From a virus (taxonomy: Duplodnaviria > Caudoviricetes), in IMG/VR virus record IMGVR_UViG_3300033067_000068, positions 1-59,658 of that record: a stretch of 59,658 nt of DNA. One strand, written 5' to 3'. Numbering within the stretch: position 1 is the stretch's first letter; the number at the start of each line of letters is the position of its first letter. The notes beneath the pieces were generated by a model that saw nothing but the letters and a program-made list of their open reading frames with translations, searched no databases and was not told the origin of the DNA. This document shows positions 1 through 59,658 of the stretch, in pieces. The position numbers were made by a program, and so were the translations under genes.

Positions 1-613
1 AATCAGCTACCTCAACCCCGTCTAGTGGTGTCCTGTCCAGTGTAGTTTCGTCAATTGACGCTTCCCTGACTTCATCTTCCGTCAGGCCAAACTGGGCTAT
101 GGCTTGCACAAAGCTGGCTTTGTTGACCATTTTATCGTACTCGGCAAATGTGTCTACCGTAATTGAAGCAATGATGGCTTCTGGGTCCAGCCCCATGTCT
201 GGGTGTACGTTGACCCAGATCGAGTCTTCGTTAGCGTAGGCTAACTTCTTCGTGCCCGCTGGGGATGAAAACATGGCTGGAGCTTTGATGCGCTTAGGGC
301 CATCGACTGTTACAAACGTCAAGTCGCCCTGCAGGCAGATGTTCAAGTGCTCTGTCATGTGCAGCTTGCCAACGAGCAGCGTGCCTTTGGGGACAAATAT
401 TTCACGCGCATAAACGCCGCCAGAAAACACGTTGCGCACTGGAATCTCGGCCTGCGGCTGTTGCAGCATCAGAGCCTGAAACGTGTCAATCCTGTCTTTG
501 AGTTTCTGCTCACGTACAGCAAGTACGGAGCCGTCAACCGGCGCAAACAAGTCGGCTGGAAAACTCTGTTCGAGTACAGTGCTGATTTCTGTTTCAGGTT
601 GCATAGGCGTCAT
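1..613 (-). CDS. N-terminal part of cupin-like/SET-domain protein (continues across the window junction into 59658..59429)
   Basis: Not in ORF track. ATG at 613 overlaps the upstream TAA; frame open to base 1 (MTPMQPETEI...VFSGGVYAREIFVPKGTLLVGKLHMTEHLNICLQGDLTF...DGVEVAD). Joins in frame to the window end (843 nt total). Confidence 0.8.
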   Translation of the reverse strand, partial: MTPMQPETEISTVLEQSFPADLFAPVDGSVLAVREQKLKDRIDTFQALMLQQPQAEIPVRNVFSGGVYAREIFVPKGTLLVGKLHMTEHLNICLQGDLTFVTVDGPKRIKAPAMFSSPAGTKKLAYANEDSIWVNVHPDMGLDPEAIIASITVDTFAEYDKMVNKASFVQAIAQFGLTEDEVREASIDETTLDRTPLDGVEVAD

Positions 614-1029
614 TATGGCGTAGGTGGAGTTGGCCACACGATGTTAAACGGGTCTGACTGGTTTGTCACGTCCCGTAAGGCTTGACGGTACGGTTCCCAC
701 AAGGCTTTTGTCTCTGCTGAAATGTCAGCCAGCTGAGTCCAGTCTGTGGATTGCAAGCGTTGGCTACGCTCCGCACGTACGACTAGCCATTGAGTTTCGT
801 TGGTGCGAGTATCGACCCACTGTTTGGTCGTGTAGTCAAATATGCAGAATTCGTTGGGTTTAGGCGGCAGCGGCGTGGGCACCCTATCTGCTACATAAAA
901 CTCAGCGCCATCGTATATACCGCTTAGCATTTCAGCCCCTGCTGGCATATTAGCTACGGCATCGGCTTCACTTGTTGAGGCGCTTCCTACAATGCGCCCA
1001 GTAGTTGTATCGTAGTATGTGACCAACAT
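613..1029 (-). CDS. tail fibre assembly chaperone
   Basis: C-terminal VRAERSQRLQSTDWTQLAD...W..YRQALRDVT.Q..PFNIVWP motif; directly after the tail fibre gene. Confidence 0.8.
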   Translation of the reverse strand: MLVTYYDTTTGRIVGSASTSEADAVANMPAGAEMLSGIYDGAEFYVADRVPTPLPPKPNEFCIFDYTTKQWVDTRTNETQWLVVRAERSQRLQSTDWTQLADISAETKALWEPYRQALRDVTNQSDPFNIVWPTPPTP

Positions 1030-2408
1030 TATTTGTATGCTCCGAATAAATATACCCGCAACTGAGTAATCCCGCTACCCGTGAGCGTGACGTTAGAACC
1101 TGTGTACCTATACCTAAACTCAAAATTATGAGTTCCAGCGCTTAGATTTTGCACGCGAGTTCCAAAGTTTACAGGCACTGCGGAGTCGCTAAATGCGTTT
1201 ATGCCATACACAGAACGAACTCCATCGACAAGAAGTTCAAACTCCTGCGTTATTGACGATGAACCATACGTAAACCCTGAAATAACCTGGGCTCGGCTCA
1301 TACTCAAAATAATAATATAGTCACCGCTATTTGCTACAGTAGCGCTGTAGTTAGTAAGCGTAGTAAGCGCAGATGGGCCTTGCGGTGGGGAGTAGTCAAA
1401 CACGTTATAGCGTGTTGTGCTGACCGCTTGGTCTTGTATTTTTAGTGTGCTAACAGCTAAATCACCTATCTTTGCTGTGCTTACGGCTAGGTTGTCTATT
1501 TTTGCTGATGTAACAGCTAGACTGTTGATCTTTGCTGTGCCGACGGCCAAGTCAGCAATTTGCGCGGTACCGACAGCCAAGTCAGCAATTTTTGCTGTGC
1601 TTACAGCCAAGTCAGCAATTTGTGCGGTGCCGACAGCCAAGTCAGCAATTTTTGCTGTGCTTACGGCTAGGTTGTCAATCTTGCCAGTCGTAACTGCTAA
1701 GTCAGTAATCTTGGCTGTGCCTACAGCAAGATCTGCAATTTTAGCGCTGTCAACTGCTAGATTGCCTATTTTTGCATTGGTTATGACACCATTGTAAATG
1801 AAGGCCGACTTCATGTAGGTGCCAGCGGGTATTGCTACGCCGTCAATAATTAGCGGAGCGTCAAGTTGGAAGAACGGTGCTTCGCTGGTGTCGCCGTATG
1901 CTTTGGCCAACACATCCATCGTGTACTCAAGCGCTGGCACTGTGGTGGCAGACACGCCAACTGTGGCGTTAAACGGCCCTCTAGTGCTGTTTGTGTTGAC
2001 GAACCGGACCCAATAGTAGCGCGTTGCTCCGGGACCAAGCTCATCGACATATATTCCACCGGGTGTCAGCCCCAGCAAAACCGCCGAAGCAAAAACATTG
2101 CTGCTAGCTCCCCAGATTTCAGCGTAAGCGTGTCCGCGATATATAGGCGTATCGAACTCGACAAAAACAGTAGTCACAGCTGACGTAGCTGTAACGTTTA
2201 TAGGTGGGGGTGGTGAGGCCAAATATGTCTGTAACGGTGCGGCTAAAACGCCTGCTGAGTCACTACTAGCAATACCTGCGGAAGTCAGATCATCTAAACT
2301 AACAAGTCGGTCAGAGCCAGAGCCTGACACGAGCTCACGCACGCGGTCTAAAAACATCCGCAGATCACGGGGGATGTCAGACTTGACGAATGGTAGTTTC
2401 TTAGACAC
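1029..2408 (-). CDS. tail fibre / tail tip protein
   Basis: FN3-like segment (RYYWVRFVN), AFIYNGVITNAKIG motif, 10-aa AKIxDLAVxT repeats, beta-rich C-terminus. Confidence 0.75.
   Translation of the reverse strand: MSKKLPFVKSDIPRDLRMFLDRVRELVSGSGSDRLVSLDDLTSAGIASSDSAGVLAAPLQTYLASPPPPINVTATSAVTTVFVEFDTPIYRGHAYAEIWGASSNVFASAVLLGLTPGGIYVDELGPGATRYYWVRFVNTNSTRGPFNATVGVSATTVPALEYTMDVLAKAYGDTSEAPFFQLDAPLIIDGVAIPAGTYMKSAFIYNGVITNAKIGNLAVDSAKIADLAVGTAKITDLAVTTGKIDNLAVSTAKIADLAVGTAQIADLAVSTAKIADLAVGTAQIADLAVGTAKINSLAVTSAKIDNLAVSTAKIGDLAVSTLKIQDQAVSTTRYNVFDYSPPQGPSALTTLTNYSATVANSGDYIIILSMSRAQVISGFTYGSSSITQEFELLVDGVRSVYGINAFSDSAVPVNFGTRVQNLSAGTHNFEFRYRYTGSNVTLTGSGITQLRVYLFGAYK
1421..1783 (-). repeat. 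~12 tandem 30-bp units encoding (V)xTAKIxxLA
   Basis: Units such as cgacagccaagtcagcaatt recur every 30 nt; boundaries approximate. Confidence 0.9.
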
Positions 2409-4020
2409 TAGCCAACTCCTGCACGGACTGTGCTACCGCGAAAGAGAAGACTTCAGCACTACCCTCAAGCTGAAACTCCCAATCACGGCTGGGGGTTGCT
2501 GGCAAACGGAAGACGTCTCGACTTGTCACGGTTTGCGTGTGGATAAGCGTGCCGCCTGCGTAGAACTTCGCAGTCATTGGGTACGACTCGGCTTCCAGTT
2601 GTGCGCACGAAAAACTCATGACCTGCGGCAATGTGAACTTTTTGGACTTCCACGTCACAGTCTTCAGAGCGCCAGCCCCCCACACTTTTACGGCACGATC
2701 AGAACCCGCGAGGAATAGCTTGTCAACCTGCAAGTCGTTGTATCCAGCAGCCACGTAGATGTCGTGGGTGACAAACTCACCAGTATATGTGTCATAGATA
2801 AAGCCGCCAGACGTCGTGCCGTTGTTATAGAAGCCGAAGTACTTCATGTCATGCTGGTACGCATAGATGCTGCTGGGCAAGAACAACGCCTGCCACTGTG
2901 CGCGTGTGAAATACTTTTCAGTGATGATCTTAGAGCCGCTTGGTGACAAAGATACCAAACCGTCTGGGCTGGCATAGATAACAACTCCGTTTAAACTCAC
3001 AATGCTGCGCTTGGACGCACATGCCTGCTCCAAATCGGATTTGACTACCACCATAGAGTCGGGGGCGCTACCTTGGATGAAGTACGGTGTACCCGTAGTC
3101 ATTACAGCCAGTGTTGTATCCATGCGGCCAAGGCCCACCACAGGGTAGTCCAGCGACTGCATGTACTGCACAGGCCACGCGTGTGGGTGGTATGGGTCAC
3201 AGAAATACACATCTCGGCCAGTAAACCCAGCCATAACCCCACCGGGCAAGTTGATAAGGCCTTTGAGCGTGTCTGGTGGGGGAAGCCATGTCAGTGACGG
3301 CAGCTCTTCCCCGAGGTCTTCAGCCAAAATACTGTCTGAATAAGAGGTAGATGCAATTGGTATTTCAGCCACAAACAAAAACACGCCCGCAGTCGCACGG
3401 TAAATTCTGCGGTGTGTCAGTGTGTAGCCAGACGGCACAGAGGCAAACCCTCCAACCGTGACGCTTTGGCCGACTCGGACGGTTGCATCTGCGGACGCTG
3501 CTGAAGGGGCAGACTCAAACTCGAAGCCGGATTCTTTATTGACTACAGTGTAGGCATACACTCTAGTCTCCGGTATATCTGTTGGTTCTGTGGGGGTGCC
3601 AGTGACACTTACAGTGGGAGCGCTACCCGGCGCAGGAATGCCAAGTGGGCGAGAGACGGTAGGGTAGTTAGACCCGGACAGCGCGATGGCTGCGTAAGTT
3701 GCCTTGGGTGCGCCGTCTCCAGTATAGAAGGTCCATTCGGAAGTATCACCGGCGATCTGGCTACGACACACGTCGACATCTGTAGTCCAGTGGAACCAAT
3801 ACTGCGAGTCTGAGACTATGCTCTGACCAAAGCGGTAGATGGTAAGCGGTACGCCTATCTTGGTCAGTGTTGCAACAGTAGAACCTAACGCGTTCAGGGG
3901 TTTGAGTGAGCCTTGAAATACGTCAGCGTTCAGCGCTGTTTGAGCCTGTGCGTCTTGGAGGTAGCGCGGCGGCACCTTGGGAGAAATCCCACCAAAAGTT
4001 TTGATCTGAAGTGCTGCCAT
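2401..4020 (-). CDS. tail hub / head-closure (stabilisation) protein
   Basis: N-terminal FGGISPKVPPRYLQD..AQTALN motif, beta-propeller-like composition, C-terminal WKSKKF; podovirus tail module. Confidence 0.65.
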   Translation of the reverse strand: MAALQIKTFGGISPKVPPRYLQDAQAQTALNADVFQGSLKPLNALGSTVATLTKIGVPLTIYRFGQSIVSDSQYWFHWTTDVDVCRSQIAGDTSEWTFYTGDGAPKATYAAIALSGSNYPTVSRPLGIPAPGSAPTVSVTGTPTEPTDIPETRVYAYTVVNKESGFEFESAPSAASADATVRVGQSVTVGGFASVPSGYTLTHRRIYRATAGVFLFVAEIPIASTSYSDSILAEDLGEELPSLTWLPPPDTLKGLINLPGGVMAGFTGRDVYFCDPYHPHAWPVQYMQSLDYPVVGLGRMDTTLAVMTTGTPYFIQGSAPDSMVVVKSDLEQACASKRSIVSLNGVVIYASPDGLVSLSPSGSKIITEKYFTRAQWQALFLPSSIYAYQHDMKYFGFYNNGTTSGGFIYDTYTGEFVTHDIYVAAGYNDLQVDKLFLAGSDRAVKVWGAGALKTVTWKSKKFTLPQVMSFSCAQLEAESYPMTAKFYAGGTLIHTQTVTSRDVFRLPATPSRDWEFQLEGSAEVFSFAVAQSVQELASV

Positions 4021-4052
4021 GCTGTGTTCCTCGCTTAACCAGATTGTAGTGG

Positions 4053-4652
4053 TTAAGCACCAAGTACATCAAGGGCGTGGTTGATGTGCTTGATCCGGTC
4101 TTCGAGGCCAATGGTTCCTCCGTTGATCTTCTTGGTCATGGCGGTGTAATCCTTGGCGTCAGCCTCTTTGTTCAGACCGCGTTTGTTCCAGTACCATGCA
4201 GCGCTCAGGACGGCGTACTTGGGGGAGAGTACAAGATCGGGGCTATGAATGAAGTCCACGCCAAGAGCGTCGCCGCACTGCGTGTAGTTGTCCTTACCAG
4301 TCAATTGGATCAGACCACGGCCTTTGTATAGGCTACCTTCTCCGGTTTCCTCGGTGCCGTTGCCCATGCGCCCGCCGTAGACCTTGTTGGCAATCTTGTC
4401 CGGGTCGCGGTGGTAGGGCTTTGCGGCCTCCAGAGTGGGGAACCGGCTGGGCCAAACGCGGCACAGGGCCTCGGCGCTGTAGTTCAGGTTCTCCTGCAGT
4501 GTCTTGAAGTTGCCGGACTCATGGGCGCACTGGCCAATGAACGCAGCCATCCGCAAAGGCGTATTGATTTCGTAACGCTGCATGGCCTCATTCAAAGGCT
4601 CCAGCCAGTCTTCGGAGATGTGCAGTTCTTTGAGCTGTTCGGCGGTAATCAT
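4053..4652 (-). CDS. endolysin, glycoside hydrolase family 19
   Basis: AAFIGQCAHESGNF..LQENLNYS, YKGRGLIQLTGKDNY and TKKINGG.IGLEDR motifs. Confidence 0.92.
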   Translation of the reverse strand: MITAEQLKELHISEDWLEPLNEAMQRYEINTPLRMAAFIGQCAHESGNFKTLQENLNYSAEALCRVWPSRFPTLEAAKPYHRDPDKIANKVYGGRMGNGTEETGEGSLYKGRGLIQLTGKDNYTQCGDALGVDFIHSPDLVLSPKYAVLSAAWYWNKRGLNKEADAKDYTAMTKKINGGTIGLEDRIKHINHALDVLGA

Positions 4653-5083
4653 TTTGCGTCTTTGCCCTTTTTGTCAGACTTCATGTCCATGATTTTCTCC
4701 AGTGTGCGGCCACCGAAGTAGAAGCTCATCACCAGCATACCCCACTGCCCGAGCAACTCGACGTAGCTGCGGTTGGTGTCGTAGTCAAAGGCGCTCATCG
4801 TGGCAAAGGTGAAGTACCCGCCGAGGATCAGCAATAGAGTCATTGGCCTGATGTTCTTGGACAGCCAAGAGTCTGACGACATGTCGGCCTTGAGCCGGTC
4901 GGTCAGGTTGTTTTGCTCGGTCTTGTACAAGTCGGTCTCGTTGGCCATCCGAGCCAACTCGCCGTTCTCCTGCATCTGGGCCAGTTCTGCCTTGGCTTTT
5001 TCAGCAGCCACAGGGTCAGGCAAAAACCGATCAATCAGCTTACCGCCGATTGCCGCCAGTGGGTTCAAGTCACTTAGGTTCAT
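4649..5083 (-). CDS. holin (3TM/GTA-holin-like)
   Basis: DMSSDSWLSKNIRP...LLGQWGMLVMSFYFGGRTLEK motif with TM helices; adjacent to endolysin. Confidence 0.8.
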   Translation of the reverse strand: MNLSDLNPLAAIGGKLIDRFLPDPVAAEKAKAELAQMQENGELARMANETDLYKTEQNNLTDRLKADMSSDSWLSKNIRPMTLLLILGGYFTFATMSAFDYDTNRSYVELLGQWGMLVMSFYFGGRTLEKIMDMKSDKKGKDAK

Positions 5084-5387
5084 CTGGTTCCCCTTTAGGT
5101 TGGTCTGGGACGATGGCGTGCGCTGCCGCGCTCACTGCACGTTTGCCCATGATGCCGCCAATGCCACCGACGATCAGCAGCACAATGTCGTTGAGCATCT
5201 TAGTGTACGCCTGATCTATGGGGGCCATGGCCTTGATAGGCTGCGTCACGAAGGTCACAGAGTACAGCAGGGCACAGACGATGAACGTCAGGATGAGCGT
5301 GACGGCTACGACTACAAAAGCCCAAATGCGGACTTCAATCTGGTCAGCGGACAGGTGTTGGCTCGGAGGCAGGTTTGGTTTGCTCAA
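5070..5387 (-). CDS. two-TM membrane protein in lysis cassette
   Basis: Two hydrophobic helices; TTG start, overlaps the lipoprotein gene. Confidence 0.6.
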   Translation of the reverse strand: MSKPNLPPSQHLSADQIEVRIWAFVVVAVTLILTFIVCALLYSVTFVTQPIKAMAPIDQAYTKMLNDIVLLIVGGIGGIMGKRAVSAAAHAIVPDQPKGEPDEPK

Positions 5388-5556
5388 TTTGTTTCTCCAA
5401 GACAGGGGCGACCATGTACTCAGGGCAAGTCTGCGTGAACTGGCAGCGGGGCTTCAGGCACTGTTCTTTCTGGAAGTTGTCTGGGTTCTGGCAGAAGTAC
5501 CGGTACTGCTCTTCACAGCCAGCCAAAAGCATCAGAGGCAAAATCAATTTCCACAT
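5344..5556 (-). CDS. lipoprotein (possible o-spanin)
   Basis: Signal peptide with LAGC lipobox; Cys/Pro-rich mature part. Confidence 0.65.
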   Translation of the reverse strand: MWKLILPLMLLAGCEEQYRYFCQNPDNFQKEQCLKPRCQFTQTCPEYMVAPVLEKQIEQTKPASEPTPVR

Positions 5557-6038
5557 TTGACCTCCCTACAGTAGTAAACAATCTCGATGCCGATCCACAT
5601 CAGAGCGACAAGAGTGACGGTGGCCAAAGTTACGGCGATCCACAGCTCAATCTGCTCTTTGCGCTTCTTGCGGGCTTGGATGGCTGCATCCGCAGCTCGG
5701 CGACGCTGCGCCTTGTCGTCCTCGTCCATCTGCTTGCGACGGTTGACGATCTTCTCCCACACGTCCATGTTGTTCGGGAAAAACAGACCTTTGACCTGCT
5801 CTTCAAACTGGCGGGCGCTCTCGATAGCCAGCTCCAGCTCGACGGCCTTGCCCATGTTGGAGCCGCTGAATCCGCCTTTGTGGACCTCTTCGAGCACCTT
5901 GACCGCATCGGCCTTGGCATCGAAGTATTTGCCCAGCACAGGACCAAGGCTGCGCACGTCGTCAACGGTCTTGACTGCCTTCTTGACTAGGTTGACTGCG
6001 GTTGTGACCGCCGCCAGCGCGGAAATTGGGTCGATCAT
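5544..6038 (-). CDS. membrane-anchored coiled-coil protein
   Basis: MIDPISALA N-terminus, charged helix, C-terminal TM segment. Confidence 0.65.
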   Translation of the reverse strand: MIDPISALAAVTTAVNLVKKAVKTVDDVRSLGPVLGKYFDAKADAVKVLEEVHKGGFSGSNMGKAVELELAIESARQFEEQVKGLFFPNNMDVWEKIVNRRKQMDEDDKAQRRRAADAAIQARKKRKEQIELWIAVTLATVTLVALMWIGIEIVYYCREVKCGN

Positions 6039-6127
6039 CGCAACACCTCAACCATTACTTTTGTCGTCCAGATGACGATACCGACAATGAAAATCGCCGC
6101 GACTAGAGCCTCGGCGAAGTCTCTCAT
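6035..6127 (-). CDS. 30-aa single-TM peptide
   Basis: MRDFAEALVAAIFIVGIVIWTTKVMVEVLR; ATGA overlaps at both ends; below ORF-track cutoff. Confidence 0.65.
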   Translation of the reverse strand: MRDFAEALVAAIFIVGIVIWTTKVMVEVLR

Positions 6128-6348
6128 GTCTTATCGGCTTTGCCGTCCAGTTTGTCAAAAATCTGTTTGACCATGGACTTGATGTCTGCAATGTCAGCCC
6201 TGTAGTCATCTTTCGCCACATAGGTGTGTGGCAGCTCGTTGACCTTGTCCTCCAGCCGCTGAATCGTGCGAGTCAGGTTGTTGATGACGTAAATGGCCAG
6301 AAAACCAGCAACTGATACTACTAGGTTGAAGAGCTGTTGGTTATCCAT
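6124..6348 (-). CDS. small TM + coiled-coil protein (holin/antiholin-like)
   Basis: N-terminal TM then LPHTYVAKDDY...IFDKLDGKADK. Confidence 0.65.
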   Translation of the reverse strand: MDNQQLFNLVVSVAGFLAIYVINNLTRTIQRLEDKVNELPHTYVAKDDYRADIADIKSMVKQIFDKLDGKADKT

Positions 6349-6360
6349 GACCAATGATCC

Positions 6361-9300
6361 TTACGGCAAGACGGTGGCGGTTATCTGGCCAGATTCTACC
6401 GTACCAGAAGCTGTATTGCTAGTCACTAAGGCCTCAAGCCCAACCGGGGGTACAGCGGCGTCAGTGAACACAAAGTCCTCAAGATTAACGGTTCGCAGTT
6501 TTGACCTGCGCAGTGCATCCAGCGCTGCCGCACCTTGGGTAATCAAAACTGCGTTGTACATGCTACCCGCTGGGTTGAACGACTCTGCTGCTTGTGCGGC
6601 AGCCAGCGCTACCGCGCTGAAGTTCGACGGGGCTACGCCAGCTTGGTCGACTGCAGTGGCGGTCTCCAGTACAGGTCCACTGAACATGGCTTTGGCAGCG
6701 GCAGTCTCCTGCGCTGTGGCCTGCTCAGACACCGATGTGCTCGGGTTGAACTTGGTGGAGGCAGTCTCACTTGCGGTTAGCGTTTCAGACAGGCTTGATG
6801 TGCCGGTGTTCGCGCCCTTGGGTGTATCCAGTGGTCGGGCAGTATCAGAAGCTGCCGCGCTGAATGTGCTGGCGATGACCTGCACTGCATCAAACGTGAC
6901 TGCGGATTCAGAAACACTGCGGTTGAATGCTGTAACCGCCGCTGCAAGCTCCTGCGCTTGCGATGCCTCCAATATAGATGACAGGAACAACAAACCGCCG
7001 GTCGTAGCATCCGCACCTTGGGTAAGCTCCTGCACACTGGTGTTCAGCGCGGCACGGGCTTGCGCAGTTTCTGCGGCTTGCACAGCTTCTGCCAGCGTGG
7101 CGGACAGCGCAGCTGCTGCCTGCGTAACCTCGGAGGACACCGCAGCTTCAACAACAGCCCCAAGAAACGCACGGAAAGCGCTCACAGAATCAGCCACTGT
7201 TGCAGACTCTGACAGCTCCCCAAGGTACAGCATCCCAGCAATAGCCGAGTCGGCCAAAGCGGTGGTTTCGCTCACGGATGGGTTGTACGTCCCAAGCGGC
7301 GATTCTGCGCTGCTGGCAGTGGAACTTTCGATGATGTAAACAAGGATGGGCCCGCCGCCACCAGCTTCAAAGTACCAGCCCAGTGAGCCGTTGTTTGTGG
7401 AGTTGGCCCCTGCGTACCATGTTGTGTCGAGGCTGTACGCCCGCACGCCGGTGATGGTGAGGTAGTCCGTGGTCGGCTGTGTGGCTTGGCCCGCGCCGGA
7501 GAAGATCAGCGTTGCAGGACTGGAAGCCGAGGTGCCCTGCACCGTCAACACGCGCCCGGCTTCGCCCGAGGCTGTGAAGTTCGCTACCGTCTGGGTTGTT
7601 GTACCCAGAGTGATGCTGGTCGCGCCGGTGGCCTTGTAGCTGTTGCTGATGTTGGCAAACGTGTTGTTGCCAGTAATGTCCAGCGCACCAGCACCACCTT
7701 GGTTAAGTGTGATGCCTGAGTAATCTTTACCGCCGCCAGCGAAGGTCTTGGCCGATGCAGATGTGAGACTGATCGTGCCTGTGCCTGTTACGGTGAGGTT
7801 TGTGGGAGTGGAGGCGTTCCAAGCGTTTGCTCCACCCCCAGCAATCGTCCACGTCCCGATGCCTACTGCAACCGTCCTGACATTTGTGTTATTCAGAGCC
7901 ACCGTTCCGGTGCTACTTGAGAGCGTGACGTTATACCCGCCAGCATCGAATGTACCCCTTGTAACAGTCAATGCAGTAGACGCGAACGTAGTCGTCCAGC
8001 TATCTTGTAGTGTGACTGAACCACCCGGAGAGTCAATGATGAATGGATGCCCAAATGGTTTACCGGCACTAGTTACTGTTTGGGCACCTCTGCCAGAGAA
8101 CGTTATATTCCCGGAGCCGCTAAGTGTCACTCCAGTTCCATTGACCCAGTTTCCGTAAATGGTCGGCGCGTTTCCTTGACTCAGCGTCATCGTGTTGCTG
8201 GTACGGGCACTCATGTCGATGGTGCCGATGTTGAAAGCAGTGTTTATGGTCACACTGCTTCCACTGGATGGATAAGGCGTAGGACTTGAGGGGAATACCG
8301 CAGTGTCTTGCGCCAAAGGAAACGCAGCAAAATCCGCTGTCCCACCGTTAGTAAAAGACCATCTCGCTATTGAGTCACCCCAGTTTGTAGGCCCAGTGGA
8401 CCGGTAATAAACCGTCTTAGCCGCATCAAACGTAATCCCGCTGTTGCCTTTGCAGTCACCCAAGCGAGTACCTGACACAGGAGCCGCAGCACCAGCAATG
8501 GTGATGTCACGGAAGTCGATGTCGGTCGCGGTAACAGCAGCGCAGGTCAGTGTGCGAGGTGTGCCGATGGTGTCTGAGCGCACAAACGTCCGCATCGTGG
8601 CGTCGGTACCGGGTGAAAGGGTTAGGGTGCCGTTGATGGTTTGGTTGGCGTTGAAGGTAACTGGTTTTACACCAACAGATGTGGTGCCCGTCACGGACAG
8701 ATTGTTAAACGTGTTTGCGCCAGTGATTGTTACTTGCCCGTTGCCTACACTGGTAAAACTACAATCATAGAAAGTCTGCCCAGCGCCAGCAGACAGTGAA
8801 GGGGTGTTTGCCGTACAGACAATACTAGAAGTGCCGGCATTAAACGTAAAATTCGTAGAGGTTACAAAACTCACCGTGGCGGTTGCCGGTATAGTAACGG
8901 TACTACTGCCGAAACTTAAGCTACGCGAATTACTGTTGTTGCTTACAAAGTTACCAGTTACCGCGTAATTTGCGGTATCAAACGATCCATTGGTGATAGT
9001 GAATGTAGAGCTACCCACCCAAGCACTACCAAGCGCCCAACCACAACCAACACCATCTACCGTAACAGGGGAGACAACCCCCACACCGTTGGTTGTAAAT
9101 GTCTTACCTGTAGACGATCCAGACAGCGTAATTGCTCCAGAGTACGTCCGTGTAATCCCAGTAGCCGCCAATGTCACGTTGCCGTGGATAGCCAACGGAG
9201 CAGTACCCGCCCATGTAACGTTGCCGGACGCGGGGCCGGAAATAGTCAAAGACGCGCAGCGCAGCTGGGTGGCTGTGCAGGTGACTGTGTAAGCCGTTGC

Positions 9301-12300
9301 GTTGGATGCGGAGTCGAAGACTACGTGGTCTGCGGAAGTCGGTGGCCCGTACACCCCCGCAGCCCCCCCGGAAGTAATGGCCCAGTTTGTTCTACTGGTT
9401 GCGTTCCACGTACCACTTCCACCCACCCAATAGTACGTTGATGCTGGTTGAGCAATCGTTAGCAAAACCCCCGAGCCTGTACCCGTGCTGTTCACACCAG
9501 CGTAGAACTCCCCGGGGCTGGTGGGGCTGACTGCTGTTGTGCCCATTGCAAGGTAGTCAACACCAGACACCCGAGCGCCAGCAATCGTCAGTGTAGCTGT
9601 GCCGGTCACCGTGACCACGTTGCCTGCTGTGCCTGTGATGGACCACTTGCCAAGCGTCAAAGCACCAGTTCCTAGCGCCAACGTGTGAGCAACCGTTTTT
9701 GTACTCGCAAGTTCTGTGAACTGGCAGCCGGAGGTTCCGCTAAATGTTGTGGTCGACGTACCGGTTGTGCCACCAATCGTCAGTTTGTTGTACGAGGCCC
9801 CGCTCCCAGTTGCCGCAAATGTCCTACCCGTTGTGCTGGTGTCGGACAACAGGATGTCAGCTGTGCCTTTGTATAAAGCAGCGTTGGTAGAAAAGTCTCC
9901 TGCGAAAACAGTACCAGTTCCCGATAGGGTCCATAACCCAGAACCCATCTTCAAAACTTTTATGCCACCTGTTGGCCCCGCCGTGGAGGACGCAAACACC
10001 CCCACTGTCACGTTATAGCTAACAGCATCAAACGTACCACTAGTAAAGGCTAATGTTCTTGCTGCAATAAGAGTCAGAGCATCTGCAAGCTGAACTGTCC
10101 CTGTAAAGCAGGTAATGGTAATTTGGCAACCAAAGGCCACGCCATTACTGGTGATTGTCTGAGTTCCACGTTTTGAAAACAATAGCGTTCCGGCAGAACT
10201 TGAATGAGCAACACCAGTTCCAAACTTCCAATCTCCATAGATAACTGGCGTGTTCCCCCCATTTGTAAACGTCATTGCACTGGTTCGTGTAGACGCATCA
10301 AACGTACCGATGTTCCAAGCTGCGTTAACGGTAATAGTGCCAGTTACACTCCCTGTGTTATCAAACACGGCTGTATCTTGCGCCAATGGGAAGTTGTTGA
10401 TGTCAGGTGTTCCCCCTGATGACGACGCCCAGCCAGTATCGCTCCAATTTTGAGTGCCCGACAAGTTCCAGTACACCGTCTTTGCGCTTGGAAACGTGAT
10501 GTTGTTGTTGCCGCCACAGTCACCTGCGCGAGTCGGTGCTGTGCCGATAGCTGCGCCAAGGATTTCAATGTCGCGGAAGTCACAGTCGTCTGCTACCAGT
10601 GTGCCAACAGTCAGGTCGCGTTGGGTGCCGAGCGTGTCAGAGCGCAAAAAGATGCGGCGTATTGGGGATGCGCCGGAAACTGTTAGAGTGCCGGTGATTG
10701 TTTGGTTTGCTTGAACAGAAATAGTCCCCAAACTTGCAGAAACGGGAGCCAATACAGTTAGGTTGTTAAACGTGTTTGCGCCAGTCAGTGTTAGCGAGCC
10801 TCCTGATGGGAGCGCACTAACGGAGACGTTGTAGAAAGTTACGCCGCCAGAAATAGTTGGGCCTGCCGATCCAGCTAAATTTATAGTAGATGTGCCAGCA
10901 TTAAACGTGAAATTCGCCCCCAAAAAACCAACACCAGAACCAGTGCTCAGAGTCACCGTACTCGACCCAAGGTTGATCGCCCTGACGTTGGTGCTACTGG
11001 ATGACAAAGAGCCCGCAGTGACGTTGTAGTTCTGTGTGTTGAACGTGCCGTTGGTAACGGAGAGGATGTTTGTTCCAATGTTGAAAGCATCCCCAAGCTG
11101 AACTGTGCCCCCATAGGAGTCGATGGTGATTGGTTGGCTGAATGTTTTTCCGGCACTGGTGATAGTTTGGGTGTTTCTTCCTGAAAATACTATAGCTTGG
11201 GTTCCAGCCATAGTTACTCCGGAACCTAGAGCTAAATTACCGTAAATAGTTACTGTGTTATTTGTTGAGCTTAAAGTCCAAGAAGAGGTTCTTGCAGTGG
11301 CGTTAATTTCACAAATTGCATCAGTTGACAGAATTAATGTTCCTATCGTAGAGGAGTTATTAAAAACTGCTGTATCTTGAGCAAGTGGAAAGTTATCTGT
11401 ACTAACAGCACCTCCGGACGCTAACGCCCAAGCGTTATGAGACCAGCCATAGGTGCTTGCACTTGTTGTGTTCCAGTACACAGTCTTAGGCGTAGACGCA
11501 GTTATCCCTCGGATACCACGCAAGTCTCCGATACGAGTGCCAGAAATAGGCGCAGCAGTACCAACGACGTAGATGTCACGGAAGTCAGCATCAGTCAGGC
11601 TTGGTGCGCTGTTGATGGTCAGGGTTTGGGCGATGCCGTAAGTCGTGCCACGGAACCAAACTCGACGGTTTCCTGCTGTGCCTGTGGTGGACAGTGTGCC
11701 GTTGATTGTTTGACGGTCAGTAAACCGTATCTCGCGGACACCTGCCGCTGCGTTTGCGGCAACAGCAAAGTTGTTAAACGTGTTTGCGCCGTTTATGGTA
11801 GCCGTCGATAGCGTACCTGTGGTGCTTATAGAAAAATCATAAAAAGTTTTCCCGCCGCCGGTAAACGTAAACGCAAAGGACCCCGTATGCTGGATGAGTG
11901 ATGTTCCTGCGTTGAACGTGAGACTGCTGTTTGAGAAATTAACAGAGTTCGTAGTTGTAGTTACTGTACTGGAACCGAGGTTTATTGTGGCGGCCAACGC
12001 GCCTGTGGATTGAAAGGCTGAACAGGTAATGTTGTAGTTTGCAGTGGTGAACGTTCCAGCAAGCACAGCGAATGCATACGCACCAGCGGTACCTGTCGTC
12101 ATCGCGCTTCCAAGCGTCCACCCTCCACCTACACCATTAAACTGTACATCGGCAGGAAACGTTGTTCCGTTGGTAGTTACTATTTTGCCGGTGCTCGTCG
12201 CGGTAAAGTTCACTGTACCGGTGGCTGTCCACAATGTGCCAGCAACCAAAAACATTGACCCTCTGATTGAGAATGTTGGCGATGTTCCCTGCGCAAACGT

Positions 12301-12504
12301 CACTGTGCCCGTTGAAACGGTAAAGTCAAGGCATGTAAGCGCACCGGTGCAGGTAACAGTGTATGTCCCTGCTTGGTCAAAGAACACGGCATCTGCCGCA
12401 GTGGGTACGGACGCGCCGCTCGCTCCGCCGGACGTTGCAGACCAGTTGGTCGTGCTAGATGTGTTCCATGTACCCGACCCCCCAACCCAATAGCGGTTTG
12501 CCAT
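6361..12504 (-). CDS. 2047-aa Gly/Thr/Ser-rich repeat virion protein (fibre or decoration)
   Basis: YWVGGSGTWN module twice, FPLAQDTAVF three times, beta-helix-like composition; within structural module. Confidence 0.75.
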   Translation of the reverse strand: MANRYWVGGSGTWNTSSTTNWSATSGGASGASVPTAADAVFFDQAGTYTVTCTGALTCLDFTVSTGTVTFAQGTSPTFSIRGSMFLVAGTLWTATGTVNFTATSTGKIVTTNGTTFPADVQFNGVGGGWTLGSAMTTGTAGAYAFAVLAGTFTTANYNITCSAFQSTGALAATINLGSSTVTTTTNSVNFSNSSLTFNAGTSLIQHTGSFAFTFTGGGKTFYDFSISTTGTLSTATINGANTFNNFAVAANAAAGVREIRFTDRQTINGTLSTTGTAGNRRVWFRGTTYGIAQTLTINSAPSLTDADFRDIYVVGTAAPISGTRIGDLRGIRGITASTPKTVYWNTTSASTYGWSHNAWALASGGAVSTDNFPLAQDTAVFNNSSTIGTLILSTDAICEINATARTSSWTLSSTNNTVTIYGNLALGSGVTMAGTQAIVFSGRNTQTITSAGKTFSQPITIDSYGGTVQLGDAFNIGTNILSVTNGTFNTQNYNVTAGSLSSSSTNVRAINLGSSTVTLSTGSGVGFLGANFTFNAGTSTINLAGSAGPTISGGVTFYNVSVSALPSGGSLTLTGANTFNNLTVLAPVSASLGTISVQANQTITGTLTVSGASPIRRIFLRSDTLGTQRDLTVGTLVADDCDFRDIEILGAAIGTAPTRAGDCGGNNNITFPSAKTVYWNLSGTQNWSDTGWASSSGGTPDINNFPLAQDTAVFDNTGSVTGTITVNAAWNIGTFDASTRTSAMTFTNGGNTPVIYGDWKFGTGVAHSSSAGTLLFSKRGTQTITSNGVAFGCQITITCFTGTVQLADALTLIAARTLAFTSGTFDAVSYNVTVGVFASSTAGPTGGIKVLKMGSGLWTLSGTGTVFAGDFSTNAALYKGTADILLSDTSTTGRTFAATGSGASYNKLTIGGTTGTSTTTFSGTSGCQFTELASTKTVAHTLALGTGALTLGKWSITGTAGNVVTVTGTATLTIAGARVSGVDYLAMGTTAVSPTSPGEFYAGVNSTGTGSGVLLTIAQPASTYYWVGGSGTWNATSRTNWAITSGGAAGVYGPPTSADHVVFDSASNATAYTVTCTATQLRCASLTISGPASGNVTWAGTAPLAIHGNVTLAATGITRTYSGAITLSGSSTGKTFTTNGVGVVSPVTVDGVGCGWALGSAWVGSSTFTITNGSFDTANYAVTGNFVSNNSNSRSLSFGSSTVTIPATATVSFVTSTNFTFNAGTSSIVCTANTPSLSAGAGQTFYDCSFTSVGNGQVTITGANTFNNLSVTGTTSVGVKPVTFNANQTINGTLTLSPGTDATMRTFVRSDTIGTPRTLTCAAVTATDIDFRDITIAGAAAPVSGTRLGDCKGNSGITFDAAKTVYYRSTGPTNWGDSIARWSFTNGGTADFAAFPLAQDTAVFPSSPTPYPSSGSSVTINTAFNIGTIDMSARTSNTMTLSQGNAPTIYGNWVNGTGVTLSGSGNITFSGRGAQTVTSAGKPFGHPFIIDSPGGSVTLQDSWTTTFASTALTVTRGTFDAGGYNVTLSSSTGTVALNNTNVRTVAVGIGTWTIAGGGANAWNASTPTNLTVTGTGTISLTSASAKTFAGGGKDYSGITLNQGGAGALDITGNNTFANISNSYKATGATSITLGTTTQTVANFTASGEAGRVLTVQGTSASSPATLIFSGAGQATQPTTDYLTITGVRAYSLDTTWYAGANSTNNGSLGWYFEAGGGGPILVYIIESSTASSAESPLGTYNPSVSETTALADSAIAGMLYLGELSESATVADSVSAFRAFLGAVVEAAVSSEVTQAAAALSATLAEAVQAAETAQARAALNTSVQELTQGADATTGGLLFLSSILEASQAQELAAAVTAFNRSVSESAVTFDAVQVIASTFSAAASDTARPLDTPKGANTGTSSLSETLTASETASTKFNPSTSVSEQATAQETAAAKAMFSGPVLETATAVDQAGVAPSNFSAVALAAAQAAESFNPAGSMYNAVLITQGAAALDALRRSKLRTVNLEDFVFTDAAVPPVGLEALVTSNTASGTVESGQITATVLP

Positions 12505-12506
12505 GC

Positions 12507-12680
12507 TTACTCCTCGGCAGGAGTTTCAACGGGGGGCGCAGTCACCACAGCGATCCAGTTGTCCACGCGCTGCTGCTTCATCAGTTCGATTTCTGCCTCA
12601 GAAAAGCCGTGGTCGTCAGGCAGGTGCAGGGCGTCACGGAACAGGCCGTGGGGGGTTTGAAATTCAAAGTCGATCTTCAT
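12507..12680 (-). CDS. small hypothetical protein
   Basis: MKIDFEFQTPHGLFRDALHLPDD...; GGAG upstream; sits directly before the 2047-aa gene. Confidence 0.65.
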   Translation of the reverse strand: MKIDFEFQTPHGLFRDALHLPDDHGFSEAEIELMKQQRVDNWIAVVTAPPVETPAEE

Positions 12681-12690
12681 GCAAGTCTCC

Positions 12691-12720
12691 AAAAAGAAAC
12701 ACCCGCCGTAGCGGGTGCTG
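12691..12720 (-). terminator. intrinsic terminator
   Basis: CACCCGC-TACG-GCGGGTG hairpin followed by TTTCTTTTT on the minus strand. Confidence 0.75.
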
Positions 12721-12744
12721 CACCAAACTCAGGGTGTCACCCAA

Positions 12745-13323
12745 TCAAGCTGCGTCGAGGCTAAAAGTGTACGTCACATTGAGTGTGTCAGACGCCACAA
12801 CCACGCGGTCGCCGGGGGATTGGAAGTCCGATGCCGAGAACAACACGCCCGATGTGCCGGTGTCCACGCTGGCCAAGAACGCGCCAGCAACAGTGCCGCC
12901 ACCACCAGAGATGGTAAACGATGCAGGCGAAGCTGTGTTGTCGATGACGGATGGGTCAGCAGTCGTCGCGGTGCCAAACACTGCGGCTTTGCGGTTGCCG
13001 GAGTAATTGGTGAACTCTGTCCAACCAGCATGCGAAGCCAGCGTGTCGCCAGCAGCGATGGTAGTGCCGGAGCCGGGGCCCGTAATCAAACCAATGTACC
13101 AAGCGGCGATCTGCGTTGCGCCGTTCAAATGGACCGACACCATGCTCTGCAGACCTTGGTTCACCACCAAGTTGTGCATCTCTTCTTCCCACTTGACTTG
13201 GCCGTCAGCGCCGACGCACTGGATTTTGTACACGCCGCCAGCTTTGGCTTTGGCTTCAGGACGAGAGCCGCAAACGAGGCCAGAAGACACTTTGTCAGTG
13301 GATTTTGCAAGGTTGTTGAACAT
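12745..13323 (-). CDS. virion structural protein
   Basis: HNLVVNQG...WYIGL...DTLNVTYTFSL pattern of phage structural beta-proteins; followed by terminator. Confidence 0.65.
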   Translation of the reverse strand: MFNNLAKSTDKVSSGLVCGSRPEAKAKAGGVYKIQCVGADGQVKWEEEMHNLVVNQGLQSMVSVHLNGATQIAAWYIGLITGPGSGTTIAAGDTLASHAGWTEFTNYSGNRKAAVFGTATTADPSVIDNTASPASFTISGGGGTVAGAFLASVDTGTSGVLFSASDFQSPGDRVVVASDTLNVTYTFSLDAA

Positions 13324-13332
13324 GGTGGTTCC

Positions 13333-13659
13333 TTATGAGAAGTCTTCGCGGACCAAAAACTTGAGTAGATTATAGACTGTCTGAATTTGACCTGTAAAGT
13401 CGATTTCGAGCTCGCCTTCATACGACCCTGCGGGGACATTTAGCGTATCGCCGGGAAAGTTGAACACAATAACGCCATCAACGCCATCTGTGGCAAATGT
13501 GCAGGGGATCGTGCTCAGTGTAGTTGTACTTCCAGCAGCGCGGAACTTCATAACTACTGTTGCATCGCTGACATCTAAAGGAGTCTCATCTGCGTTTTTC
13601 AGCGCTACACGAATGTATGGGAGATTGTCGCCTTGTACAAGTCTGATTTGGTTTGACAT
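13333..13659 (-). CDS. BppU-N-like Ig-fold structural protein
   Basis: IRLVQGDNLP...GSYEGELEIDF...QTV..LKFLVREDF. Confidence 0.6.
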   Translation of the reverse strand: MSNQIRLVQGDNLPYIRVALKNADETPLDVSDATVVMKFRAAGSTTTLSTIPCTFATDGVDGVIVFNFPGDTLNVPAGSYEGELEIDFTGQIQTVYNLLKFLVREDFS

Positions 13660-13668
13660 TGCTATTCC

Positions 13669-14280
13669 TTATGCTGCTGGTCGCTGACGAACCATCATGC
13701 GAACACCACGAAAATCTCGAACGCGGGCGTTAGTGATAGCCCGCTCAAACAAGCCTTTGTGCATGCCAGCCAGCGCGATGTCAGACCATTCCTTGCCCGG
13801 TGTCATAGCCAGCTGGGCGATAGCACCGCTGACAATGGTGTCAGCCCAAGTCTCATAAATCCAGTCTTCGACACCAGTGCCGTTGCGATTTGGCTTGAGC
13901 ACAGCGTACACTTTGAGCGTGGTGCGGGCTTCTGGTGTTGGAAAGATGCGGATGCTGTTGTCAGCCTGAATCCAGTACTCGCGGGGCTCACCTACCTCGG
14001 ACAACTTCTCAGTGCCGATCAGGCGCAAGTCGGTACGTGTCAGTGTGGCTTCGCCGTACACTACAGAAATCACGTTCTCAACCAGCCCAGTGTCTGGGTC
14101 CAAGTCGTAGTCGACTTGGTTTGGAGCCACATAGATGGCGTCAATCTGCTCACGCCACAGGTACGTACGTGCGAAGAAATCAGCCGCTGTAGACGCCAGA
14201 TACAAGCGCATCGACGCGTTGGGGCACCCGGGCAAGTGCGGGGAAATCAGTGGCAGGAAGTCATCCCAGATTTTGGCCAT
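13669..14280 (-). CDS. head-tail adaptor
   Basis: PHLPGCP...FFARTYLWR...GAIAQLAMTPGKEWS; position after capsid. Confidence 0.6.
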   Translation of the reverse strand: MAKIWDDFLPLISPHLPGCPNASMRLYLASTAADFFARTYLWREQIDAIYVAPNQVDYDLDPDTGLVENVISVVYGEATLTRTDLRLIGTEKLSEVGEPREYWIQADNSIRIFPTPEARTTLKVYAVLKPNRNGTGVEDWIYETWADTIVSGAIAQLAMTPGKEWSDIALAGMHKGLFERAITNARVRDFRGVRMMVRQRPAA

Positions 14281-14957
14281 TAGGCAACTCCCGGCTGCGA
14301 GGCAGCGGTTACTTGGGCAGATGCACCCAAGGAATTCTGAAAGGCTTGGTAGTGCGCGATAGCGCGGGCTGCGTTGCCCTGCTGCTCAGCGTCCTTGGTG
14401 TACGCACGGTACAACATGTAGTCCAGCAGCGAGTTGGCAAAGCTGTCGTCGATGCGAATCGTCTCTGCTGTCGACATGTTGTTGAGCTGAACGTCAGAAA
14501 GCGCATGTGGTGTAGGAACCTGAGCGTACGACACTTCGAGCTTGGTAGCGTCCGTAGCTGGGGGGTACACCAGAAATTCTTTGGGCTGGCGTGGGTCGAA
14601 CATGTACTCTTCGACGCTCACGGTGGGCGTCTCGGTGTACCAGCCTTTGCGCTGGTCGTCGAGCACACGACGGTCCACAAGGCGCACGGCATATTTGTTG
14701 GATGTAGCTGCAGTGTTGCGCAGAACAGACACGAGACGCGTTGCGTTAGGGAACACCGTGGTCAAGACTTGGCGCGGACCAGCCGCGCAAGTGAACTCAC
14801 CAGTGAGGGTGTTAGAGTCTGGGCGAAAGATCAGAGTTTCACGGTACCCATCGTTGAGCCACCACTGAAGTTCAGACAAGGTCCACCGTACAGAATCCTC
14901 GTCTTGGAGGATTGTTTTTGCCCGAGCTATCAGGTCAACGACTTTTACGGTGGCCAT
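14280..14957 (-). CDS. head-tail adaptor (DUF6682-like)
   Basis: LQDEDSVRWT..EL..WLNDG.RE...RPD and LLDYMLYRAY.KDAE motifs. Confidence 0.65.
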   Translation of the reverse strand: MATVKVVDLIARAKTILQDEDSVRWTLSELQWWLNDGYRETLIFRPDSNTLTGEFTCAAGPRQVLTTVFPNATRLVSVLRNTAATSNKYAVRLVDRRVLDDQRKGWYTETPTVSVEEYMFDPRQPKEFLVYPPATDATKLEVSYAQVPTPHALSDVQLNNMSTAETIRIDDSFANSLLDYMLYRAYTKDAEQQGNAARAIAHYQAFQNSLGASAQVTAASQPGVA

Positions 14958-14965
14958 GGTCTACC

Positions 14966-15232
14966 TCACAGTTCAGGCTCTACATCGCCCAATTCTACCG
15001 CAACAGGCTCAGTAGGTGTGTCTTTCGCTTTGCGTGGCTTGGCGGGCTTGCTGGCTACCTCTGCAGCCACTTCGTTGGAGTGTTTATTGGCCAACTCTTG
15101 GCCTTGCTCTGTCAAGGTCCAGCCGTCGCCTTCCATGCGTGCCAGAACGACAATGTTGCCGTCCACGGTTGCGCGGATTTTATGGCCGAGGACTTGGCCG
15201 TTCAAGAGGTCCATCAATTCAAGTGCGTTCAT
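14966..15232 (-). CDS. hypothetical protein
   Basis: 88-aa ORF with GGAG RBS in the late operon. Confidence 0.7.
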   Translation of the reverse strand: MNALELMDLLNGQVLGHKIRATVDGNIVVLARMEGDGWTLTEQGQELANKHSNEVAAEVASKPAKPRKAKDTPTEPVAVELGDVEPEL

Positions 15233-15247
15233 GTGTTCTCCAAATGT

Positions 15248-15273
15248 AAAAAGGGGCTCCGAAGAGCCCCTTT
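15248..15273 (-). terminator. intrinsic terminator after major capsid gene
   Basis: GGGGCTC-TTCG-GAGCCCC then TTTTT. Confidence 0.85.
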
Positions 15274-15286
15274 ATTGTGCCACCGA

Positions 15287-16288
15287 TCAGGTCGCAGAGC
15301 CAACCTGAGCAACCACGAGGGCTTCAGGCTTGACAGTCTTGCGACCGTACACAGCCAGACCACGGACGATGTCGCCGAAGTCAGTCTGGTTACGCAGAGG
15401 CTCAGTCTTGTTCACGGTCATGGCGAAAGACATTGCAGCCTTTGTGCCAGCAACCATGGTACGACGGGCCTTGGCGTTGGTGACAGCACCACCGGTAGCT
15501 GGGTCAGACAGACCAGCAACCAGAGCCTTACCAGCAGCACCTTTTGGCAGCAGGTTGGACACGTACACAGTGAAACGGTCCAACATACCGATCTTGCCGC
15601 TACGGATGGTCGACTGTTGGTCGCCAGTGAAGTAGGCTTGAGCGATGTTCGACTGCATCAACAGGTGACGGTCGTAGGGGCTAATCAGCAACCAGCGGCC
15701 ATCTTCAGGCACGTTCTGCTCGTCCAGCACTGTGGACATACGCAGAATGGCGTTCAAGACGTTTTCTGGAGTTGCTTGGTCGATGGGAGCTGTGTCTGTG
15801 CCCAAGTTGTAGGCAGCAGAGATAGCACCAGCGGTAGCGCCTTCGTTGGCAGCGGCAGGGCCTTCAGTGACCATGTTGTTGAAGAACACTTCGTTTTCGA
15901 TGGCGATCTTCAACTGCTTGGCGGCGTCTTCGGTGAACATGTTCATCAGGTTCATGTCGGACTGATAGGCCAGCACGTCGTTGACTTGCACGCCGAAGTA
16001 CTTGCCCTTGTTCACTTGCATATCTTGGAAGATAGGAGTGGGGACTTCATACGACAGGCTCTGGCCAACGGTGTAGTCGGAGATGCTGATCGAAGGAGCC
16101 AAACGGATACGGATGGTATCGCCTTGGTTCTTCAACTCGCCTTCGTAATCGGTGTTAGCGATTTCCGACAGCATGGTGTTCTGGTAGAACTTGGCCAGCA
16201 ATTTGCCGGACCACAGGGTGGGGATGAAAGCGCCGGAATACGAGGGGTTCGTGTTGAACGGCGATTGGACGGGATAAACAGCAGCCAT
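15287..16288 (-). CDS. major capsid protein (P22-coat-like)
   Basis: FIPTLWSGKLL...NTDYEGE...GDTIRI, LDEQNVPEDGRW, FGDIVRGL.VYG; strong GGAGG RBS; terminator downstream. Confidence 0.9.
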   Translation of the reverse strand: MAAVYPVQSPFNTNPSYSGAFIPTLWSGKLLAKFYQNTMLSEIANTDYEGELKNQGDTIRIRLAPSISISDYTVGQSLSYEVPTPIFQDMQVNKGKYFGVQVNDVLAYQSDMNLMNMFTEDAAKQLKIAIENEVFFNNMVTEGPAAANEGATAGAISAAYNLGTDTAPIDQATPENVLNAILRMSTVLDEQNVPEDGRWLLISPYDRHLLMQSNIAQAYFTGDQQSTIRSGKIGMLDRFTVYVSNLLPKGAAGKALVAGLSDPATGGAVTNAKARRTMVAGTKAAMSFAMTVNKTEPLRNQTDFGDIVRGLAVYGRKTVKPEALVVAQVGSAT

Positions 16289-16335
16289 GATGGCCTCCTA
16301 AAAAGTTACAGGTTGGGTGACGCTTTACCCATGGA

Positions 16336-17295
16336 TCACGCGGTTACGCGACCTTCCATGAACGCTGCATCAATTTCAGCTTCAAGTTTCTTTGCCTCTT
16401 CGACGCGCCCTTTGACACCCAGATCAGTCGCCTTGCGGAACATCTTTTCGATGTCTGCGTTGGTGTAAATCTTGCCTTTTTGCGAGGCAGGAGGTGTGCT
16501 TGTGGCACTACGATTCGGCTGAATTTGAAGTTCAAGCTCAGTGGTTTTGTCGGCAGTGGGCTCCACGGGCGCAATGCTCTTTTTGAACATCGCCACGTAG
16601 TGTGCTACTCCTTCAGCGTCGCCTCGGTTGAACGCTTGTTGTGCAACAGTGGCTCGTGGGGCTCGGAGCAGCGGGTCCACTTCGTTCAGCCAAGCGATCC
16701 ACTTTGGATCAGCATTGACGGTCTCAAAGTCCGGCACCAAACGGTACAGGCGCTGCTCAAAACTGGCTTCGGACACTTGGGTACCGGTGTTGTTCAGCTG
16801 CTCGCGCAGCTTCTCATTCTCGGCACGCATGGCGTCTAGCTCACCACGAAACTCTGCTGCCACTTCGCGGGCAACTTTGCGCTGGACCTCGATAAGGTCC
16901 GAACCAAATGCTTCAACATCAGCATCAGTCACCAGCTTCTCAGCAACTGCGGGCTTCGCTGGCTCAACCGGCTTGGTCTCTGCGGCTTTGCGGAGTGCAT
17001 CCACTTGGGCCTTGAGGTCACGCAGGTCAGCATGCAAACGAGGAACTTCGGCGTCGTACATGCCCTTGAGGGTTTTGTACTTCTGCTCCCATTTCTCTTC
17101 CGCAACGACTGGTTCAGTCGGTGTCGGCGTTGGCTCAACAGGCTTTGGCTCTGTAGGCGCGGGCTGTGGGTCTTGGGGAGGCTCTGCTGGGTTAGGCGCA
17201 GGGTCTGCGGGGGCAGGGTTTTGCGCGTCGTTCAGCTGCTTTTCCAGTGCTTCCAGTTCACGTAACTGAGCTTCTACTTGTTTAGGCAATGCCAT
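16336..17295 (-). CDS. capsid scaffolding protein
   Basis: Pro-rich N-terminus, WEQKYKTLKGMYDAEVPRL, coiled coils, C-terminal A..EGRV; directly before capsid. Confidence 0.75.
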   Translation of the reverse strand: MALPKQVEAQLRELEALEKQLNDAQNPAPADPAPNPAEPPQDPQPAPTEPKPVEPTPTPTEPVVAEEKWEQKYKTLKGMYDAEVPRLHADLRDLKAQVDALRKAAETKPVEPAKPAVAEKLVTDADVEAFGSDLIEVQRKVAREVAAEFRGELDAMRAENEKLREQLNNTGTQVSEASFEQRLYRLVPDFETVNADPKWIAWLNEVDPLLRAPRATVAQQAFNRGDAEGVAHYVAMFKKSIAPVEPTADKTTELELQIQPNRSATSTPPASQKGKIYTNADIEKMFRKATDLGVKGRVEEAKKLEAEIDAAFMEGRVTA

Positions 17296-17386
17296 TTCAA
17301 TTTCCTTTAAAGCTCCAACTCTGCTTCAGGCTCCTACTGCGGTCTGCCGTTCGCATAATGGTTTGCTCGGACTCACAAAATGCGGA

Positions 17387-17629
17387 TCACTTGATCCGCT
17401 CGAAAACCTCTGACGATTTCTCAACCGCTTCGAGGAAATCTGATAAGGCCTGAGCCTGACCTTGGAGGCGGTGTATGCGGTGTGGTTCTTCTGCAACCAT
17501 CAAGGAGTTTTTGGTCTCCTCAAGTTTCAGTTTGAACAGCGCTAACAGCGGCTCGTTTTCTTGCAGCTTGCATCGAATTAACGCTTGCATGTGCTGCCGG
17601 TCAGGCTTTTGGCCTACAAAAATCTTCAT
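17387..17629 (-). CDS. small conserved head-module protein
   Basis: IHRLQGQAQAL motif; between portal and scaffold. Confidence 0.7.
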   Translation of the reverse strand: MKIFVGQKPDRQHMQALIRCKLQENEPLLALFKLKLEETKNSLMVAEEPHRIHRLQGQAQALSDFLEAVEKSSEVFERIK

Positions 17630-17635
17630 GTGTGG

Positions 17636-17665
17636 ATTCTATACAACAAATTCACAAAAAGTCAA
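17636..17665 (-). promoter_or_regulatory. sigma70-like promoter for scaffold/capsid genes
   Basis: TTGACT-N18-TAGAAT in an AT-rich gap after the portal gene. Confidence 0.55.
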
Positions 17666-19743
17666 ACACCATTGGGGCGTGGCGACATCATATTTCCTTC
17701 GCGGCCACCAACTTGACTGCCGTCAGGCAGCATGTTCTTTGGCGCTGGACCCTGTGTCATGCCCGGAGCTCCGCCTTGGAGTTCACCGGCGATCATGGCC
17801 AGCTGCTCTTGGAGCTGCGCATTTTGCTGCTGCAGCGTCTGCATGGCTGTGAGCGTTGGGCGGTCTGGCACGATGCGGTTCACGTTGCCGCTCAGGTTGC
17901 GGGCCTGCTCGCGCAAGAGCTCAGCTGCGCCGTCCATACCCACGATCTGCTGGGCCACTGGGCTGTTGAGCACCAGAGTCAGGAATTCGTTGCGGCGGAT
18001 GGCTTCGGCTTCCTTGACCACCAAGCTGGTAGCGCCCTTAGCCACAGCACGCACGTCGCCGATCAGGTCTGGGTCTTTGCTGTAGCGCAGGTTGTCTTGG
18101 TACAGGCGCTCGATAGACGGCACGATCACGCTGCGGTCGATGTTGCTGATAACCTGCTTGATGCCCTTGCCAGCGTTGGAGATCAACATGGACAAGCCAG
18201 ACGACGTGCGGCCAGCCCCGGGGGAGCTCTCGCCAGTCATGTAGCGCGGGATCATGGTGTCCTCATCAGCGCGGGCGCTGAACTTCTCGAACACGGCCAT
18301 GAGCTCGTTGGCGTTGCTCTGTGGCTGGAAGAACGTCAGCGGCTGCGAGCCGTCGTTGAACTCCGAGCTCTGGAACTGCCAGATTTTCCATGGGTACATC
18401 TCGGTGATGTCCTCGCCCGGGGGCAGGCGCGACACGTTCACACCGACTTGAGGGCCGGAGCTGATACCCATGTTGTTGGCCAAGCTGCGAGCAGCGGCGT
18501 TCACCATGTTCTGGGAGTCGCGGCACAGGTCGGCCACGCCCTTACCAGCCACAGCGCCGGGGACTTTCTCGTACGAAGTCACGTAGTATGGTTTGCGGCC
18601 CAGCGGGTCGTAGTTCAACACAGCGCGGATCACAGTCGAGCCGACCAGCCACACCTCGCAGGGGTAGTTCAGGTCTGGGTCAGGAATCTCTTTCTTCGAC
18701 AGGCCCCAGTCCAGCAGGTCGCTGCCCTTGACGCTGTCCCACATCTGAAGGGCGTCAATCAGGTCTGTCGTGAAGATGGTCTGGGTGGTGTCCTTGCCCT
18801 CAGCCGTAGCTTGAGCGCTGTCAGTCCACAGCCACTCGTTCAGGTTGCCGCTGTCAAAGCTGTTGAGCACAGCGCGGATGGCGTCGTCGTTGTACCCGGG
18901 CACGCCCATCAGAGCCTGCAGGTCTTCCCGAGTCATGCGGTGACGCTCGACGATGAAGCCGTCTTGGATGTCCGAGGCCCATGGTGCCCAGTAGAGCATG
19001 AACGGATCAACGCGCTCCCACTCGTTGCGAATCTCTTCAGACGGCACCAGTGCGCCATTCTGCCAAGCCAGTGTCTTGCGCTTGCGCTTAACCGGACCCT
19101 TGAGTACAGCGTAGGGGAATGTCACGACGTCGTCCAAGAACGAATTCAGTGCGTCGGTCCAGCCACCCTCGATGAGCTGGTCTTCCATCTTAAGCTCCAT
19201 GCGGTCAACGCGCTCGTTGGCCTCTTCACGCAGGCGGCGCATCGCTGCGTCCTTCATCTGCATAGCGGCTTCGCGCAACTGCACTGGGTCTGGAGGGGCC
19301 ATGCCCTGCTCCATCTGAGCCATCAATTGCTGCTGCATGCTAGCCATCAGCTCTTGGATCATCTCTGGTGGCAAGGTCGGCTCAGGTGTAGCCTCAAGGC
19401 TCCATGGTTTGTCGGTGCCTGTGCCCAGCAGGGTATCACGCAGCCAGCTCGTTGCGGCGCGGCACTTGACGCTTGTCAGCTGGATGTAAATCTCCGAGCC
19501 GCCTTGGCGCTTGATGTCGGCCAGTTTGTCTGGGTCGTACTCACCGTTGCGCTGGCGCAGACACTGCAGCATGCGCTCCTCGATGGTCCGCTTGGCCTCC
19601 CGGGCAGACTCCCAGCGCTTGCGTGCATGGGCGGCCAGACCCTGAATGACAGGCGTGGCCTGCATCTCTGAGTTGCGTTTCTGTGACTCGCGTTCCAGAT
19701 CAGAACTGCGAGCAACTGGGATGAGGGCGATGCCTGTAGCCAT
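17662..19743 (-). CDS. portal protein
   Basis: 693 aa after terL; NAAARSLANNMGISSGPQ, RTSSGLSML..NA.K.IK.VI.NID motifs. Confidence 0.88.
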   Translation of the reverse strand: MATGIALIPVARSSDLERESQKRNSEMQATPVIQGLAAHARKRWESAREAKRTIEERMLQCLRQRNGEYDPDKLADIKRQGGSEIYIQLTSVKCRAATSWLRDTLLGTGTDKPWSLEATPEPTLPPEMIQELMASMQQQLMAQMEQGMAPPDPVQLREAAMQMKDAAMRRLREEANERVDRMELKMEDQLIEGGWTDALNSFLDDVVTFPYAVLKGPVKRKRKTLAWQNGALVPSEEIRNEWERVDPFMLYWAPWASDIQDGFIVERHRMTREDLQALMGVPGYNDDAIRAVLNSFDSGNLNEWLWTDSAQATAEGKDTTQTIFTTDLIDALQMWDSVKGSDLLDWGLSKKEIPDPDLNYPCEVWLVGSTVIRAVLNYDPLGRKPYYVTSYEKVPGAVAGKGVADLCRDSQNMVNAAARSLANNMGISSGPQVGVNVSRLPPGEDITEMYPWKIWQFQSSEFNDGSQPLTFFQPQSNANELMAVFEKFSARADEDTMIPRYMTGESSPGAGRTSSGLSMLISNAGKGIKQVISNIDRSVIVPSIERLYQDNLRYSKDPDLIGDVRAVAKGATSLVVKEAEAIRRNEFLTLVLNSPVAQQIVGMDGAAELLREQARNLSGNVNRIVPDRPTLTAMQTLQQQNAQLQEQLAMIAGELQGGAPGMTQGPAPKNMLPDGSQVGGREGNMMSPRPNGV

Positions 19744-19752
19744 GAGTTGTCC

Positions 19753-20514
19753 TTAAATCCAAGGTGTTCCGGGAGCCCCGGCTGCAGAGCCTTTTATCAA
19801 ATAGCCCTCTTGCGAAATGCTAACAGCGCCTGTGCCAGTCTGAATTCGTGCCATGAGCTGGACGTCAGTCTTCTCCAAGAACGGACGGGGCATGACCCGC
19901 TGCGTCTCGTAGTTTATGGCAAACGGTGCCTGCTGGGTCAGCTGGACAACGCCCGCAGGACTGATTGTCTTGTTCTGGTAGGTGCAGAAGTCGTTGCCGT
20001 TGAGCGACGTATTGATGTTGATCCGGCTCAGGAAGAACGTGTAGCCTGCTGGAACTGTGTAGATGGCAGCCTGCGTGCGGCCCACTCCGGCGTTGATCTG
20101 GGCGTAGGTCACGGTGTTGGCCAAGTTCTTCAGTGTCACAACACCTGCTGGGTTTGTCGCACTGCCGACCGACACGAACATGCCGTTGATGCGCAGGTAC
20201 GAGTTGACCGTTGTCACCGGCGTAGCGCCGTTAAGCACAACACTTTCAGAGGTGATCTCGTAAGCTGCGTTCAGGCCGTTGATAGTGATTGTCGCTGTGT
20301 CCCCGGCAGTTCCAGCCAAGTTCATCTGCGTAGCAGATACCGGGTAGACATACTGAGCAGCGTTTTCCCAGATCGGGATGAACGTGGTGCCGACAGACGG
20401 CTGATAGCCGTAGATGTTGACTGTAGTGTGGCCGGGGATTTGACCCCGTGCGACTTGGAGGTTGAAATCCTCGTGTTTTCGCTCAGAGGTGGTCGACGGG
20501 TAGAAAAAAGACAT
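19753..20514 (-). CDS. hypothetical beta-rich protein
   Basis: 253-aa ORF with GGAG RBS between terL and portal. Confidence 0.7.
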   Translation of the reverse strand: MSFFYPSTTSERKHEDFNLQVARGQIPGHTTVNIYGYQPSVGTTFIPIWENAAQYVYPVSATQMNLAGTAGDTATITINGLNAAYEITSESVVLNGATPVTTVNSYLRINGMFVSVGSATNPAGVVTLKNLANTVTYAQINAGVGRTQAAIYTVPAGYTFFLSRININTSLNGNDFCTYQNKTISPAGVVQLTQQAPFAINYETQRVMPRPFLEKTDVQLMARIQTGTGAVSISQEGYLIKGSAAGAPGTPWI

Positions 20515-20561
20515 GACTGTCTCCCATAGTTACCCGCATTGTACCCCCAGCCACACCTCGG

Positions 20562-22037
20562 TCAAGTGTACGAGTACCCGGACTTCTTGATCTCCCGGCG
20601 CGTGCTGCTGAGCGTAGCGCCCCGGATATTCATGTCGATCACTGAGTCCGCGTACTGGTTGGCGTCGTGGACGTGCGAGAACGCGTTCTTGTCTGGCTTG
20701 TCTTCCATCTCCCCGGACTTTTTGATTTTGTACCGGTAGCCGTACCGGAAACCTTTGATGAGCTGCGTGCAGCTTGGGTCGATCAGGTACATCGCCTTAC
20801 CTTCCAATTGTTGAACGAGCAAGCGCTCGACCGCCTGAATCCGCTTCTCGGGGTCGTTTGTCGGTGGTTTCTGACACTTGAACCCTGCGTTTTTCACGAT
20901 ATCCACCAGCGACAACTCGCCTTGCTGCTGCTTGGCGTACCCTGCTGGGTCCGGCGCTACGAGGAACGAGCACCCCTGCATGTTGTTGGCGATGAACGGG
21001 TTGAGCTTGGTCCGCAGGAATGTCTCGATGCCCATGTTCTCTGACGTCAGCTCGGCCAGAGTCACTACGCGCCCACGGGGGTCACGTTGCTTGAACACGG
21101 CTGCCGGTGTGCGCCCGAAGTCAAGACCGATGATGACCGGGTACTCCTCACTGCGGATCGGCTTGATCCTGTCCTTGGAAACGTGGAACTCATGCGTGAA
21201 CGTCTTCTCATACACTGGTGTGCCGGACAGCGAGCGCCCGTACTCCGATCGCAGGTACACACGCAGCCAGTCTTCAGTCTTGCCCGGGATGATGTTGGGG
21301 TAGTACTGCTTGGGCAGGTGGTCGTAGTTGTCACACTCGGGGTTGACCGCCCACTCGTTGTCGTCCTTGTCCAGCAGGACTTCTTCTGGCTCCTCGCCGA
21401 ACCGCTCAAGGTACACGGACGGCTTGATGATCGCCGCTGGCTGTTTGTGGATGGCCCAGTTGCTCGGCGGATTCTCCATTTTGTCGTGCCACCATGTGTC
21501 CTCGTCGGGCATGTTGGTATCGAACAGCGCACACGACCGGGTGGGCCCACCGTCCTTGGCCGACGGGTATCGGTTCAGACGCGACAGCAGGCCGTCAACA
21601 ACTTCACTGTTGAGCTCTCGGCTCTCGTTACCCCACAGGAACGTGGTCTCCAGCGACAGCGCCTTACGCACGTCATCGGGAGTATCCAGTGGGATGAAAA
21701 TCCATTCCGACTCGACCTGAGTCCCATCGGGCAGTTTGGCCATCAGGATAAACGTCTTCTCCACAGCCTTCCAGATACCAGCCTCACCGGGCGGCAGCCA
21801 GTCGAACACCGTCTTCCGTGTGGTCAGCGCCAGCTGGTCAGCCGTGTTACGCACGATGATCGCCCGGGTCTTGCGCACTCCCTTGGCGTTAGGCGCTTGG
21901 CCACAGGCCAGACGCACCAGCTCATGTACACACGTCACCGACTTGCCGCCACCCACCGGGCCCGCCAGTACACGGACGTAGGATTCATCCAGCATGAAGT
22001 TGCGCTGGGTCTCGGTCGGTTTGTATGTACTGCTCAT
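20562..22037 (-). CDS. terL: terminase large subunit
   Basis: Walker A GPVGGGKS, IVRNT, GLDFGRTPAA RNase-H-like nuclease motif, SHVHDANQY. Confidence 0.93.
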   Translation of the reverse strand: MSSTYKPTETQRNFMLDESYVRVLAGPVGGGKSVTCVHELVRLACGQAPNAKGVRKTRAIIVRNTADQLALTTRKTVFDWLPPGEAGIWKAVEKTFILMAKLPDGTQVESEWIFIPLDTPDDVRKALSLETTFLWGNESRELNSEVVDGLLSRLNRYPSAKDGGPTRSCALFDTNMPDEDTWWHDKMENPPSNWAIHKQPAAIIKPSVYLERFGEEPEEVLLDKDDNEWAVNPECDNYDHLPKQYYPNIIPGKTEDWLRVYLRSEYGRSLSGTPVYEKTFTHEFHVSKDRIKPIRSEEYPVIIGLDFGRTPAAVFKQRDPRGRVVTLAELTSENMGIETFLRTKLNPFIANNMQGCSFLVAPDPAGYAKQQQGELSLVDIVKNAGFKCQKPPTNDPEKRIQAVERLLVQQLEGKAMYLIDPSCTQLIKGFRYGYRYKIKKSGEMEDKPDKNAFSHVHDANQYADSVIDMNIRGATLSSTRREIKKSGYSYT

Positions 22038-22189
22038 TCGTCGTCCTCCATGTGGTCTTGGATCAACTGCATCTTCACTAGGTCAAGACATCCCAGCGCT
22101 GTAGGCAGCATCATCGTGTCATCGTATCGGTGGACAACGGCCAGCAGCTCGTCTACTAACCCCTGCGTCAGGTCTCCCATGTAGTTCAC
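22034..22189 (-). CDS. 51-aa hypothetical protein
   Basis: MNYMGDLTQGLVDELLAVVHRYDDTMMLPTALGCLDLVKMQLIQDHMEDDE; GTGA/ATGA overlaps with both neighbours; not in track. Confidence 0.7.
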   Translation of the reverse strand: MNYMGDLTQGLVDELLAVVHRYDDTMMLPTALGCLDLVKMQLIQDHMEDDE

Positions 22190-22722
22190 TTGATCTCCTT
22201 GACCTCTGCATCTACAGGGCTAGTTAGCTCGCCCACGAGTGTAACGGGTGACAGTGTCTGCTGGTTGCTCAGGGATATGGACTGTCCACCCCCCAAGTCG
22301 ATGCTGATACTAAACCCGGGCCCAGTGTCCTTGACTTTTTCCTCCTTGGGCTCCAGACCGGCAGCCTTGATGAGGGTCTTCAGGACTTCATGCTTCTGGT
22401 TTAAGCTGGCATCGCCAGACGCCGCAGTGACGTACACCTGATCGAGCAACTCCCCGGCCATCCACGCCGCCTTGGCTTTGAACGTGACGCCGTTTTTCTC
22501 ATATTCGGAGCGTTTGACCTGAACTTGCAGTTGAAACCACGGCTGGGCTGCCAACTCTTGGTACTGCTCGATAGACAGTCCGTGGCGACTAGCCACGATG
22601 AGCTCGTCTTCCAGACCCAAGGCCACCGAAGCCACCATCTCCTCACTGATTTGCGGGAAAGAGACGGTTTTTGGCTTGTACTCCAGTGGTGAGTCGTCCA
22701 TGGGCATGTCATCAGCCAGCAT
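22186..22722 (-). CDS. probable terminase small subunit
   Basis: Helical protein upstream of terL, with GFSISIDLG C-terminal motif; start placed at MLADD. Confidence 0.6.
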   Translation of the reverse strand: MLADDMPMDDSPLEYKPKTVSFPQISEEMVASVALGLEDELIVASRHGLSIEQYQELAAQPWFQLQVQVKRSEYEKNGVTFKAKAAWMAGELLDQVYVTAASGDASLNQKHEVLKTLIKAAGLEPKEEKVKDTGPGFSISIDLGGGQSISLSNQQTLSPVTLVGELTSPVDAEVKEIK

Positions 22723-22882
22723 TTGCAGTCTCCGCAGCCGCTTTTTGCGCTTTTTCCACGGCCTGAGCGTATTTTTCCATGGCAATTCGGGCCATTTCTG
22801 CCGACGAAACGCCCTTTTTTACGGCCATTTGCTTGTATTTTTCGATGAGTTCTGGGGGCAAAAACAGGTTCCAGCGCTTCAT
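22712..22882 (-). CDS. ribbon-helix-helix (CopG/Arc-like) regulator
   Basis: MKRWNLFLPPELIEKYKQMAVKKGVSSAEMARIAMEKY: beta ribbon, helix, G-x-S, helix; AAGGA RBS. Confidence 0.8.
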   Translation of the reverse strand: MKRWNLFLPPELIEKYKQMAVKKGVSSAEMARIAMEKYAQAVEKAQKAAAETANAG

Positions 22883-22898
22883 TTTTGGTCCTTTTGAG

Positions 22899-22912
22899 GT
22901 GTGTATACACAC
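22899..22912. promoter_or_regulatory. palindrome GTGTGTATACACAC copy 1 (putative operator)
   Basis: Perfect 14-bp palindrome abutting a minus-strand TAGAAT (22918-22913) upstream of the RHH gene. Confidence 0.75.
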
Positions 22913-22975
22913 ATTCTACCGGGATTTTTTGTGTTTTGGGAGGATTTTAGGGGTGTTATAGGCTAAAAGTATTAC

Positions 22976-22989
22976 GTGTGTATACACAC
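22976..22989. promoter_or_regulatory. palindrome GTGTGTATACACAC copy 2
   Basis: Exact match. Confidence 0.75.
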
Positions 22990-23031
22990 AATCCTATTTT
23001 TTGGTCATGCTGTTTGAGCGCCTCGTAAGCA

Positions 23032-23074
23032 GGGGCGGGCCGGGGGGTGGGGGTGGGGGGCCTGTGGGGGGTGG
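23032..23074 (+). other. G-rich tract (multiple G runs)
   Basis: GGGGCGGGCCGGGGGGTGGGGGTGGGGGGCCTGTGGGGGGTGG. Confidence 0.8.
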
Positions 23075-23078
23075 TCCG

Positions 23079-23130
23079 GTTATCAAGGTTGCCTACTGTG
23101 TAGGGACCCTGAGTTATCAAGGTTGCCTAC
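23079..23130 (+). repeat. 18-bp direct repeat GTTATCAAGGTTGCCTAC x2
   Basis: Copies at 23079-23096 and 23113-23130. Confidence 0.9.
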
Positions 23131-23486
23131 AGTGAAGCGGTGATCGTACCGCATCGCCCCGCGATCTTTAAAAATCAACGAGTCAGTTTCATGCGCCCCG
23201 CGCTTTGTGCTTTCGCTTACATGGGTCAATCCATCGTTGGCAAGGCGTGAATAGTCACGGGCGGTCAACATGGTGCGGATTCGTGTGGGCTTCGGTCATT
23301 AAAAATTCAGTAGCGTTTTGAGAGTTTGGGTGAAGTAACTCTCCGGTATAAGTCTGCCGCATCACCTAACCCGCGATCATGCGGCATGGTGTAAACGTAC
23401 CTTGGCAGGGTACGGCGGCGGGCTATTAAGTGTGCATTGATTCACAGTGCTCACCTTGTAGCTCAACACTTTTCAAAGGAATCAAA

Positions 23487-23936
23487 ATGTCCAATCAAAT
23501 TACCGTGCAAGACTTGCAGTTGTCTATCTACAACAACGCCGAAAGCGGCGGCATGGTCACAATGAACGCCAAGGGTAAATCCGGGTCGTTCGCTCGTGCT
23601 ATCGCCTTCGCAAGCCGTGAGGCCCGGCAAAACTTGTCGGCAGGCATGATGCTTAAGCAACTGCAGAATGGTCAGTATCGCCCATTGGTGTCTGACATTC
23701 TGTCATGCGGTCTTATCCCCAAAGCCAACTTGGATTGGGTGTCTGCATCCATCCCTGCATCTGGCCCAATCAACCGCGATACCCTCATCGGTCTGTGCAA
23801 GCAAGTCAAAACTGTGTACGACAACAAGCGCACCAAGAACGGCGACCCCGTGGCGCTCAAGGGCGAAAAGGCTTTCGTCATGGGTTTCGTGCAGGCCATC
23901 GTTGCTGACGTTGCAGATACAACCATTGACGCCTAA
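23487..23936 (+). CDS. first early-arm gene, hypothetical protein
   Basis: AAGGA RBS, strongly biased codon usage, 149 aa. Confidence 0.8.
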   Translation: MSNQITVQDLQLSIYNNAESGGMVTMNAKGKSGSFARAIAFASREARQNLSAGMMLKQLQNGQYRPLVSDILSCGLIPKANLDWVSASIPASGPINRDTLIGLCKQVKTVYDNKRTKNGDPVALKGEKAFVMGFVQAIVADVADTTIDA

Positions 23937-23938
23937 TT

Positions 23939-24154
23939 ATGCGAGTCCACACAGTGCCCTTCGGGGCGCTCAATATCCCAATGCCGCCACTCGCTAAGGT
24001 CGAGGGTGTATCGAGGCTTCAAGGCGGCTTGCCGCCCATTCCTTACCGCACTGCAACCACAAGGTGGACGTCATGCACCGCCAAGTGGGGGCGTGAGCCA
24101 TTCAACTGCAAGCAAATCAAGGGCGAGGTCTTGGCCGAACGCCGCGAGGCGTGA
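23939..24154 (+). CDS. possible hypothetical protein
   Basis: 71-aa ORF directly after the previous stop; no clear RBS. Confidence 0.4.
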   Translation: MRVHTVPFGALNIPMPPLAKVEGVSRLQGGLPPIPYRTATTRWTSCTAKWGREPFNCKQIKGEVLAERREA

Positions 24155-24155
24155 G

Positions 24156-24205
24156 GTGTGTATACACACCTTTTAGGCCATGACACACCATGTGTGTATA
24201 CACAC
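24156..24205. promoter_or_regulatory. palindrome GTGTGTATACACAC copies 3 and 4
   Basis: Exact copies at 24156-24169 (extends to an 18-bp palindrome) and 24192-24205. Confidence 0.75.
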
Positions 24206-24210
24206 CTTGC

Positions 24211-24545
24211 AATTAGACAACTATCCAAGGGGGCTTTGCCCTTGTCTAATTAGGTTTCCCTTTAAAATCAATGGGTTAGACGTGCAATTAGACAATTAGA
24301 CAATTAGACAAGATTTTAGGATGCACATGACGATGCGCGTGTTGTTCCGTGAAGGCGCGTGAAGCGCGCCACAAATATCACGACCCCTAAAAATCCTGAC
24401 CCCCTCTGCCAGACTTGGATAATTCGAGTAGGGTAAACCCTAATATCCCCTCGCCAAGCCAGTATCCATGCGGGTTCCAGCCCGCCCCCTAATTATCCAA
24501 GCCCCTCAAATTTTGGATAATTGCACCCCGAACTTTTGGATAATT
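24211..24545. repeat. cluster of AATTAGACAA / AATTATCCAA motifs in both orientations
   Basis: Copies at 24211, 24242 (inv), 24286, 24294, 24302, 24415 (inv), 24491, 24513 (inv), 24536 (inv). Confidence 0.85.
24266..24278 (+). promoter_or_regulatory. IHF consensus site
   Basis: AATCAATGGGTTA matches WATCAANNNNTTR. Confidence 0.55.
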
Positions 24546-24554
24546 ACCCTCAAC

Positions 24555-24769
24555 GTGTGTATACACACCTCATGGAGATCATCATGTCCAGACAATTCTT
24601 CGTCATCCCAACCACTGAACGTGTGTATACACACATGGACGAACCCCTCGATGAACCATACGTTTTCGAGGCCACTACAGACCACAATCCACTCGACATG
24701 GATGACCCCGAGTTCTCATACCGCGAATACTTGGCCGAACGCTTTGCAAGATAACGTGTGTATACACAC
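24555..24769. promoter_or_regulatory. palindrome GTGTGTATACACAC copies 5-7
   Basis: Exact copies at 24555-24568, 24621-24634 and 24756-24769, each preceded by AAC and followed closely by ATGGA. Confidence 0.75.
24584..24754 (+). CDS. 56-aa acidic protein
   Basis: GGAG RBS; MSRQFFVIPTTERVYTHMDEPLDEPYVFE... Confidence 0.6.
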   Translation: MSRQFFVIPTTERVYTHMDEPLDEPYVFEATTDHNPLDMDDPEFSYREYLAERFAR

Positions 24770-24781
24770 ATGGAGAACCTC

Positions 24782-24979
24782 ATGGAGAACCCAGCACTAA
24801 CCATTCGCATCGAACTGCGCGACGTATATGGCAAGCAAACCGCATACCCTGTGTGCGCCACGGCACAGACATTCGCCGACATAGCCGGGACCAAAGTCCT
24901 AACTGACCAGACGCTCCTGCGCATAGCCGCCCTTGGCTACACCATCATCACAACCCAGCGTGAATGGAGAAAGCCATGA
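24782..24979 (+). CDS. small hypothetical protein
   Basis: GGAG RBS; DVYGKQTAYPVC..A..FA.IAGTK.LT...I.ALGY.I. Confidence 0.75.
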   Translation: MENPALTIRIELRDVYGKQTAYPVCATAQTFADIAGTKVLTDQTLLRIAALGYTIITTQREWRKP

Positions 24980-25101
24980 CCCTACACACCGACAGAGGAA
25001 GCGTCCCATCCGTATGGCAGGACGATGGCTTCGGGACACTGCGGCGCATCACGTTCGCATCGCTCATCGCTCGCGTATCAGCCGGGTGGAGAGAACTGTA
25101 A
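24976..25101 (+). CDS. 41-aa hypothetical protein
   Basis: MTLHTDRGSVPSVWQDDGFGTLRRITF...; overlap-coupled at both ends; not in track. Confidence 0.6.
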   Translation: MTLHTDRGSVPSVWQDDGFGTLRRITFASLIARVSAGWREL

Positions 25102-25337
25102 TGGCCGAGGAACGCAAATGCTACAAGCCCGGCGATACGTTCACACACCAGATGCTGGAGTTCGCGGCACACCATTACAACGGACATAAAGGTTGTGAGC
25201 CCTGCGTTGGAAACCTACACTTCAACGTCTGCGACATTCTGCCGAGTGGGTGCGGCAGAGATGAAGTCGTATGGAAGGCCAGAAACGAGTCGGCCAAGGT
25301 ACTGCACGTACTAATCAAACTGGAAGGAACGATATGA
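25101..25337 (+). CDS. Cys-rich hypothetical protein
   Basis: GGAG RBS; GCEPC...C...GC; ends IKLEGTI. Confidence 0.65.
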   Translation: MAEERKCYKPGDTFTHQMLEFAAHHYNGHKGCEPCVGNLHFNVCDILPSGCGRDEVVWKARNESAKVLHVLIKLEGTI

Positions 25338-25417
25338 CCTACTGGAAACTCTGCCTCGCATGGTGCGTGAGCCTAGCCATCGTCCTCATGGACCTGTTGG
25401 TGTGGAGGCCGGGATGA
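25334..25417 (+). CDS. 27-aa membrane peptide
   Basis: MTYWKLCLAWCVSLAIVLMDLLVWRPG; ATGA overlaps at both ends. Confidence 0.65.
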   Translation: MTYWKLCLAWCVSLAIVLMDLLVWRPG

Positions 25418-25653
25418 GATGGGATGACGCATTCAAAGGTGGCCACGAATGCTACCAATGGTACGACCTGCTAGAGGGTGAAGGCACTGACACAGACGAA
25501 CTGCTTGGCTACGTCAGGGAGAACTTGGTAGACCACACGTTCGTCGCACAAATCAATGACGGCCTACAACCAACAGCCAAGTTCAACAACCTCGAAGACG
25601 CCAAGGCGCACGTCGTTGCCTACTACGTAGTGCAGAAACTGGAGGGCACATGA
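25414..25653 (+). CDS. small early protein, paralog family A
   Basis: GGAGG RBS; MRWDD...KFNNLEDAKAHVVAYYVVQKLEGT. Confidence 0.7.
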   Translation: MRWDDAFKGGHECYQWYDLLEGEGTDTDELLGYVRENLVDHTFVAQINDGLQPTAKFNNLEDAKAHVVAYYVVQKLEGT

Positions 25654-25928
25654 CACACAAGTTCGTGTGGGATAGCGGCATGGCGTACATACGCTGTGTC
25701 ATCACACCCAAGGTACGCATCACCACAAAAGCGTGGGCTGGTTCAACCAAACCCCTATGGGTCGATGCTGTTGGATTCGTCAAGGTCAACGCTGAATGCT
25801 ACGAAGGACACATCTACGGCACGGTGTCACCAGCACCCCCCAAACGATTCGCCAACCTAGGCGATGCCAAGGCATACGTAGAAGAGCAAGCGCTCATCGG
25901 TCTTACGGTAAACAGACTCAACGTGTAA
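25650..25928 (+). CDS. small early protein, paralog family A
   Basis: MTHKFVWD...RFANLGDAKAYVEEQAL. Confidence 0.7.
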   Translation: MTHKFVWDSGMAYIRCVITPKVRITTKAWAGSTKPLWVDAVGFVKVNAECYEGHIYGTVSPAPPKRFANLGDAKAYVEEQALIGLTVNRLNV

Positions 25929-26054
25929 GCAGCACGACAGCTTACATACGCACAATCACGTACATATTCAGGCTACCCTGACGTTCATGCGTCACGCTCA
26001 GGGGCAGGCATCCAGACGCACATCATCTTTTCTTCAACACACAAGGAAAACATC

Positions 26055-27059
26055 ATGCGATTCAGCAACATCAAAACATCCGTGCTCTCCCAGTTCCAAG
26101 TCGATGGCGGTAACGCTGTCGTGCCGTTCATCCTCGGCGCTCCCGGTGGTGGTAAGTCGGCCTGTGCCCGTGAGATCATCAACGCACTCGATATCCCCGA
26201 GTCCAACGTGGTCGAGTTCACTGCGTCCCTGCGTGACCCTGTTGACGTGCTTGGCGTACCTGACAACACAGGCGAGTACACACGCTGGGTGCCACCGCAA
26301 GAGTTCTACAACCTGCGCCAAGGTGTCGGTCGGTCAGCACTCATTCTGGAGGAACTGTCGGACGCGCCTGTGCCCATGCAGAACGCGCTGTGCGGTGTGA
26401 TCTACGACCGTCGTGCTGGCAACCTCAAGCTGTCCGATCAGTTGTTCATCATCGCAACTGGCAACCGTACCGAAGACAAGTCTGGTGCCAACCGCATCAC
26501 ATCCAAGCTGGCCAACCGCACACGCCGCTTCGACTTCCAAGAGAACATCGACGACTGGACCGAGTGGGCGCTCGACAACGACATTGACCCTGTGCTGATT
26601 CAGTTCCTGCGCTTCCGTCCCGGCCTGTTGTCTGACTTCGATGCCAACCGCTTCGCCAACCCTACACCTCGTGCGTGGGAGCGTGTCAACCTCATCCCCA
26701 GTACGCTCGACTCTGGCCTGTTCTTCGACAACTGCGCTGGTGAGGTCGGTGAGGGTGCCGCCGCTGAGTTCACTGGCTTCAAGCGTATCTACGAGAACCT
26801 GCCTGACGTTGACTCTATCCTGCTCGACCCAGCTGGTGCCGATGTGCCCCAAGACCCTGCAACGCTGTATGCCCTGACTGGTGCGCTGGCCCGCAAGTCC
26901 ACCAAGGACAACTTCGACAGGGTAAGCCGCTATTTGAGCCGACTCTCACCGGAGTTCAACGTCATGGCTACCAAGGATGCGATCAAGCTTCAGCCGACCA
27001 TCAAACACAGTCGATCTTTCGTGGAGTGGGCGTCTAAGCATGCTGAGGTGTTGATGTAA
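26055..27059 (+). CDS. MoxR/dynein-related AAA+ ATPase
   Basis: Walker A GAPGGGKS, Walker B LILEEL, ATGNRTED, LANR, PTPRAWE. Confidence 0.88.
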   Translation: MRFSNIKTSVLSQFQVDGGNAVVPFILGAPGGGKSACAREIINALDIPESNVVEFTASLRDPVDVLGVPDNTGEYTRWVPPQEFYNLRQGVGRSALILEELSDAPVPMQNALCGVIYDRRAGNLKLSDQLFIIATGNRTEDKSGANRITSKLANRTRRFDFQENIDDWTEWALDNDIDPVLIQFLRFRPGLLSDFDANRFANPTPRAWERVNLIPSTLDSGLFFDNCAGEVGEGAAAEFTGFKRIYENLPDVDSILLDPAGADVPQDPATLYALTGALARKSTKDNFDRVSRYLSRLSPEFNVMATKDAIKLQPTIKHSRSFVEWASKHAEVLM

Positions 27060-27061
27060 CC

Positions 27062-27367
27062 ATGTCACGGGCATACACAAACTACCGTTGGGAGCCGGTC
27101 AATGTCCGCAAGGGTGATCGGTTTCACTACAAGCGCGACGTTGTGTACTCAGACATGCCGTGGCGAACGGCTGAACCCCAAGTCATCGCCACGGTTACAT
27201 ACGACGACAAGTACACGTCACCCTACTGGGGCAAGTGGCATATCAACTTCGGTGCCCAGTCACCGGGGTTGTACGCACTGCGTACGCAGGATATACCCAC
27301 GTTAAGTAGGAAAGACGACGCCATTGCATGGGCTACGGCCATGATACGACTGGAGGGTGCGATATGA
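27062..27367 (+). CDS. small early protein, paralog family A
   Basis: NYRWEP...TLSRKDDAIAWATAMIRLEGAI. Confidence 0.7.
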   Translation: MSRAYTNYRWEPVNVRKGDRFHYKRDVVYSDMPWRTAEPQVIATVTYDDKYTSPYWGKWHINFGAQSPGLYALRTQDIPTLSRKDDAIAWATAMIRLEGAI

Positions 27368-27639
27368 AGATCAAGGGACTTACATGGACGACACACGACG
27401 ATGGCGAGACATGGCTACTTACAGCAATCGTTGCCAGTTCAGACAAGCTGTGGGGGCGACGATTGCTGTTCGAGGTCACGTACTTAGGGCGCACGCAAGT
27501 CGCCTTCGGTGGTGGCCGCGAACGCTGGAAGGTGTACGACCGCCGCTACTGGATTGACGACCCAGAAGACATACCCGAGTTCGCCCATTCCTACGAAGCC
27601 AAAGCTTGGGTTGATTCTGTTGTGAGGCTAGAGATATGA
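27364..27639 (+). CDS. small early protein, paralog family A
   Basis: GLTWTT...EFAHSYEAKAWVDSVVRLEI. Confidence 0.7.
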   Translation: MKIKGLTWTTHDDGETWLLTAIVASSDKLWGRRLLFEVTYLGRTQVAFGGGRERWKVYDRRYWIDDPEDIPEFAHSYEAKAWVDSVVRLEI

Positions 27640-27836
27640 ACTCAGTTTTCAACGCCCACCTAGATTACAAGGTCAGGCAGCAGGTCAAGCGAGGTAAGAA
27701 AACAGGCCGATGGTACGTGCAGTTCTATCGACTTGCACCGCACTATGGGTTCTGGAAGGTAGGTGGAGCCAAAGGTGATTTCCAATCCCGCGAAGAAGCC
27801 GTTGCTCGGGTTAACGCTCTGAGGGTCATGTCATGA
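27636..27836 (+). CDS. small early protein, paralog family A-like
   Basis: GRWYVQFY...DFQSREEAVARVNALRVMS. Confidence 0.65.
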   Translation: MNSVFNAHLDYKVRQQVKRGKKTGRWYVQFYRLAPHYGFWKVGGAKGDFQSREEAVARVNALRVMS

Positions 27837-28117
27837 GTCTAGTATGGGAAGAGGACTACTTCTATACCAGTACGCAGACAACAGACCGGGCGGTTAGCTG
27901 GCATCTCAAAAGGATGGTACCTGCAAAAGACCCCATGGCTATGGCACCGTATAACATCATGACTGGGCCTTACTCAATAAGCCTCGCATGGGTACACCAG
28001 AGGGGCGAGCGTAAGTACCACGTGAGTTTCGTCAACAACTTTGACAGCGGCAAGACCTTCAGGTCTCTGAAAGCAGCCAAGGCGTATGCCTTGGCAATCG
28101 TTACATTGGAGCAATAA
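27833..28117 (+). CDS. small early protein, paralog family A
   Basis: MSLVWEE...TFRSLKAAKAYALAIVTLEQ. Confidence 0.7.
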   Translation: MSLVWEEDYFYTSTQTTDRAVSWHLKRMVPAKDPMAMAPYNIMTGPYSISLAWVHQRGERKYHVSFVNNFDSGKTFRSLKAAKAYALAIVTLEQ

Positions 28118-28118
28118 C

Positions 28119-28640
28119 ATGACAACAAGAAAGAAAGCAGTAGCAATGACTGAGGAGCCAACTGAGCTTCGCAAAGCTACGGTCAAAGAGATCGCAGACA
28201 AGCTAAAGGATGCGTTCACCGTAGTAGCCACAGAACGGGCAGATCGTACTGAGGCAGAGGCAGTTGTTGGAGAAATCATCCGTGACCTTGAGGTACAGAA
28301 GCGCGAAGTCACCATGAAACTGCTAGGCCTCGACAATCGTTGGGGTAAGTGGGAAGTCGACCACTGCAATGGGCGAACGTCTCCAGTCACGGAGTACCTT
28401 GCAAGTGAAGGGCGTGATTTGATTAAGGCTTGGGTTAACGAAGCGGTCAAAGAAGTCTTCACCACTACATACAAAGACAAGTTCATGAAAGATTGCAAAT
28501 CTGCCCTCTTGAGAGACCTCAAAGACATTAGCGGCTACAAAACTCGCGAGTACATAGAATCCTCGGTATCGAGAATCCGCATGGCGCTGATGGAAGACGC
28601 AGCCAAAGAACTTCGTGCGGAACTTGGTTTACTTGATTAA
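28119..28640 (+). CDS. hypothetical protein
   Basis: GGAG RBS; LLGLDNRWGKWEVDHCNGRTSP motif. Confidence 0.75.
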   Translation: MTTRKKAVAMTEEPTELRKATVKEIADKLKDAFTVVATERADRTEAEAVVGEIIRDLEVQKREVTMKLLGLDNRWGKWEVDHCNGRTSPVTEYLASEGRDLIKAWVNEAVKEVFTTTYKDKFMKDCKSALLRDLKDISGYKTREYIESSVSRIRMALMEDAAKELRAELGLLD

Positions 28641-28651
28641 GGAGCAACAAC

Positions 28652-29524
28652 ATGACACACACCAAACTTTCCGACAAGGCAGTTCTCGTCAAGCTGACAC
28701 TTCGTCGTGCAGCACTCACCAAGCGGGACCATGGACTTACAGCAACCTTACAACAGCAGGAGAACGATACCAGCCTGACTGTATTGACCAAGCTGTTCAA
28801 GAACAAGGACTCAGCGATCAACCAGATCATGGCCAAGTACGGCGAGGTCTACGCCTACCACAAGAAGCACACGCTGCCTTACGTTGACGCTGGACCACGC
28901 ATCCTGCCAAACGATATGTACATGGAGTACACGCAGGAGATGAAGCACCGCATCGCAGAGGTTGACAAACTGCTCGACACTTACATGCCAATGTATGACC
29001 AGCTAGTGGCTGATGACGTCATGTACCGCAACTCCGGCCATGCAGCCGGTCGTGCCAACGCATCCGAGTACCCCACTGCCGAGCAGTTCCGACTGTCCAT
29101 GTCCGCCGAGCTCAGGTTCCAGCCTATGGCTGATGCCACCCACTTTTTGTTCGACCTATCAGAAGATGACTTGGCCTCGTTCAAACGTGCAGAGGAAGAA
29201 GCCGCAGCCGCAGTCAACGCTGACACCATCCAGCGCATGCTCAAGCCCATCGCCTCGCTTGTGACCAAACTCGCTGAGTACCAAGGTGCCAAGGGTGAGC
29301 GCTTCCACAACAGCCTGATCGACAACGTGATCGAGGGATGCAAGCTGGCACGCAAGCTGGCAATCAACCCAACGCAAGCACTACTCGACGAGATCACTGC
29401 ACTGGAAGAAGCCGCACAGGGTTACTTGGCAGACGTTGAGATGATTAAGGGTTCAGCCAACAAGCGAGTCGAAGCCAAGCGCAAGCTGGAAGAAGTCGCC
29501 GCACGAATGGGAGCATTTGGATGA
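28652..29524 (+). CDS. DUF3150-like helical protein linked to AAA/vWA module
   Basis: AVLVKL...TKLF...HTLPY.D.GPRILP...EYPT motif; AAGGAG RBS. Confidence 0.65.
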   Translation: MTHTKLSDKAVLVKLTLRRAALTKRDHGLTATLQQQENDTSLTVLTKLFKNKDSAINQIMAKYGEVYAYHKKHTLPYVDAGPRILPNDMYMEYTQEMKHRIAEVDKLLDTYMPMYDQLVADDVMYRNSGHAAGRANASEYPTAEQFRLSMSAELRFQPMADATHFLFDLSEDDLASFKRAEEEAAAAVNADTIQRMLKPIASLVTKLAEYQGAKGERFHNSLIDNVIEGCKLARKLAINPTQALLDEITALEEAAQGYLADVEMIKGSANKRVEAKRKLEEVAARMGAFG

Positions 29525-29718
29525 ACTTCTCTGACCTTGAGTACGTGCTCATGATCGCTGTGGCTGTACTGCTGTGGCGTAACTCCGTGCTGCGCAATGC
29601 AGCTGCGCAGGAAGAACGACGGGCTAACAAGTACGCCAACTGGTTGATTGGCGTGTATGAAAAGAAAGGAAAGATCGTGCAGAAAGATGACAGCTACTAC
29701 TTCGAGGAGAGTAAATGA
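29521..29718 (+). CDS. small N-terminally anchored membrane protein
   Basis: YVLMIAVAVLLW hydrophobic segment. Confidence 0.65.
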   Translation: MNFSDLEYVLMIAVAVLLWRNSVLRNAAAQEERRANKYANWLIGVYEKKGKIVQKDDSYYFEESK

Positions 29719-30254
29719 AAGACATGAACAACAACGAACGTGGGCGTATCACCGGTATGCCCGGTACAGAGACAACAGTTACGCTGTATCCACAACGCCT
29801 GACTGCAAGGATGCGTAACAGCATCATCCGTATGATCGAGGCTAGGGCTATCACTGGCGGCTGGTCGTCGCAGGCACGCAGGCTGGCTGAGAACATAGCC
29901 GAGAAGTTCAACATTCAGTGCAGCGTAGTCAACGGATACCGAGGCATGCGTATCGTAGGCTTGTCAGAGGCAGCTGCCACGCACATCGCAGAGGTTGTGC
30001 AGGCTGACTGGACCGCGTGGTTACTTGAGAATCCCGCATACGGCAAAGGCTGGTACCGCGACCGACATGACAGCACTATGCGCAGCATCAGCAACCTCGA
30101 CGACAACTTCTACTGCAACCTCCAAGACAAGGAGTCAACTCGTAAGGTTGTAGAAATCTTGGCCGAGCATACTACACAGGAGATGAAAGACAAATCCAAG
30201 CATGTAGCAGACCTACTCAGAGGCACTGAGCCAATCAACATCGTTACTTTCTAA
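29715..30254 (+). CDS. hypothetical protein
   Basis: 179-aa ORF, GAGGAG RBS, ATGA overlap. Confidence 0.75.
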   Translation: MKDMNNNERGRITGMPGTETTVTLYPQRLTARMRNSIIRMIEARAITGGWSSQARRLAENIAEKFNIQCSVVNGYRGMRIVGLSEAAATHIAEVVQADWTAWLLENPAYGKGWYRDRHDSTMRSISNLDDNFYCNLQDKESTRKVVEILAEHTTQEMKDKSKHVADLLRGTEPINIVTF

Positions 30255-30264
30255 GGAGCACATC

Positions 30265-31371
30265 ATGGCAGTTACCAAACTCGACCGCGCCAAAGTTGCC
30301 GTAGTCACACAGCATCCGTTCTTTGCATCCATCTTGATGAAGCGCAAGCTCATCCCCGACAACACCATCCCTACTGCGGCTGTTGACCAGCGCGGTCAGA
30401 TTTACTACAACGAGCAGTTCGTCGAGAAGCTGTCTGTTGACGAGCTTGTGTTCCTGCTGTGCCATGAGGTCGGCCACGTTATCGGTCAGCATGCTGCCCG
30501 TGTCGGCTCACGCAACCGCAAGAAGTGGAACATCGCTGGCGACGCATGGATTAACGACATGCTCAAGGACGCAGGCATCGGCTCCATGATCGAGGGTGGT
30601 GTCAACATGCCCGGCTCCAAGGACGAGACCGTTGACGAGATTTACAACAAGCTGCCCGACAACCCCAACGGTGGTGGCCCCGGTGGTACTGGTGATGACC
30701 TGATCGAGCGCGGCTCTCCCATGACACCCGAGGAAGCTGATCGCATCGACGCCGAGACTCGTGTGGAGATTGCCCAAGCAGCCCAAGCAGCCAAGGCTCA
30801 GGGCAAGATGCCCGGTGCTCTGGCCAAGATCGTAGCTGACCTCATCGACAGCCACACCCCATGGCACGATATTCTTGAGCGCTACATGACAGCGTTCACC
30901 CGTGGTGACTACACATGGGCACGACCCAACCGTCGCTTCGCCAACGCATACCTGCCATCGACCGGCAAGTCCCCTGAGATGGGTGAGATCGTCATCCAAG
31001 TCGACGTGTCTGGCTCTATCAGCAAGGTCGAACTCGACCACTACAACGGCCACTTACAGCGCATCGTGTCGATGTGCAATCCAACTCGCACCCACGTCTT
31101 GTATGTAGACACTGCGGTGGCTAAGCACGATGTGTTCGAGCAGGGCGAGGAGGTGGCTCTGACGTTCTACTGCGGCGGCGGCACTGATATGGAAGAGGGC
31201 TTCAACTACATCGACAAGGAAGGCATCAAGCCAGAAGTCTTTGTCTGCCTGACAGACGGCTACACCGACTTCAATACGGCCAACGCCCCGGACTATCCCG
31301 TGGTCTGGTGTATCTCTAGTGACATTGAGGCTCCATACGGCGACAATATCCACTTTACCTTGGAGTACTGA
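30265..31371 (+). CDS. metallopeptidase-like + vWA domain protein (DUF2201-like)
   Basis: HEVGH zincin motif, WNIAGD, MIDAS DVSGS, GGGTD, LTDGY. Confidence 0.88.
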   Translation: MAVTKLDRAKVAVVTQHPFFASILMKRKLIPDNTIPTAAVDQRGQIYYNEQFVEKLSVDELVFLLCHEVGHVIGQHAARVGSRNRKKWNIAGDAWINDMLKDAGIGSMIEGGVNMPGSKDETVDEIYNKLPDNPNGGGPGGTGDDLIERGSPMTPEEADRIDAETRVEIAQAAQAAKAQGKMPGALAKIVADLIDSHTPWHDILERYMTAFTRGDYTWARPNRRFANAYLPSTGKSPEMGEIVIQVDVSGSISKVELDHYNGHLQRIVSMCNPTRTHVLYVDTAVAKHDVFEQGEEVALTFYCGGGTDMEEGFNYIDKEGIKPEVFVCLTDGYTDFNTANAPDYPVVWCISSDIEAPYGDNIHFTLEY

Positions 31372-31372
31372 A

Positions 31373-31537
31373 ATGGCTATGAACATCGACGAAGCAATTG
31401 ACAAACTGACTGAGCAATACGACGACGTGCTACGTGCATGCTACGACGCACTTGCTGCAGACGTACCACAGGCAACCCGTGATGCACTCCGACAGTCTAT
31501 CGCTGACCACCTCGAATCACCCGATACAGAAGAGTGA
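31373..31537 (+). CDS. small acidic protein
   Basis: GGAG RBS; MAMNIDEAIDKLTEQYDD... Confidence 0.6.
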   Translation: MAMNIDEAIDKLTEQYDDVLRACYDALAADVPQATRDALRQSIADHLESPDTEE

Positions 31538-31571
31538 ACGTATCCGCATAGAGCGGAGCAACACCGTTGGC

Positions 31572-31724
31572 GTGCAGGTAGTGCGCAACCAGCAAGGCTG
31601 GCACGTCAACGTCTCAATCAACAAGGTGCCCCATACACACTATGGGCCCTTCCAAGAACCAATAACGCTCACAGAAGCAATGGTCTACGTCTCAACACTA
31701 ATCAAACTCGAAGAAGGAATTTGA
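31572..31724 (+). CDS. small protein, family A-like C-terminus (start uncertain)
   Basis: GWHVNVS...ITLTEAMVYVSTLIKLEEGI; frame open from 31434. Confidence 0.45.
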   Translation: MQVVRNQQGWHVNVSINKVPHTHYGPFQEPITLTEAMVYVSTLIKLEEGI

Positions 31725-31725
31725 C

Positions 31726-32397
31726 ATGGCAACCGTATACATCACCAAAGAACTTATCACTCGTGTGCAGTCAGTCATCGAAAAGATGCGCATGGCCGAG
31801 CGAGCCAGCGACTTACCCAACATCGACAAGAACTGCAGCGTTGACGCTAGCCAGCTGTACAACATCGGATGCTGGGGTGCTGAGCACGTACACCTCAAAG
31901 ACATTATCCCAAAGAACTGGATGCAGGAAATAACAGAAGCAAATGTGTCTGTACGTGGCACACTGGAAGACGGCAGCGAAATCAAGACTAGCATTCGGTT
32001 TACTGGCATGACTATGGCGTACCAGCGACCAGCGACAGACTACTGGAACAGATCGACCTCCGAGTTGACGCTTGACCAGCTGCGTGCCTTGCCAGAAGAT
32101 ATGCCCGGTCGCGCCGAGTTACTCCAGCGATGGGACGATGCTGTACTGGAGTTCGCACTCATCGCACGATGGAAGAAAGTCAGCGACGATATCTCTAATT
32201 TCCTCAAGAAGTGTAAGTCACTTAACGAAGCAGTCAAGTTGTTCCCCGGCGTGCGTATGTATATCGACCGGGTAGACGTTGAGCGCCTTGACCGTAAGAT
32301 CGAGCGCCAGTCACAGCGCAAGCAGATCGTTGAGAGCGTTGACACTGAGGGACTTACAGCAGCGGCCATTGCAGCTAAGCTCGCTCAGGCATCATGA
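31726..32397 (+). CDS. Nmad5-like protein
   Basis: MATVYIT...FLKKCKSLNEAVKLFP motif resembling nucleotide-modification-associated domain 5. Confidence 0.5.
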   Translation: MATVYITKELITRVQSVIEKMRMAERASDLPNIDKNCSVDASQLYNIGCWGAEHVHLKDIIPKNWMQEITEANVSVRGTLEDGSEIKTSIRFTGMTMAYQRPATDYWNRSTSELTLDQLRALPEDMPGRAELLQRWDDAVLEFALIARWKKVSDDISNFLKKCKSLNEAVKLFPGVRMYIDRVDVERLDRKIERQSQRKQIVESVDTEGLTAAAIAAKLAQAS

Positions 32398-32642
32398 ACA
32401 ACCACCAGCTAGAAGCCAGAGCTGCCAAGGCTAAAGTTGACAGTCTGAACAAGCACATCGAGGTCTTGCAAGAGCACATCGCCAACCTGCAAAAGACAGT
32501 CCGAGCGACCAATGAGCTTGTAGATAGTCTGCGCGGTGCCAAGCAGCAGCTTGAGCTGTTCGTGGCTTTCGCCAACAAGTACTACCCCGGCAGCATCGAG
32601 CAGTTCAAAGCAATCAAAGCACTTGAAGGGAGAGTGGAATGA
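32394..32642 (+). CDS. coiled-coil protein, paralog pair B
   Basis: Heptad repeats; ends FVAFANKYYPGSIEQFKAIKALEG. Confidence 0.7.
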   Translation: MNNHQLEARAAKAKVDSLNKHIEVLQEHIANLQKTVRATNELVDSLRGAKQQLELFVAFANKYYPGSIEQFKAIKALEGRVE

Positions 32643-32863
32643 GCCTATCAGCCCAGATATCAGAGATGGAAGATGAGCTACAACATTACCAGAGTGAGAA
32701 CGGTGAACTACGTTCTGAAATAAACAAGCTTGAAGATCGGATTGAAGGCCTTGAGTATGACTGTGAGTACATGGGCAAGTTCATCCAGTACATCGACAAG
32801 ACCAACCCCGAGCTGCGCGTGGCGTACGAAGCGGCGCAAAAACTTGAAGGAGAGAGGACATGA
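32639..32863 (+). CDS. acidic coiled-coil protein, paralog pair B
   Basis: Heptad repeats; ends FIQYIDKTNPELRVAYEAAQKLEG. Confidence 0.7.
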   Translation: MSLSAQISEMEDELQHYQSENGELRSEINKLEDRIEGLEYDCEYMGKFIQYIDKTNPELRVAYEAAQKLEGERT

Positions 32864-33051
32864 CAGACAAGATCACATACCCATCCATTCCTGTCGGCCA
32901 CCCCGACTACAAGTGGACCTCTGGCGCTGATGTGCAAGCCACATGGCGACGCTTCGGCTGGACACCACCGTTCGGCAACAAGTACGAACCCATCCCACCC
33001 AAGGAGCCAGAAGTCGTGCAAGCTACACGTAAGTACTGGAGAGTCAAATGA
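32860..33051 (+). CDS. small hypothetical protein
   Basis: YKWTSGADVQATWRRFGWTPP motif; overlap-coupled. Confidence 0.7.
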   Translation: MTDKITYPSIPVGHPDYKWTSGADVQATWRRFGWTPPFGNKYEPIPPKEPEVVQATRKYWRVK

Positions 33052-33137
33052 CGTGGCCGTTCCCATCACAGCCACTACCCAACAAACCCGGAGAGCCTAA
33101 GTTCAACCCGGACAACTACGAGGACGCACCGTTATGA
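33048..33137 (+). CDS. 29-aa Pro-rich peptide
   Basis: MTWPFPSQPLPNKPGEPKFNPDNYEDAPL; ATGA overlaps at both ends. Confidence 0.65.
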   Translation: MTWPFPSQPLPNKPGEPKFNPDNYEDAPL

Positions 33138-33778
33138 CACCCCTCGAAAGATTCAACAACCTGCCAGCAAGAGTACGCGACGAGATACTGGACAAGCATC
33201 GCAACTGGAACGTAGAACACCTTGACTGGTGGGATGGTGTGTACGAACAGTTCGGCGAAGACATGGAGAAGCTCGGTATCGAGGTAGACAAGATGTACTT
33301 CAGCGGCTTCTGGTCGCAGGGTGACGGTGCATGCTTCGAGGGACGTGTGCGCGAGTGGCCTCTGTTCTTGGAGTCGCTTGGGTATACGGAAGCAGCACTC
33401 ATAGATCATGCAGATGCGCAGTTTCAACTGTATGTCCACCACAGCGGGCACTACTACCACGAGAACTGCACCATGTTCGAGACAGACCTGCCACTACCTG
33501 AGCATGACGAAGACCAAGACTTCATTGACGGCTACTGCCCACACGAACCAGAGTCACTGCATGAAGCTGCGTGGATGGCTCTCATCAATGGCTACAGCCA
33601 CGACTCTCTGGAGCAAGAGTTTATCGAAGCGTTCAAGAACCACATGCGCGAGCTTTACAACAGATTGGAGGCCGAGTACGACCATCTCACATCTGACGAA
33701 TCTGTACTGGAATCCCTTGACACCAACGACATGTTGGAAGACTTAATCAACGATCACATGGAGTGCGAAGATGCCTGA
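33134..33778 (+). CDS. highly acidic conserved phage protein
   Basis: YFSGFWSQGDGACFEG, HYYHEN, LEAEYDHLTSDE motifs. Confidence 0.75.
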   Translation: MTPLERFNNLPARVRDEILDKHRNWNVEHLDWWDGVYEQFGEDMEKLGIEVDKMYFSGFWSQGDGACFEGRVREWPLFLESLGYTEAALIDHADAQFQLYVHHSGHYYHENCTMFETDLPLPEHDEDQDFIDGYCPHEPESLHEAAWMALINGYSHDSLEQEFIEAFKNHMRELYNRLEAEYDHLTSDESVLESLDTNDMLEDLINDHMECEDA

Positions 33779-34262
33779 CTTGAAATCTGAATTGAAGAAA
33801 CTCGAAGCCTTGAAGTTTGACGACGAGGGTACAACACAACCGGAAGTTATCACACAAGAAGCACCTGCACATGAGGGCGTATCCGAGACGATGTTCCGTG
33901 TCATCAAGGACAATCCCGGATGCAACCGAGCAAGGATCATGACATTGGCAGAAAACGCTGGTGTAGCGCGTTCGTCGTCTTCGTCGCTGCTCGGCCAGTT
34001 TGTCAAACGTGGACTGCTACGAACTGAGGAATCTCCAGCAGGTCTCATATACTTTGCTGTGGCTCAGGCGTACAAGCCTGGTTATGTAAAGCAAAAGAAG
34101 AGAACTACCAAGCCATTGCATACGGCAGACGCTACCATCAAACCTGTAGCGGCAATCCAAAAGCAAGATGCTAGCGTGCAAGACCTGCTGGATAGTATGT
34201 CCATCACCACTGCCAGAGCGCTGTATGACGAGCTTCGCAAAATCTTTTGGGGTTCTACGTGA
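33771..34262 (+). CDS. winged-helix-like DNA-binding protein
   Basis: FRVIKDNPG..RA.I...SSSSLLGQFVKRGLL. Confidence 0.6.
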   Translation: MPDLKSELKKLEALKFDDEGTTQPEVITQEAPAHEGVSETMFRVIKDNPGCNRARIMTLAENAGVARSSSSSLLGQFVKRGLLRTEESPAGLIYFAVAQAYKPGYVKQKKRTTKPLHTADATIKPVAAIQKQDASVQDLLDSMSITTARALYDELRKIFWGST

Positions 34263-34447
34263 GTAAGCCACAAAAAGTAACACACCCAAACTCAATGCGC
34301 GAGTCTCAAGAGACGTTGGTGGCTCGAGCCCATAAGCTCAAGACCTGCGAAAAATGCGGCAACGACTCAGAGCCCTTGGGCGGCATAGAGATGCGTGGCA
34401 AGTGGATGTGCCACAAGTGCTGGACCAGATACGCCAACAGAAAGTAA
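34259..34447 (+). CDS. small Zn-ribbon protein
   Basis: CEKC...CHKC; GTGA overlap start. Confidence 0.65.
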   Translation: MSKPQKVTHPNSMRESQETLVARAHKLKTCEKCGNDSEPLGGIEMRGKWMCHKCWTRYANRK

Positions 34448-34450
34448 TCA

Positions 34451-34924
34451 ATGCGCAAGCGTAGTAGTTATAGACCAAAGCATGTCTTGGTAAACCCCGT
34501 TGGCTATGTGCTGGAGAGCTTGTCTCCTGTTGCTAGTCACACAGCGTTCATGTTGGACTTGAAGATCAAGAACCATGCGGCTCTTGAGGACATGACCAAA
34601 GGTCGCGCCACTGTGGCTGAGGTCGATACGCTGATAGCTATGGCCAACATAACTGAGGCGTTTGCTCGGCTCGGGTTTGGGTCTGGTTACAGCGACATAG
34701 TACGCGACGGACTTGATGCGTTGCGGTCTGTTGGTGCTCGTGGTGCACCAACCAGTAGGTTCATCCTAAAGGCCAATGAGATGTACGCCCTCAACCAGTT
34801 GATGGAGTTGCACGACGCTCAGCTTGAAGCTGTCACACTAAAAGACATGGACAAAGCTATTGCCCTCGTTCGAGAAGAACACCGGCTGAAGAAAACTAAC
34901 CGCATACTGGAGAAGAACGCATGA
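34451..34924 (+). CDS. conserved hypothetical phage protein
   Basis: MRKRSSYRPK...LMELHDAQL. Confidence 0.75.
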   Translation: MRKRSSYRPKHVLVNPVGYVLESLSPVASHTAFMLDLKIKNHAALEDMTKGRATVAEVDTLIAMANITEAFARLGFGSGYSDIVRDGLDALRSVGARGAPTSRFILKANEMYALNQLMELHDAQLEAVTLKDMDKAIALVREEHRLKKTNRILEKNA

Positions 34925-36018
34925 ACAAAGAAGCAATGAAGCTGGTGCTGGAGGCCGCATATCTGGCTGGATGGAACGCAAGCGGAGAAGGCTATAACTC
35001 CGAATACCCATTTGGCGACCATGCCAGAAATCCAGAAGAAGATGCTGCTTGGATAAAAGACCGTGATAACGCCCTGCGAAAAGCACTGGCAGAGCAGCCA
35101 GCTATTAAGCAGGACTTAACACCTGAGCAGCCAGCACAGCCGCAGCAGGAGCCGGTGGCGGATGAAGTTAGGTGTCCCGAGTGTGGATATCTTACAAAAC
35201 ACACTGAGCACATTGGATGTCTGCGAAAGCAACTCAACGCCATCAATGCTTTTGAGCAACGCAACTTTGCAATTGTGAATATGGACAAATTTCCACCAGC
35301 ACAGCAGATCAACCAAGAGACGCGCATCAAGAACGGTCTGAAGTATTCACCCAACTACGTGGCTGGGTACAACGACGGCTTGAAGGCGGCACTGGCAGAG
35401 CAGCCAGCACAGCAGGAGCCGGGCCGGAATCATTGGGAAGACGGTGATGTATTTGAGCGCATCGGTGCAATGAAAAAGCAGCCAGCACAGCCGCAGCAGG
35501 AGCCAGTGGCGTGGCTTATTGCGTATGAGGTGTGTTGCGGCCGAAAAAACAGGGGATCAAGTCTGAAAAAGTTTGACGAGGTTTGGGCCAAGTGCAGCTT
35601 TGTGTCTGAAGACAAAGATGCCGAAATCAATGCATCTAAATGGCGCAACAGAAAAGAAACAGCCCTCTACACATCCCCACCAGCACAGCAGCAGGAGCCG
35701 CAACCGCCATACGAGTTTGAACGGTATGTGGCTGGAAGCCTGCGGGCGCAAGGCGTAAGGGTGGAACGAGCGACAACTCTGGCAGACGCCATGAGGATTG
35801 CCGCCAAAATTTGCCCTCCAGCAAACCCGCCATCAGCGCCTACGGTGCTGGTCTACACATCCCCACCAGCACAGCGCAAGCCGCTTACGGCTGAGCAGCG
35901 ATTAACGCTGTTTATTGAGCTAAATAAGCCTTGCGTGCAAGTCAGTGGGCCAAGTGAAATGTTTGACATCATCGTCCGAGCCATCGAAGCCGCCCATCAG
36001 ATTGGAGTAAAGAAATGA
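34921..36018 (+). CDS. mosaic protein built from cassettes joined by QPAQ(P)QQEP linkers
   Basis: Recurrent ALAEQPAQ / QQEPVA / YTSPPAQ segments; C-terminal RKPLT...RAIEAAH.I. Confidence 0.8.
   Translation: MNKEAMKLVLEAAYLAGWNASGEGYNSEYPFGDHARNPEEDAAWIKDRDNALRKALAEQPAIKQDLTPEQPAQPQQEPVADEVRCPECGYLTKHTEHIGCLRKQLNAINAFEQRNFAIVNMDKFPPAQQINQETRIKNGLKYSPNYVAGYNDGLKAALAEQPAQQEPGRNHWEDGDVFERIGAMKKQPAQPQQEPVAWLIAYEVCCGRKNRGSSLKKFDEVWAKCSFVSEDKDAEINASKWRNRKETALYTSPPAQQQEPQPPYEFERYVAGSLRAQGVRVERATTLADAMRIAAKICPPANPPSAPTVLVYTSPPAQRKPLTAEQRLTLFIELNKPCVQVSGPSEMFDIIVRAIEAAHQIGVKK
35083..35875 (+). repeat. interspersed repeats with core CCAGCACAGC
   Basis: Core near 35131, 35296, 35404, 35482, 35680, 35866; identity extends to ~24-36 nt between several pairs. 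Confidence 0.88.
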
Positions 36019-36530
36019 AGTTTCACCCATTGCCGCCAGTTGATTTGTTGCGAGAATTGTTGACCTATTGCCCTGAAACTGGCGTTTTTCGCTGGAAGAA
36101 AACTCTCAGCAATCGCGCAAAAGCAGGCAGTCAAGCCGGTGCGCCAAACGGAAAGTGTTACGTTGAAATCAAGATCGACAAGAAGGTTTATAAGGCTCAT
36201 CGCCTTGCATGGCTGTATGTCTATGAGCAAGACCCCGAACAATTTGAAATTGACCACAAGGACTTGAACAAAGGCAACAACAGCATTTGCAATTTGAGAC
36301 TTGTCACCCGTAAACAGAACAACGAGAACATCCCGAAACCAAGAAACAACACATCAGGCGTTCGAGGGGTGAGTTACCAAAAGAAAGACAACAAGTGGAC
36401 TGCCTACATTTACCACAACAAGAAACGGGTTCATCTGGGCAGCTTCAAAGACTTGTCGCTTGCTGCGATCGCAAGGAGAAACGCAGAGGCTCAGATGTTC
36501 ACGCACTCCGGCATCAAGGAGAACACATGA
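36015..36530 (+). CDS. HNH homing endonuclease with AP2-like C-terminus
   Basis: YKAHRLAW, IDHKDLNKGNNSICNLR, NTSGVRGVS...W.A.I...LGSF. Confidence 0.88.
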   Translation: MKFHPLPPVDLLRELLTYCPETGVFRWKKTLSNRAKAGSQAGAPNGKCYVEIKIDKKVYKAHRLAWLYVYEQDPEQFEIDHKDLNKGNNSICNLRLVTRKQNNENIPKPRNNTSGVRGVSYQKKDNKWTAYIYHNKKRVHLGSFKDLSLAAIARRNAEAQMFTHSGIKENT

Positions 36531-36661
36531 ATTGGCAACGCATCATTTGCTGGATTCTCATGCCAGCCAAACAAACCACCGACCCCAACTGCCCTCACTG
36601 CCGAGGCTTGGGTTATGACGCAAGCGGGTATGCATGTACCTGCGTGAAGGAGAAAAAATGA
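36527..36661 (+). CDS. small Cys-rich protein
   Basis: AAGGAG RBS; CPHCRGLG...CTC. Confidence 0.6.
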   Translation: MNWQRIICWILMPAKQTTDPNCPHCRGLGYDASGYACTCVKEKK

Positions 36662-36999
36662 ACATCGTGCAGATGGTCACTGTATTCAAAGCCCTGATGC
36701 GAGGGCCAGCCAGTCGACTTGATCTGGCAGCGAGGACCGACGTGCCGCCCAAGACTGTGGGCAAGCTACTAACCGAACTCAAGCGGCAGAAGATGATCTA
36801 CGTTGTCGGATACTCCAACGAAGTCGATGGGCGCAACAGAGTTAAGCTGTATACCTTCGGTGAAGGCGAAGACGCGCAGCCTAAGAGCACGCAGTCACAG
36901 GAAGACCGCAGCCGCAAAAGCTATGTGAAGAAGCTGGCCGCGCAGAGGCAGGCAAACATCAAGACAACATTTGTTGGTGGGAAAGGACTATGGCAATGA
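36658..36999 (+). CDS. winged HTH protein
   Basis: GPASRLDLAARTDVPPKTVGKLLTELK...IYV. Confidence 0.7.
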   Translation: MNIVQMVTVFKALMRGPASRLDLAARTDVPPKTVGKLLTELKRQKMIYVVGYSNEVDGRNRVKLYTFGEGEDAQPKSTQSQEDRSRKSYVKKLAAQRQANIKTTFVGGKGLWQ

Positions 37000-37202
37000 C
37001 CAACATAAAGATGACCAGCGACCAGTTCGCAGTGGTAGACGTCAACAACAAGTGGCTGGATGCTAAGAAGTATTCGCCGCCAAGAGGAGCAAAGATGCTG
37101 ATGATTGATAGAAAGTTGGGCGTCGCTGTCCTTGGTGTGTGGCGCGACGCTGACCGCTGGACACATTGGTGCCCACTGCCAACATTTGAGCGAGAAGAGT
37201 AA
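36990..37202 (+). CDS. DUF551-like small protein
   Basis: PPRGAKML...WTHWCPLP. Confidence 0.65.
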   Translation: MAMTNIKMTSDQFAVVDVNNKWLDAKKYSPPRGAKMLMIDRKLGVAVLGVWRDADRWTHWCPLPTFEREE

Positions 37203-37453
37203 TGCCACGTAGATACGCATCACATGAAATTCGTGCAGCACTGCGAGCCAGACCTGATGGCATGACGCTCAACGAACTAGTCGCTCTGTTCCCAGACAGA
37301 GCACGGTACAACATACGCAAGTCCCTGCAGAACCTGCCTGACGCATACATCGACCGTTGGGAGTCAGCCCCAAGTAAGGCTTACAAGGCAGTATGGTGCG
37401 TGGTTATCCCACCGGAGGATTGCCCACATCCAACCAAAGGAAAAACAAGATGA
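37202..37453 (+). CDS. HTH-like protein
   Basis: IRAALRARPDGMTLNEL...PDAYIDRW...PPEDCPHP. Confidence 0.65.
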   Translation: MPRRYASHEIRAALRARPDGMTLNELVALFPDRARYNIRKSLQNLPDAYIDRWESAPSKAYKAVWCVVIPPEDCPHPTKGKTR

Positions 37454-37737
37454 ACCCAGACTGGACTACAGAGGAAGAAGAGATCATGCAGCAAATGCTC
37501 AGACAAACAACAAATGGTATCAGCGCCGACGACATACAAGCAGGCGGCTCGCACTACAAGGACATGAGCGTACAGCCATGGACCGTGATGGAAGCACTGC
37601 TTACAAGAGATGAGTTTATTGGCTATCTCAAGGGCAACCTCATCAAGTACGGCATGCGCCAAGGCAAGAAAGATTCACCAGACGCAGAGAAGTGGCACCA
37701 CTACAACATGAAGCTCAAAGAAATAAGGGGGTACTGA
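37450..37737 (+). CDS. DUF3310 (SaV/gp1.7-like) protein
   Basis: QAGGSHYK..VQPW...GYLKGNLIKY..R..KK...DAEK..HY. Confidence 0.8.
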   Translation: MNPDWTTEEEEIMQQMLRQTTNGISADDIQAGGSHYKDMSVQPWTVMEALLTRDEFIGYLKGNLIKYGMRQGKKDSPDAEKWHHYNMKLKEIRGY

Positions 37738-37738
37738 T

Positions 37739-38056
37739 ATGTTCGGAAACTTAATGCACGCCCTTATAGGTCAGAGCCCACTACAAAACGCTGCCAACGG
37801 AGGATTTCCTAGTGCTATCGCCAACCACACTACAACCCAACTCAGCGCAATGCTGGGCCAAGATCGCCAAGCCCGTAGAGCCATAAGTAAAAAAATCTTC
37901 CATGGCAACATTGAAGTCAACCAAGTGGCCAACGGCTACGTAGTCAACATCGCAACACGCGAGGGCTACGAGTACGAGACGCACATCGCGCACACCATCA
38001 CTGAAGTCAACGAAATCATTGCTGCCGCAATGGTCGCATTCCAACTGGAGAAATAA
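37739..38056 (+). CDS. hypothetical protein
   Basis: IEVNQVANGYVV motif; coupled to the next gene. Confidence 0.7.
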   Translation: MFGNLMHALIGQSPLQNAANGGFPSAIANHTTTQLSAMLGQDRQARRAISKKIFHGNIEVNQVANGYVVNIATREGYEYETHIAHTITEVNEIIAAAMVAFQLEK

Positions 38057-38496
38057 TGAGCGTAGATCAAATTGAACTGTGGCACAAGCGTGCCAGACCA
38101 AAACCAACAGGGGAGGACTTTAGTGTCCAGCTGGGTTGTCACTTTGAGGAGATCGTTGAGATGATCGACACGTTGGACTTCAGCTCTGATGGTGTGGAGT
38201 ACGAGGTTCGCTCGACCCGAGTAGCCCTCAACGCATTGGCACGTATGCTCAAGAGCGGCGAGCTGTCTGCAAGCATTAACGACCGCAAGGAATTCCTCGA
38301 CTCCATTGGCGATCAGGTTGTCACTGGTGTTGGCTGTGGGCACTGCGCTGCTATGAAGACTACACAGGCCGTCGCTGCAGTCAACAGCAGCAACTGGAGC
38401 AAGTTTGACAAGAACGGCCAGCCCATCTTCAACGAGCACGGCAAGATCGCCAAGGGTCCAGACTACACGCCACCCAACCTTGAAGGGATGTACTGA
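38056..38496 (+). CDS. MazG-like NTP pyrophosphohydrolase
   Basis: EEIVE...LDSIGD..VT...SNWSKF...GKIAKGPDY.PP. Confidence 0.82.
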   Translation: MSVDQIELWHKRARPKPTGEDFSVQLGCHFEEIVEMIDTLDFSSDGVEYEVRSTRVALNALARMLKSGELSASINDRKEFLDSIGDQVVTGVGCGHCAAMKTTQAVAAVNSSNWSKFDKNGQPIFNEHGKIAKGPDYTPPNLEGMY

Positions 38497-40451
38497 TGAC
38501 ACCCGTATATCTGGACTTTGAAAGTTTCTGGTCTACGACCCACACACTGAGCCGCATGTCTCCAACCGAGTACGTGCAGCACCCCGACACTGAAATCATT
38601 TCGGTGGCTATTCGTGAAGGCAACGAGCACACCTACGTGCTGTTCGGTGAGGAAAAGATCAGGCGTCACCTACAAGACATGGACTGGAGCGACAAGATGG
38701 CAGTCGGCCACAACATGTCAGGCTTCGATGCGATGATTCTGGCGTGGCGCTTTGGCATCAACCCAAAGATGTACGGCTGCACTGCTGCCATGGCAAGGTC
38801 CAAATACTCCAAGACTGGCACGTCTGTAGGCGGTAAATTCCTGACAGGGGTGTCACTCAAGAAGCTGGCGGCTGAGTTGAATATCGGTGCCAAGCTGGAC
38901 CTCGAAGCAACCAACACAAAGGGCAAGCACCTGTGTGACTTCAGCCCTGATGAGCTAGCTCAGATGGAAGAGTACAACAAGGTGGACACCGACCTGTGCG
39001 CTGAGTTGTTTTATAAGCTGGCCAAGGGTTTCCCCAAGGCAGAGTTGCTGCAGATCGACATGACTACACGTATGTTGGTTGAGCCAAAGTTCGAGCTTGA
39101 CTACGGCATGGTGAACAAGGCGCTGGAGGATGTGAAAGCTGAGAAGGCCAAGTCCCTCAACGACCTGTACGACTTGCTATTTACGCAAGCCGAGTCAGTG
39201 GCCCGTAAGCTTGAAGGCGACCCCACCGACCCTGAAGAGTATGTCCGCATGACCATGGCAAGCGCTGCCAAGTTCGGTGAACTGCTCAAGACTCGTGGCG
39301 TGGAAGTTCCCATGAAGCAGTCGCCCACCAACCCGGCCAAGATGACACCCGCACTGGCCAAGACTGACGATGCGTTCATCGCACTGCAAGACCACGAAGA
39401 CACTATCGTTGCTGCAGCTGCCCGTGTACGCCTTGAGGTCAAGTCCACACTGCTGGAGACTAGGCTCCAAGCGTTCATCAAGGCCGCTGACGCATGTGGC
39501 GGTCGCATCCCCGTGCCTCTCAAGTACGCTGGCGCTGACACCACTGGCCGCTGGTCCGGTGAGCAGTACAACATGCAGAACCTGCCGCGCATCAACCCCA
39601 AGAGTCCCAAGCCGTCCGACGCGCTGCGTAACTCACTGCGGGCCCCCAAGGGGCATAAGGTAGTCGTAGCTGACTTGTCCGGTATTGAATTGCGGGTCAA
39701 CCACTTCCTGTGGAAGGTCAAGCAGTCCATGGACCTGTACAACAACGACGTTGAGGCTGACCTGTACAAATCGTTTGCTGCTGCACGCTACGGCATCGAC
39801 GAGAGCGAGGTTACTAAAGATCAACGGCAGCTGGCCAAGATCGCGCAGTTGGGTCTGGGCTTCGGCGCTGGCGCTCCTACGTTCCGCAAGGTAGCCAAGC
39901 TGATGGGCGGTCTGGACTTGTCAGAAGCTGAGTCCCTCGAAGTTGTAACAGCGTGGCGTGACACGTACCACGACATTGTCAAAGGGTGGAAGTCTTTTCA
40001 GAACAGCCTGCCCAACATCGCTCAAGGCATCGAGACAGCCATCGACCCGTGGGGTATGTGCGTGACAGAAAAGAACGCCGTGCGCCTGCCGTCCGGTCGC
40101 AAGATTTACTACCCCGGCCTGACCAAACAGTCCGAAAACGGCAAGACCGAATGGTGGTATGGCAGTGGCCGATCCCGCGCTCGTATCTACGCTGGAAAAG
40201 GCGTTGAGAACTTGGTGCAAGCTCTTGCCCGTGACGTGATTGCGGAGCATGCCCTGACTATGTTCAAGCGCACTGGATACCGCCCATCGCTGGCGGTTCA
40301 TGACGAGTTGGTCTACATCGTTCCAGCTACCGTGGCTCAAGATGTGCTCGATGAATTGCAGGGCATCATGCGCAAAGGTGTGTCGTGGTGGCCAGAGCTA
40401 ATCACGTGGTCGGAGGGCGACTTGGGTGACACGTACGGCGAAGTGAAATAA
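38496..40451 (+). CDS. family A DNA polymerase with 3'-5' exonuclease
   Basis: ExoI YLDFES, HN..FD, TTGRWSG, motif A DLSGIELR, motif B R..AK...LGLGFG, motif C VHDEL. Confidence 0.92.
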   Translation: MTPVYLDFESFWSTTHTLSRMSPTEYVQHPDTEIISVAIREGNEHTYVLFGEEKIRRHLQDMDWSDKMAVGHNMSGFDAMILAWRFGINPKMYGCTAAMARSKYSKTGTSVGGKFLTGVSLKKLAAELNIGAKLDLEATNTKGKHLCDFSPDELAQMEEYNKVDTDLCAELFYKLAKGFPKAELLQIDMTTRMLVEPKFELDYGMVNKALEDVKAEKAKSLNDLYDLLFTQAESVARKLEGDPTDPEEYVRMTMASAAKFGELLKTRGVEVPMKQSPTNPAKMTPALAKTDDAFIALQDHEDTIVAAAARVRLEVKSTLLETRLQAFIKAADACGGRIPVPLKYAGADTTGRWSGEQYNMQNLPRINPKSPKPSDALRNSLRAPKGHKVVVADLSGIELRVNHFLWKVKQSMDLYNNDVEADLYKSFAAARYGIDESEVTKDQRQLAKIAQLGLGFGAGAPTFRKVAKLMGGLDLSEAESLEVVTAWRDTYHDIVKGWKSFQNSLPNIAQGIETAIDPWGMCVTEKNAVRLPSGRKIYYPGLTKQSENGKTEWWYGSGRSRARIYAGKGVENLVQALARDVIAEHALTMFKRTGYRPSLAVHDELVYIVPATVAQDVLDELQGIMRKGVSWWPELITWSEGDLGDTYGEVK

Positions 40452-40454
40452 TCG

Positions 40455-40482
40455 TTGACACCACTCATCAAGCTGCTACCAT
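40455..40482 (+). promoter_or_regulatory. sigma70 promoter with extended -10
   Basis: TTGACA-N16-TACCAT, preceded by TGn. Confidence 0.65.
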
Positions 40483-40548
40483 AGAGCTTCGGAACACAAA
40501 GCCCCAACCGTCAAATGACGCATTGGGGCGACACCGCATTGGAACAAC

Positions 40549-41205
40549 ATGACAAACCCAGCATGGACGTATAGCCAACTTGATACGTTCGAGACCTGCC
40601 CAAGAAAGTTCTACCACCTCAAGGTCAAGCGCGACATTGTCGAGCCACCTACGGTACACACTGAATGGGGTACAAGGGTACACACTGCCTTTGAGGACTT
40701 CATCAAAGACGGCGTCATGCTGCCTGAAGGCATGGACCAGTGGCAGAAGCTGGCGTTTAAGCTGGCTGCCCTGCCGGGTAAGAAGCTGTGCGAAATGGAA
40801 TACGCCCTCGACCGCAACTTCCAGCCAACAGCATGGAAGGGCGCATGGACTCGCGGCATCGCTGACTTGGTTGTCATCCACGGCAAGAACGCTGTGGTCG
40901 CAGACTACAAGACCGGCAAGCGTAAGCCCACAGAGCAGCTAGACCTGTACGCCAACTACGTGTTTGCCCACCACCCGGAAGTAGAGAAGGTGACAACCGG
41001 CTTCATCTGGCTTAAGGAAAAGAAGATTGACTGGAAGCCAGTGGAGCGCAAGGAAGTCCCCATCATCTGGCAGGGGTTCGTACCTCGTGTGGCCAAGCTG
41101 GAATCTGCATACGAGCGTGACAAGTGGCCAGCCAAAACGTCAGGGCTGTGTAAGGCGTGGTGCCCAGTATTGAGCTGTGAATTCAACGGGAGGAAGAATG
41201 GCTAG
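40549..41205 (+). CDS. PD-(D/E)XK (Cas4/RecB-like) exonuclease
   Basis: YSQL..FETCP, GT.VH, D...DYKTGK, C-terminal C..C....C. Confidence 0.85.
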   Translation: MTNPAWTYSQLDTFETCPRKFYHLKVKRDIVEPPTVHTEWGTRVHTAFEDFIKDGVMLPEGMDQWQKLAFKLAALPGKKLCEMEYALDRNFQPTAWKGAWTRGIADLVVIHGKNAVVADYKTGKRKPTEQLDLYANYVFAHHPEVEKVTTGFIWLKEKKIDWKPVERKEVPIIWQGFVPRVAKLESAYERDKWPAKTSGLCKAWCPVLSCEFNGRKNG

Positions 41206-41542
41206 TACCCCAGAAGGCAAGGTCAAAGAGGCCTGCAAGAAATACCTCAAGTCCATCGGCGCATGGTTCTTCATGCCTGTGTCCAATGGCATGGGACAAG
41301 TCGGTATCCCCGACATCATCTGCTGCTACCGTGGGCTGTTCGTGGCCATTGAGACCAAAGCTCCGGGCAAGCGTAACCAGACTACAGCCAACCAAGATCG
41401 AGTCATCGAGGCCATACAAAAAGCTGAAGGATTTGCTTGGGTAGTGGACAATCCTGATGATCTGAAAACCCTGTTCAATTCAATTGACATCTACTTCAAA
41501 CTGGAGGGACCAAATGCCGAAGTCAACACCCCGCAAACTTGA
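41198..41542 (+). CDS. VRR-NUC nuclease / resolvase
   Basis: TPEGKVK...GIPD...FVAIETKAPG...T..Q. Confidence 0.85.
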   Translation: MASTPEGKVKEACKKYLKSIGAWFFMPVSNGMGQVGIPDIICCYRGLFVAIETKAPGKRNQTTANQDRVIEAIQKAEGFAWVVDNPDDLKTLFNSIDIYFKLEGPNAEVNTPQT

Positions 41543-41780
41543 ATACCAAAAAGCCTACAACGCTCGCCCTGAAGAAGTGGCCAAGCGTGTGAAGAACAAC
41601 GCTGCACGGCGCGAAGCCATCAAAGACGGCAAGGCTAAAGTCGGTGATGGTAAGGACGTAGCCCACAAGAAGTCGCTGGAGAACGGCGGCGGCAACCACA
41701 AGTCCAACGTGACTGTGCAGGAACGTGCAACTAACCGTGGATGGAGAAAAGGCAGTGGCTCTTACAACCCAGACAAGTGA
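41514..41780 (+). CDS. small HNH-like protein
   Basis: GDGKDVAHKKSL..GG.N..SN......NR. Confidence 0.7.
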   Translation: MPKSTPRKLEYQKAYNARPEEVAKRVKNNAARREAIKDGKAKVGDGKDVAHKKSLENGGGNHKSNVTVQERATNRGWRKGSGSYNPDK

Positions 41781-41811
41781 GGAACGTGGCAACTGGAGTC
41801 GCCCACACCCG

Positions 41812-42015
41812 ATGACTCGGGCCCTGCCACTACCGTGGTTCGGTCGTACGGTTCCAGACGGCGTCACCGCCATCTCGATGATGCGCGACTACACCAATGA
41901 CCAGCTCACGGTTCGCTGGCGCATCAAGGGCGACCCCGAGATACACGAGATGCCATTCAATCAATCCGACGAAGGAGTCATGGCCGCACTGGCTGCAATG
42001 AAACTCACATGCTGA
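41812..42015 (+). CDS. hypothetical protein
   Basis: GGAG upstream of ATG; fills the gap before the helicase. Confidence 0.55.
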   Translation: MTRALPLPWFGRTVPDGVTAISMMRDYTNDQLTVRWRIKGDPEIHEMPFNQSDEGVMAALAAMKLTC

Positions 42016-43580
42016 TTCACAAAGAAAAAAAGGCGGTCGTACTCAAACTTCGCAATCCGACACGAGTAACGACTGTAATACCAACCTCAGTGTTGGTCGA
42101 GCACAAAGGCGCGACACTGGTAGCAGTGCCACACAGACCTGATGAAACTCGGGTGCTGCGTAACTTGGGCTTCGAGGTTCCTGACCCCATGCCCATGCAC
42201 TATGACTGGCCCAAGGTCAGTGGTAGGCACAGTCCGTTCTCCGCTCAACTGGAGACGGCATCGTTTCTGTCCATGAACAGCCGTGCGTTCTGCCTTAACG
42301 GCATGGGCACTGGCAAAACCAACAGCGCACTGTGGGCGTATGACTATCTGCGTCGTACCAAGACAGTCAAGAAGATGCTCGTTGTATGTCCGCTGTCCAC
42401 CATGGAGCGCACGTGGGCTGACTCTGTGTTCCAGACGTTCCCGCACCTAGACTGCGTGGTGCTGCACGGCTCCCGGGACAGGCGCAATAAGCTGCTCAAG
42501 CAGGACGTCCACGTGTACGTCATCAACATCGACGGGCTGGCCACCATCAAAGACGAACTGGCCAAGCGCCCTGACATTGACTTGGTCGTGATAGACGAGC
42601 TTGCGCTGGCACGTAACTCTGGAACGGACCGCTGGAAGATTCTGAACACCATATGCAACAAACAGTCGCCGCGCCGAGTGTGGGGTATGACAGGCTCACC
42701 AACGCCAAACGCTCCGACCGACGCATGGGCTCAATGTAAGCTGGTGACACCAGACAACTCCGCAGTGCCCAAGTATTTCAGTGCGTTCCGTGACCGCGTT
42801 ATGCGGCAGATCACACCGTTCAAGTGGGCAGCTAGGCAGGACGCCAACGACGCCGTGTACCAGATGATGCAGCCAGCTATCCGGTTCTCACTGGATGACT
42901 GCGTGGACTTGCCAGAGCAGACGTTCATCACCCGCGAGGTGGCCCTCACCAAGGAGCAGGACAAGGCCTACAAGGACATGATGAACAAGCTGGCTACCGA
43001 ATACTCCGGTGGGCAGATTCTGGCGGTTAACGAGGCTGTGAAGGCCAACAAGTTGATTCAGATCGCATGTGGTGTCGCATACGGGACAGATGGCGAAGAG
43101 GTTGTCATCCCATCCAAGCCACGCATGGACGTGCTCAAGGAAATCATCGAAGAGTCCGAAGGCAAAGTCATCGTGTTTGTGCCACTGACTGGCGCACTGG
43201 AAAGTGTGGCGTCAGAACTGCGTAAGGACTGGACGGTAGAAACGGTGCATGGCGGAACTAGCAAATCCGAGCGCGACCGAATTTTTGGTGAGTTTCAACG
43301 AGGCCTAGACCCTCGTGTGTTGGTGGCTAACGCATCGACCATGAGCCATGGGCTGACGCTGACTGCAGCTACTACCATCGTGTGGTACGCACCAGTTCAC
43401 TCGAATGAGACCTACGAACAGGCTTGTGCTCGCGTAAGGCGACCGGGCCAGACAAGAACCACAGTGATCGTTCACATTGCAGGTACGGATGTTGAGCGGC
43501 GTGTGTATAAGAGACTGCAAGACAAACAGTCTATGCAGGGTGTGTTACTCGACATGATGAAAGAGCGGATAGACCAATGA
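42009..43580 (+). CDS. SNF2-like SF2 helicase
   Basis: MGTGKT, IDEL, MTGSP.PN, HGLTLT, QA.AR..RPGQ. Confidence 0.9.
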   Translation: MLIHKEKKAVVLKLRNPTRVTTVIPTSVLVEHKGATLVAVPHRPDETRVLRNLGFEVPDPMPMHYDWPKVSGRHSPFSAQLETASFLSMNSRAFCLNGMGTGKTNSALWAYDYLRRTKTVKKMLVVCPLSTMERTWADSVFQTFPHLDCVVLHGSRDRRNKLLKQDVHVYVINIDGLATIKDELAKRPDIDLVVIDELALARNSGTDRWKILNTICNKQSPRRVWGMTGSPTPNAPTDAWAQCKLVTPDNSAVPKYFSAFRDRVMRQITPFKWAARQDANDAVYQMMQPAIRFSLDDCVDLPEQTFITREVALTKEQDKAYKDMMNKLATEYSGGQILAVNEAVKANKLIQIACGVAYGTDGEEVVIPSKPRMDVLKEIIEESEGKVIVFVPLTGALESVASELRKDWTVETVHGGTSKSERDRIFGEFQRGLDPRVLVANASTMSHGLTLTAATTIVWYAPVHSNETYEQACARVRRPGQTRTTVIVHIAGTDVERRVYKRLQDKQSMQGVLLDMMKERIDQ

Positions 43581-43963
43581 AATTATCAGAAGCCGTCACG
43601 CTGTACATACAGCTCCGTGACAAGAAAGCGCAGATGAAGTCAGAGTTTGAAGCCTCAGTTGCCCCCATCACTGACAAGATGGAAAAGCTCGAAGCCAAGC
43701 TACTGGACGTGTTCAACAAGACCGGCATGGACTCAGTACGGACTGAGCATGGTACGGCTTACACCGCTGTGCGTACAACCGCCAGCGTTGCAGATCGTGA
43801 AGCCTTCATGGAATTCGTGAAGGCCAACGAAGAGTGGAGCTTGCTTGAGGTGCGTGCATCAAAGACCGCCATTGAGCAGTTCCGCGACTCCAACGACAAC
43901 GAACTACCACCGGGCGTAAATATGCGCTCAGAGCGCGTTGTCAATATCCGCCGTTCGGCTTAA
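43577..43963 (+). CDS. conserved coiled-coil replication-module protein
   Basis: YIQLRD...SVRTEHGT...LPPGVN. Confidence 0.75.
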   Translation: MKLSEAVTLYIQLRDKKAQMKSEFEASVAPITDKMEKLEAKLLDVFNKTGMDSVRTEHGTAYTAVRTTASVADREAFMEFVKANEEWSLLEVRASKTAIEQFRDSNDNELPPGVNMRSERVVNIRRSA

Positions 43964-43990
43964 ACTCCTCCCCCCTTCACAGAGAAAATC

Positions 43991-44938
43991 ATGAACATCA
44001 TTCCATTCGACTCCGGCAGCAACCTGCCTTCCTTCCTCAAAAAAGTTGACGTTGCTGCGCTCAACGCCGACCTGACCGCTCACGCTGGTGGCGGCTTCCC
44101 TGTCATTTCCATCAAGGGCAAAGTCTTTGCCGTGGTGCGGGATGGTGAGCGCGAAATCCAGATGAACCCCAAAGACCCTGACAGCGCTGCTACGAGCCTG
44201 AACGTGGTGTTGCTAAAAGCCAACAAGGGCACCAGCAAGGTGTTCTACATCAAGGGCTACGACAAGGATTCCAGCGAAGGCCAGAAGCCTGACTGCTACT
44301 CCAATGATGGTGTTGAGCCAGCTGCGGACGCTCAGAACAAGCAAGCCAAGAAGTGCGCTACCTGCCCACACAACCAGTGGGGTTCGCGTATCTCCGAGAA
44401 GGGTGCTACCAAGGGCAAGGCTTGCGCAGACGCCGTTCGTATGGCTGTGGCTCCTGCCGGTCAGATCAATGACGCCATGCTGCTGCGTGTGCCTCCAGCT
44501 TCCATCAAGGCTCTGGGCGAGTACGGTCAGATGTTGGCCAAGCGCGGCGTTGGCTACAACATGGTCGTGACCAAGGTTGGCTTCGACTTGCAGGCTGAGT
44601 CTCCCAAGCTGACGTTCTCCGCTGTTGGTCTGCTCGATGACGAGGGCTTTGCTGAAGTCCAAGAGATCGCTGCGTCTGACGTGGTGTCCAACATCCTCGG
44701 CGCGTCTGTGGTTGCTGGCATTGCTGCTGATGCCCCCACTGTTGAGGAAGCTGAGGAAGAATCCCCAGCTCCTGTGGTCAAGCCCAAAGCCAAACCCGTG
44801 GTTGAGGAAGCCGCCGAAGAAGAGGAAGCTCCTAAGCCTGTGGCCAAGCCCAAAGCTGCTGCAAAGCCAGCTCCTAAGCCAGCTCCAGTTGAAGACGACA
44901 TGGACCTCGACCTCGACGGTATCAGCTTCGACGACTAA
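43991..44938 (+). CDS. ssDNA-binding / annealing protein
   Basis: ISIKGKVF, PDCYSNDG, CATCPHN.WGS..GKAC; acidic tail DLDGISFDD. Confidence 0.7.
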   Translation: MNIIPFDSGSNLPSFLKKVDVAALNADLTAHAGGGFPVISIKGKVFAVVRDGEREIQMNPKDPDSAATSLNVVLLKANKGTSKVFYIKGYDKDSSEGQKPDCYSNDGVEPAADAQNKQAKKCATCPHNQWGSRISEKGATKGKACADAVRMAVAPAGQINDAMLLRVPPASIKALGEYGQMLAKRGVGYNMVVTKVGFDLQAESPKLTFSAVGLLDDEGFAEVQEIAASDVVSNILGASVVAGIAADAPTVEEAEEESPAPVVKPKAKPVVEEAAEEEEAPKPVAKPKAAAKPAPKPAPVEDDMDLDLDGISFDD

Positions 44939-45004
44939 GCAACTTGTGAGGCCAGTGACGTATCTTTTTTGATGCGGCTGAAGTACACTGGCCTCACTCT
45001 TTCG

Positions 45005-45024
45005 AGCCCGCTAGCGGGCTTTTT
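45005..45024 (+). terminator. intrinsic terminator after ssb
   Basis: AGCCCGCTAGCGGGCT palindrome followed by TTTT. Confidence 0.65.
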
Positions 45025-45073
45025 CGCTTTCTGGAGTGGCTATGAGTTGCAGAAAAACAACAGCGGGTGAAGT

Positions 45074-48000
45074 ATGAACACCCTTGAGTTCCTCAAAACA
45101 ATACTGCCGGAGTTCGGCATCCATTACCTAGCCCTGTTCAAAGAGGGCTACAAATTTCCAGCTCACAAGGTCTACACTGATCTTGAGACAATGGCCGAAG
45201 CCATTGAGGGTATGGCTGACAGCAAACAGCTGTCGGTGTACCACGCCTGCGCGTCCTACCAAAAAGCCGTCATCGAGTTGGACGAGCTGGACGTCAAGGG
45301 CAACCCCAAGCGCAAGTACCGCATCCCGGAGAACTGGGACAAGGCCAAGGCGTTCTGGGTGGACGTTGACTGCGGCCAAGACAAGTTCGACAAGGGGCAG
45401 GGCTACCTGACCAAGAAAGACGCTTGTGTGGCCATGGCCAAGTTCGCCAAGGACGTTGGTATCCCACGCCCCATGCTGGTTGATTCCGGCAATGGCGTCC
45501 ACGCATACTGGCCCCTAACCCATGAGATCGGCCACGAGTTGTGGCGCAAAGTGGCAACGGTCCTCAAGGCTACGCTGGCCCATGCCAAAGTCATTGCTGA
45601 CCCAACCCGTACGGCTGACTTCAGCTCCATCCTGCGCCCAGTGGGCTCGACCAACCGCAAGAACGGTGACGCCAAGGCAGTCAAGGTGCTGGCCACCTGC
45701 GAGGCAATGGACCCCAAAGAATTCGCCGTGACGCTGTTCGCCTACGCCAAAGAGCATGGTGTCAAGCCGATCAAAGAGACCCCCAAAAAACAGTATCAGC
45801 CGACTGACCTTAATTCTGACCTGACTGCTCACCTGACGCAGTACCCAGATGTGCCGGTAGATGCCGACGTCATGGCCAGCAAGTGCCAACAAGTCGGTGC
45901 TATGCGCGATACCATGGGTGACGTGGAGTACGAAGTCTGGCGGCGCGTCATCGGACTGCTGACATTCTGTGAGGGTGGGCGTGAGCTGGCTCAGACATGG
46001 ACTTCCAAGCGCGAAGCGACTGGTCATGACAGCCTCGACTGGGACATCAAGTACGACTCGTGGAACGCTGGGCCCACCACCTGCGAGTCTTTCCAAGGCT
46101 GCAACCCTGACGGCTGCAACGGCTGCGCGTTCAAAGGCAAGATCAAGACTCCGCTGATGCTAGGTAGGGTAATCCCTGAGCCTGAACCAGTTGTCGAAGA
46201 GACTGTTACAGAAGACGGTGTTGAGGAGCAAGCGACCATTCCGCCGCTCCCTCGTGGCTACCAGTGGGACGCAGGTCTGTTGAGCCGCCTCATACCCGAC
46301 AAAGAGGGCGTGCTGCAGGTGTTCCCGTTCTGTGAGAACCTGTTCTACCCAACAACCCGCATCCGTGGTGAAGATGGCACGTTCCGTTATGGCATCCGTC
46401 TGCACCTACCTGACAAGCGCATACGCGACTTCGAGATTTCGGGTGAGTCCGTGGCGTCACCAACGGATTTGTTGAGGGCTATGGCCCGATATGAACTGAC
46501 CAAGAGCAACCATAAAAACGCTGGAGAGCATATGGCGGCATACCTGCTGGACCAGCTGCAGTCCTTAAAGCGCAGCATCACCGAGACCAATACCATGACG
46601 GCCTTTGGCTGGAAGGATGACCACAAGTCGTTCCTGATCGGCGAAACCCTGTACCTGCAAGACGGCAGTGAGCGCAAAGTACTGGTCGGCGGCAACGCCA
46701 AGGAGCGTGCCGCTACGTTCAAGAACAGCCGTGGCAGCTTGGAAGGCTACGCCGAAGCCCTGAACTTCATGTACAACCGCCCCGAGGCTGTCCACTGGCA
46801 ATACGCCATCTGTGCTGGCTGGGGTTCACTGGTGTCGCACCACTGCGAAGACCTGTACAAAGGGCTGATTCTGGCCCTGCAAGGCGGCAAGTCCGGTCGA
46901 GGCAAGACCACTGCGTGCCACGCTGCGCTGGCTGCGTTCGGCAACCCCGAGAAGATGACCCTGAACTCCAAGGAAGGCTTCACCACCAACGCTCTGTGGG
47001 CTACGCTGGGTGTGTACAACAACATCCCTGTGCTGGCTGATGAGCTGACCAACATGGAAGCTGGCGTGTTCAGTGACGTGGCCTACGGCGTATCCAACGG
47101 CCAAGACAAGGTCCGACTGACTTCCAAAGGTGGCGGTGTGGTTTTCGCCAAGTCGTCCGAGTGGCGGCTCAACGTCTACGTTACCGGCAACCGGGACTTC
47201 TACGGCCTGCTAGCTGCCAACCAAGCCAACTCACAGGCTGAAGCCGTGCGTCTGATTCAGCTGAACGTGGACCGCTACGACTCACTGATGCTGGTGAACC
47301 GGGCCGACTACCCAGAGACCGAGGAAGGCGAAGACGCTTGGAGGTCAGCTTCCGCCATGGTGGCTGCCGAGAACATCAAGAAGATGACCGCCAACTCTGG
47401 CCATGCAGGTGCTGCCATGGTCAAGTACATTCTGGCCAACGAAGCCGAGGTGTACCGCGACATGCAGACCATGCTGGGCAAGTTCACTGAGGTATTGTCC
47501 AACCCCAAGTTCCGCTTCTACCGGGCGCACAGCGCCTGCACCATTGTGATCGCCAAGATTGCCAAGAAGCTGGGCATCGTTCAGTTTGATATCCGTGAGC
47601 TGTACAAGTTCACCGTTAACCTGTTGCGCGAACTGGCCGAGTCTGTCAACGAGAACAACACCGTGTCTTCCGAGGACGGTTTCCAGCGCATGGTCGGCAT
47701 GCTGAGCCAGCGCATCATCGTAACCACCGAGTGCCGTGACAGCCGTGACGGTCGTGGGCCCGAGACACCGCGCAACCGAGTCAATGGTCCTATCGCTGGT
47801 CGGTATATCCTTGGCACAGTCAACAACAAAGAGCTGGCCGGTCGATTGATTTTGTCGCAGAAGGAAGTGCGCGACTGGTGCATGGCCAACCGCATGGACT
47901 ACCACTCGATGGTGGCCAGTCTGAAAGACGATGGTGCCTTGATATCCCAAGGCGAGAAGTTCGTAATCACCCGTGGCACAGACTGCACGTCACAGCAAAC

Positions 48001-48106
48001 ACGCTGCATCGTGGTTGATACCCGGCGTTTGAACGCTGAATCGACAACCCCTGTGTTGTCCTTGGTCAGCAACCAGTTTGACGGTGACGCTGCCAACGAG
48101 GTATGA
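45074..48106 (+). CDS. primase-helicase (RepB/AEP-like primase + DUF927 helicase)
   Basis: WVDVDC, DSGNGVHAYW, ILRPVGS.N.K; Cys cluster C..F...C.GC; GKSGRGKT; LADELT. Confidence 0.85.
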   Translation: MNTLEFLKTILPEFGIHYLALFKEGYKFPAHKVYTDLETMAEAIEGMADSKQLSVYHACASYQKAVIELDELDVKGNPKRKYRIPENWDKAKAFWVDVDCGQDKFDKGQGYLTKKDACVAMAKFAKDVGIPRPMLVDSGNGVHAYWPLTHEIGHELWRKVATVLKATLAHAKVIADPTRTADFSSILRPVGSTNRKNGDAKAVKVLATCEAMDPKEFAVTLFAYAKEHGVKPIKETPKKQYQPTDLNSDLTAHLTQYPDVPVDADVMASKCQQVGAMRDTMGDVEYEVWRRVIGLLTFCEGGRELAQTWTSKREATGHDSLDWDIKYDSWNAGPTTCESFQGCNPDGCNGCAFKGKIKTPLMLGRVIPEPEPVVEETVTEDGVEEQATIPPLPRGYQWDAGLLSRLIPDKEGVLQVFPFCENLFYPTTRIRGEDGTFRYGIRLHLPDKRIRDFEISGESVASPTDLLRAMARYELTKSNHKNAGEHMAAYLLDQLQSLKRSITETNTMTAFGWKDDHKSFLIGETLYLQDGSERKVLVGGNAKERAATFKNSRGSLEGYAEALNFMYNRPEAVHWQYAICAGWGSLVSHHCEDLYKGLILALQGGKSGRGKTTACHAALAAFGNPEKMTLNSKEGFTTNALWATLGVYNNIPVLADELTNMEAGVFSDVAYGVSNGQDKVRLTSKGGGVVFAKSSEWRLNVYVTGNRDFYGLLAANQANSQAEAVRLIQLNVDRYDSLMLVNRADYPETEEGEDAWRSASAMVAAENIKKMTANSGHAGAAMVKYILANEAEVYRDMQTMLGKFTEVLSNPKFRFYRAHSACTIVIAKIAKKLGIVQFDIRELYKFTVNLLRELAESVNENNTVSSEDGFQRMVGMLSQRIIVTTECRDSRDGRGPETPRNRVNGPIAGRYILGTVNNKELAGRLILSQKEVRDWCMANRMDYHSMVASLKDDGALISQGEKFVITRGTDCTSQQTRCIVVDTRRLNAESTTPVLSLVSNQFDGDAANEV

Positions 48107-48152
48107 TTCCCCCGCTGATTGTCATGTCAGCTCCTTTGTGTTGAGGAACTTC

Positions 48153-48184
48153 ACCCCCGAGTCGAAAGGCCCGGGGGTTTTTTT
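48153..48184 (+). terminator. intrinsic terminator at the convergence of the two arms
   Basis: ACCCCCG-AGTC-GAAA-GGCC-CGGGGGT then T run. Confidence 0.8.
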
Positions 48185-48185
48185 G

Positions 48186-48368
48186 TCACTTCATTTTCGA
48201 GGTGGACTTCTTACCCTCATACTTCTTCTCCATGGCGGCGTAGGCTTTTTTGCCACCGGCCATCTTCTTTTCCATGGCTTCCATCTTTGCAGATTCGCCT
48301 TTTCCGAACGGGTTGGCTTTGGCTTTGTTTGTGGCGGTACGCTGACCGCGCATTGGCATTGCTTTCAT
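48186..48368 (-). CDS. small Lys/Met-rich basic protein
   Basis: GGAG RBS; 60 aa. Confidence 0.65.
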   Translation of the reverse strand: MKAMPMRGQRTATNKAKANPFGKGESAKMEAMEKKMAGGKKAYAAMEKKYEGKKSTSKMK

Positions 48369-48385
48369 TGGATTCTCCAGTTAGG

Positions 48386-48619
48386 TTAACGGTACTTCGC
48401 GGTTTTCGCAGCGATCTTTTTGGGTTGCGCTACAAACTGTTTGCCTGCAGCTTTGCCAGCGCGTTTGGCTCGCGTCGTGGCTGCGTACTCTGCAGGGCTT
48501 AGGCTCTTGATGGCAGCAGCAGGCAAGTACCGCTCACCAGTGTCAGATGATCGCTTACCGCTTTTGGTCGTCCACTTCTGGTCCGTCCAGTCTTTGAGGG
48601 ACTTCTGCGGGGCTTTCAT
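48386..48619 (-). CDS. small basic protein (DUF5872-like, C-terminal half)
   Basis: QKSLKDWT.QKW.TKSGK.S..TGERYLP...EYAATT.AKR...GKQF. Confidence 0.75.
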   Translation of the reverse strand: MKAPQKSLKDWTDQKWTTKSGKRSSDTGERYLPAAAIKSLSPAEYAATTRAKRAGKAAGKQFVAQPKKIAAKTAKYR

Positions 48620-48765
48620 TTCTTCGCTTTCTTTGGCGGCGTGTGAGTCAGCACCTGACTCTTGGCCGTGTGCTTTGCGCCGGTCATCAAGACACCACCC
48701 TCTTTGTGCATGGGGCCGGTGTAGACCTTGCCGCTCGGCAGGTAGTGCGTTGCAGTCTTACTCAT
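48616..48765 (-). CDS. 49-aa basic protein
   Basis: HYLPSGKVYTGPMHK...LMTGAKH; ATGA overlaps at both ends. Confidence 0.7.
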   Translation of the reverse strand: MSKTATHYLPSGKVYTGPMHKEGGVLMTGAKHTAKSQVLTHTPPKKAKK

Positions 48766-48950
48766 GATTTGTAACCCCCGCCAGCGGCCTTGTATTTCTT
48801 GGCCACGAGCTGTGCTTTGCGGGCGCTCCACTGGCCTGCGGCAGTGCCTTGTGTAGCAGCAGCTTTGACCTGAGACACGATCCGCTTGCGCAGTTCGGGC
48901 TTGGTATAGTTGCCAGCGGCGTTCACCGTGGACTTAGCCTTGGTAGCCAT
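48762..48950 (-). CDS. small basic protein (DUF5872-like, N-terminal half)
   Basis: NYTKPELRKR...GQWSARKAQL.AK.YK..GGGY. Confidence 0.75.
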   Translation of the reverse strand: MATKAKSTVNAAGNYTKPELRKRIVSQVKAAATQGTAAGQWSARKAQLVAKKYKAAGGGYKS

Positions 48951-49234
48951 TACCACTTTACCTTGTCAGCCCAATAGGCTGCAGACATCTTGCCCTTGGC
49001 AATGTTGCTGGCGTGTCGAGCCTTGAAAGACTCTCGGCGGTTTTGATACGCCTCGGATTCACCAGCTTTCTTGGGCGACCCCTGCACACCTTGTTGACCA
49101 AAGCGAATGGTCTTGACCTGATCGCCTGACTTGGCCACGACAACGTGGCTCTTGGTTGGGTGGTTCGGTGTGGCCTTGGGCTTGTTATAGCCCGACACGC
49201 CTGCGCGTGCCAGTCTGCTGTCTTTAGTCGCCAT
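48950..49234 (-). CDS. small basic conserved phage protein
   Basis: KTIRFGQQG...RRESFKARH...SAAYWADKVKW. Confidence 0.75.
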   Translation of the reverse strand: MATKDSRLARAGVSGYNKPKATPNHPTKSHVVVAKSGDQVKTIRFGQQGVQGSPKKAGESEAYQNRRESFKARHASNIAKGKMSAAYWADKVKW

Positions 49235-49246
49235 GGATGATTCTCC

Positions 49247-52200
49247 TTAGTTTGCAGCTACAGATTCTGCCAGTTTCTTCTGGCCTTCGCGGTATGCCAC
49301 ACCACCAACGGTGCGCTGCTCCCGAGCTTTCTGCTCTTGCGGTGCTTTGAGCAGGTTAGACACTGGCTGAGGCTTCAGGCCATTGCGCTGGCGAGCCTGC
49401 TGCAGTTTAGTCCATGCCGCACGGGCTTCGGCCATACCTTCGGTGTCTTTTTCACGGACAGCCTTGGCGTAGTCGTTCTTGATGCGCGTGGTGCGGTCGT
49501 TGAAGTTTTCAGTGATACCCCGCATGCGGTTCTGGCGCTCGTAGGTAACAGCCTGCTTCACGGCTGGTACACCCAAGGCAGTCAGCACTGTGTCGATTGC
49601 ACCAATCTCGCTGTCAGGCAAGATCACATCACCATTGCGGCGGGTCATGCCTTCGGCAGCTTGACGGCCAGCCTTGAGTGCGTCGGACACACCCTTTGGC
49701 ATAGTGCGCTCAACACCCTTGTAGTAGTCACCGCTGGCAATCAGGCCGAGGCCGTCAATCACACGGGACGACATACCCAGAGCAGCGCCACCCAGCAATG
49801 TACCAAGAGCTTCGGCGCGACCTGCGTTGGTGCTCAAGTCAGCGTCACTGAATGGCATGATGGACAGCATGTTGCCAGAGCCGATCTTGCCGGACAAGTC
49901 CATGCCCACAACGGTGGGAGCGCCGCGCATAACCATGTCAGCCCACTCTGGGCCAAGCGCCTTGCGCATTTCAGCAGTCAGGTCGTATGGCTCATCCTCG
50001 TCACCGAAGAAGCCCAAGATCGCAGAGATAGCAGCGTAACCGGGCAGGCCCATCATGCCAGCGAACACAGCAGTGTGGCTGAGTGAGTAGGCCAGTGTGC
50101 GCAGTGCAGCAGCACGCTCTTCAGGCTTAGTGAACGCATCACGAATCAGCTTGGCGTAGAACGCGATCTGAATCAACTGGAACTTGCGGAACTGCAAAGC
50201 CACCTTACCCCACTGGGTGTTGAACGCACGAGGAGCGTTGAAGGCAGTGTAGTCACCATGAGTCTCAGTCAGAATGTCAGCAGCGTACTGAGTTGCCTTG
50301 GCAGCGTCCTTGGTACGGGCATACTCCAATCGGTACGCAGCAATGGCAGTAGACAAGCGGTTGGTGGCTTCCACTTTCTGGACGGCCATACGCATGCCTT
50401 TGTTCAGGCGCTGTGCAAACTGGCTGAGTTTTCCGTCAGCGTCTACCTTGTACTCGTTGATCTCAGTGGCCAGACCAATGTCGATCTTGCCTTGGTTGAC
50501 CAAGTCGTTGATGGCAGTACGCACGTCAGCAGGCACTTTGGAGAAGTCAAACTGTTGGTCAAACAGCTTCACATCTTTGAATAGTGGGCCCAGCTCTGTG
50601 TACGCCTTGGCCAGCTCAGCAGCAGCTTTGGTGTAATCGTGACGACCTGCCATGGCAGGCAGCGACATCATGAACGGCTGAGTCAAGTTCTGCAGGTAGT
50701 AGCCGGGACTGGAAGCCAAGAAGAACTTGGACGCCAGGTTGGTCAAGACGTTGATGAACGGGTTGTTCTTTGGCTCCAGCGAGTCGGCGTAGCGTTTGGT
50801 CAGTTCGTCGAAGATTTCCGACTTGCGCTCGCGGTCGCCAGTGCGCGACTGGTTACGCATCTGCTGCAGAGCATCCTGAATCTTAGGCTCATACTCAACG
50901 CTGGCCAAGAAGTTGGCATCGGCACGACCTTGCTGTGTGAACGACTGGAGCATGTCCACTTCACCGGCTACACCACGGCGACGCATTTCAGACTTGCGAG
51001 CACTGCCCTCAGCCAACGCCTCCAAGTACAACTGGTTGATGATGTTCAGCAGCTTGCCAGCTGTTGGGTCTTTCTTGCCGTTGGCGTCTTGGGCACGACT
51101 GTCCACAGCGGCACGCATCTTGGTCAGAGCTGGCAGCATAGCCTCGCCACTGAATGCTTCGTCGAACGAATCAGAGCGCTTCACGATTTGTGGGCTATCG
51201 AACACACCCTGTTCAGCCAGCTTGTCGCTGAGGTTTCGAGCCTGCCACTTGGTATCGACAAACGACACATGGTAGTGGTCTGGGTCGGACTCCAACTTCT
51301 TGACTGTGGCCGTGTCACCCTTGGCCTTGGCGGCTTTGTACTCAGCGGACTCACCGATCACAACGTAAGCACCAGTACGCTTGATGGGTGCGTATGGCAC
51401 ACCCTCGCGGATGCGGAACAGTGTCTGGAAGCGCTTGAGTGTGGCAGCTTTCTCAGCCTTGAGCTTGGCTTCTGTCTGGGTGTCACCAGCGTCCTGAGCT
51501 GCCTTAATCATGGCGTCGTACTCAGAGTTGGTGGCGTTCAGCACAATGCGCTTCTTGTTGGACAGCGTAGCGTCACCATGGGCAAACACGTCTTTGACGA
51601 ACTGCTGAGCCTTGGGGCCCAACGCATCGAACATAGCACCCATCTTGGCATCGCGGTACTTGCCGTAACCCCACTTGCCTGTGCGGGTGGACTCAAACAA
51701 GAACTCGTTGACCGAGCCGGGGCCAGAGCCTTTGTTGGCGTCTTCAATCAGGGCGTAGCCATCAGCGATCTTTTCGATCTTGCGCTCTTCTTCACTGACC
51801 TTGGCGTTGCGTGCAGCAAGGCGGTCGGCAAATGTCTTGGCGGCACCCAGACCCAAAGCCTGAGCACGCTTGACCAGATCGTTTGTGAAGACGGCGTAGT
51901 CTAGGTACTTGCCGCCCAGATCGCCAATGGCAGCAGTCAGGTTCTTCACCGGCTGCTGGGACTGCTTTGGCAACTTGGCAATGTTGCGGTCGATCAGCCC
52001 TTGCGGTACTGCGTTCTTGCCAAACTTCATGCGCTGGCGATCAGCCGCAATCTCAGAACCAACACGGAAAATGTTCTTGTCATCAAAAATGATGAGGTTG
52101 CGCGTCTTTGGGTTCTGAACAACAGAGATGTCTTTCTCATTGGCGTTCAACCACGCTAGCTGCTTGGCTTGATATACAGTACGTTCAGCCAAAGCTTTGG

Positions 52201-55200
52201 CATCAGCCAGCGCCTTACTTTCGTCAAACTTTACGCCATATCTAGCGGCGATATCTTTGTCGGTATCAACAAACCTTTGTTCGTATTCAGCAACTTTTTC
52301 TGTAAGGGCCTGCTTTGTCTCGGCAAGTCCATTACGCAAGACGTCTGACAGAACGAGGAACTGCATAGCCTTGTCGCTGTCTGAGCCTCGGTACTTACGC
52401 ACTTGATCCCGCAGATCATCACGGTTGTATCGGCGACCATCAAACGAGATGGCATTAGAAGCCGAGCCTCTGCTCTTGGCGTCATAAAACTTAATGCCAT
52501 CCAGACCAATACCGCGTAGTAAGTGACTGGCAGCTTCATGGAATTTACCTTGGCGAACGGCCTCATCGAACTGCTTGTCTTGCCCCGCTGGCAGGGAGAT
52601 AGCGTCGTCCATGATGAGTAGGCTGAGCAGACCCAGATCATTTTCACCTGAGCCAATCAAGTCTTTGCCAGTCAGCTCTTCCACGTCTTTGTTGGTGCGA
52701 TCAACGATGTCATCGGCCACAGGATCGAGCAGCGCCATCAGTTTGTCAGCCACGTAGCTGGACTGTTTGATAACTGGCTTGTCATAGTCAAACACGCGCT
52801 CGTCTTCTACTGCCGTGTCAACGCGCATCAAGTTGCCTTCTGCGGTGCCGCCTTTGCGCTCTACGTCAGCTTTCCAGTAGCCCTTAGCAATACCAGTACG
52901 CTGAGCAAGGTAAGTGCCCCAACCGTAGGCGGTTGCACCTTCACCCGAGCCTATGAACTTGTTGCGGAAGTTGCGGAACGCAGCGGCAGTGCCGTGCCAC
53001 GTACCGTTGATCTCCAAGCGAGCAGCGCCGTAGGCCAAGTTGACAACGTCTTGGGCTGTCATGGACTCAGGCTTCATGCCCAGCTTGCGAGCGGCCACTT
53101 TGAACGCAGCCCACAGAGTGCGGAACCAGTTACGCAGGGGGCCGGACAGCTTGGCGTCAGTGGCAGCAGTTGGGTCAACGCCCATCTCCATGGCCGACTC
53201 GATGAAGTACGCAATCAGTTCTGACCGCCGGTCTTCCGCAGGAGTTTCTGCAGCTTGCACACGCTCGAAGGCTTGCAGTGCTAGTTCAGCTTCCAGAGAG
53301 CCGTCAGCTTTCTTGGCCCATGCCTTGATCTGGCTGACCAGCTTGTCCTGATCTGCTTTGGTGAGCAGGTTGTCCAGACCTAAGTGTCCGCCGACTTCGT
53401 GCATGAACTTGGCACGACCGGAGCCCTGCTTGATGCGGTTGGCCACCAAGAACGCACGACCATCTACGGCCACGCCGTAGGCACCTTGAAGCTGCAGTGC
53501 AGCGCCGACGGCCCGGATGTTTTTGTCACTAGACGACAGCAGATCAGCAACACTGTCCACCACCATGAGCTTGCGACCGGGGATGTCAGAGCGGATAAAC
53601 GCTTTGAGTTCAGCCAGCAGTTGTTTGGCTGTGTAGGGCTCAGTGGCAGGAGCTGACTCAGTACCGAACTTCATGCCGGACTTGGCCAACTTGGTCAGCT
53701 CAGTCTCTACATCAGCCTTAGTCCAGTTGTCAGGGCCGAAGTCAATAAAGTCTTCTTGCTGAGTCTTTGTCAGTTGCGCAAACTTGGGGGCGTCTGGATA
53801 CTCAGCAGCTACTACATCCCACGCTTGGGCTGCTTGCTCGGCTTCGGTGAGGATTTTGGCTGGGACTTGGGCTTGGCCTTCTGCGGCAGACTTTTTGGCA
53901 CGCCGTACTTGTCCGCCCACTTTTTCGCCAGTTCCGGCTTCTGGCTGAACAGATACCCCTGCTGGGCTCTCGACTTGAACGGCATCAACTTTCTCCAGTT
54001 TGGCCAGTTTGACAGACAGCTCTTTTGTCTGCCCGCTCTGGAACGCCACAGTAACAGTGGTCGAGTCGCCATCACCGGCAAAGCTCTTGACCACACCTGT
54101 ACCCAGCTTGGGGTTCTTGACAGTATCACCAACGGCAAGGCCGTTACGGTCAGCCTGCAACTTGGCTGCACGCTCGGCGCGGAACTTGGCAGCTTCAGCT
54201 TCCTTGGCTGCATCCTTCTCTTCAGCTGCTTTTTCGGCAGCTTTGCCTTTACCCTTGGTCTTTTTTGTAACCGCAGCGGATTCTGGCTTGGCCTCATAGC
54301 TAGACACAATGGCTTCGTACTCAGCAGTCAGCGCAGCAACACGTTCGGCTGCAGCAGCCTCAGCTTGCGCGAGCCCCAGTTGATTCAACTCAGCGGCAGC
54401 AGCTTTCAGCTCAGCAATAGTGTCAGCAATAGAAACCAGCTTGACGGCCAGTTGACTACCAGCGGTGCTGGCCTTTTGCCATTCGCGTGCATCGTCCAAG
54501 TTACCAAACGCCTCGCCAGCCTCACCTTCGATACCAGCTTCACGGAACGCAGCGGCCATGTCGCCGGAGTCAACTTCGTCGTTGATACGGGTGATCTGCT
54601 CGTCCAGCTCAGCCATGCGAGCAATGTCGGCTTTTGTCGGTTTGGCTTTGGCTTTCAGTCGTGCCAGTTCGCCTTCCAGTTTGCCCAGTTCAGTGGCCAG
54701 AGCTTTTTGTGCGGACTCAATACCCAAGCGATCAAACACCTGAGCACGGTCAAAGCCCATGGACACAGCAATGTCAGCCAGCTTTTCTGGGTTGCCGATC
54801 TGACGCACGCGTGATTCAGCGATTCCGAACGAGTCAGCAATTTCCTTGGCAATGTTGCCCTTGTATCCGCTTGGTACAGCACGACGTGCTGTGATGTAGG
54901 CACGCAAAATCTTGCGATCACGATCAGCGTTCTTGCCTTTGCCGACTTGCTCCTCAATGACGGCGTTCAAGTCATCATCAGTGAAGTCACGTTGGTCAGC
55001 ACGCAAGCCAGCTTCCTCTTCACGCATGGCTTCAATTTCAGCAGCGTTGCCAGTGGCGCGAGCAATCTCCAGCGCGTCGTCAGACGTATCAACTAGCGCA
55101 GTGGTACCAGCGGCACCTCGGGTGGTTGGTTCTTGTCCTTGCGGCGCTGCTTGGATGGTTTGAGGGGCTTGAGTGCCACTTGGTGCTCCAGTAGTTACAG

Positions 55201-56776
55201 GGGTAGATGGTTGCCCGGCTGTGCTTGGAAGAATGCCAGCTTGTTGAAGTGGGGCTCCAGCTGCTGGGGTACCTCCGACCACTGCTCCTGTGACAGGAGC
55301 AGGGCGTCCTGCATCTCCCAAGCCTCCTTGAACGACAGGGCTCCCGACTCCCACGCTTCCTGCAGGCTGCTGTACAGTAGAAATTCCTGTGCCACTTGGT
55401 GCCTCCTTGCGAGCTTCGATGATGGCAGCATCCAACAACTGCTGCGCTTTTTCCAAACGCTTGGGAGTCATCGGCTTTTCACCGGCGTATGCCCACACGC
55501 CAACCAGCAGATCGGAGTCCACTGGCAAACCGGAAGCCTGAATGTCAGAATACAGCTGCAGCGACGACGGCGTAGGGATAACACCAAATGTGTCACGCAG
55601 TTCGTACGAGCGTGGGTCGCGCACTGTGTTGGCAACCACTTGGGCCGTAGCTGCTGCATCAGCAGGTTTTTCCTGCGTCATGTCCAGCGGAGCCTGCGAA
55701 CGCTGAAGGGCTTCACCAACTGTCAGGGGGCGCTCAATACCAGTCTCTGGGTCGTTGACGAACTGGCCGGTAGGCTCATCGTACGCAGCTTTGAACTGAG
55801 CCACGTAGTCGCGGCGCTTAGGGCGAGTAATGCCCACGTTCTGGTTGATGAACGACTGCAAACCAAGAGTCTGGTCTTGGGTAACAAACTGGCTCTCCAG
55901 TGGGCGCTGCAGCGGCGCTTCTTGTTCAGTCATGGAAGATGTAAGGTCTCGCTCACGAGTAGCCTCACGGAAGCCCGGACTACGACGCCAGCCACCTGCA
56001 GCACCGCCAAGCAAGCCACCCAGCAGACCGCCACCAACAAACGACTCGGCGTAGTCATTCAATGCTTCTGGGCTAAACAAGTCAACGCGAGGGTCAATGG
56101 CCTGACGGCCAACATTGGTGATGTACTCCTGACCAACTTCACCGACAGCCTCAGAGAAACCAGTACGACCAGCAGCAGCCCCTGTGCGAGCTGCGCCACC
56201 AGTGAAACCACCTAGGTTGTCCAAGTAACGATTAGCAAAAGCAGCAGCGCGTTCTGCACGAATACCGGTACCAGCCAGCTTGCCGACAATACCAGTAGCG
56301 GCTTCAGCGCCGCCATACGCCAGACCGAGTGGGATGGCAGTCAAGTCAGTACGACCTGCTTGCTCTCGCTGAGCCTGCATGACTTCGCCAATACCGCTGA
56401 GCCCTGCGACACCAAAAGCAGCAGCTGGACCGCCAACAAGGCCAGCGCCTACGACAGGCACAATTTCAGGAAGCGACTGAACCCCCAGCTCGGCTGCGTA
56501 GCGACCAACGTCACCAACGCCTGAGATGTTTTTGTAGGAGCCAACAGCACCCTGATTGGTGTCGTAGTATCGCTGAGCAGTACGCTCAGCTTCAGCTTCT
56601 TGAGCCAGACGGTAGTCACGCGATAGCCCCAGCGGCTCAACTAAGCCGTAGGCTTTGGCTTGCAGGCGATCTATGGCCGAGCCGCCTAACTCCGACAAAC
56701 CAGCTTCCGGGGTTTCCACTCGGTACTGCTGGCTGTATCGCGCTGCAATTTCTTCGTCGGTCAGGCGGCGTGACAT
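49247..56776 (-). CDS. 2509-aa large polyvalent internal virion (ejection) protein
   Basis: Gly/Ala-rich N-terminus, HTH-like segment, Tudor-like segment, HEVGGH zincin motif, HGT...GSGEG..AYGWG.YL ART-like motif, YAPIKRTG (PLxRFG-like) C-terminal region; third gene of the ejection trio. Confidence 0.82.
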   Translation of the reverse strand: MSRRLTDEEIAARYSQQYRVETPEAGLSELGGSAIDRLQAKAYGLVEPLGLSRDYRLAQEAEAERTAQRYYDTNQGAVGSYKNISGVGDVGRYAAELGVQSLPEIVPVVGAGLVGGPAAAFGVAGLSGIGEVMQAQREQAGRTDLTAIPLGLAYGGAEAATGIVGKLAGTGIRAERAAAFANRYLDNLGGFTGGAARTGAAAGRTGFSEAVGEVGQEYITNVGRQAIDPRVDLFSPEALNDYAESFVGGGLLGGLLGGAAGGWRRSPGFREATRERDLTSSMTEQEAPLQRPLESQFVTQDQTLGLQSFINQNVGITRPKRRDYVAQFKAAYDEPTGQFVNDPETGIERPLTVGEALQRSQAPLDMTQEKPADAAATAQVVANTVRDPRSYELRDTFGVIPTPSSLQLYSDIQASGLPVDSDLLVGVWAYAGEKPMTPKRLEKAQQLLDAAIIEARKEAPSGTGISTVQQPAGSVGVGSPVVQGGLGDAGRPAPVTGAVVGGTPAAGAPLQQAGILPSTAGQPSTPVTTGAPSGTQAPQTIQAAPQGQEPTTRGAAGTTALVDTSDDALEIARATGNAAEIEAMREEEAGLRADQRDFTDDDLNAVIEEQVGKGKNADRDRKILRAYITARRAVPSGYKGNIAKEIADSFGIAESRVRQIGNPEKLADIAVSMGFDRAQVFDRLGIESAQKALATELGKLEGELARLKAKAKPTKADIARMAELDEQITRINDEVDSGDMAAAFREAGIEGEAGEAFGNLDDAREWQKASTAGSQLAVKLVSIADTIAELKAAAAELNQLGLAQAEAAAAERVAALTAEYEAIVSSYEAKPESAAVTKKTKGKGKAAEKAAEEKDAAKEAEAAKFRAERAAKLQADRNGLAVGDTVKNPKLGTGVVKSFAGDGDSTTVTVAFQSGQTKELSVKLAKLEKVDAVQVESPAGVSVQPEAGTGEKVGGQVRRAKKSAAEGQAQVPAKILTEAEQAAQAWDVVAAEYPDAPKFAQLTKTQQEDFIDFGPDNWTKADVETELTKLAKSGMKFGTESAPATEPYTAKQLLAELKAFIRSDIPGRKLMVVDSVADLLSSSDKNIRAVGAALQLQGAYGVAVDGRAFLVANRIKQGSGRAKFMHEVGGHLGLDNLLTKADQDKLVSQIKAWAKKADGSLEAELALQAFERVQAAETPAEDRRSELIAYFIESAMEMGVDPTAATDAKLSGPLRNWFRTLWAAFKVAARKLGMKPESMTAQDVVNLAYGAARLEINGTWHGTAAAFRNFRNKFIGSGEGATAYGWGTYLAQRTGIAKGYWKADVERKGGTAEGNLMRVDTAVEDERVFDYDKPVIKQSSYVADKLMALLDPVADDIVDRTNKDVEELTGKDLIGSGENDLGLLSLLIMDDAISLPAGQDKQFDEAVRQGKFHEAASHLLRGIGLDGIKFYDAKSRGSASNAISFDGRRYNRDDLRDQVRKYRGSDSDKAMQFLVLSDVLRNGLAETKQALTEKVAEYEQRFVDTDKDIAARYGVKFDESKALADAKALAERTVYQAKQLAWLNANEKDISVVQNPKTRNLIIFDDKNIFRVGSEIAADRQRMKFGKNAVPQGLIDRNIAKLPKQSQQPVKNLTAAIGDLGGKYLDYAVFTNDLVKRAQALGLGAAKTFADRLAARNAKVSEEERKIEKIADGYALIEDANKGSGPGSVNEFLFESTRTGKWGYGKYRDAKMGAMFDALGPKAQQFVKDVFAHGDATLSNKKRIVLNATNSEYDAMIKAAQDAGDTQTEAKLKAEKAATLKRFQTLFRIREGVPYAPIKRTGAYVVIGESAEYKAAKAKGDTATVKKLESDPDHYHVSFVDTKWQARNLSDKLAEQGVFDSPQIVKRSDSFDEAFSGEAMLPALTKMRAAVDSRAQDANGKKDPTAGKLLNIINQLYLEALAEGSARKSEMRRRGVAGEVDMLQSFTQQGRADANFLASVEYEPKIQDALQQMRNQSRTGDRERKSEIFDELTKRYADSLEPKNNPFINVLTNLASKFFLASSPGYYLQNLTQPFMMSLPAMAGRHDYTKAAAELAKAYTELGPLFKDVKLFDQQFDFSKVPADVRTAINDLVNQGKIDIGLATEINEYKVDADGKLSQFAQRLNKGMRMAVQKVEATNRLSTAIAAYRLEYARTKDAAKATQYAADILTETHGDYTAFNAPRAFNTQWGKVALQFRKFQLIQIAFYAKLIRDAFTKPEERAAALRTLAYSLSHTAVFAGMMGLPGYAAISAILGFFGDEDEPYDLTAEMRKALGPEWADMVMRGAPTVVGMDLSGKIGSGNMLSIMPFSDADLSTNAGRAEALGTLLGGAALGMSSRVIDGLGLIASGDYYKGVERTMPKGVSDALKAGRQAAEGMTRRNGDVILPDSEIGAIDTVLTALGVPAVKQAVTYERQNRMRGITENFNDRTTRIKNDYAKAVREKDTEGMAEARAAWTKLQQARQRNGLKPQPVSNLLKAPQEQKAREQRTVGGVAYREGQKKLAESVAAN

Positions 56777-56819
56777 AGATACCCTTCAATCTGTTGCATG
56801 CGACATTGTCGCATGCCGA

Positions 56820-58472
56820 TCAGCGTCCGTAAATGCTCTGAGCGCCCGGAGCAACACCGTATGTAGAAGTTGGGCCAAGGCCCGTAGTACGAGCACCCTG
56901 AAACCCAGATGGGCCGGTGGGATTAGACCTCAGCCGTGCCTCCTCAGCAATGCTGCGGTTCAGCGTGTCGTACGCTGCCAAAGCCTTGTTCAGCTTGGCC
57001 ATATCACGCTTGTCTTTGACGTCGTACTCTTCGTTGTTGAACATGACGGCTTCGCCATCGTTGCTCCAGATCAAACGGCTCAGGTTGTTGTCAGACACCC
57101 CGGCTGCTTTCAGCGCTGCAGGGCGATTTTCAGGCAGGATACCCTTGGTGGAGATGAAACCGCCCATGCCATCAGTCTGCACCAGCTTGCCGTCAACCTT
57201 GTACTGGACACCTGCCTCTTCAACTTTCGTGGGCTTTTCGTCGCGTGGTTTAGCTGTCAGTCCAAACAGAGTCAGCTTTTCTGGCTCAGTCAATTTGCGA
57301 CCGAGGCTAGCTTCCACGTCAGCCACTTTCTTGGTCAGACCTTTCTCGCCCTCATCCCGAGAGTAGCGATTTGCCTGCGCTCTGTCTTTGGACGCTTGTG
57401 CCTTGGATGCGTCAATTTGAGCCTCTTTGGCTTTGAGAGATGCGAGCTGAATAGCGGTCTCGAATGGCTTGTCCTGAGCGTTGCTCGTATAGAACGAGGC
57501 AGCCTGCTGCAGTGCAGACACTCCAGCGGCATCGGCAAACAGTGGGCTCATAGGCTTGTCGCCATACATGACTTGGTAGCCACCGCGCACCTTAGTAAAC
57601 GTGGGGATGATGTTGTCTTCCTTGTTTGGGTCAGCAAACGAAGCCAGCAGCGTATTGAACGCACCTTCACCTTGTGAGGCAGCCTTGTTGATACTGTTCA
57701 CCAGCTTCTTGGTCTCAGCTGCAGCCACTTTGTCAGTGATTCCCAGAACATTGGAAGCCGTGTTAAGGAGCGTAGTGTAGTCACCGTTGAACTGCGCCTG
57801 TGCTTCAGCGATCAGAACCATGTCCAGCGGACGGCCTTCTTTTTGCTTCTCGGCGATGTACTGAGCGGCCTTGTTGGTGTTTTGCTTGGTGTCGTAGTCA
57901 GCTCTAGTGCGAGCATCGACCTCTTCTTGACGGCTCACGTCGTAAGCCTTAAGGCGGTATTGCTCAGCCTGATCGGTCAAACCGTACTTAGCGTATACGT
58001 CAGCTTGGCGCTTGAGCTGCTGCGACATGGGCAACTCACGGGTCAGACCCTGAGCAGGCATACCTTGCTCGGCTGCGGTACGTGCGACAGCTGGAGCCCC
58101 GCCAGCGGCGTAGGCAGCGCGAACAGCGCCAGCTTGCTCAGGTGTGAAGCCACGAGCATAGCCAGTACCCGGTGGAGTTGTGGGCGCGGCGCGTGGAGCC
58201 ACCAAACCTTGTTGCGGCTGAATGCTCGTGAAGTCATCCTGCGTGCCGTACGCACCAGTGCCGAGACCAGTAGGAGCTGGCTGGACCTGCATGTCGGGGG
58301 TGTAGACGCGAGGTTGCTCTGGGATGTCGGCCAGCCCAGTAGACCCGGCAGCAGAAATCTCTTCGGCGGCACGGCGCTTGCGAGTTTGCTCTTCGATGGT
58401 GTTGTATGTATCCAGCCAGCTTTTGGCCATCCGTGTACCGGACTCCATGCCTTGTGCGAATGCGCTTGCCAT
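56820..58472 (-). CDS. internal virion / ejection protein
   Basis: MASAFAQGMESG start; helical Ala/Gln-rich; middle gene of the trio. Confidence 0.65.
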   Translation of the reverse strand: MASAFAQGMESGTRMAKSWLDTYNTIEEQTRKRRAAEEISAAGSTGLADIPEQPRVYTPDMQVQPAPTGLGTGAYGTQDDFTSIQPQQGLVAPRAAPTTPPGTGYARGFTPEQAGAVRAAYAAGGAPAVARTAAEQGMPAQGLTRELPMSQQLKRQADVYAKYGLTDQAEQYRLKAYDVSRQEEVDARTRADYDTKQNTNKAAQYIAEKQKEGRPLDMVLIAEAQAQFNGDYTTLLNTASNVLGITDKVAAAETKKLVNSINKAASQGEGAFNTLLASFADPNKEDNIIPTFTKVRGGYQVMYGDKPMSPLFADAAGVSALQQAASFYTSNAQDKPFETAIQLASLKAKEAQIDASKAQASKDRAQANRYSRDEGEKGLTKKVADVEASLGRKLTEPEKLTLFGLTAKPRDEKPTKVEEAGVQYKVDGKLVQTDGMGGFISTKGILPENRPAALKAAGVSDNNLSRLIWSNDGEAVMFNNEEYDVKDKRDMAKLNKALAAYDTLNRSIAEEARLRSNPTGPSGFQGARTTGLGPTSTYGVAPGAQSIYGR

Positions 58473-58484
58473 ATTCAGTACTCC

Positions 58485-59426
58485 TTATTTTCTGCCGAGG
58501 TAGCCAGCGCCAAGAGTTCCGGCCATGCCGAGCAGAGAGCCAGTCATGCCAGCTTGTTCCTGCATAGCAGCGTTGGCCATACTGGTGGCACCGCTATACA
58601 GACCGCCGTAACCTGTAATTGCTTGGCCTGCGCCAGTAGTCATGGTGTTTGCCGCACGAGCTGCACCAGTGCTGAATTGAGCTCCGGGAGCCATAGCAGA
58701 GGTAAGACCCGCAGAGCCAGCTCCGGTAGCGCCGGAGTAGGCAGCAGTAGACGCACCAGCAAGGTTTCGTCCAATACCAGCGACGTCCAGTTTGCGGGCG
58801 TATCCCAGCTGTTCTGCTTGTTGTCTTGCGCCAGTCATAGCAGCGGCGCGTTGCGCGGACAGCCCAAGCATGTTTTGCGACTGCATAGCCATACCAGCGC
58901 CAGAGTTGGGGTTTACCCCACGAGCGGCTGCGGCACGACTGGCCGCATCTTGAGTAACGCCAAAAGCACGACCGGCAGCGGCGGCGGCCTGTGCAGCAAG
59001 TTGTTCTCGGTAGCCTTCAGTGCTAAACCGTGTAGCGTCAGCCACAAGACCCTGCTCCAGAGGTCGGAACGTGCCTGTCTGGTAGTTGTAGTAGTCACGA
59101 GCTTGGCGCATCTGTTCGTCTTGCGCTGCGATCTGGGACGCAGAAACTTGGCGAGCCAGCGGCATCAACTCATCATATTGGCGTTTCTCAAAAGCCAGCT
59201 GGTCTTGGCCAAGCTGATACGACAAATTAGCAGCATAGTCAGAAGAAGACGCTAGTCCTTGAGCCGCACGTTCTTGAGCAGCTTGGGCGGACGCAGCACT
59301 CTCTCGACCGGACTGCATCAGCATACCTGCACCAGCGCCAGCCACGCCAGCGCCAATCAGGGCAGCCCCACCAAGTCCTGCGGCAAGACCACCACCAACA
59401 GCAATAGCTGAAACAACAGCACTCAT
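58485..59426 (-). CDS. DNA-transfer / pilot ejection protein
   Basis: Gly/Ala hydrophobic termini, Gln/Ala coiled coil, GVNPNSG motif. Confidence 0.7.
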   Translation of the reverse strand: MSAVVSAIAVGGGLAAGLGGAALIGAGVAGAGAGMLMQSGRESAASAQAAQERAAQGLASSSDYAANLSYQLGQDQLAFEKRQYDELMPLARQVSASQIAAQDEQMRQARDYYNYQTGTFRPLEQGLVADATRFSTEGYREQLAAQAAAAAGRAFGVTQDAASRAAAARGVNPNSGAGMAMQSQNMLGLSAQRAAAMTGARQQAEQLGYARKLDVAGIGRNLAGASTAAYSGATGAGSAGLTSAMAPGAQFSTGAARAANTMTTGAGQAITGYGGLYSGATSMANAAMQEQAGMTGSLLGMAGTLGAGYLGRK

Positions 59427-59428
59427 AA

Positions 59429-59658
59429 TTAACTCCTCAACTCAGCCACGAGGGCCAGTGTTTTACCGTAGTCGGTAGTAAGTTCCTCACCGCACTCAAT
59501 ATCTCTGCTGGCTACAAGCCACAGTGCCTCACCGTATACAGCAAACTCGCAGTTCGGGAACGCCGCATGGTTGGAGTAGCGACCGGCCAAAGAGCGTTTG
59601 TTGTTTACCAGCGCAGGGCAGATCAACTCTTGGCTAACAAATGGTCTGGTGGCAAACA
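59429..59658 (-). CDS. SET-domain C-terminal part of the junction-spanning gene
   Basis: (L)FATRPF...AGRYSNHAAFPNC...LVASRDIECGEELTTDY: NHxxxPN and GEELTxDY SET signatures. Confidence 0.85.
   Translation of the reverse strand, partial: FATRPFVSQELICPALVNNKRSLAGRYSNHAAFPNCEFAVYGEALWLVASRDIECGEELTTDYGKTLALVAELRS

Follow-up and report, generated by a model that had tools for sequence, protein, structure and literature searches.

Six small genes, which we call s1 to s6, lie on the plus strand at positions 25414–28117 of the window, the whole 59,658-nt stretch of viral DNA analysed here (IMGVR_UViG_3300033067_000068). They flank a gene for a MoxR-like AAA+ ATPase (26055–27059, plus strand; phrog_1297, E = 1.2e-64), a conserved anchor between two variable sites. 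Upstream of this anchor are s1 (25414–25653; 79 aa), an acidic member with a pI of 4.4, and s2 (25650–25928; 92 aa), the C-terminal helix of which is longer than in the other members. Downstream are s3 (27062–27367; 101 aa), directly after the AAA gene, s4 (27364–27639; 91 aa), the first row of alignment A1, s5 (27636–27836; 66 aa), which is very basic (pI 10.5), shortened and devoid of the N-terminal tryptophan strand, and s6 (27833–28117; 94 aa), the most widespread and most variable type. All six reading frames are present at every start given in the first-pass annotation, and the internal starts of s1 and s4 match the N-termini of orthologs in the subfamily alignments. The s1 subfamily comprises 14 unique sequences, that of the window included, which begin MRWDD or MKWDD. 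Orthologs of s3 were found in 15 loci (58–80% identity) and a single one of s5 in locus L043 (68%). The start of s1 overlaps the stop of a 27-aa mini-ORF, the junctions s1/s2, s3/s4, s4/s5 and s5/s6 are 4-nt ATGA overlaps, and 2 nt separate the AAA stop from the start of s3. The genes stand at the head of a plus-strand early/replication block chained through ATGA overlaps, and their translation would be coupled within an early operon. Seven GTGTGTATACACAC sites are found at 22899–24769.

The array is followed, on the same strand, by p184 (28119–28640; 173 aa from the ATG at 28119), which belongs to the slot as accessory cargo without being a family member and was seen in only four of the examined loci (L012, L014, L072 and L078), and by p290 (28652–29524), the conserved gene that closes the variable slot. 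A DUF2201-type vWA protein (30265–31371, plus strand; DUF2201_N E = 3.4e-48, DUF2201 E = 1.1e-18) combines an N-terminal HExxH metallopeptidase-like domain with a VWA-like domain carrying a DxSxS motif; residues H67, E68, H71, H76, D247, S249, S251, T307 and D331 are invariant in 35 sequences. The AAA gene product scored 19.7 bits against AAA_5, under the 22-bit cutoff. Pfam returned nothing above cutoff for p184, p290, p179, p223, the 78-aa Cys-rich gene at 25101–25337 or other neighbours. Farther along, the window holds an HNH-AP2 gene of its own (36015–36530), with HNH_3 above cutoff and AP2 at 26.2 bits, below the 33.3-bit cutoff.

The six genes are real, fast-evolving copies of one family. 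All-against-all profile alignment identified s1–s6 as diverged paralogs and linked them with four further types from related phages, hhalign probabilities reaching at least 90% in 11 of 55 subfamily pairs; in the reversed-profile control, 0 of 110 pairs reached 50%. The links included s6-t82 (97.1%), s4-t82 (96.3% over 79 columns), s6-t75 (95.8%), s1-s2 and s4-s6 (95.6% each), s3-s4 (95.3%), s1-t76 (93.9%), s3-s5 (91.5%) and s2-s4 (90.1%). Against the family HMM, s1 gave E = 4.8e-14 (self-inclusive) and s5 gave E = 1.4e-5, over profile positions 27–78 only. A motif HMM built from the six window C-termini alone was run over 4734 six-frame ORFs, drawn from the window and from 52 related loci, and matched 93 of them at E ≤ 0.01. 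Every match was on the plus strand and fell at a C-terminus, and among the matches were types that are missing from the window. The resemblance of the C-terminal helices is above chance. Profiles, alignments and AF2 models bear out the first-pass view of a single family that has diversified in its beta-rich part and kept its C-terminal helix constant. The early tryptophan ascribed to most members lies within the first 10 residues of five of the six, s5 being the one without it.

A DNA repeat or recombination linker behind the conserved 3' ends was rejected for the window paralogs, the helix-coding stretches of which have 39–56% nucleotide identity; the same helix residues often carry differing codons among the six. 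Among orthologs, pS in helix codons was 0.29 versus 0.59 in the rest for the s6 type and 0.18 versus 0.57 for the t75 type, which leaves room for recombination or an additional 3'-end constraint between phages.

Two elements of the first-pass annotation were not confirmed. A seventh candidate, s7 (31434–31724, plus strand), is a conserved small gene with orthologs in 13 loci, and its membership is not supported by a best hhalign probability of 12.6% and a family-HMM E of 0.43. Given the overlap of s7 with the gene at 31319–31537, translation probably begins downstream of 31434. The '[KRT]LE' tail, put forward as a family trait, is present in four of the six members and holds the Shine-Dalgarno sequence (GGAG/GAGG) of the next gene. 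LEG or LE endings also occur in non-family genes of the operon (24933–25337, 32394–32642, 32639–32863 and 34451–34924). Most of the tail is accounted for by the ribosome-binding site of the following gene.

Structure prediction gave the same order of elements for both members modelled, a beta-meander and then a C-terminal helix. The AF2 model of s2 (alignment A3; pLDDT 89.6, pTM 0.80) has strands at residues 4–7, 13–27, 33–46, 51–55 and 65–67 and a helix at 70–91, and that of s4 (pLDDT 86.1, pTM 0.74) has strands at 2–10, 16–24, 30–43 and 53–59 and a helix at 76–90. We infer that each member is an antiparallel beta-meander with an almost invariant tryptophan in its N-terminal strand, a basic-basic-aromatic motif (e.g., RKW or RERW) in a later strand, and a C-terminal amphipathic helix, F-x5-A-K-A-[WY]-[AV]-x-A-[IV], packed on the sheet. 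Across the 39 sequences of A1, W8 and A79 are invariant and F73, K80 and L89 nearly so. In the s6 type (alignment A2), the helix TFRSLKAAKAYA is almost invariant, and variation, with many indels, is concentrated in residues 10–55. The helix and the tryptophan would constitute the constant scaffold, and the hairpins of the first three strands, variable in sequence and length, would form the recognition surface. The docking role once assigned to the helix is conjectural. Its conserved F, A, K, W/Y, A, I/V and L are mostly spaced as a face that packs on the sheet, and for this reason the helix looks like a structural keel. The tails are variable (e.g., RLSI, LLNQ and ALR), and the C-terminal acidic residue is unconserved.

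Median dN/dS was 0.35–0.51 for s1, s2, s3, s4, s6 and t75 and 0.18 for t76; the core genes gave 0.12 (AAA), 0.13 (vWA) and 0.18 (p290). The helix was more constrained than the remainder of the protein in five of seven subfamilies, the two others being t76, with equal values (0.28 versus 0.27), and t75, with a less constrained helix (0.74 versus 0.54). Charge varies widely: the pI is above 8 in 77 of 132 members and below 6 in 21, and the s1 subfamily is acidic throughout, with a net charge of −4 to −9.

The family is a lineage-restricted, tandemly expanded set of early phage proteins of 63–105 aa. The description of the system as undescribed stands, in that s1–s6 are without a Pfam, PHROG or PDB-sequence family. 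PHROGs yielded nothing for s1–s7 at E ≤ 1, Pfam no consistent match for s1–s6 or the 39 A1 members, and the best hit of a PDB-sequence profile search with the family had an E of 2.5. Foldseek of the s4 model against the PDB returned nothing at E ≤ 0.001. Against GenBank phages, megablast of 25300–31800 found no match and tblastn of s6 none at E ≤ 1. A search of 1.84 billion proteins with the family gave 42 cluster representatives, one of them a false positive. The divergent members P0039, P0022 and P0029 were sought in viral contigs and none was confirmed there; P0039 is a two-domain family member of 167 aa. The ESM Atlas searches with s6 and s5 (named clusters) gave scores of at most 0.85, the level for shuffled proteins, and YaiA, CedA and DUF4761 are no more than leads. 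In BFVD, uncharacterised phage proteins similar in size and with a predicted sheet and C-terminal helix included A0A6J7WY43 and A0A6J5KME3 (uncultured Caudovirales), gp200 of Bacillus phage G and a protein of Mycobacterium phage Shipwreck. These matches had TM values of 0.5–0.67 and Foldseek probabilities of up to 1.00, with an identical top entry for both models, but Foldseek E values were only 0.013–0.3 and identities 8–22%, and the models may have only a common small fold with these phage proteins.

The genomic address of the family is fixed. In this phage lineage, members occupy only two hypervariable sites that flank the MoxR-like AAA gene. All six of the window lie within 1.3 kb of it, with none elsewhere in the 59.7-kb genome, and no member away from AAA was found in 48 loci or two further complete genomes. 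All 13 metagenome loci retrieved with the small protein as the only query lie in the AAA-p290-vWA module. The samples with these contigs are of freshwater type. AAA identity is 68–96% in 51 related loci and 35% in one more, and 68–98% within the phage lineage as a whole. Most of the 52 AAA-fetched loci that reach far enough have p290, which is absent from the 35% locus (L053). In metagenome loci p290 adjoins the family members or follows soon after, with p184 or other small ORFs at times in between, and the distance from AAA to p290 ranges from 27 to 2216 bp. Copy number varies accordingly, as the first-pass annotation had proposed to check: the slot holds 0–4 members, and the total is 0–6 per locus. 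The slot is memberless in 7 of 48 loci, and of the 32 loci whose upstream flank is long enough, 4 have no member at all. It also takes unrelated cargo, namely HNH endonucleases of 189–212 aa (L011, L012, L017 and L018) and a 66-aa gene with a window relative upstream at 24758–24979. Members appear to be gained, lost and swapped at these two plasticity sites beside the AAA gene.

AP2 domains belong to the fold class of integrase arm-binding domains and occur in HNH-AP2 homing endonucleases of phages and bacteria. We compared a family profile of 132 sequences with the AP2 domains of HNH-AP2 endonucleases. The hhalign probability rose from 20% to 73.2% and then to 86.3% as the AP2 alignment was made more diverse, and identical elements were paired every time. 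The best alignment (P 4.8e-6) covered 32 columns against a 22-sequence AP2 alignment. The reversed control gave 1.3%; with shuffled columns, in 30 replicates each, the probability stayed at or below 3.2% for AP2 and 0.4% for the family; single subfamilies reached only 0.6–35%. As profile evidence, 86% over 32 columns is suggestive of kinship. Pfam AP2 (PF00847) was matched neither by s1–s6 at E ≤ 1 nor by the 39 A1 members at E ≤ 10, and the 50 structural matches listed for the s4 model included no AP2-type fold. As in the AP2/ERF domain (PF00847), a predicted antiparallel sheet is followed by a helix packed on it, and the pattern 'K-W-x-A-x-I ... F-x-[ST]-x-[ED]-E-A ... A-Y ... A' is common to both. 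In contrast to AP2, the family has an extra N-terminal hairpin with the invariant tryptophan, lacks both the G-x-R-G-V first strand and the L-G preceding the Phe, and consists of stand-alone proteins of 63–105 aa, some of them acidic. We conclude that the part made up of the last two strands and the helix is probably related, if remotely, to the DNA-binding fold of the AP2/integrase-arm type. The array is best read as a diversifying panel of small early binders, probably AP2-like.

Each paralog would bind a different target early in infection, the likeliest being a specific DNA site, for silencing or redirecting host or competitor genes, and the second a host protein. This full account, an AP2-related diversifying family in which each copy has its own target, most likely DNA, is our leading explanation and is put forward tentatively. 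The basic pI of 77 of 132 members and the basic-basic-aromatic strand, noted by eye in A1 and A2, would fit DNA binding, if indirectly. The acidic s1 subfamily and the 21 of 132 members with a pI below 6 are a poor fit to it. The position beside AAA and the weak co-folding pass with the vWA protein, described below, favour a role with the AAA/vWA machine. A possible parallel is provided by the CasPRs, which are reported to be phage CapR+AP2 DNA-binding anti-CRISPR repressors (bioRxiv 10.64898/2026.02.23.707548). They too are phage-encoded, diversifying and sited among accessory or counter-defence genes, and by analogy an AP2-type module could give each copy its own DNA specificity (10.64898/2026.02.23.707548). 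They differ in requiring the Cys-rich, zinc-finger-like CapR, which the family lacks, in their size of about 19 kDa, and in their source, Bacillota prophage acr loci (10.64898/2026.02.23.707548). No conserved Cys column is present in A1 or A2, and A3 has one invariant Cys only.

A tie of the family to the AAA/vWA machine is possible. MoxR AAA+/VWA systems with clients include RavA-ViaA, CbbQ-CbbO and NorQ-NorD. Here, too, the family genes lie between those for a MoxR-like ATPase and a VWA protein whose metal-site motif is intact, and co-folding gives weak support for contact with the VWA protein. The members could then be adaptors, clients or modulators; the constant part would dock on the DUF2201 metallopeptidase/VWA protein, a partner of the MoxR-like ATPase, and the variable sheet would pick different targets. 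We judge this conceivable, if on the unlikely side. The confinement of members to the side of AAA in the window, the 48 loci and the two complete genomes speaks for it, as do the 13 of 13 metagenome loci, the s3 start 2 nt past the AAA stop, and the invariant HExxH and DxSxS-T-D motif of the vWA protein. Co-folding of s4 with AAA and vWA lends weak support, at 0.41 (runs of 0.58, 0.41 and 0.39; contact agreement at least 88%, partner pLDDT at least 78), compared to 0.01 for the best of three controls, including 0.01 with the vWA chain replaced. In the calibration, 58 of 80 solved complexes passed, as did 2 of 110 mismatched pairs, and the passes at or below 0.60 comprised 7 of the 80 and both mismatches, counts that are only rough for a three-chain job with custom alignments. 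A pass at that level is thus false more often than true, except where the contact was already likely. The result came with no reported interface and weighs against none of the readings.

Against this role, the linkage is synteny within one phage lineage and not independent co-occurrence. The first-pass notion of adaptors or clients linked to the AAA/vWA genes stands in one direction, members being always beside AAA, and fails in the other, AAA and vWA occurring also without them. A complete relative (G001; 59,373 bp, AAA 76%) keeps both genes and has no member anywhere, memberless slots and loci are found as given above, and in KpCHEMY26, an N4-like phage, the AAA gene adjoins the DUF2201-VWA gene directly and small genes of this kind are absent. 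The ATPase is present in 720 GenBank phage records, compared to zero matches of s6 in GenBank phages; such a spread of the MoxR/VWA pair without the family is unlike that of a client. The known clients of MoxR/VWA systems are large enzymes and not arrays of small paralogs. The unconserved C-terminal acidic residue and helix positions that look like core packing likewise argue against docking. The function of DUF2201 in phages is not addressed in the titles and opening lines of abstracts of the literature found. The boldest version, in which the array is a set of swappable substrate-selecting adaptors for the MoxR-ATPase/VWA-metallopeptidase, with the tryptophan and helix docking and the sheets capturing host proteins, we consider improbable. 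If it were true, captured host proteins, such as a defence component, would undergo ATP-driven remodelling or cleavage, the phage would encode targeted proteolysis with an evolvable adaptor panel, and the phage AAA/DUF2201 gene pair would have a function.

The members could also be protein-binding inhibitors of host factors or defence, independent of both AAA/vWA and DNA, with the AAA side a tolerated insertion site. In favour are the small size, early position, fast evolution and presence-absence polymorphism of the genes, together with the HNH endonucleases and the 66-aa gene found in the same slot; the acidic-to-basic range of charge suggests different targets. Among the nearest PDB folds, at low Z, are MmoD, PsiB and the DddA immunity protein, which are small proteins with inhibitory or immunity roles. 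An anti-defence role of s1–s6 fits the genomic context. However, no likeness to named anti-defence proteins was found in the Pfam, PHROG and PDB searches, and free-standing inhibition leaves both the AP2-like signal and the weak co-folding pass unexplained; we regard it as unlikely. That the genes are unrelated, their likeness arising by chance or as a by-product of overlapping signals (ribosome-binding sites or a DNA repeat), is scarcely credible, since weak blastp among the six window proteins (best E 4e-4 in a six-sequence database) and an LE(G) tail that truly is a ribosome-binding-site by-product are opposed by the profile links with their reversed control, the confinement of motif-HMM matches to C-termini of plus-strand genes, the common N-terminal tryptophan and predicted fold, the low nucleotide identity with differing codons, and purifying selection on the helix.

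Phages store host-takeover and counter-defence functions in hypervariable arrays of small early genes, most of which lack assignment to a family or fold. What is new here is a defined family whose scaffold is a Trp strand with an Ala/Trp-rich helix and whose variable region has been mapped. It comprises about 40 sequence clusters worldwide, has a fixed address in the genome, and shows a candidate structural link to DNA binders of the AP2 type. Binding of DNA by the members would carry the recently reported idea of counter-defence by DNA-binding proteins that silence transcription over to a new scaffold and another group of phages. Binding of the VWA metallopeptidase would give a first indication of the targets of the phage MoxR/DUF2201 pair, which is widespread.

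The six small plus-strand genes s1-s6 (25414-25653, 25650-25928, 27062-27367, 27364-27639, 27636-27836 and 27833-28117) constitute an undescribed, lineage-restricted and diversifying protein family, in which a constant scaffold of a tryptophan and a helix is combined with a variable sheet. All six open reading frames were found at the starts assigned by the first-pass annotation, and the internal starts of s1 (25414) and s4 (27364) agree with the N-termini of orthologs. ATGA overlaps occur at four junctions (s1/s2, s3/s4, s4/s5 and s5/s6), and s3 begins 2 nt past the stop of the gene for a AAA+ ATPase (AAA, 26055-27059). Pairwise blastp of the six window proteins alone revealed weak similarity limited to the C-termini, and relatives were therefore added to the comparison. 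With the AAA protein as bait, 52 viral-contig loci were retrieved, one with an AAA protein 35% identical and the other 51 at 68-96%. The small genes have diverged much further than AAA, and each has an ortholog in only some of these loci: s1 in 18 (36-86% identity to the window), s2 in 18 (33-66%), s3 in 15 (58-80%), s4 in 14 (42-71%), s5 in one (68%) and s6 in 16 (33-53%). An HMM built solely from the six window C-termini matched 93 of 4734 six-frame ORFs at E≤0.01, every match being on the plus strand and at the C-terminus; the matches include four types that have no copy in the window (t75, t76, t82 and t90). These were clustered into subfamilies, and the subfamily profiles were compared pairwise (55 pairs). 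Eleven pairs reached a probability of at least 90% (s1-s2, s1-t76, s2-s4, s3-s4, s3-s5, s4-s6, s4-t75, s4-t82 over 79 columns, s4-t90, s6-t75 and s6-t82) and join s1-s6 into a single network, while 0 of 110 comparisons with reversed targets reached 50%. The proposal that the six genes are one diverged family is thus upheld. In an alignment of 39 sequences (s4, s6, t75, t82 and t90 types), W8 and A79 never vary and F73, K80 and L89 scarcely do. It is the proteins that are similar: between the six paralogs, the DNA encoding the helix is 39-56% identical, and about half of the residues in common are encoded by different codons.

Two attributes earlier assigned to the family were not confirmed. 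The presumed seventh member (s7, 31434-31724, plus strand) is a conserved gene, which never exceeded 12.6% probability against the subfamily profiles and scored E=0.43 with the family HMM. The "[KRT]LE" tail largely reflects the ribosome-binding site of the next gene (GGAG/GAGG) and not the protein itself. That site falls within the tail codons, 9-12 nt before the start, and CTGGAGGG translates as L-E-G; genes outside the family in this operon end alike (KLEGTI, LEGRVE, LEGERT, ILEKNA), and the family tails vary in relatives, for example RLSI, RLDP, LLNQ and ALR.

The AlphaFold2 model of s4 (39-row alignment; pLDDT 86.1, pTM 0.74) contains strands at residues 2-10, 16-24, 30-43 and 53-59, followed by a short bridge (72-73) and a helix (76-90). 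That of s2 (18-row alignment; pLDDT 89.6, pTM 0.80) contains strands at 4-7, 13-27, 33-46, 51-55 and 65-67, followed by a helix (70-91). Both models run in the same order, from a beta-meander through a short strand bearing the conserved Phe to a C-terminal helix. The top BFVD match was the same for the s4 and s2 models, A0A6J7WY43 (E 0.013 and 0.023; TM 0.61 and 0.51), and several small uncharacterised phage proteins were also matched by both. The models suggest a common fold through their element order, the BFVD agreement being indirect. The earlier picture of a constant helix and a variable core is supported. The helix is under stronger constraint than the rest in five of seven subfamilies (pN/pS 0.23-0.47 vs 0.50-0.64), and s6-type proteins hardly vary in the helix TFRSLKAAKAYA, their residues 10-55 being rich in substitutions and indels. 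The two regions are equal in t76 (0.28 vs 0.27), and in t75 the helix is the less constrained, its codons being also low in synonymous divergence. Median pairwise dN/dS was 0.35-0.51 for s1, s2, s3, s4, s6 and t75, and 0.18 for t76; it was 0.12 for AAA, 0.13 for the DUF2201-type gene vWA (30265-31371) and 0.18 for p290 (28652-29524).

The gene order AAA - p290 - (p65) - p179 - vWA - p72 - p223 is conserved, and family members occupy two places only, the 1.5 kb that precede AAA (s1 and s2 types) and the AAA-p290 slot; none was found elsewhere in any of the 48 loci, window included, that have whole AAA and p290 genes. The slot holds no member in 7 of these loci, one in 17, two in 13, three in 8 and four in 3, counts that are non-independent, some loci being near-identical phages, and the AAA-to-p290 spacing spans 27-2216 bp. 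For the 32 loci whose upstream flank reaches 1.5 kb or more, the total ranges from 0 (4 loci) to 6 (window only), a few diverged upstream members scoring below the cutoff. Copy number thus varies among related loci. With an s6-type alignment as bait and AAA unused, 13 of 13 metagenome loci belonged to the same module; AAA was seen upstream in nine, and the other four end at a contig edge. In whole-genome searches, two complete relatives had members near AAA and nowhere else, and a third (59,373 bp, AAA 76% identical) had zero members genome-wide.

Other cargo of the slot comprises HNH endonucleases of 189-212 aa, p184 (28119-28640) and a 66-aa gene. The last (66-73 aa, pattern RDVYG…YPVC…AQ.FA.IAGTK.L) precedes the array in the window (24758-24979) and lies inside the slot in L029 (1945-2145) and L032 (4232-4432); cassettes therefore move between variable sites. 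The HNH gene directly follows AAA in four related loci (L011 7052-7624, L012 2473-3111, L017 1818-2387 and L018 7010-7603), the AAA reading frame of L051 is broken into two pieces, and the GenBank note of the N4-like phage KpCHEMY26 describes an ATPase interrupted by an HNH intron. Homing endonucleases seem to have a hot spot on the 3' side of AAA.

No near relatives of this complete 59,658-bp virus record were found among GenBank phages. Its late genes, including a terminase (20562-22037) and two giant ORFs (2047 and 2509 aa), are on the minus strand. A plus-strand block (~23.4-48.1 kb), with DNA polymerase and primase-helicase-sized genes, begins past a divergent intergenic region; the s1-s6 array is at its head, among the first genes transcribed that way. 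Seven perfect copies of a 14-bp palindrome, GTGTGTATACACAC, lie at 22899-24769 between the late and early blocks, confined to the divergent region with none elsewhere in the window (0 expected from shuffles), and probably serve a phage or host regulator as operator or promoter-associated sites. A MarR/IclR-like HTH gene with only weak Pfam matches is located at 33771-34262. A 27-aa hydrophobic mini-ORF (…LMDLLVWRPG; 25334-25417, plus strand), ATGA-coupled to the stop of gene 24933-25337 and to the s1 start, keeps its C-terminal half in many related loci (e.g., L018, L005, L048 and L006) and probably encodes a small membrane peptide overlooked through length cutoffs. Just ahead of the array are genes for small proteins rich in Cys, with several C-x2-C-like pairs and no Pfam match (window 25101-25337; L021 4344-4595; L027 670-888).

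The family has no match in Pfam, PHROG or PDB sequences. Searched with the family profile, 1.84 billion cluster representatives yielded 42 matches at E≤0.001 (18 at ≤1e-10), and 36 of the 37 whose sequence was inspected are small proteins of the same types; by these counts, the family is rare and in essence limited to this phage lineage. P0021, a repeat protein matched six times on the helix segment, was taken as false. P0039 (167 aa) contains a tandem pair of family domains (…FPTLEEAKDYAEAIY… and …FRSLEKAKAYAEAY…) and was not found in viral contigs; for this reason it may stem from a different phage group.

We tentatively regard the family as early-expressed binders, probably AP2-like DNA readers. 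AP2 alignments were made from the HNH-AP2 gene of the window (36015-36530) and its relatives, and were compared with a family profile of 132 sequences. The same AP2 elements aligned in every comparison, and the hhalign probability climbed with AP2 alignment diversity, from 20% (narrow) to 73.2% (broader) and 86.3% (most diverse, 22 sequences; P 4.8e-6, 32 columns). The reversed AP2 alignment gave 1.3%, and 30 column shuffles each of the AP2 and family alignments gave at most 3.2% and 0.4%. Three results speak against the link: single subfamilies reached only 0.6-35%, no family member had a Pfam AP2 score, and the AP2 fold was absent among the 50 matches listed for the s4 model. On balance, a true AP2-type relationship is moderately probable. 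Charge is mixed across the 132 members (pI >8 in 77 and <6 in 21), the s1 type being acidic without exception.

It is rather unlikely that the s1-s6 proteins serve the VWA-metallopeptidase/MoxR machine as adaptors or clients. Its MoxR-like ATPase matches phrog_1297 at 1.2e-64 and AAA_5 just under cutoff, and the vWA product joins a DUF2201_N metallopeptidase-like domain to a DUF2201 VWA-like domain. HExxH (H67, E68, H71, plus H76) and DxSxS…T…D stay unchanged throughout 35 sequences, some as little as 35% identical, and by these motifs both halves look functional. The PHROGs label for the vWA family, "HNH endonuclease", looks like a mislabel. The AAA/vWA pair is widespread: the ATPase is matched by 720 GenBank phage records, all below 60% identity, and in KpCHEMY26 the two genes are adjacent without the small family; the machine can therefore do without s1-s6 proteins. 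The suggested linkage accordingly stands in one direction, members lying only near AAA in this lineage, but the pair occurs without members in KpCHEMY26 and in the third complete relative. Co-folding of AAA, vWA and s4 was rated "weak support", with a median score of 0.41 (runs 0.58, 0.41 and 0.39), contact agreement of at least 88% and partner pLDDT of at least 78; the controls scored 0.01 at best of three, including 0.01 with the vWA chain replaced. In calibration, which applies only roughly to a three-chain job, 58 of 80 solved complexes attained the mark, as did 2 of 110 mismatched pairs; passes at 0.60 or under came from both of these mismatches and from only 7 of the 80. A pass in this range therefore misleads more often than not, except where the pairing was already likely, and the predicted complex, which raises our estimate for the adaptor or client role to its present level, does not show binding. 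A role as free-standing protein inhibitors is unlikely. Chance resemblance among s1-s6 is very improbable, the uniform strand and C-terminal position of the HMM matches placing the motif similarity beyond chance.

The reading as AP2-like DNA readers has a parallel in CasPRs, which a recent preprint describes as phage CapR+AP2 proteins whose binding sites lie inside cas genes, which they silence, and as DNA readers of a kind that can diversify in specificity (10.64898/2026.02.23.707548). The CapR cysteines described there are missing in the s1-s6 family, which is therefore not a CasPR. Hypervariable arrays of small early genes are known already, and the present family is possibly built on an AP2-type scaffold. 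The CasPR preprint makes a diversifying AP2-type counter-defence family a realistic model (10.64898/2026.02.23.707548).

What the first reader, a model, noticed from the sequence alone, without database searches (positions are those of the whole stretch)
53987..54139. PcrA/UvrD C-terminal Tudor-like domain inside a virion protein
Seen: LAVGDTVKNPKLGTGVVKSFAGDGDSTTVTVAFQSGQTKELSVKLAKLEKV, flanked by low-complexity linkers. Known: the PcrA/UvrD C-terminal domain has the pattern GD.V.H..FG.G.V....G.G....V.F...G.K.L....A.L..V and binds RNA polymerase. Inference: a captured RNAP tether, or a competitor of host UvrD. The usual His is Asn here, so binding may differ.
Basis: partly seen in the sequence, partly recalled or inferred. 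Interest (0 to 1): 0.75.

Follow-up and report, generated by a model that had tools for sequence, protein, structure and literature searches.

The report
UvrD-type Tudor cassette in phage giant protein
A giant late protein of a complete 60-kb phage carries, as an optional plug-in module between two flexible linkers, a true copy of the small domain that bacterial UvrD/PcrA helicases use to dock onto RNA polymerase and UvrB, so the phage may have borrowed a host docking device.

Summary
The peptide is real, but it is on the minus strand: residues 880-930 of a 2509-aa ORF (49247-56776). It is a true PcrA/UvrD C-terminal Tudor domain. Pfam PF21196 matches end to end above its cut-off.

The carrier is a mosaic PLxRFG ("DarB-like") giant at the end of the late gene block of a complete phage. 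The domain is an optional cassette: 44 of 117 relatives found through the neighbouring block carry it. Others have a different small module or only linker at the same slot. Where present it is under strong purifying selection (pN/pS 0.077) and forms one clade.

Of four residues shown experimentally to be needed for RNAP binding, two are kept (K918, L920). Two are replaced in every copy (H→N888, W/F→L891).

A co-fold with E. coli RpoB 140-460 passed (0.64; best control 0.00). It placed those residues on the IDESTGELI hairpin, but a similar complex is solved (7EGS) and E. coli is a stand-in host.

Binding, virion location and host are not shown. This is a new variant of a known kind.

The parts
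53987..54139 (-). PcrA/UvrD-type Tudor domain, residues 880-930 of the giant protein (Pfam envelope 882-929 = nt 53990-54133)
   Evidence: HMMs; PDB sequence hits; AF2 model pLDDT 79.5; the 8 best fold hits are all UvrD/PcrA Tudor.
54140..54295 (-). Upstream K/A/E-rich linker (residues 828-879) that ends in a conserved R-(K/N)-G just before the domain
   Evidence: Read; composition. The same charged linker precedes the domain in divergent relatives.
53876..53986 (-). Downstream linker (residues 931-967, begins DAVQVESP). It is kept in relatives with or without the Tudor and marks the 3' edge of the slot.
   Evidence: relatives keep this linker while the segment just upstream of it is the Tudor, another module or plain linker.
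53678..53875 (-). Conserved small block after the linker (residues 968-1033), no family match. Together with 931-967 it served as the Tudor-independent search seed.
   Evidence: No Pfam match and no PDB sequence match.
54797..54925 (-). Helix-turn-helix-like piece (residues 618-660), a sub-threshold Sigma70_r4 match, in the same swappable region as the Tudor
   Evidence: 15.6-20.5 bits against a cut-off of 24.1 in 4 of 4 window-type copies scanned. Found in 31 of 44 Tudor-bearing and 14 of 73 Tudor-less relatives.
52004..53677 (-). Variable cassette (residues 1034-1591), absent or swapped in many relatives. Holds a conserved HEVGGH motif (1126-1131) and a weak ART-PolyVal match (1260-1310).
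   Evidence: mosaic HSPs; ART-PolyVal 18.7-20.5 bits against a cut-off of 31.2. The fold of 1240-1600 gave no match.
49310..51277 (-). C-terminal PLxRFG domain (residues 1834-2489), the family-defining conserved part of the giant
   Evidence: NCBIfam NF032893: 307 bits against a cut-off of 100. phrog_10089 'DarB-like antirestriction', E 1.1e-62. tblastn hits to 44 phage records cover only this part.
49247..56776 (-). The whole giant ORF (2509 aa), last gene of the minus-strand late/structural block
   Evidence: Upstream on the same strand lie 56820-58472 (no family) and 58485-59426 (phrog_8003, virion structural protein). Terminase, portal and an internal virion protein are also on this strand.

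Best explanation
[quoted passage not shown] A lineage of ~60-kb phages acquired it once. It now sits between two flexible linkers, as one of several alternative plug-in modules, at a fixed slot in a mosaic PLxRFG ('DarB-like', polyvalent-type) giant protein encoded at the end of the late operon.

The most likely mechanism is inferred, not shown. After the giant protein reaches the host cytoplasm, the domain docks on the conserved TGE beta-hairpin ('helicase interaction motif') that bacteria display on RNA polymerase beta (lobe/SI1) and on UvrB domain 2. It would use the same face as UvrD: K918 and L920 are kept, while N888 and L891 replace the His and the aromatic residue. This would hold the giant protein, and whatever it carries, on the host transcription or repair machinery.

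Shown here: homology, fold, slot architecture, optional presence, purifying selection, single clade.
Inferred: delivery from the virion, the binding partner, the consequence.
For: Homology:
- PF21196 matches 1-48 of 48, 28.2 bits against a cut-off of 23.9; 26.7 bits in the six-frame search.
- uvrD/pcrA equivalog models match with their C-terminal ends only.
- The 7 best PDB sequence hits are all UvrD/PcrA.
- Foldseek ranks 1-8 are all UvrD/PcrA Tudor domains, including 7egs_B (UvrD CTD with the E. coli RNAP lobe; rmsd 1.4 A, TM 0.88 on target) and 7egt_B (UvrD CTD with UvrB).

Constraint:
- Across 5 Tudor-bearing genes pS is 0.433 and pN 0.033, ratio 0.077.
- 21 of 51 positions are invariant in 49 distinct copies.
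- The domain persists with the same linker architecture in giants only 34-37% identical elsewhere.

Binding face:
- The equivalents of PcrA K712 and L714 are kept (mapping from the 5dma alignment). Sanders 2017, PMC5397179, passages: single Ala mutants of H681, W684, K712 and L714 each severely reduce RNAP pull-down.

Co-fold (Tudor 872-936 with RPOB_ECOLI 140-460):
- Score 0.64; best of 3 controls 0.00.
- The mark was reached by 58 of 80 solved complexes and 2 of 110 mismatched pairs.
- The runs agree in at least 95% of contacts; partner pLDDT at least 84.
- Contacts on the phage side are N888-L891 and K918-S921. On beta they are 300, 302, 304-309 and 312, which lie on or beside I302-DESTGEL-I310. 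That is the hairpin named in PMC8318588.

Target must come from the host: no such hairpin motif is encoded anywhere in the phage's six frames.

Context:
- Complete phage record.
- The gene is last in the late block, beside virion-protein genes.
- No phage RNA polymerase was found among the ORFs scanned.
Against: - Two of the four residues required in PcrA are replaced in all 54 distinct giant-borne copies (H->N, W/F->L). The interface may be weakened or retargeted.
- The co-fold pass may come from memory of 7EGS. E. coli is only a stand-in, because the host is unknown (nothing found in genome contigs).
- The domain is missing from 73 of 117 relatives and from 5 of 9 related viral loci, so the giant works without it.
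- It does not travel with the ART-like cassette: 9 of 44 Tudor-bearing against 31 of 73 Tudor-less relatives. So it is not a dedicated guide for that candidate effector.
- In UvrD itself the Tudor is dispensable for excision repair in vivo (PMC11975281, passages), and reported partners differ by lineage (RNAP, UvrB, Ku).
- Virion packaging and ejection are not shown. No paper found gives a function for PLxRFG giants.
Confidence: 0.5

Rival explanations
1. Retargeted module. The fold is inherited from UvrD, but the clade-fixed Asn888 and Leu891 have moved its specificity to another host protein. That could be a different hairpin-bearing protein, Ku, or a defence component. It would be one of several interchangeable host-specific docking modules at this slot.
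For: - H->N and W/F->L are present in 54 of 54 distinct giant copies and in 0 of 23 other copies.
- H681A and W684A each severely reduce RNAP binding in PcrA (PMC5397179).
- The slot holds alternatives: a QQRW-type helical module in 19 of 117 and an ARDAG-type module in 3 of 117. The QQRW module never occurs together with the Tudor.
- The Tudor label needs at least 24 changes on the tree of the C-terminal domain, a pattern expected of host-interaction modules.
- UvrD1's Tudor binds Ku in mycobacteria (PMC11975281).
Against: - K918 and L920 are kept and invariant or nearly so.
- Asn and Leu are conservative compared with the Ala substitutions that were tested.
- The co-fold still places the domain on the TGE hairpin with the usual face.
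Confidence: 0.2
2. Decoy. The domain binds the same hairpin as UvrD, and its purpose is to displace UvrD from RNA polymerase or UvrB. That would raise R-loops or block transcription-linked repair. Tethering the giant protein would not be the point.
For: - Free PcrA CTD outcompetes full-length PcrA for RNAP, and preventing the PcrA-RNAP association raises R-loops in B. subtilis (PMC8318588, passages).
- The co-fold uses the UvrD footprint.
Against: - A protein delivered from the virion arrives in few copies against thousands of RNAP molecules (established knowledge; inference).
- The UvrD Tudor is dispensable for excision repair in vivo in E. coli and M. smegmatis (PMC11975281).
- The domain is built into a 2509-aa protein and not released as a free small protein. 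The exhaustive search found no small free form with the N/L signature: such copies lie in giants of 1236 aa or more, apart from one 530-aa entry, P0098, that may be a gene fragment.
Confidence: 0.12
3. Internal role. The domain binds another phage protein or part of the giant itself, for example during assembly or packaging, and has nothing to do with host proteins.
For: - Tudor/SH3-like barrels are common small phage domains: BFVD gives many weak matches, none at E <= 0.001.
- The gene lies in the structural block.
Against: - The domain is optional in near-identical backbones. L002 is 96% identical over residues 1-522 and 86-89% over 931-2509, yet lacks it.
- No helicase-interaction hairpin motif occurs in the phage.
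- The PcrA CTD did not bind DNA in gel shifts (PMC5397179).
Confidence: 0.1
4. Chance resemblance, or a generic SH3/KOW-like barrel unrelated to UvrD.
For: - It is a short domain. In the context of the whole protein the Pfam score (20.2 bits) is under the cut-off.
- One false positive (an RTX repeat protein, P0110) appeared among the 34 hits of the exhaustive search.
Against: - Full-length profile match over the cut-off for the segment alone.
- Three independent helicase models match with their C-terminal ends.
- The best sequence and fold matches in PDB are all UvrD/PcrA.
- The nearest non-giant relatives include fragments with UvrD_C followed by the Tudor (P0113, P0116, P0120).
Confidence: 0.02

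Closest known systems
C-terminal Tudor domain of PcrA/UvrD helicases (Pfam PF21196; PDB 5DMA, 6YI2, 7EGS, 7EGT, 9DQS)
   Same: - Same family by HMM, PDB sequence search and fold search.
- Same length, about 50 residues.
- Joined to the rest of the protein by disordered linkers.
- The Lys and Leu of the binding face are kept (K918, L920).
- Predicted to sit on the same TGE hairpin of RNAP beta.
   Different: - It is internal, not C-terminal.
- There is no SF1 helicase anywhere in the protein.
- The carrier is a phage late giant.
- The His and the aromatic residue of the binding face are replaced by Asn and Leu in every copy.
- It is optional within its own family.
Polyvalent proteins of phages and conjugative elements (Iyer et al. 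2017, PMC5512222), including P1 DarB-type giants
   Same: - A giant, mosaic, multi-module protein in a phage late block.
- Modules shuffle between relatives.
- Relatives carry precomputed ART-PolyVal, PF18838 and ParB-N domains.
- PHROG annotation is 'DarB-like antirestriction'.
   Different: - No methylase-helicase dyad is present.
- The ART-PolyVal match in this copy is below the cut-off.
- The main text of that paper has 0 occurrences of 'Tudor' and of 'SH3'. It mentions whole UvrD helicases only in actinomycete plasmid giants. Its supplements could not be seen.
Phage T4 Alt (recalled; described in the introduction of PMC5512222)
   Same: A head-packaged protein injected with the DNA that acts on host RNA polymerase at the start of infection. 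It is the functional analogy for 'an ejected protein that targets RNAP'.
   Different: Alt is an enzyme (an ADP-ribosyltransferase) with no Tudor domain. Here only a docking module is recognised, and injection is not shown.
Mfd / CarD RNAP-interacting Tudor-like domain (PF02559)
   Same: A Tudor-like barrel that binds the RNAP beta subunit. It appears in the fold list at ranks 11-20.
   Different: - There is no PF02559 match for the phage segment even at E <= 1.
- It binds the beta1 domain, not the SI1 hairpin, and Mfd does not compete with PcrA for RNAP in pull-downs (PMC8318588).

Membership tests
PcrA/UvrD Tudor domain (PF21196) | Profile match over the curated gathering score across the whole model | tested here: met
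   28.2 bits for the segment and 26.7 bits in the six-frame search, against a cut-off of 23.9, covering profile 1-48 of 48. In the context of the whole 2509-aa protein the score is 20.2 bits, below the cut-off.
PcrA/UvrD Tudor domain (PF21196) | Small antiparallel beta-barrel whose closest solved structures are PcrA/UvrD CTDs | tested here: met
   AF2 model: pLDDT 79.5, pTM 0.63. Foldseek ranks 1-8 are all UvrD/PcrA/UvrD1 Tudor domains, rmsd 1.4-2.2 A for the crystal structures.
PcrA/UvrD Tudor domain (PF21196) | Lys and Leu of the partner-binding face (PcrA K712, L714; E. coli UvrD K708) | tested here: met
   K918 and L920 align to them. Both are invariant in the 49 distinct copies. Lys is Arg in two divergent copies (P0096, P0097).
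PcrA/UvrD Tudor domain (PF21196) | His and aromatic residue of the binding face (PcrA H681, W684) | tested here: not met
   Asn888 and Leu891 are found in 54 of 54 distinct giant-borne copies. Among 23 other copies, 17 have H/F, 4 have His with H, Y or M, 1 has S/F and 1 has D/R.
PcrA/UvrD Tudor domain (PF21196) | Position at the extreme C-terminus of an SF1 helicase, after a disordered linker | tested here: not met
   The domain is internal (880-930 of 2509). There is no helicase domain in the protein. Disordered-looking linkers lie on both sides.
PcrA/UvrD Tudor domain (PF21196) | Physical binding to the TGE hairpin of RpoB or UvrB | not testable with these tools
   Only a model is available: co-fold score 0.64, best control 0.00, footprint on I302-I310 of E. 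coli beta. A similar complex is solved (7EGS), so the pass shows likeness, not binding.
PLxRFG domain proteins (NCBIfam NF032893; phrog_10089) | Profile match over the cut-off at the C-terminus of a very large phage protein | tested here: met
   307 bits against a cut-off of 100, residues 1834-2489. phrog_10089 E 1.1e-62.
Polyvalent proteins (Iyer et al. 2017) | Several unrelated effector domains in one polypeptide, encoded with late or packaging genes | tested here: inconclusive
   Late-block position and mosaic modules are seen. The only enzyme-like match in this copy is ART-PolyVal at 18.7-20.5 bits, against a cut-off of 31.2. The fold of 1240-1600 gave no PDB match.
Polyvalent proteins (Iyer et al. 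2017) | Packaged in the virion and delivered into the host with the DNA | not testable with these tools
   Inferred from gene order only. No proteomic data were found.
Mfd/CarD RID Tudor-like domain (PF02559) | Profile match | tested here: not met
   PF02559 is not among the matches of the segment at E <= 1. Mfd and CarD structures rank 11-20, with E 0.03-0.07.

The most novel reading that the evidence does not exclude
The giant protein has a dedicated 'docking slot' that phages fill with interchangeable host-grabbing modules. In this phage the slot holds a UvrD Tudor taken from bacteria. That domain seizes host RNA polymerase by its SI1 hairpin at the point of DNA entry. The ejected protein, which also carries an HTH-like piece, would then hand the incoming genome directly to the host polymerase for early transcription or DNA pull-in. 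The other slot occupants (the QQRW and ARDAG modules) would be unknown adaptors for other host targets.
Probability: 0.15. Interest if true: 0.8.

Novelty: new variant of a known kind. Interest (0 to 1): 0.55.

Why it matters
Phages are known to control host RNA polymerase with their own small inhibitors and modifying enzymes. Here a phage appears instead to have copied the host's own adaptor domain and wired it into a giant late protein. If it binds, it gives three things:
- a natural probe for the poorly understood SI1 hairpin of RNAP beta and for the UvrD-UvrB-RNAP competition;
- a first functional handle on the uncharacterised PLxRFG giants, which take up over 10% of many ~60-kb phage genomes;
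- a clean natural experiment, because near-identical phages differ by presence, absence or replacement of this one cassette.

I found no description of this arrangement in print (full-text searches; main text of the polyvalent-protein paper). Supplements were not visible.

Tried and rejected
- Megablast of the gene against named phages: no match.
- tblastn of the giant against named phages: 44 records, all under 60% identity and only over the C-terminal ~600 residues.
- tblastn of the 51-aa segment against named phages: 6 records. Two (H33, H36) are annotated DNA helicase II in Salmonella enterica records, and three are unannotated records that I did not inspect. H31 proved to be an ordinary 742-aa UvrD/PcrA helicase on an unverified gut scaffold. 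So no named phage in that collection shows the domain in a giant.
- Genome-contig scan with the giant: nothing, so no host clue.
- Search for a paper citing 7EGS: none in the library, so the interface residues of that crystal were not read.
- ART-like region 1240-1600: AF2 model pLDDT 67.7, with the first 83 residues under 50. Foldseek against PDB gave no match at E <= 0.001. An enzymatic effector in this copy is therefore not established.
- PDB sequence searches found nothing meaningful for the QQRW module, the HTH-like piece or the conserved part of the downstream block (residues 961-1040). Pfam found nothing for the QQRW module.
- BFVD fold search with the Tudor model: no match at E <= 0.001, only weak generic small barrels.
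- 'The Tudor guides the ART-like cassette': rejected on co-occurrence, 9 of 44 against 31 of 73.
- 'Recent capture from a host of different composition': not supported. GC3 is 0.588 for the domain and 0.586 for the gene.
- The careful tree of the Tudor copies did not finish, so the quick tree is reported.
- The comparison 'Tudor more conserved than the C-terminus in 79 of 79' is biased, because that set was seeded on the Tudor region. I give it little weight and rely on the Tudor-independent set.
Full report
OBSERVATION

The quoted 51-residue peptide is encoded exactly at 53987-54139, but on the minus strand (the plus strand reads otherwise). It is residues 880-930 of a single 2509-aa ORF, 49247-56776(-).

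IS IT A PcrA/UvrD TUDOR DOMAIN?

Yes.
- Pfam PF21196 matches all 48 profile positions at 28.2 bits (cut-off 23.9) for the segment. It scores 26.7 bits in a six-frame search of the record, and 20.2 bits when scored inside the whole giant.
- The NCBIfam uvrD, PRK11773 and pcrA models match only with their last ~47-50 positions.
- In PDB sequence searches the 7 best rows are all UvrD/PcrA chains: 4c2t at E 7e-6, then 6yi2, 7egs, 5dma, 1qhh, 9dqs and 7egt. The 8th row is an antibody chain at E 0.073.
- An AF2 model built on a 28-row alignment has pLDDT 79.5.
- In Foldseek against PDB, ranks 1-8 are UvrD/PcrA/UvrD1 Tudor domains. ERCC6L2, Mfd, CarD and eukaryotic Tudors follow.

An exhaustive HMMER pass over 1.84 billion cluster representatives gave 34 proteins at E <= 0.001.
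- The best are giants or pieces of giants.
- The rest are short C-terminal pieces. I scanned 10 of these with Pfam:
  - three carry UvrD_C followed by the Tudor (P0113, P0116, P0120);
  - two are multi-Tudor proteins (P0100, P0107);
  - two are small proteins whose only clear match is the Tudor itself (P0103, P0104);
  - one (P0102) matches only the CarD-like model;
  - one is an RTX false positive (P0110);
  - one has no family (P0119).

WHAT CARRIES IT

The window is a complete viral record of 59658 bases, with a CheckV completeness estimate of 100%. The genes recognised are:
- On the minus strand: terminase, portal, an internal virion protein and a virion structural protein.
- On the plus strand: DNA polymerase, an SNF2 helicase and a primase-helicase.

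No tRNA was found, and no RNA polymerase among the ORFs I scanned. The nearest named relatives are distant: the portal is 35% identical to Rhizobium phage RHph_TM27A-type phages.

The giant is the last gene of the minus-strand late block. Its C-terminal ~650 residues are a PLxRFG domain (NF032893, 307 bits; phrog_10089 'DarB-like antirestriction'). That is the only part shared with named phages. Papers that mention PLxRFG proteins give no function. 'Virion protein' is thus an inference.

THE DOMAIN IS AN OPTIONAL CASSETTE AT A FIXED SLOT

A search seeded on residues 860-940 found 93 giants of 1456-3137 aa with the domain at 63-100% identity. That set is biased towards carriers, so I made two Tudor-independent sets.

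1. Nine IMG/VR loci found through peptide patterns elsewhere in the protein.
   - Only 4 of the 9 carry the domain.
   - L002 is 96% identical over 1-522 and 86-89% identical over 931-2509. It lacks the region 523-930, and homology resumes exactly at residue 931, the first residue after the domain.
2. A search seeded on the downstream block 931-1033 (129 hits, 120 listed).
   - Of the 117 with at least 60 residues upstream of the block, 44 carry the Tudor.
   - 19 carry an unrelated helical 'QQRW' module at the same place, 3 carry an 'ARDAG' module, and 51 have linker or something else.
   - The Tudor and the QQRW module never occur together.

On a FastTree of the C-terminal domain (116 rows), the Tudor label needs 24 changes, at least 19 of them forced by well-supported branches. 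The Tudor copies themselves fall on one side of a branch (SH-aLRT 94, quick tree). So there was one acquisition, followed by repeated shuffling among backbones. Part of that shuffling may be recombination between the two halves of the gene.

GC3 of the domain equals that of the gene, so the capture is not recent.

CONSTRAINT

Among five Tudor-bearing genes, pS is 0.433 and pN 0.033, a ratio of 0.077. The domain survives, with the same charged linker before it and an 'NAVQ/DAVQ' linker after it, in giants only 34-37% identical in their C-terminal domain.

THE BINDING FACE

Sanders et al. 2017 (PMC5397179; passages read) showed that H681A, W684A, K712A and L714A each severely reduce RNAP pull-down by the PcrA CTD, and that K708A weakens E. 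coli UvrD.

Through the 5dma alignment these residues map to N888, L891, K918 and L920. The Lys and Leu are kept. The His and the aromatic residue are replaced by Asn and Leu in all 54 distinct giant-borne copies and in none of 23 other copies. Some short fragments were classed as giant-type by this very signature.

Urrutia-Irazabal et al. 2021 (PMC8318588; passages) mapped the CTD's target to a TGE beta-hairpin. It is present in RpoB SI1 (IDESTGELI in E. coli) and in UvrB domain 2. UvrB and RNAP compete for the CTD, and a docked Lys-Glu pair was proposed.

CO-FOLD

The Tudor (872-936, with alignment A1) was folded against RPOB_ECOLI 140-460.
- Score 0.64; best of 3 controls 0.00.
- The mark was reached by 58 of 80 solved complexes and 2 of 110 mismatched pairs.
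- The runs agree in at least 95% of contacts; partner pLDDT is at least 84.
- Phage-side contacts are N888-L891, 900-902, 905, 907, K918-S921 and 924-926.
- Beta-side contacts are 214, 216-218, 300, 302, 304-309, 312 and 357-359. Reading rpoB from NC_000913.3 shows that 302-310 is IDESTGELI, and that E308 pairs with K918 at low predicted error.

The tool warns that a solved analogue may drive the result, and 7EGS is one (E. coli RNAP lobe with UvrD CTD). E. coli is also only a stand-in for an unknown host. I take the pass as showing that the replaced residues do not stop the model from recognising the UvrD-like interface. It is not evidence that this copy binds.

No hairpin of this kind is encoded by the phage itself. 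If the domain binds such a hairpin, the hairpin belongs to the host.

MECHANISM

The best-supported reading (about 0.5) is a host-docking module. Once the giant is in the cytoplasm, the linker-tethered Tudor docks on the TGE hairpin of RNAP beta or UvrB and holds the giant there.

A pure decoy role is less likely, for three reasons.
- Virion-delivered proteins are few.
- The UvrD Tudor is dispensable for repair in vivo (PMC11975281).
- No small free form with the N/L signature exists among the hits. Such copies lie in giants of 1236 aa or more, apart from one 530-aa entry, P0098, that may be a gene fragment.

A retargeted specificity is a serious rival (about 0.2), given the fixed N/L pair and the alternative occupants of the slot.

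A role inside the virion is disfavoured by the domain's optional presence in near-identical backbones.

The idea that the Tudor aims an ADP-ribosyltransferase at RNAP is not supported.
- The ART-PolyVal match is below its cut-off.
- The fold of that region matched nothing.
- The cassette does not co-occur with the Tudor.

COMPARISON AND NOVELTY

The domain belongs to PF21196 by profile and fold. It fails two context features of the family (C-terminal position, attachment to a helicase) and half of the tested binding residues. It is a new variant: a helicase adaptor domain detached from its helicase and used as a shuffled cassette in a phage giant.

Iyer et al. 2017 (PMC5512222; term search of the main text) describe polyvalent proteins but do not mention a Tudor or SH3 module. 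They note whole UvrD helicases in actinomycete plasmid giants. Full-text searches found no description of this arrangement.

VERDICT

- The domain identity is settled.
- The function is plausible and directly testable, but not shown.
- Interest is moderate (0.55).

Noticed in passing
L008:12449-12676 (+), and the same place in L009; also in 19 of 117 relatives: A ~50-residue helical module (begins QQRWKDAGRD, contains LLLPYVRDTIKN) sits exactly in the Tudor's slot, just before the conserved AVQVESP linker, and never occurs together with the Tudor. It has no Pfam match and no PDB sequence match.
   Followed up: partly
window 54797-54925 (-), residues 618-660 of the giant: An HTH-like piece gives sub-threshold Sigma70_r4 matches (15.6-20.5 bits against a cut-off of 24.1) in all four window-type copies scanned. 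It is commoner in Tudor-bearing relatives (31 of 44) than in Tudor-less ones (14 of 73). Tudor-less L002-type copies have a different HTH (HTH_23-like) at the corresponding place.
   Followed up: partly
window 53384-53401 (-), residues 1126-1131: An FMHEVGGHLG motif is nearly invariant in relatives that carry this cassette. Its spacing is HExxxH, not the zincin HExxH. No family match.
   Followed up: no
window 52847-52999 (-), residues 1260-1310: A conserved WHGT...GWGTY stretch gives a weak ART-PolyVal match (18.7-20.5 bits, cut-off 31.2). The AF2 model is poor here, and no fold match was found for 1240-1600.
   Followed up: yes
window 6361-12504 (-): A second giant ORF of 2047 aa in the structural block has no Pfam or PHROG match at all.
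   Followed up: no
window 30265-31371 (+) and 26055-27059 (+): A DUF2201 putative metallopeptidase with a VWA-like domain (E 3.4e-48) lies near a weak AAA_5 (MoxR-like) ATPase match, in the early/replication block. This is an ATPase-VWA pair inside a phage.
   Followed up: no
window 56401-56466 (-) and 50015-50071 (-): residues 105-126 and 2236-2254 of the giant: There are two strongly hydrophobic, Gly/Ala-rich stretches (Kyte-Doolittle mean >= 1.6 over 19 residues), one near each end of the giant. They could be membrane-inserting segments.
   Followed up: no
proteins P0100, P0107 and P0102 from the exhaustive search: Small metagenomic proteins made of two or three tandem Tudor domains of the PcrA/UvrD or CarD type, with no helicase. 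Their function is unknown.
   Followed up: partly
L012:3925-6153 (+) (MT835525.1): An unverified 'Bacteriophage sp.' gut scaffold encodes a complete 742-aa UvrD/PcrA helicase with its Tudor. It may be a phage-borne helicase or bacterial DNA in the record.
   Followed up: partly
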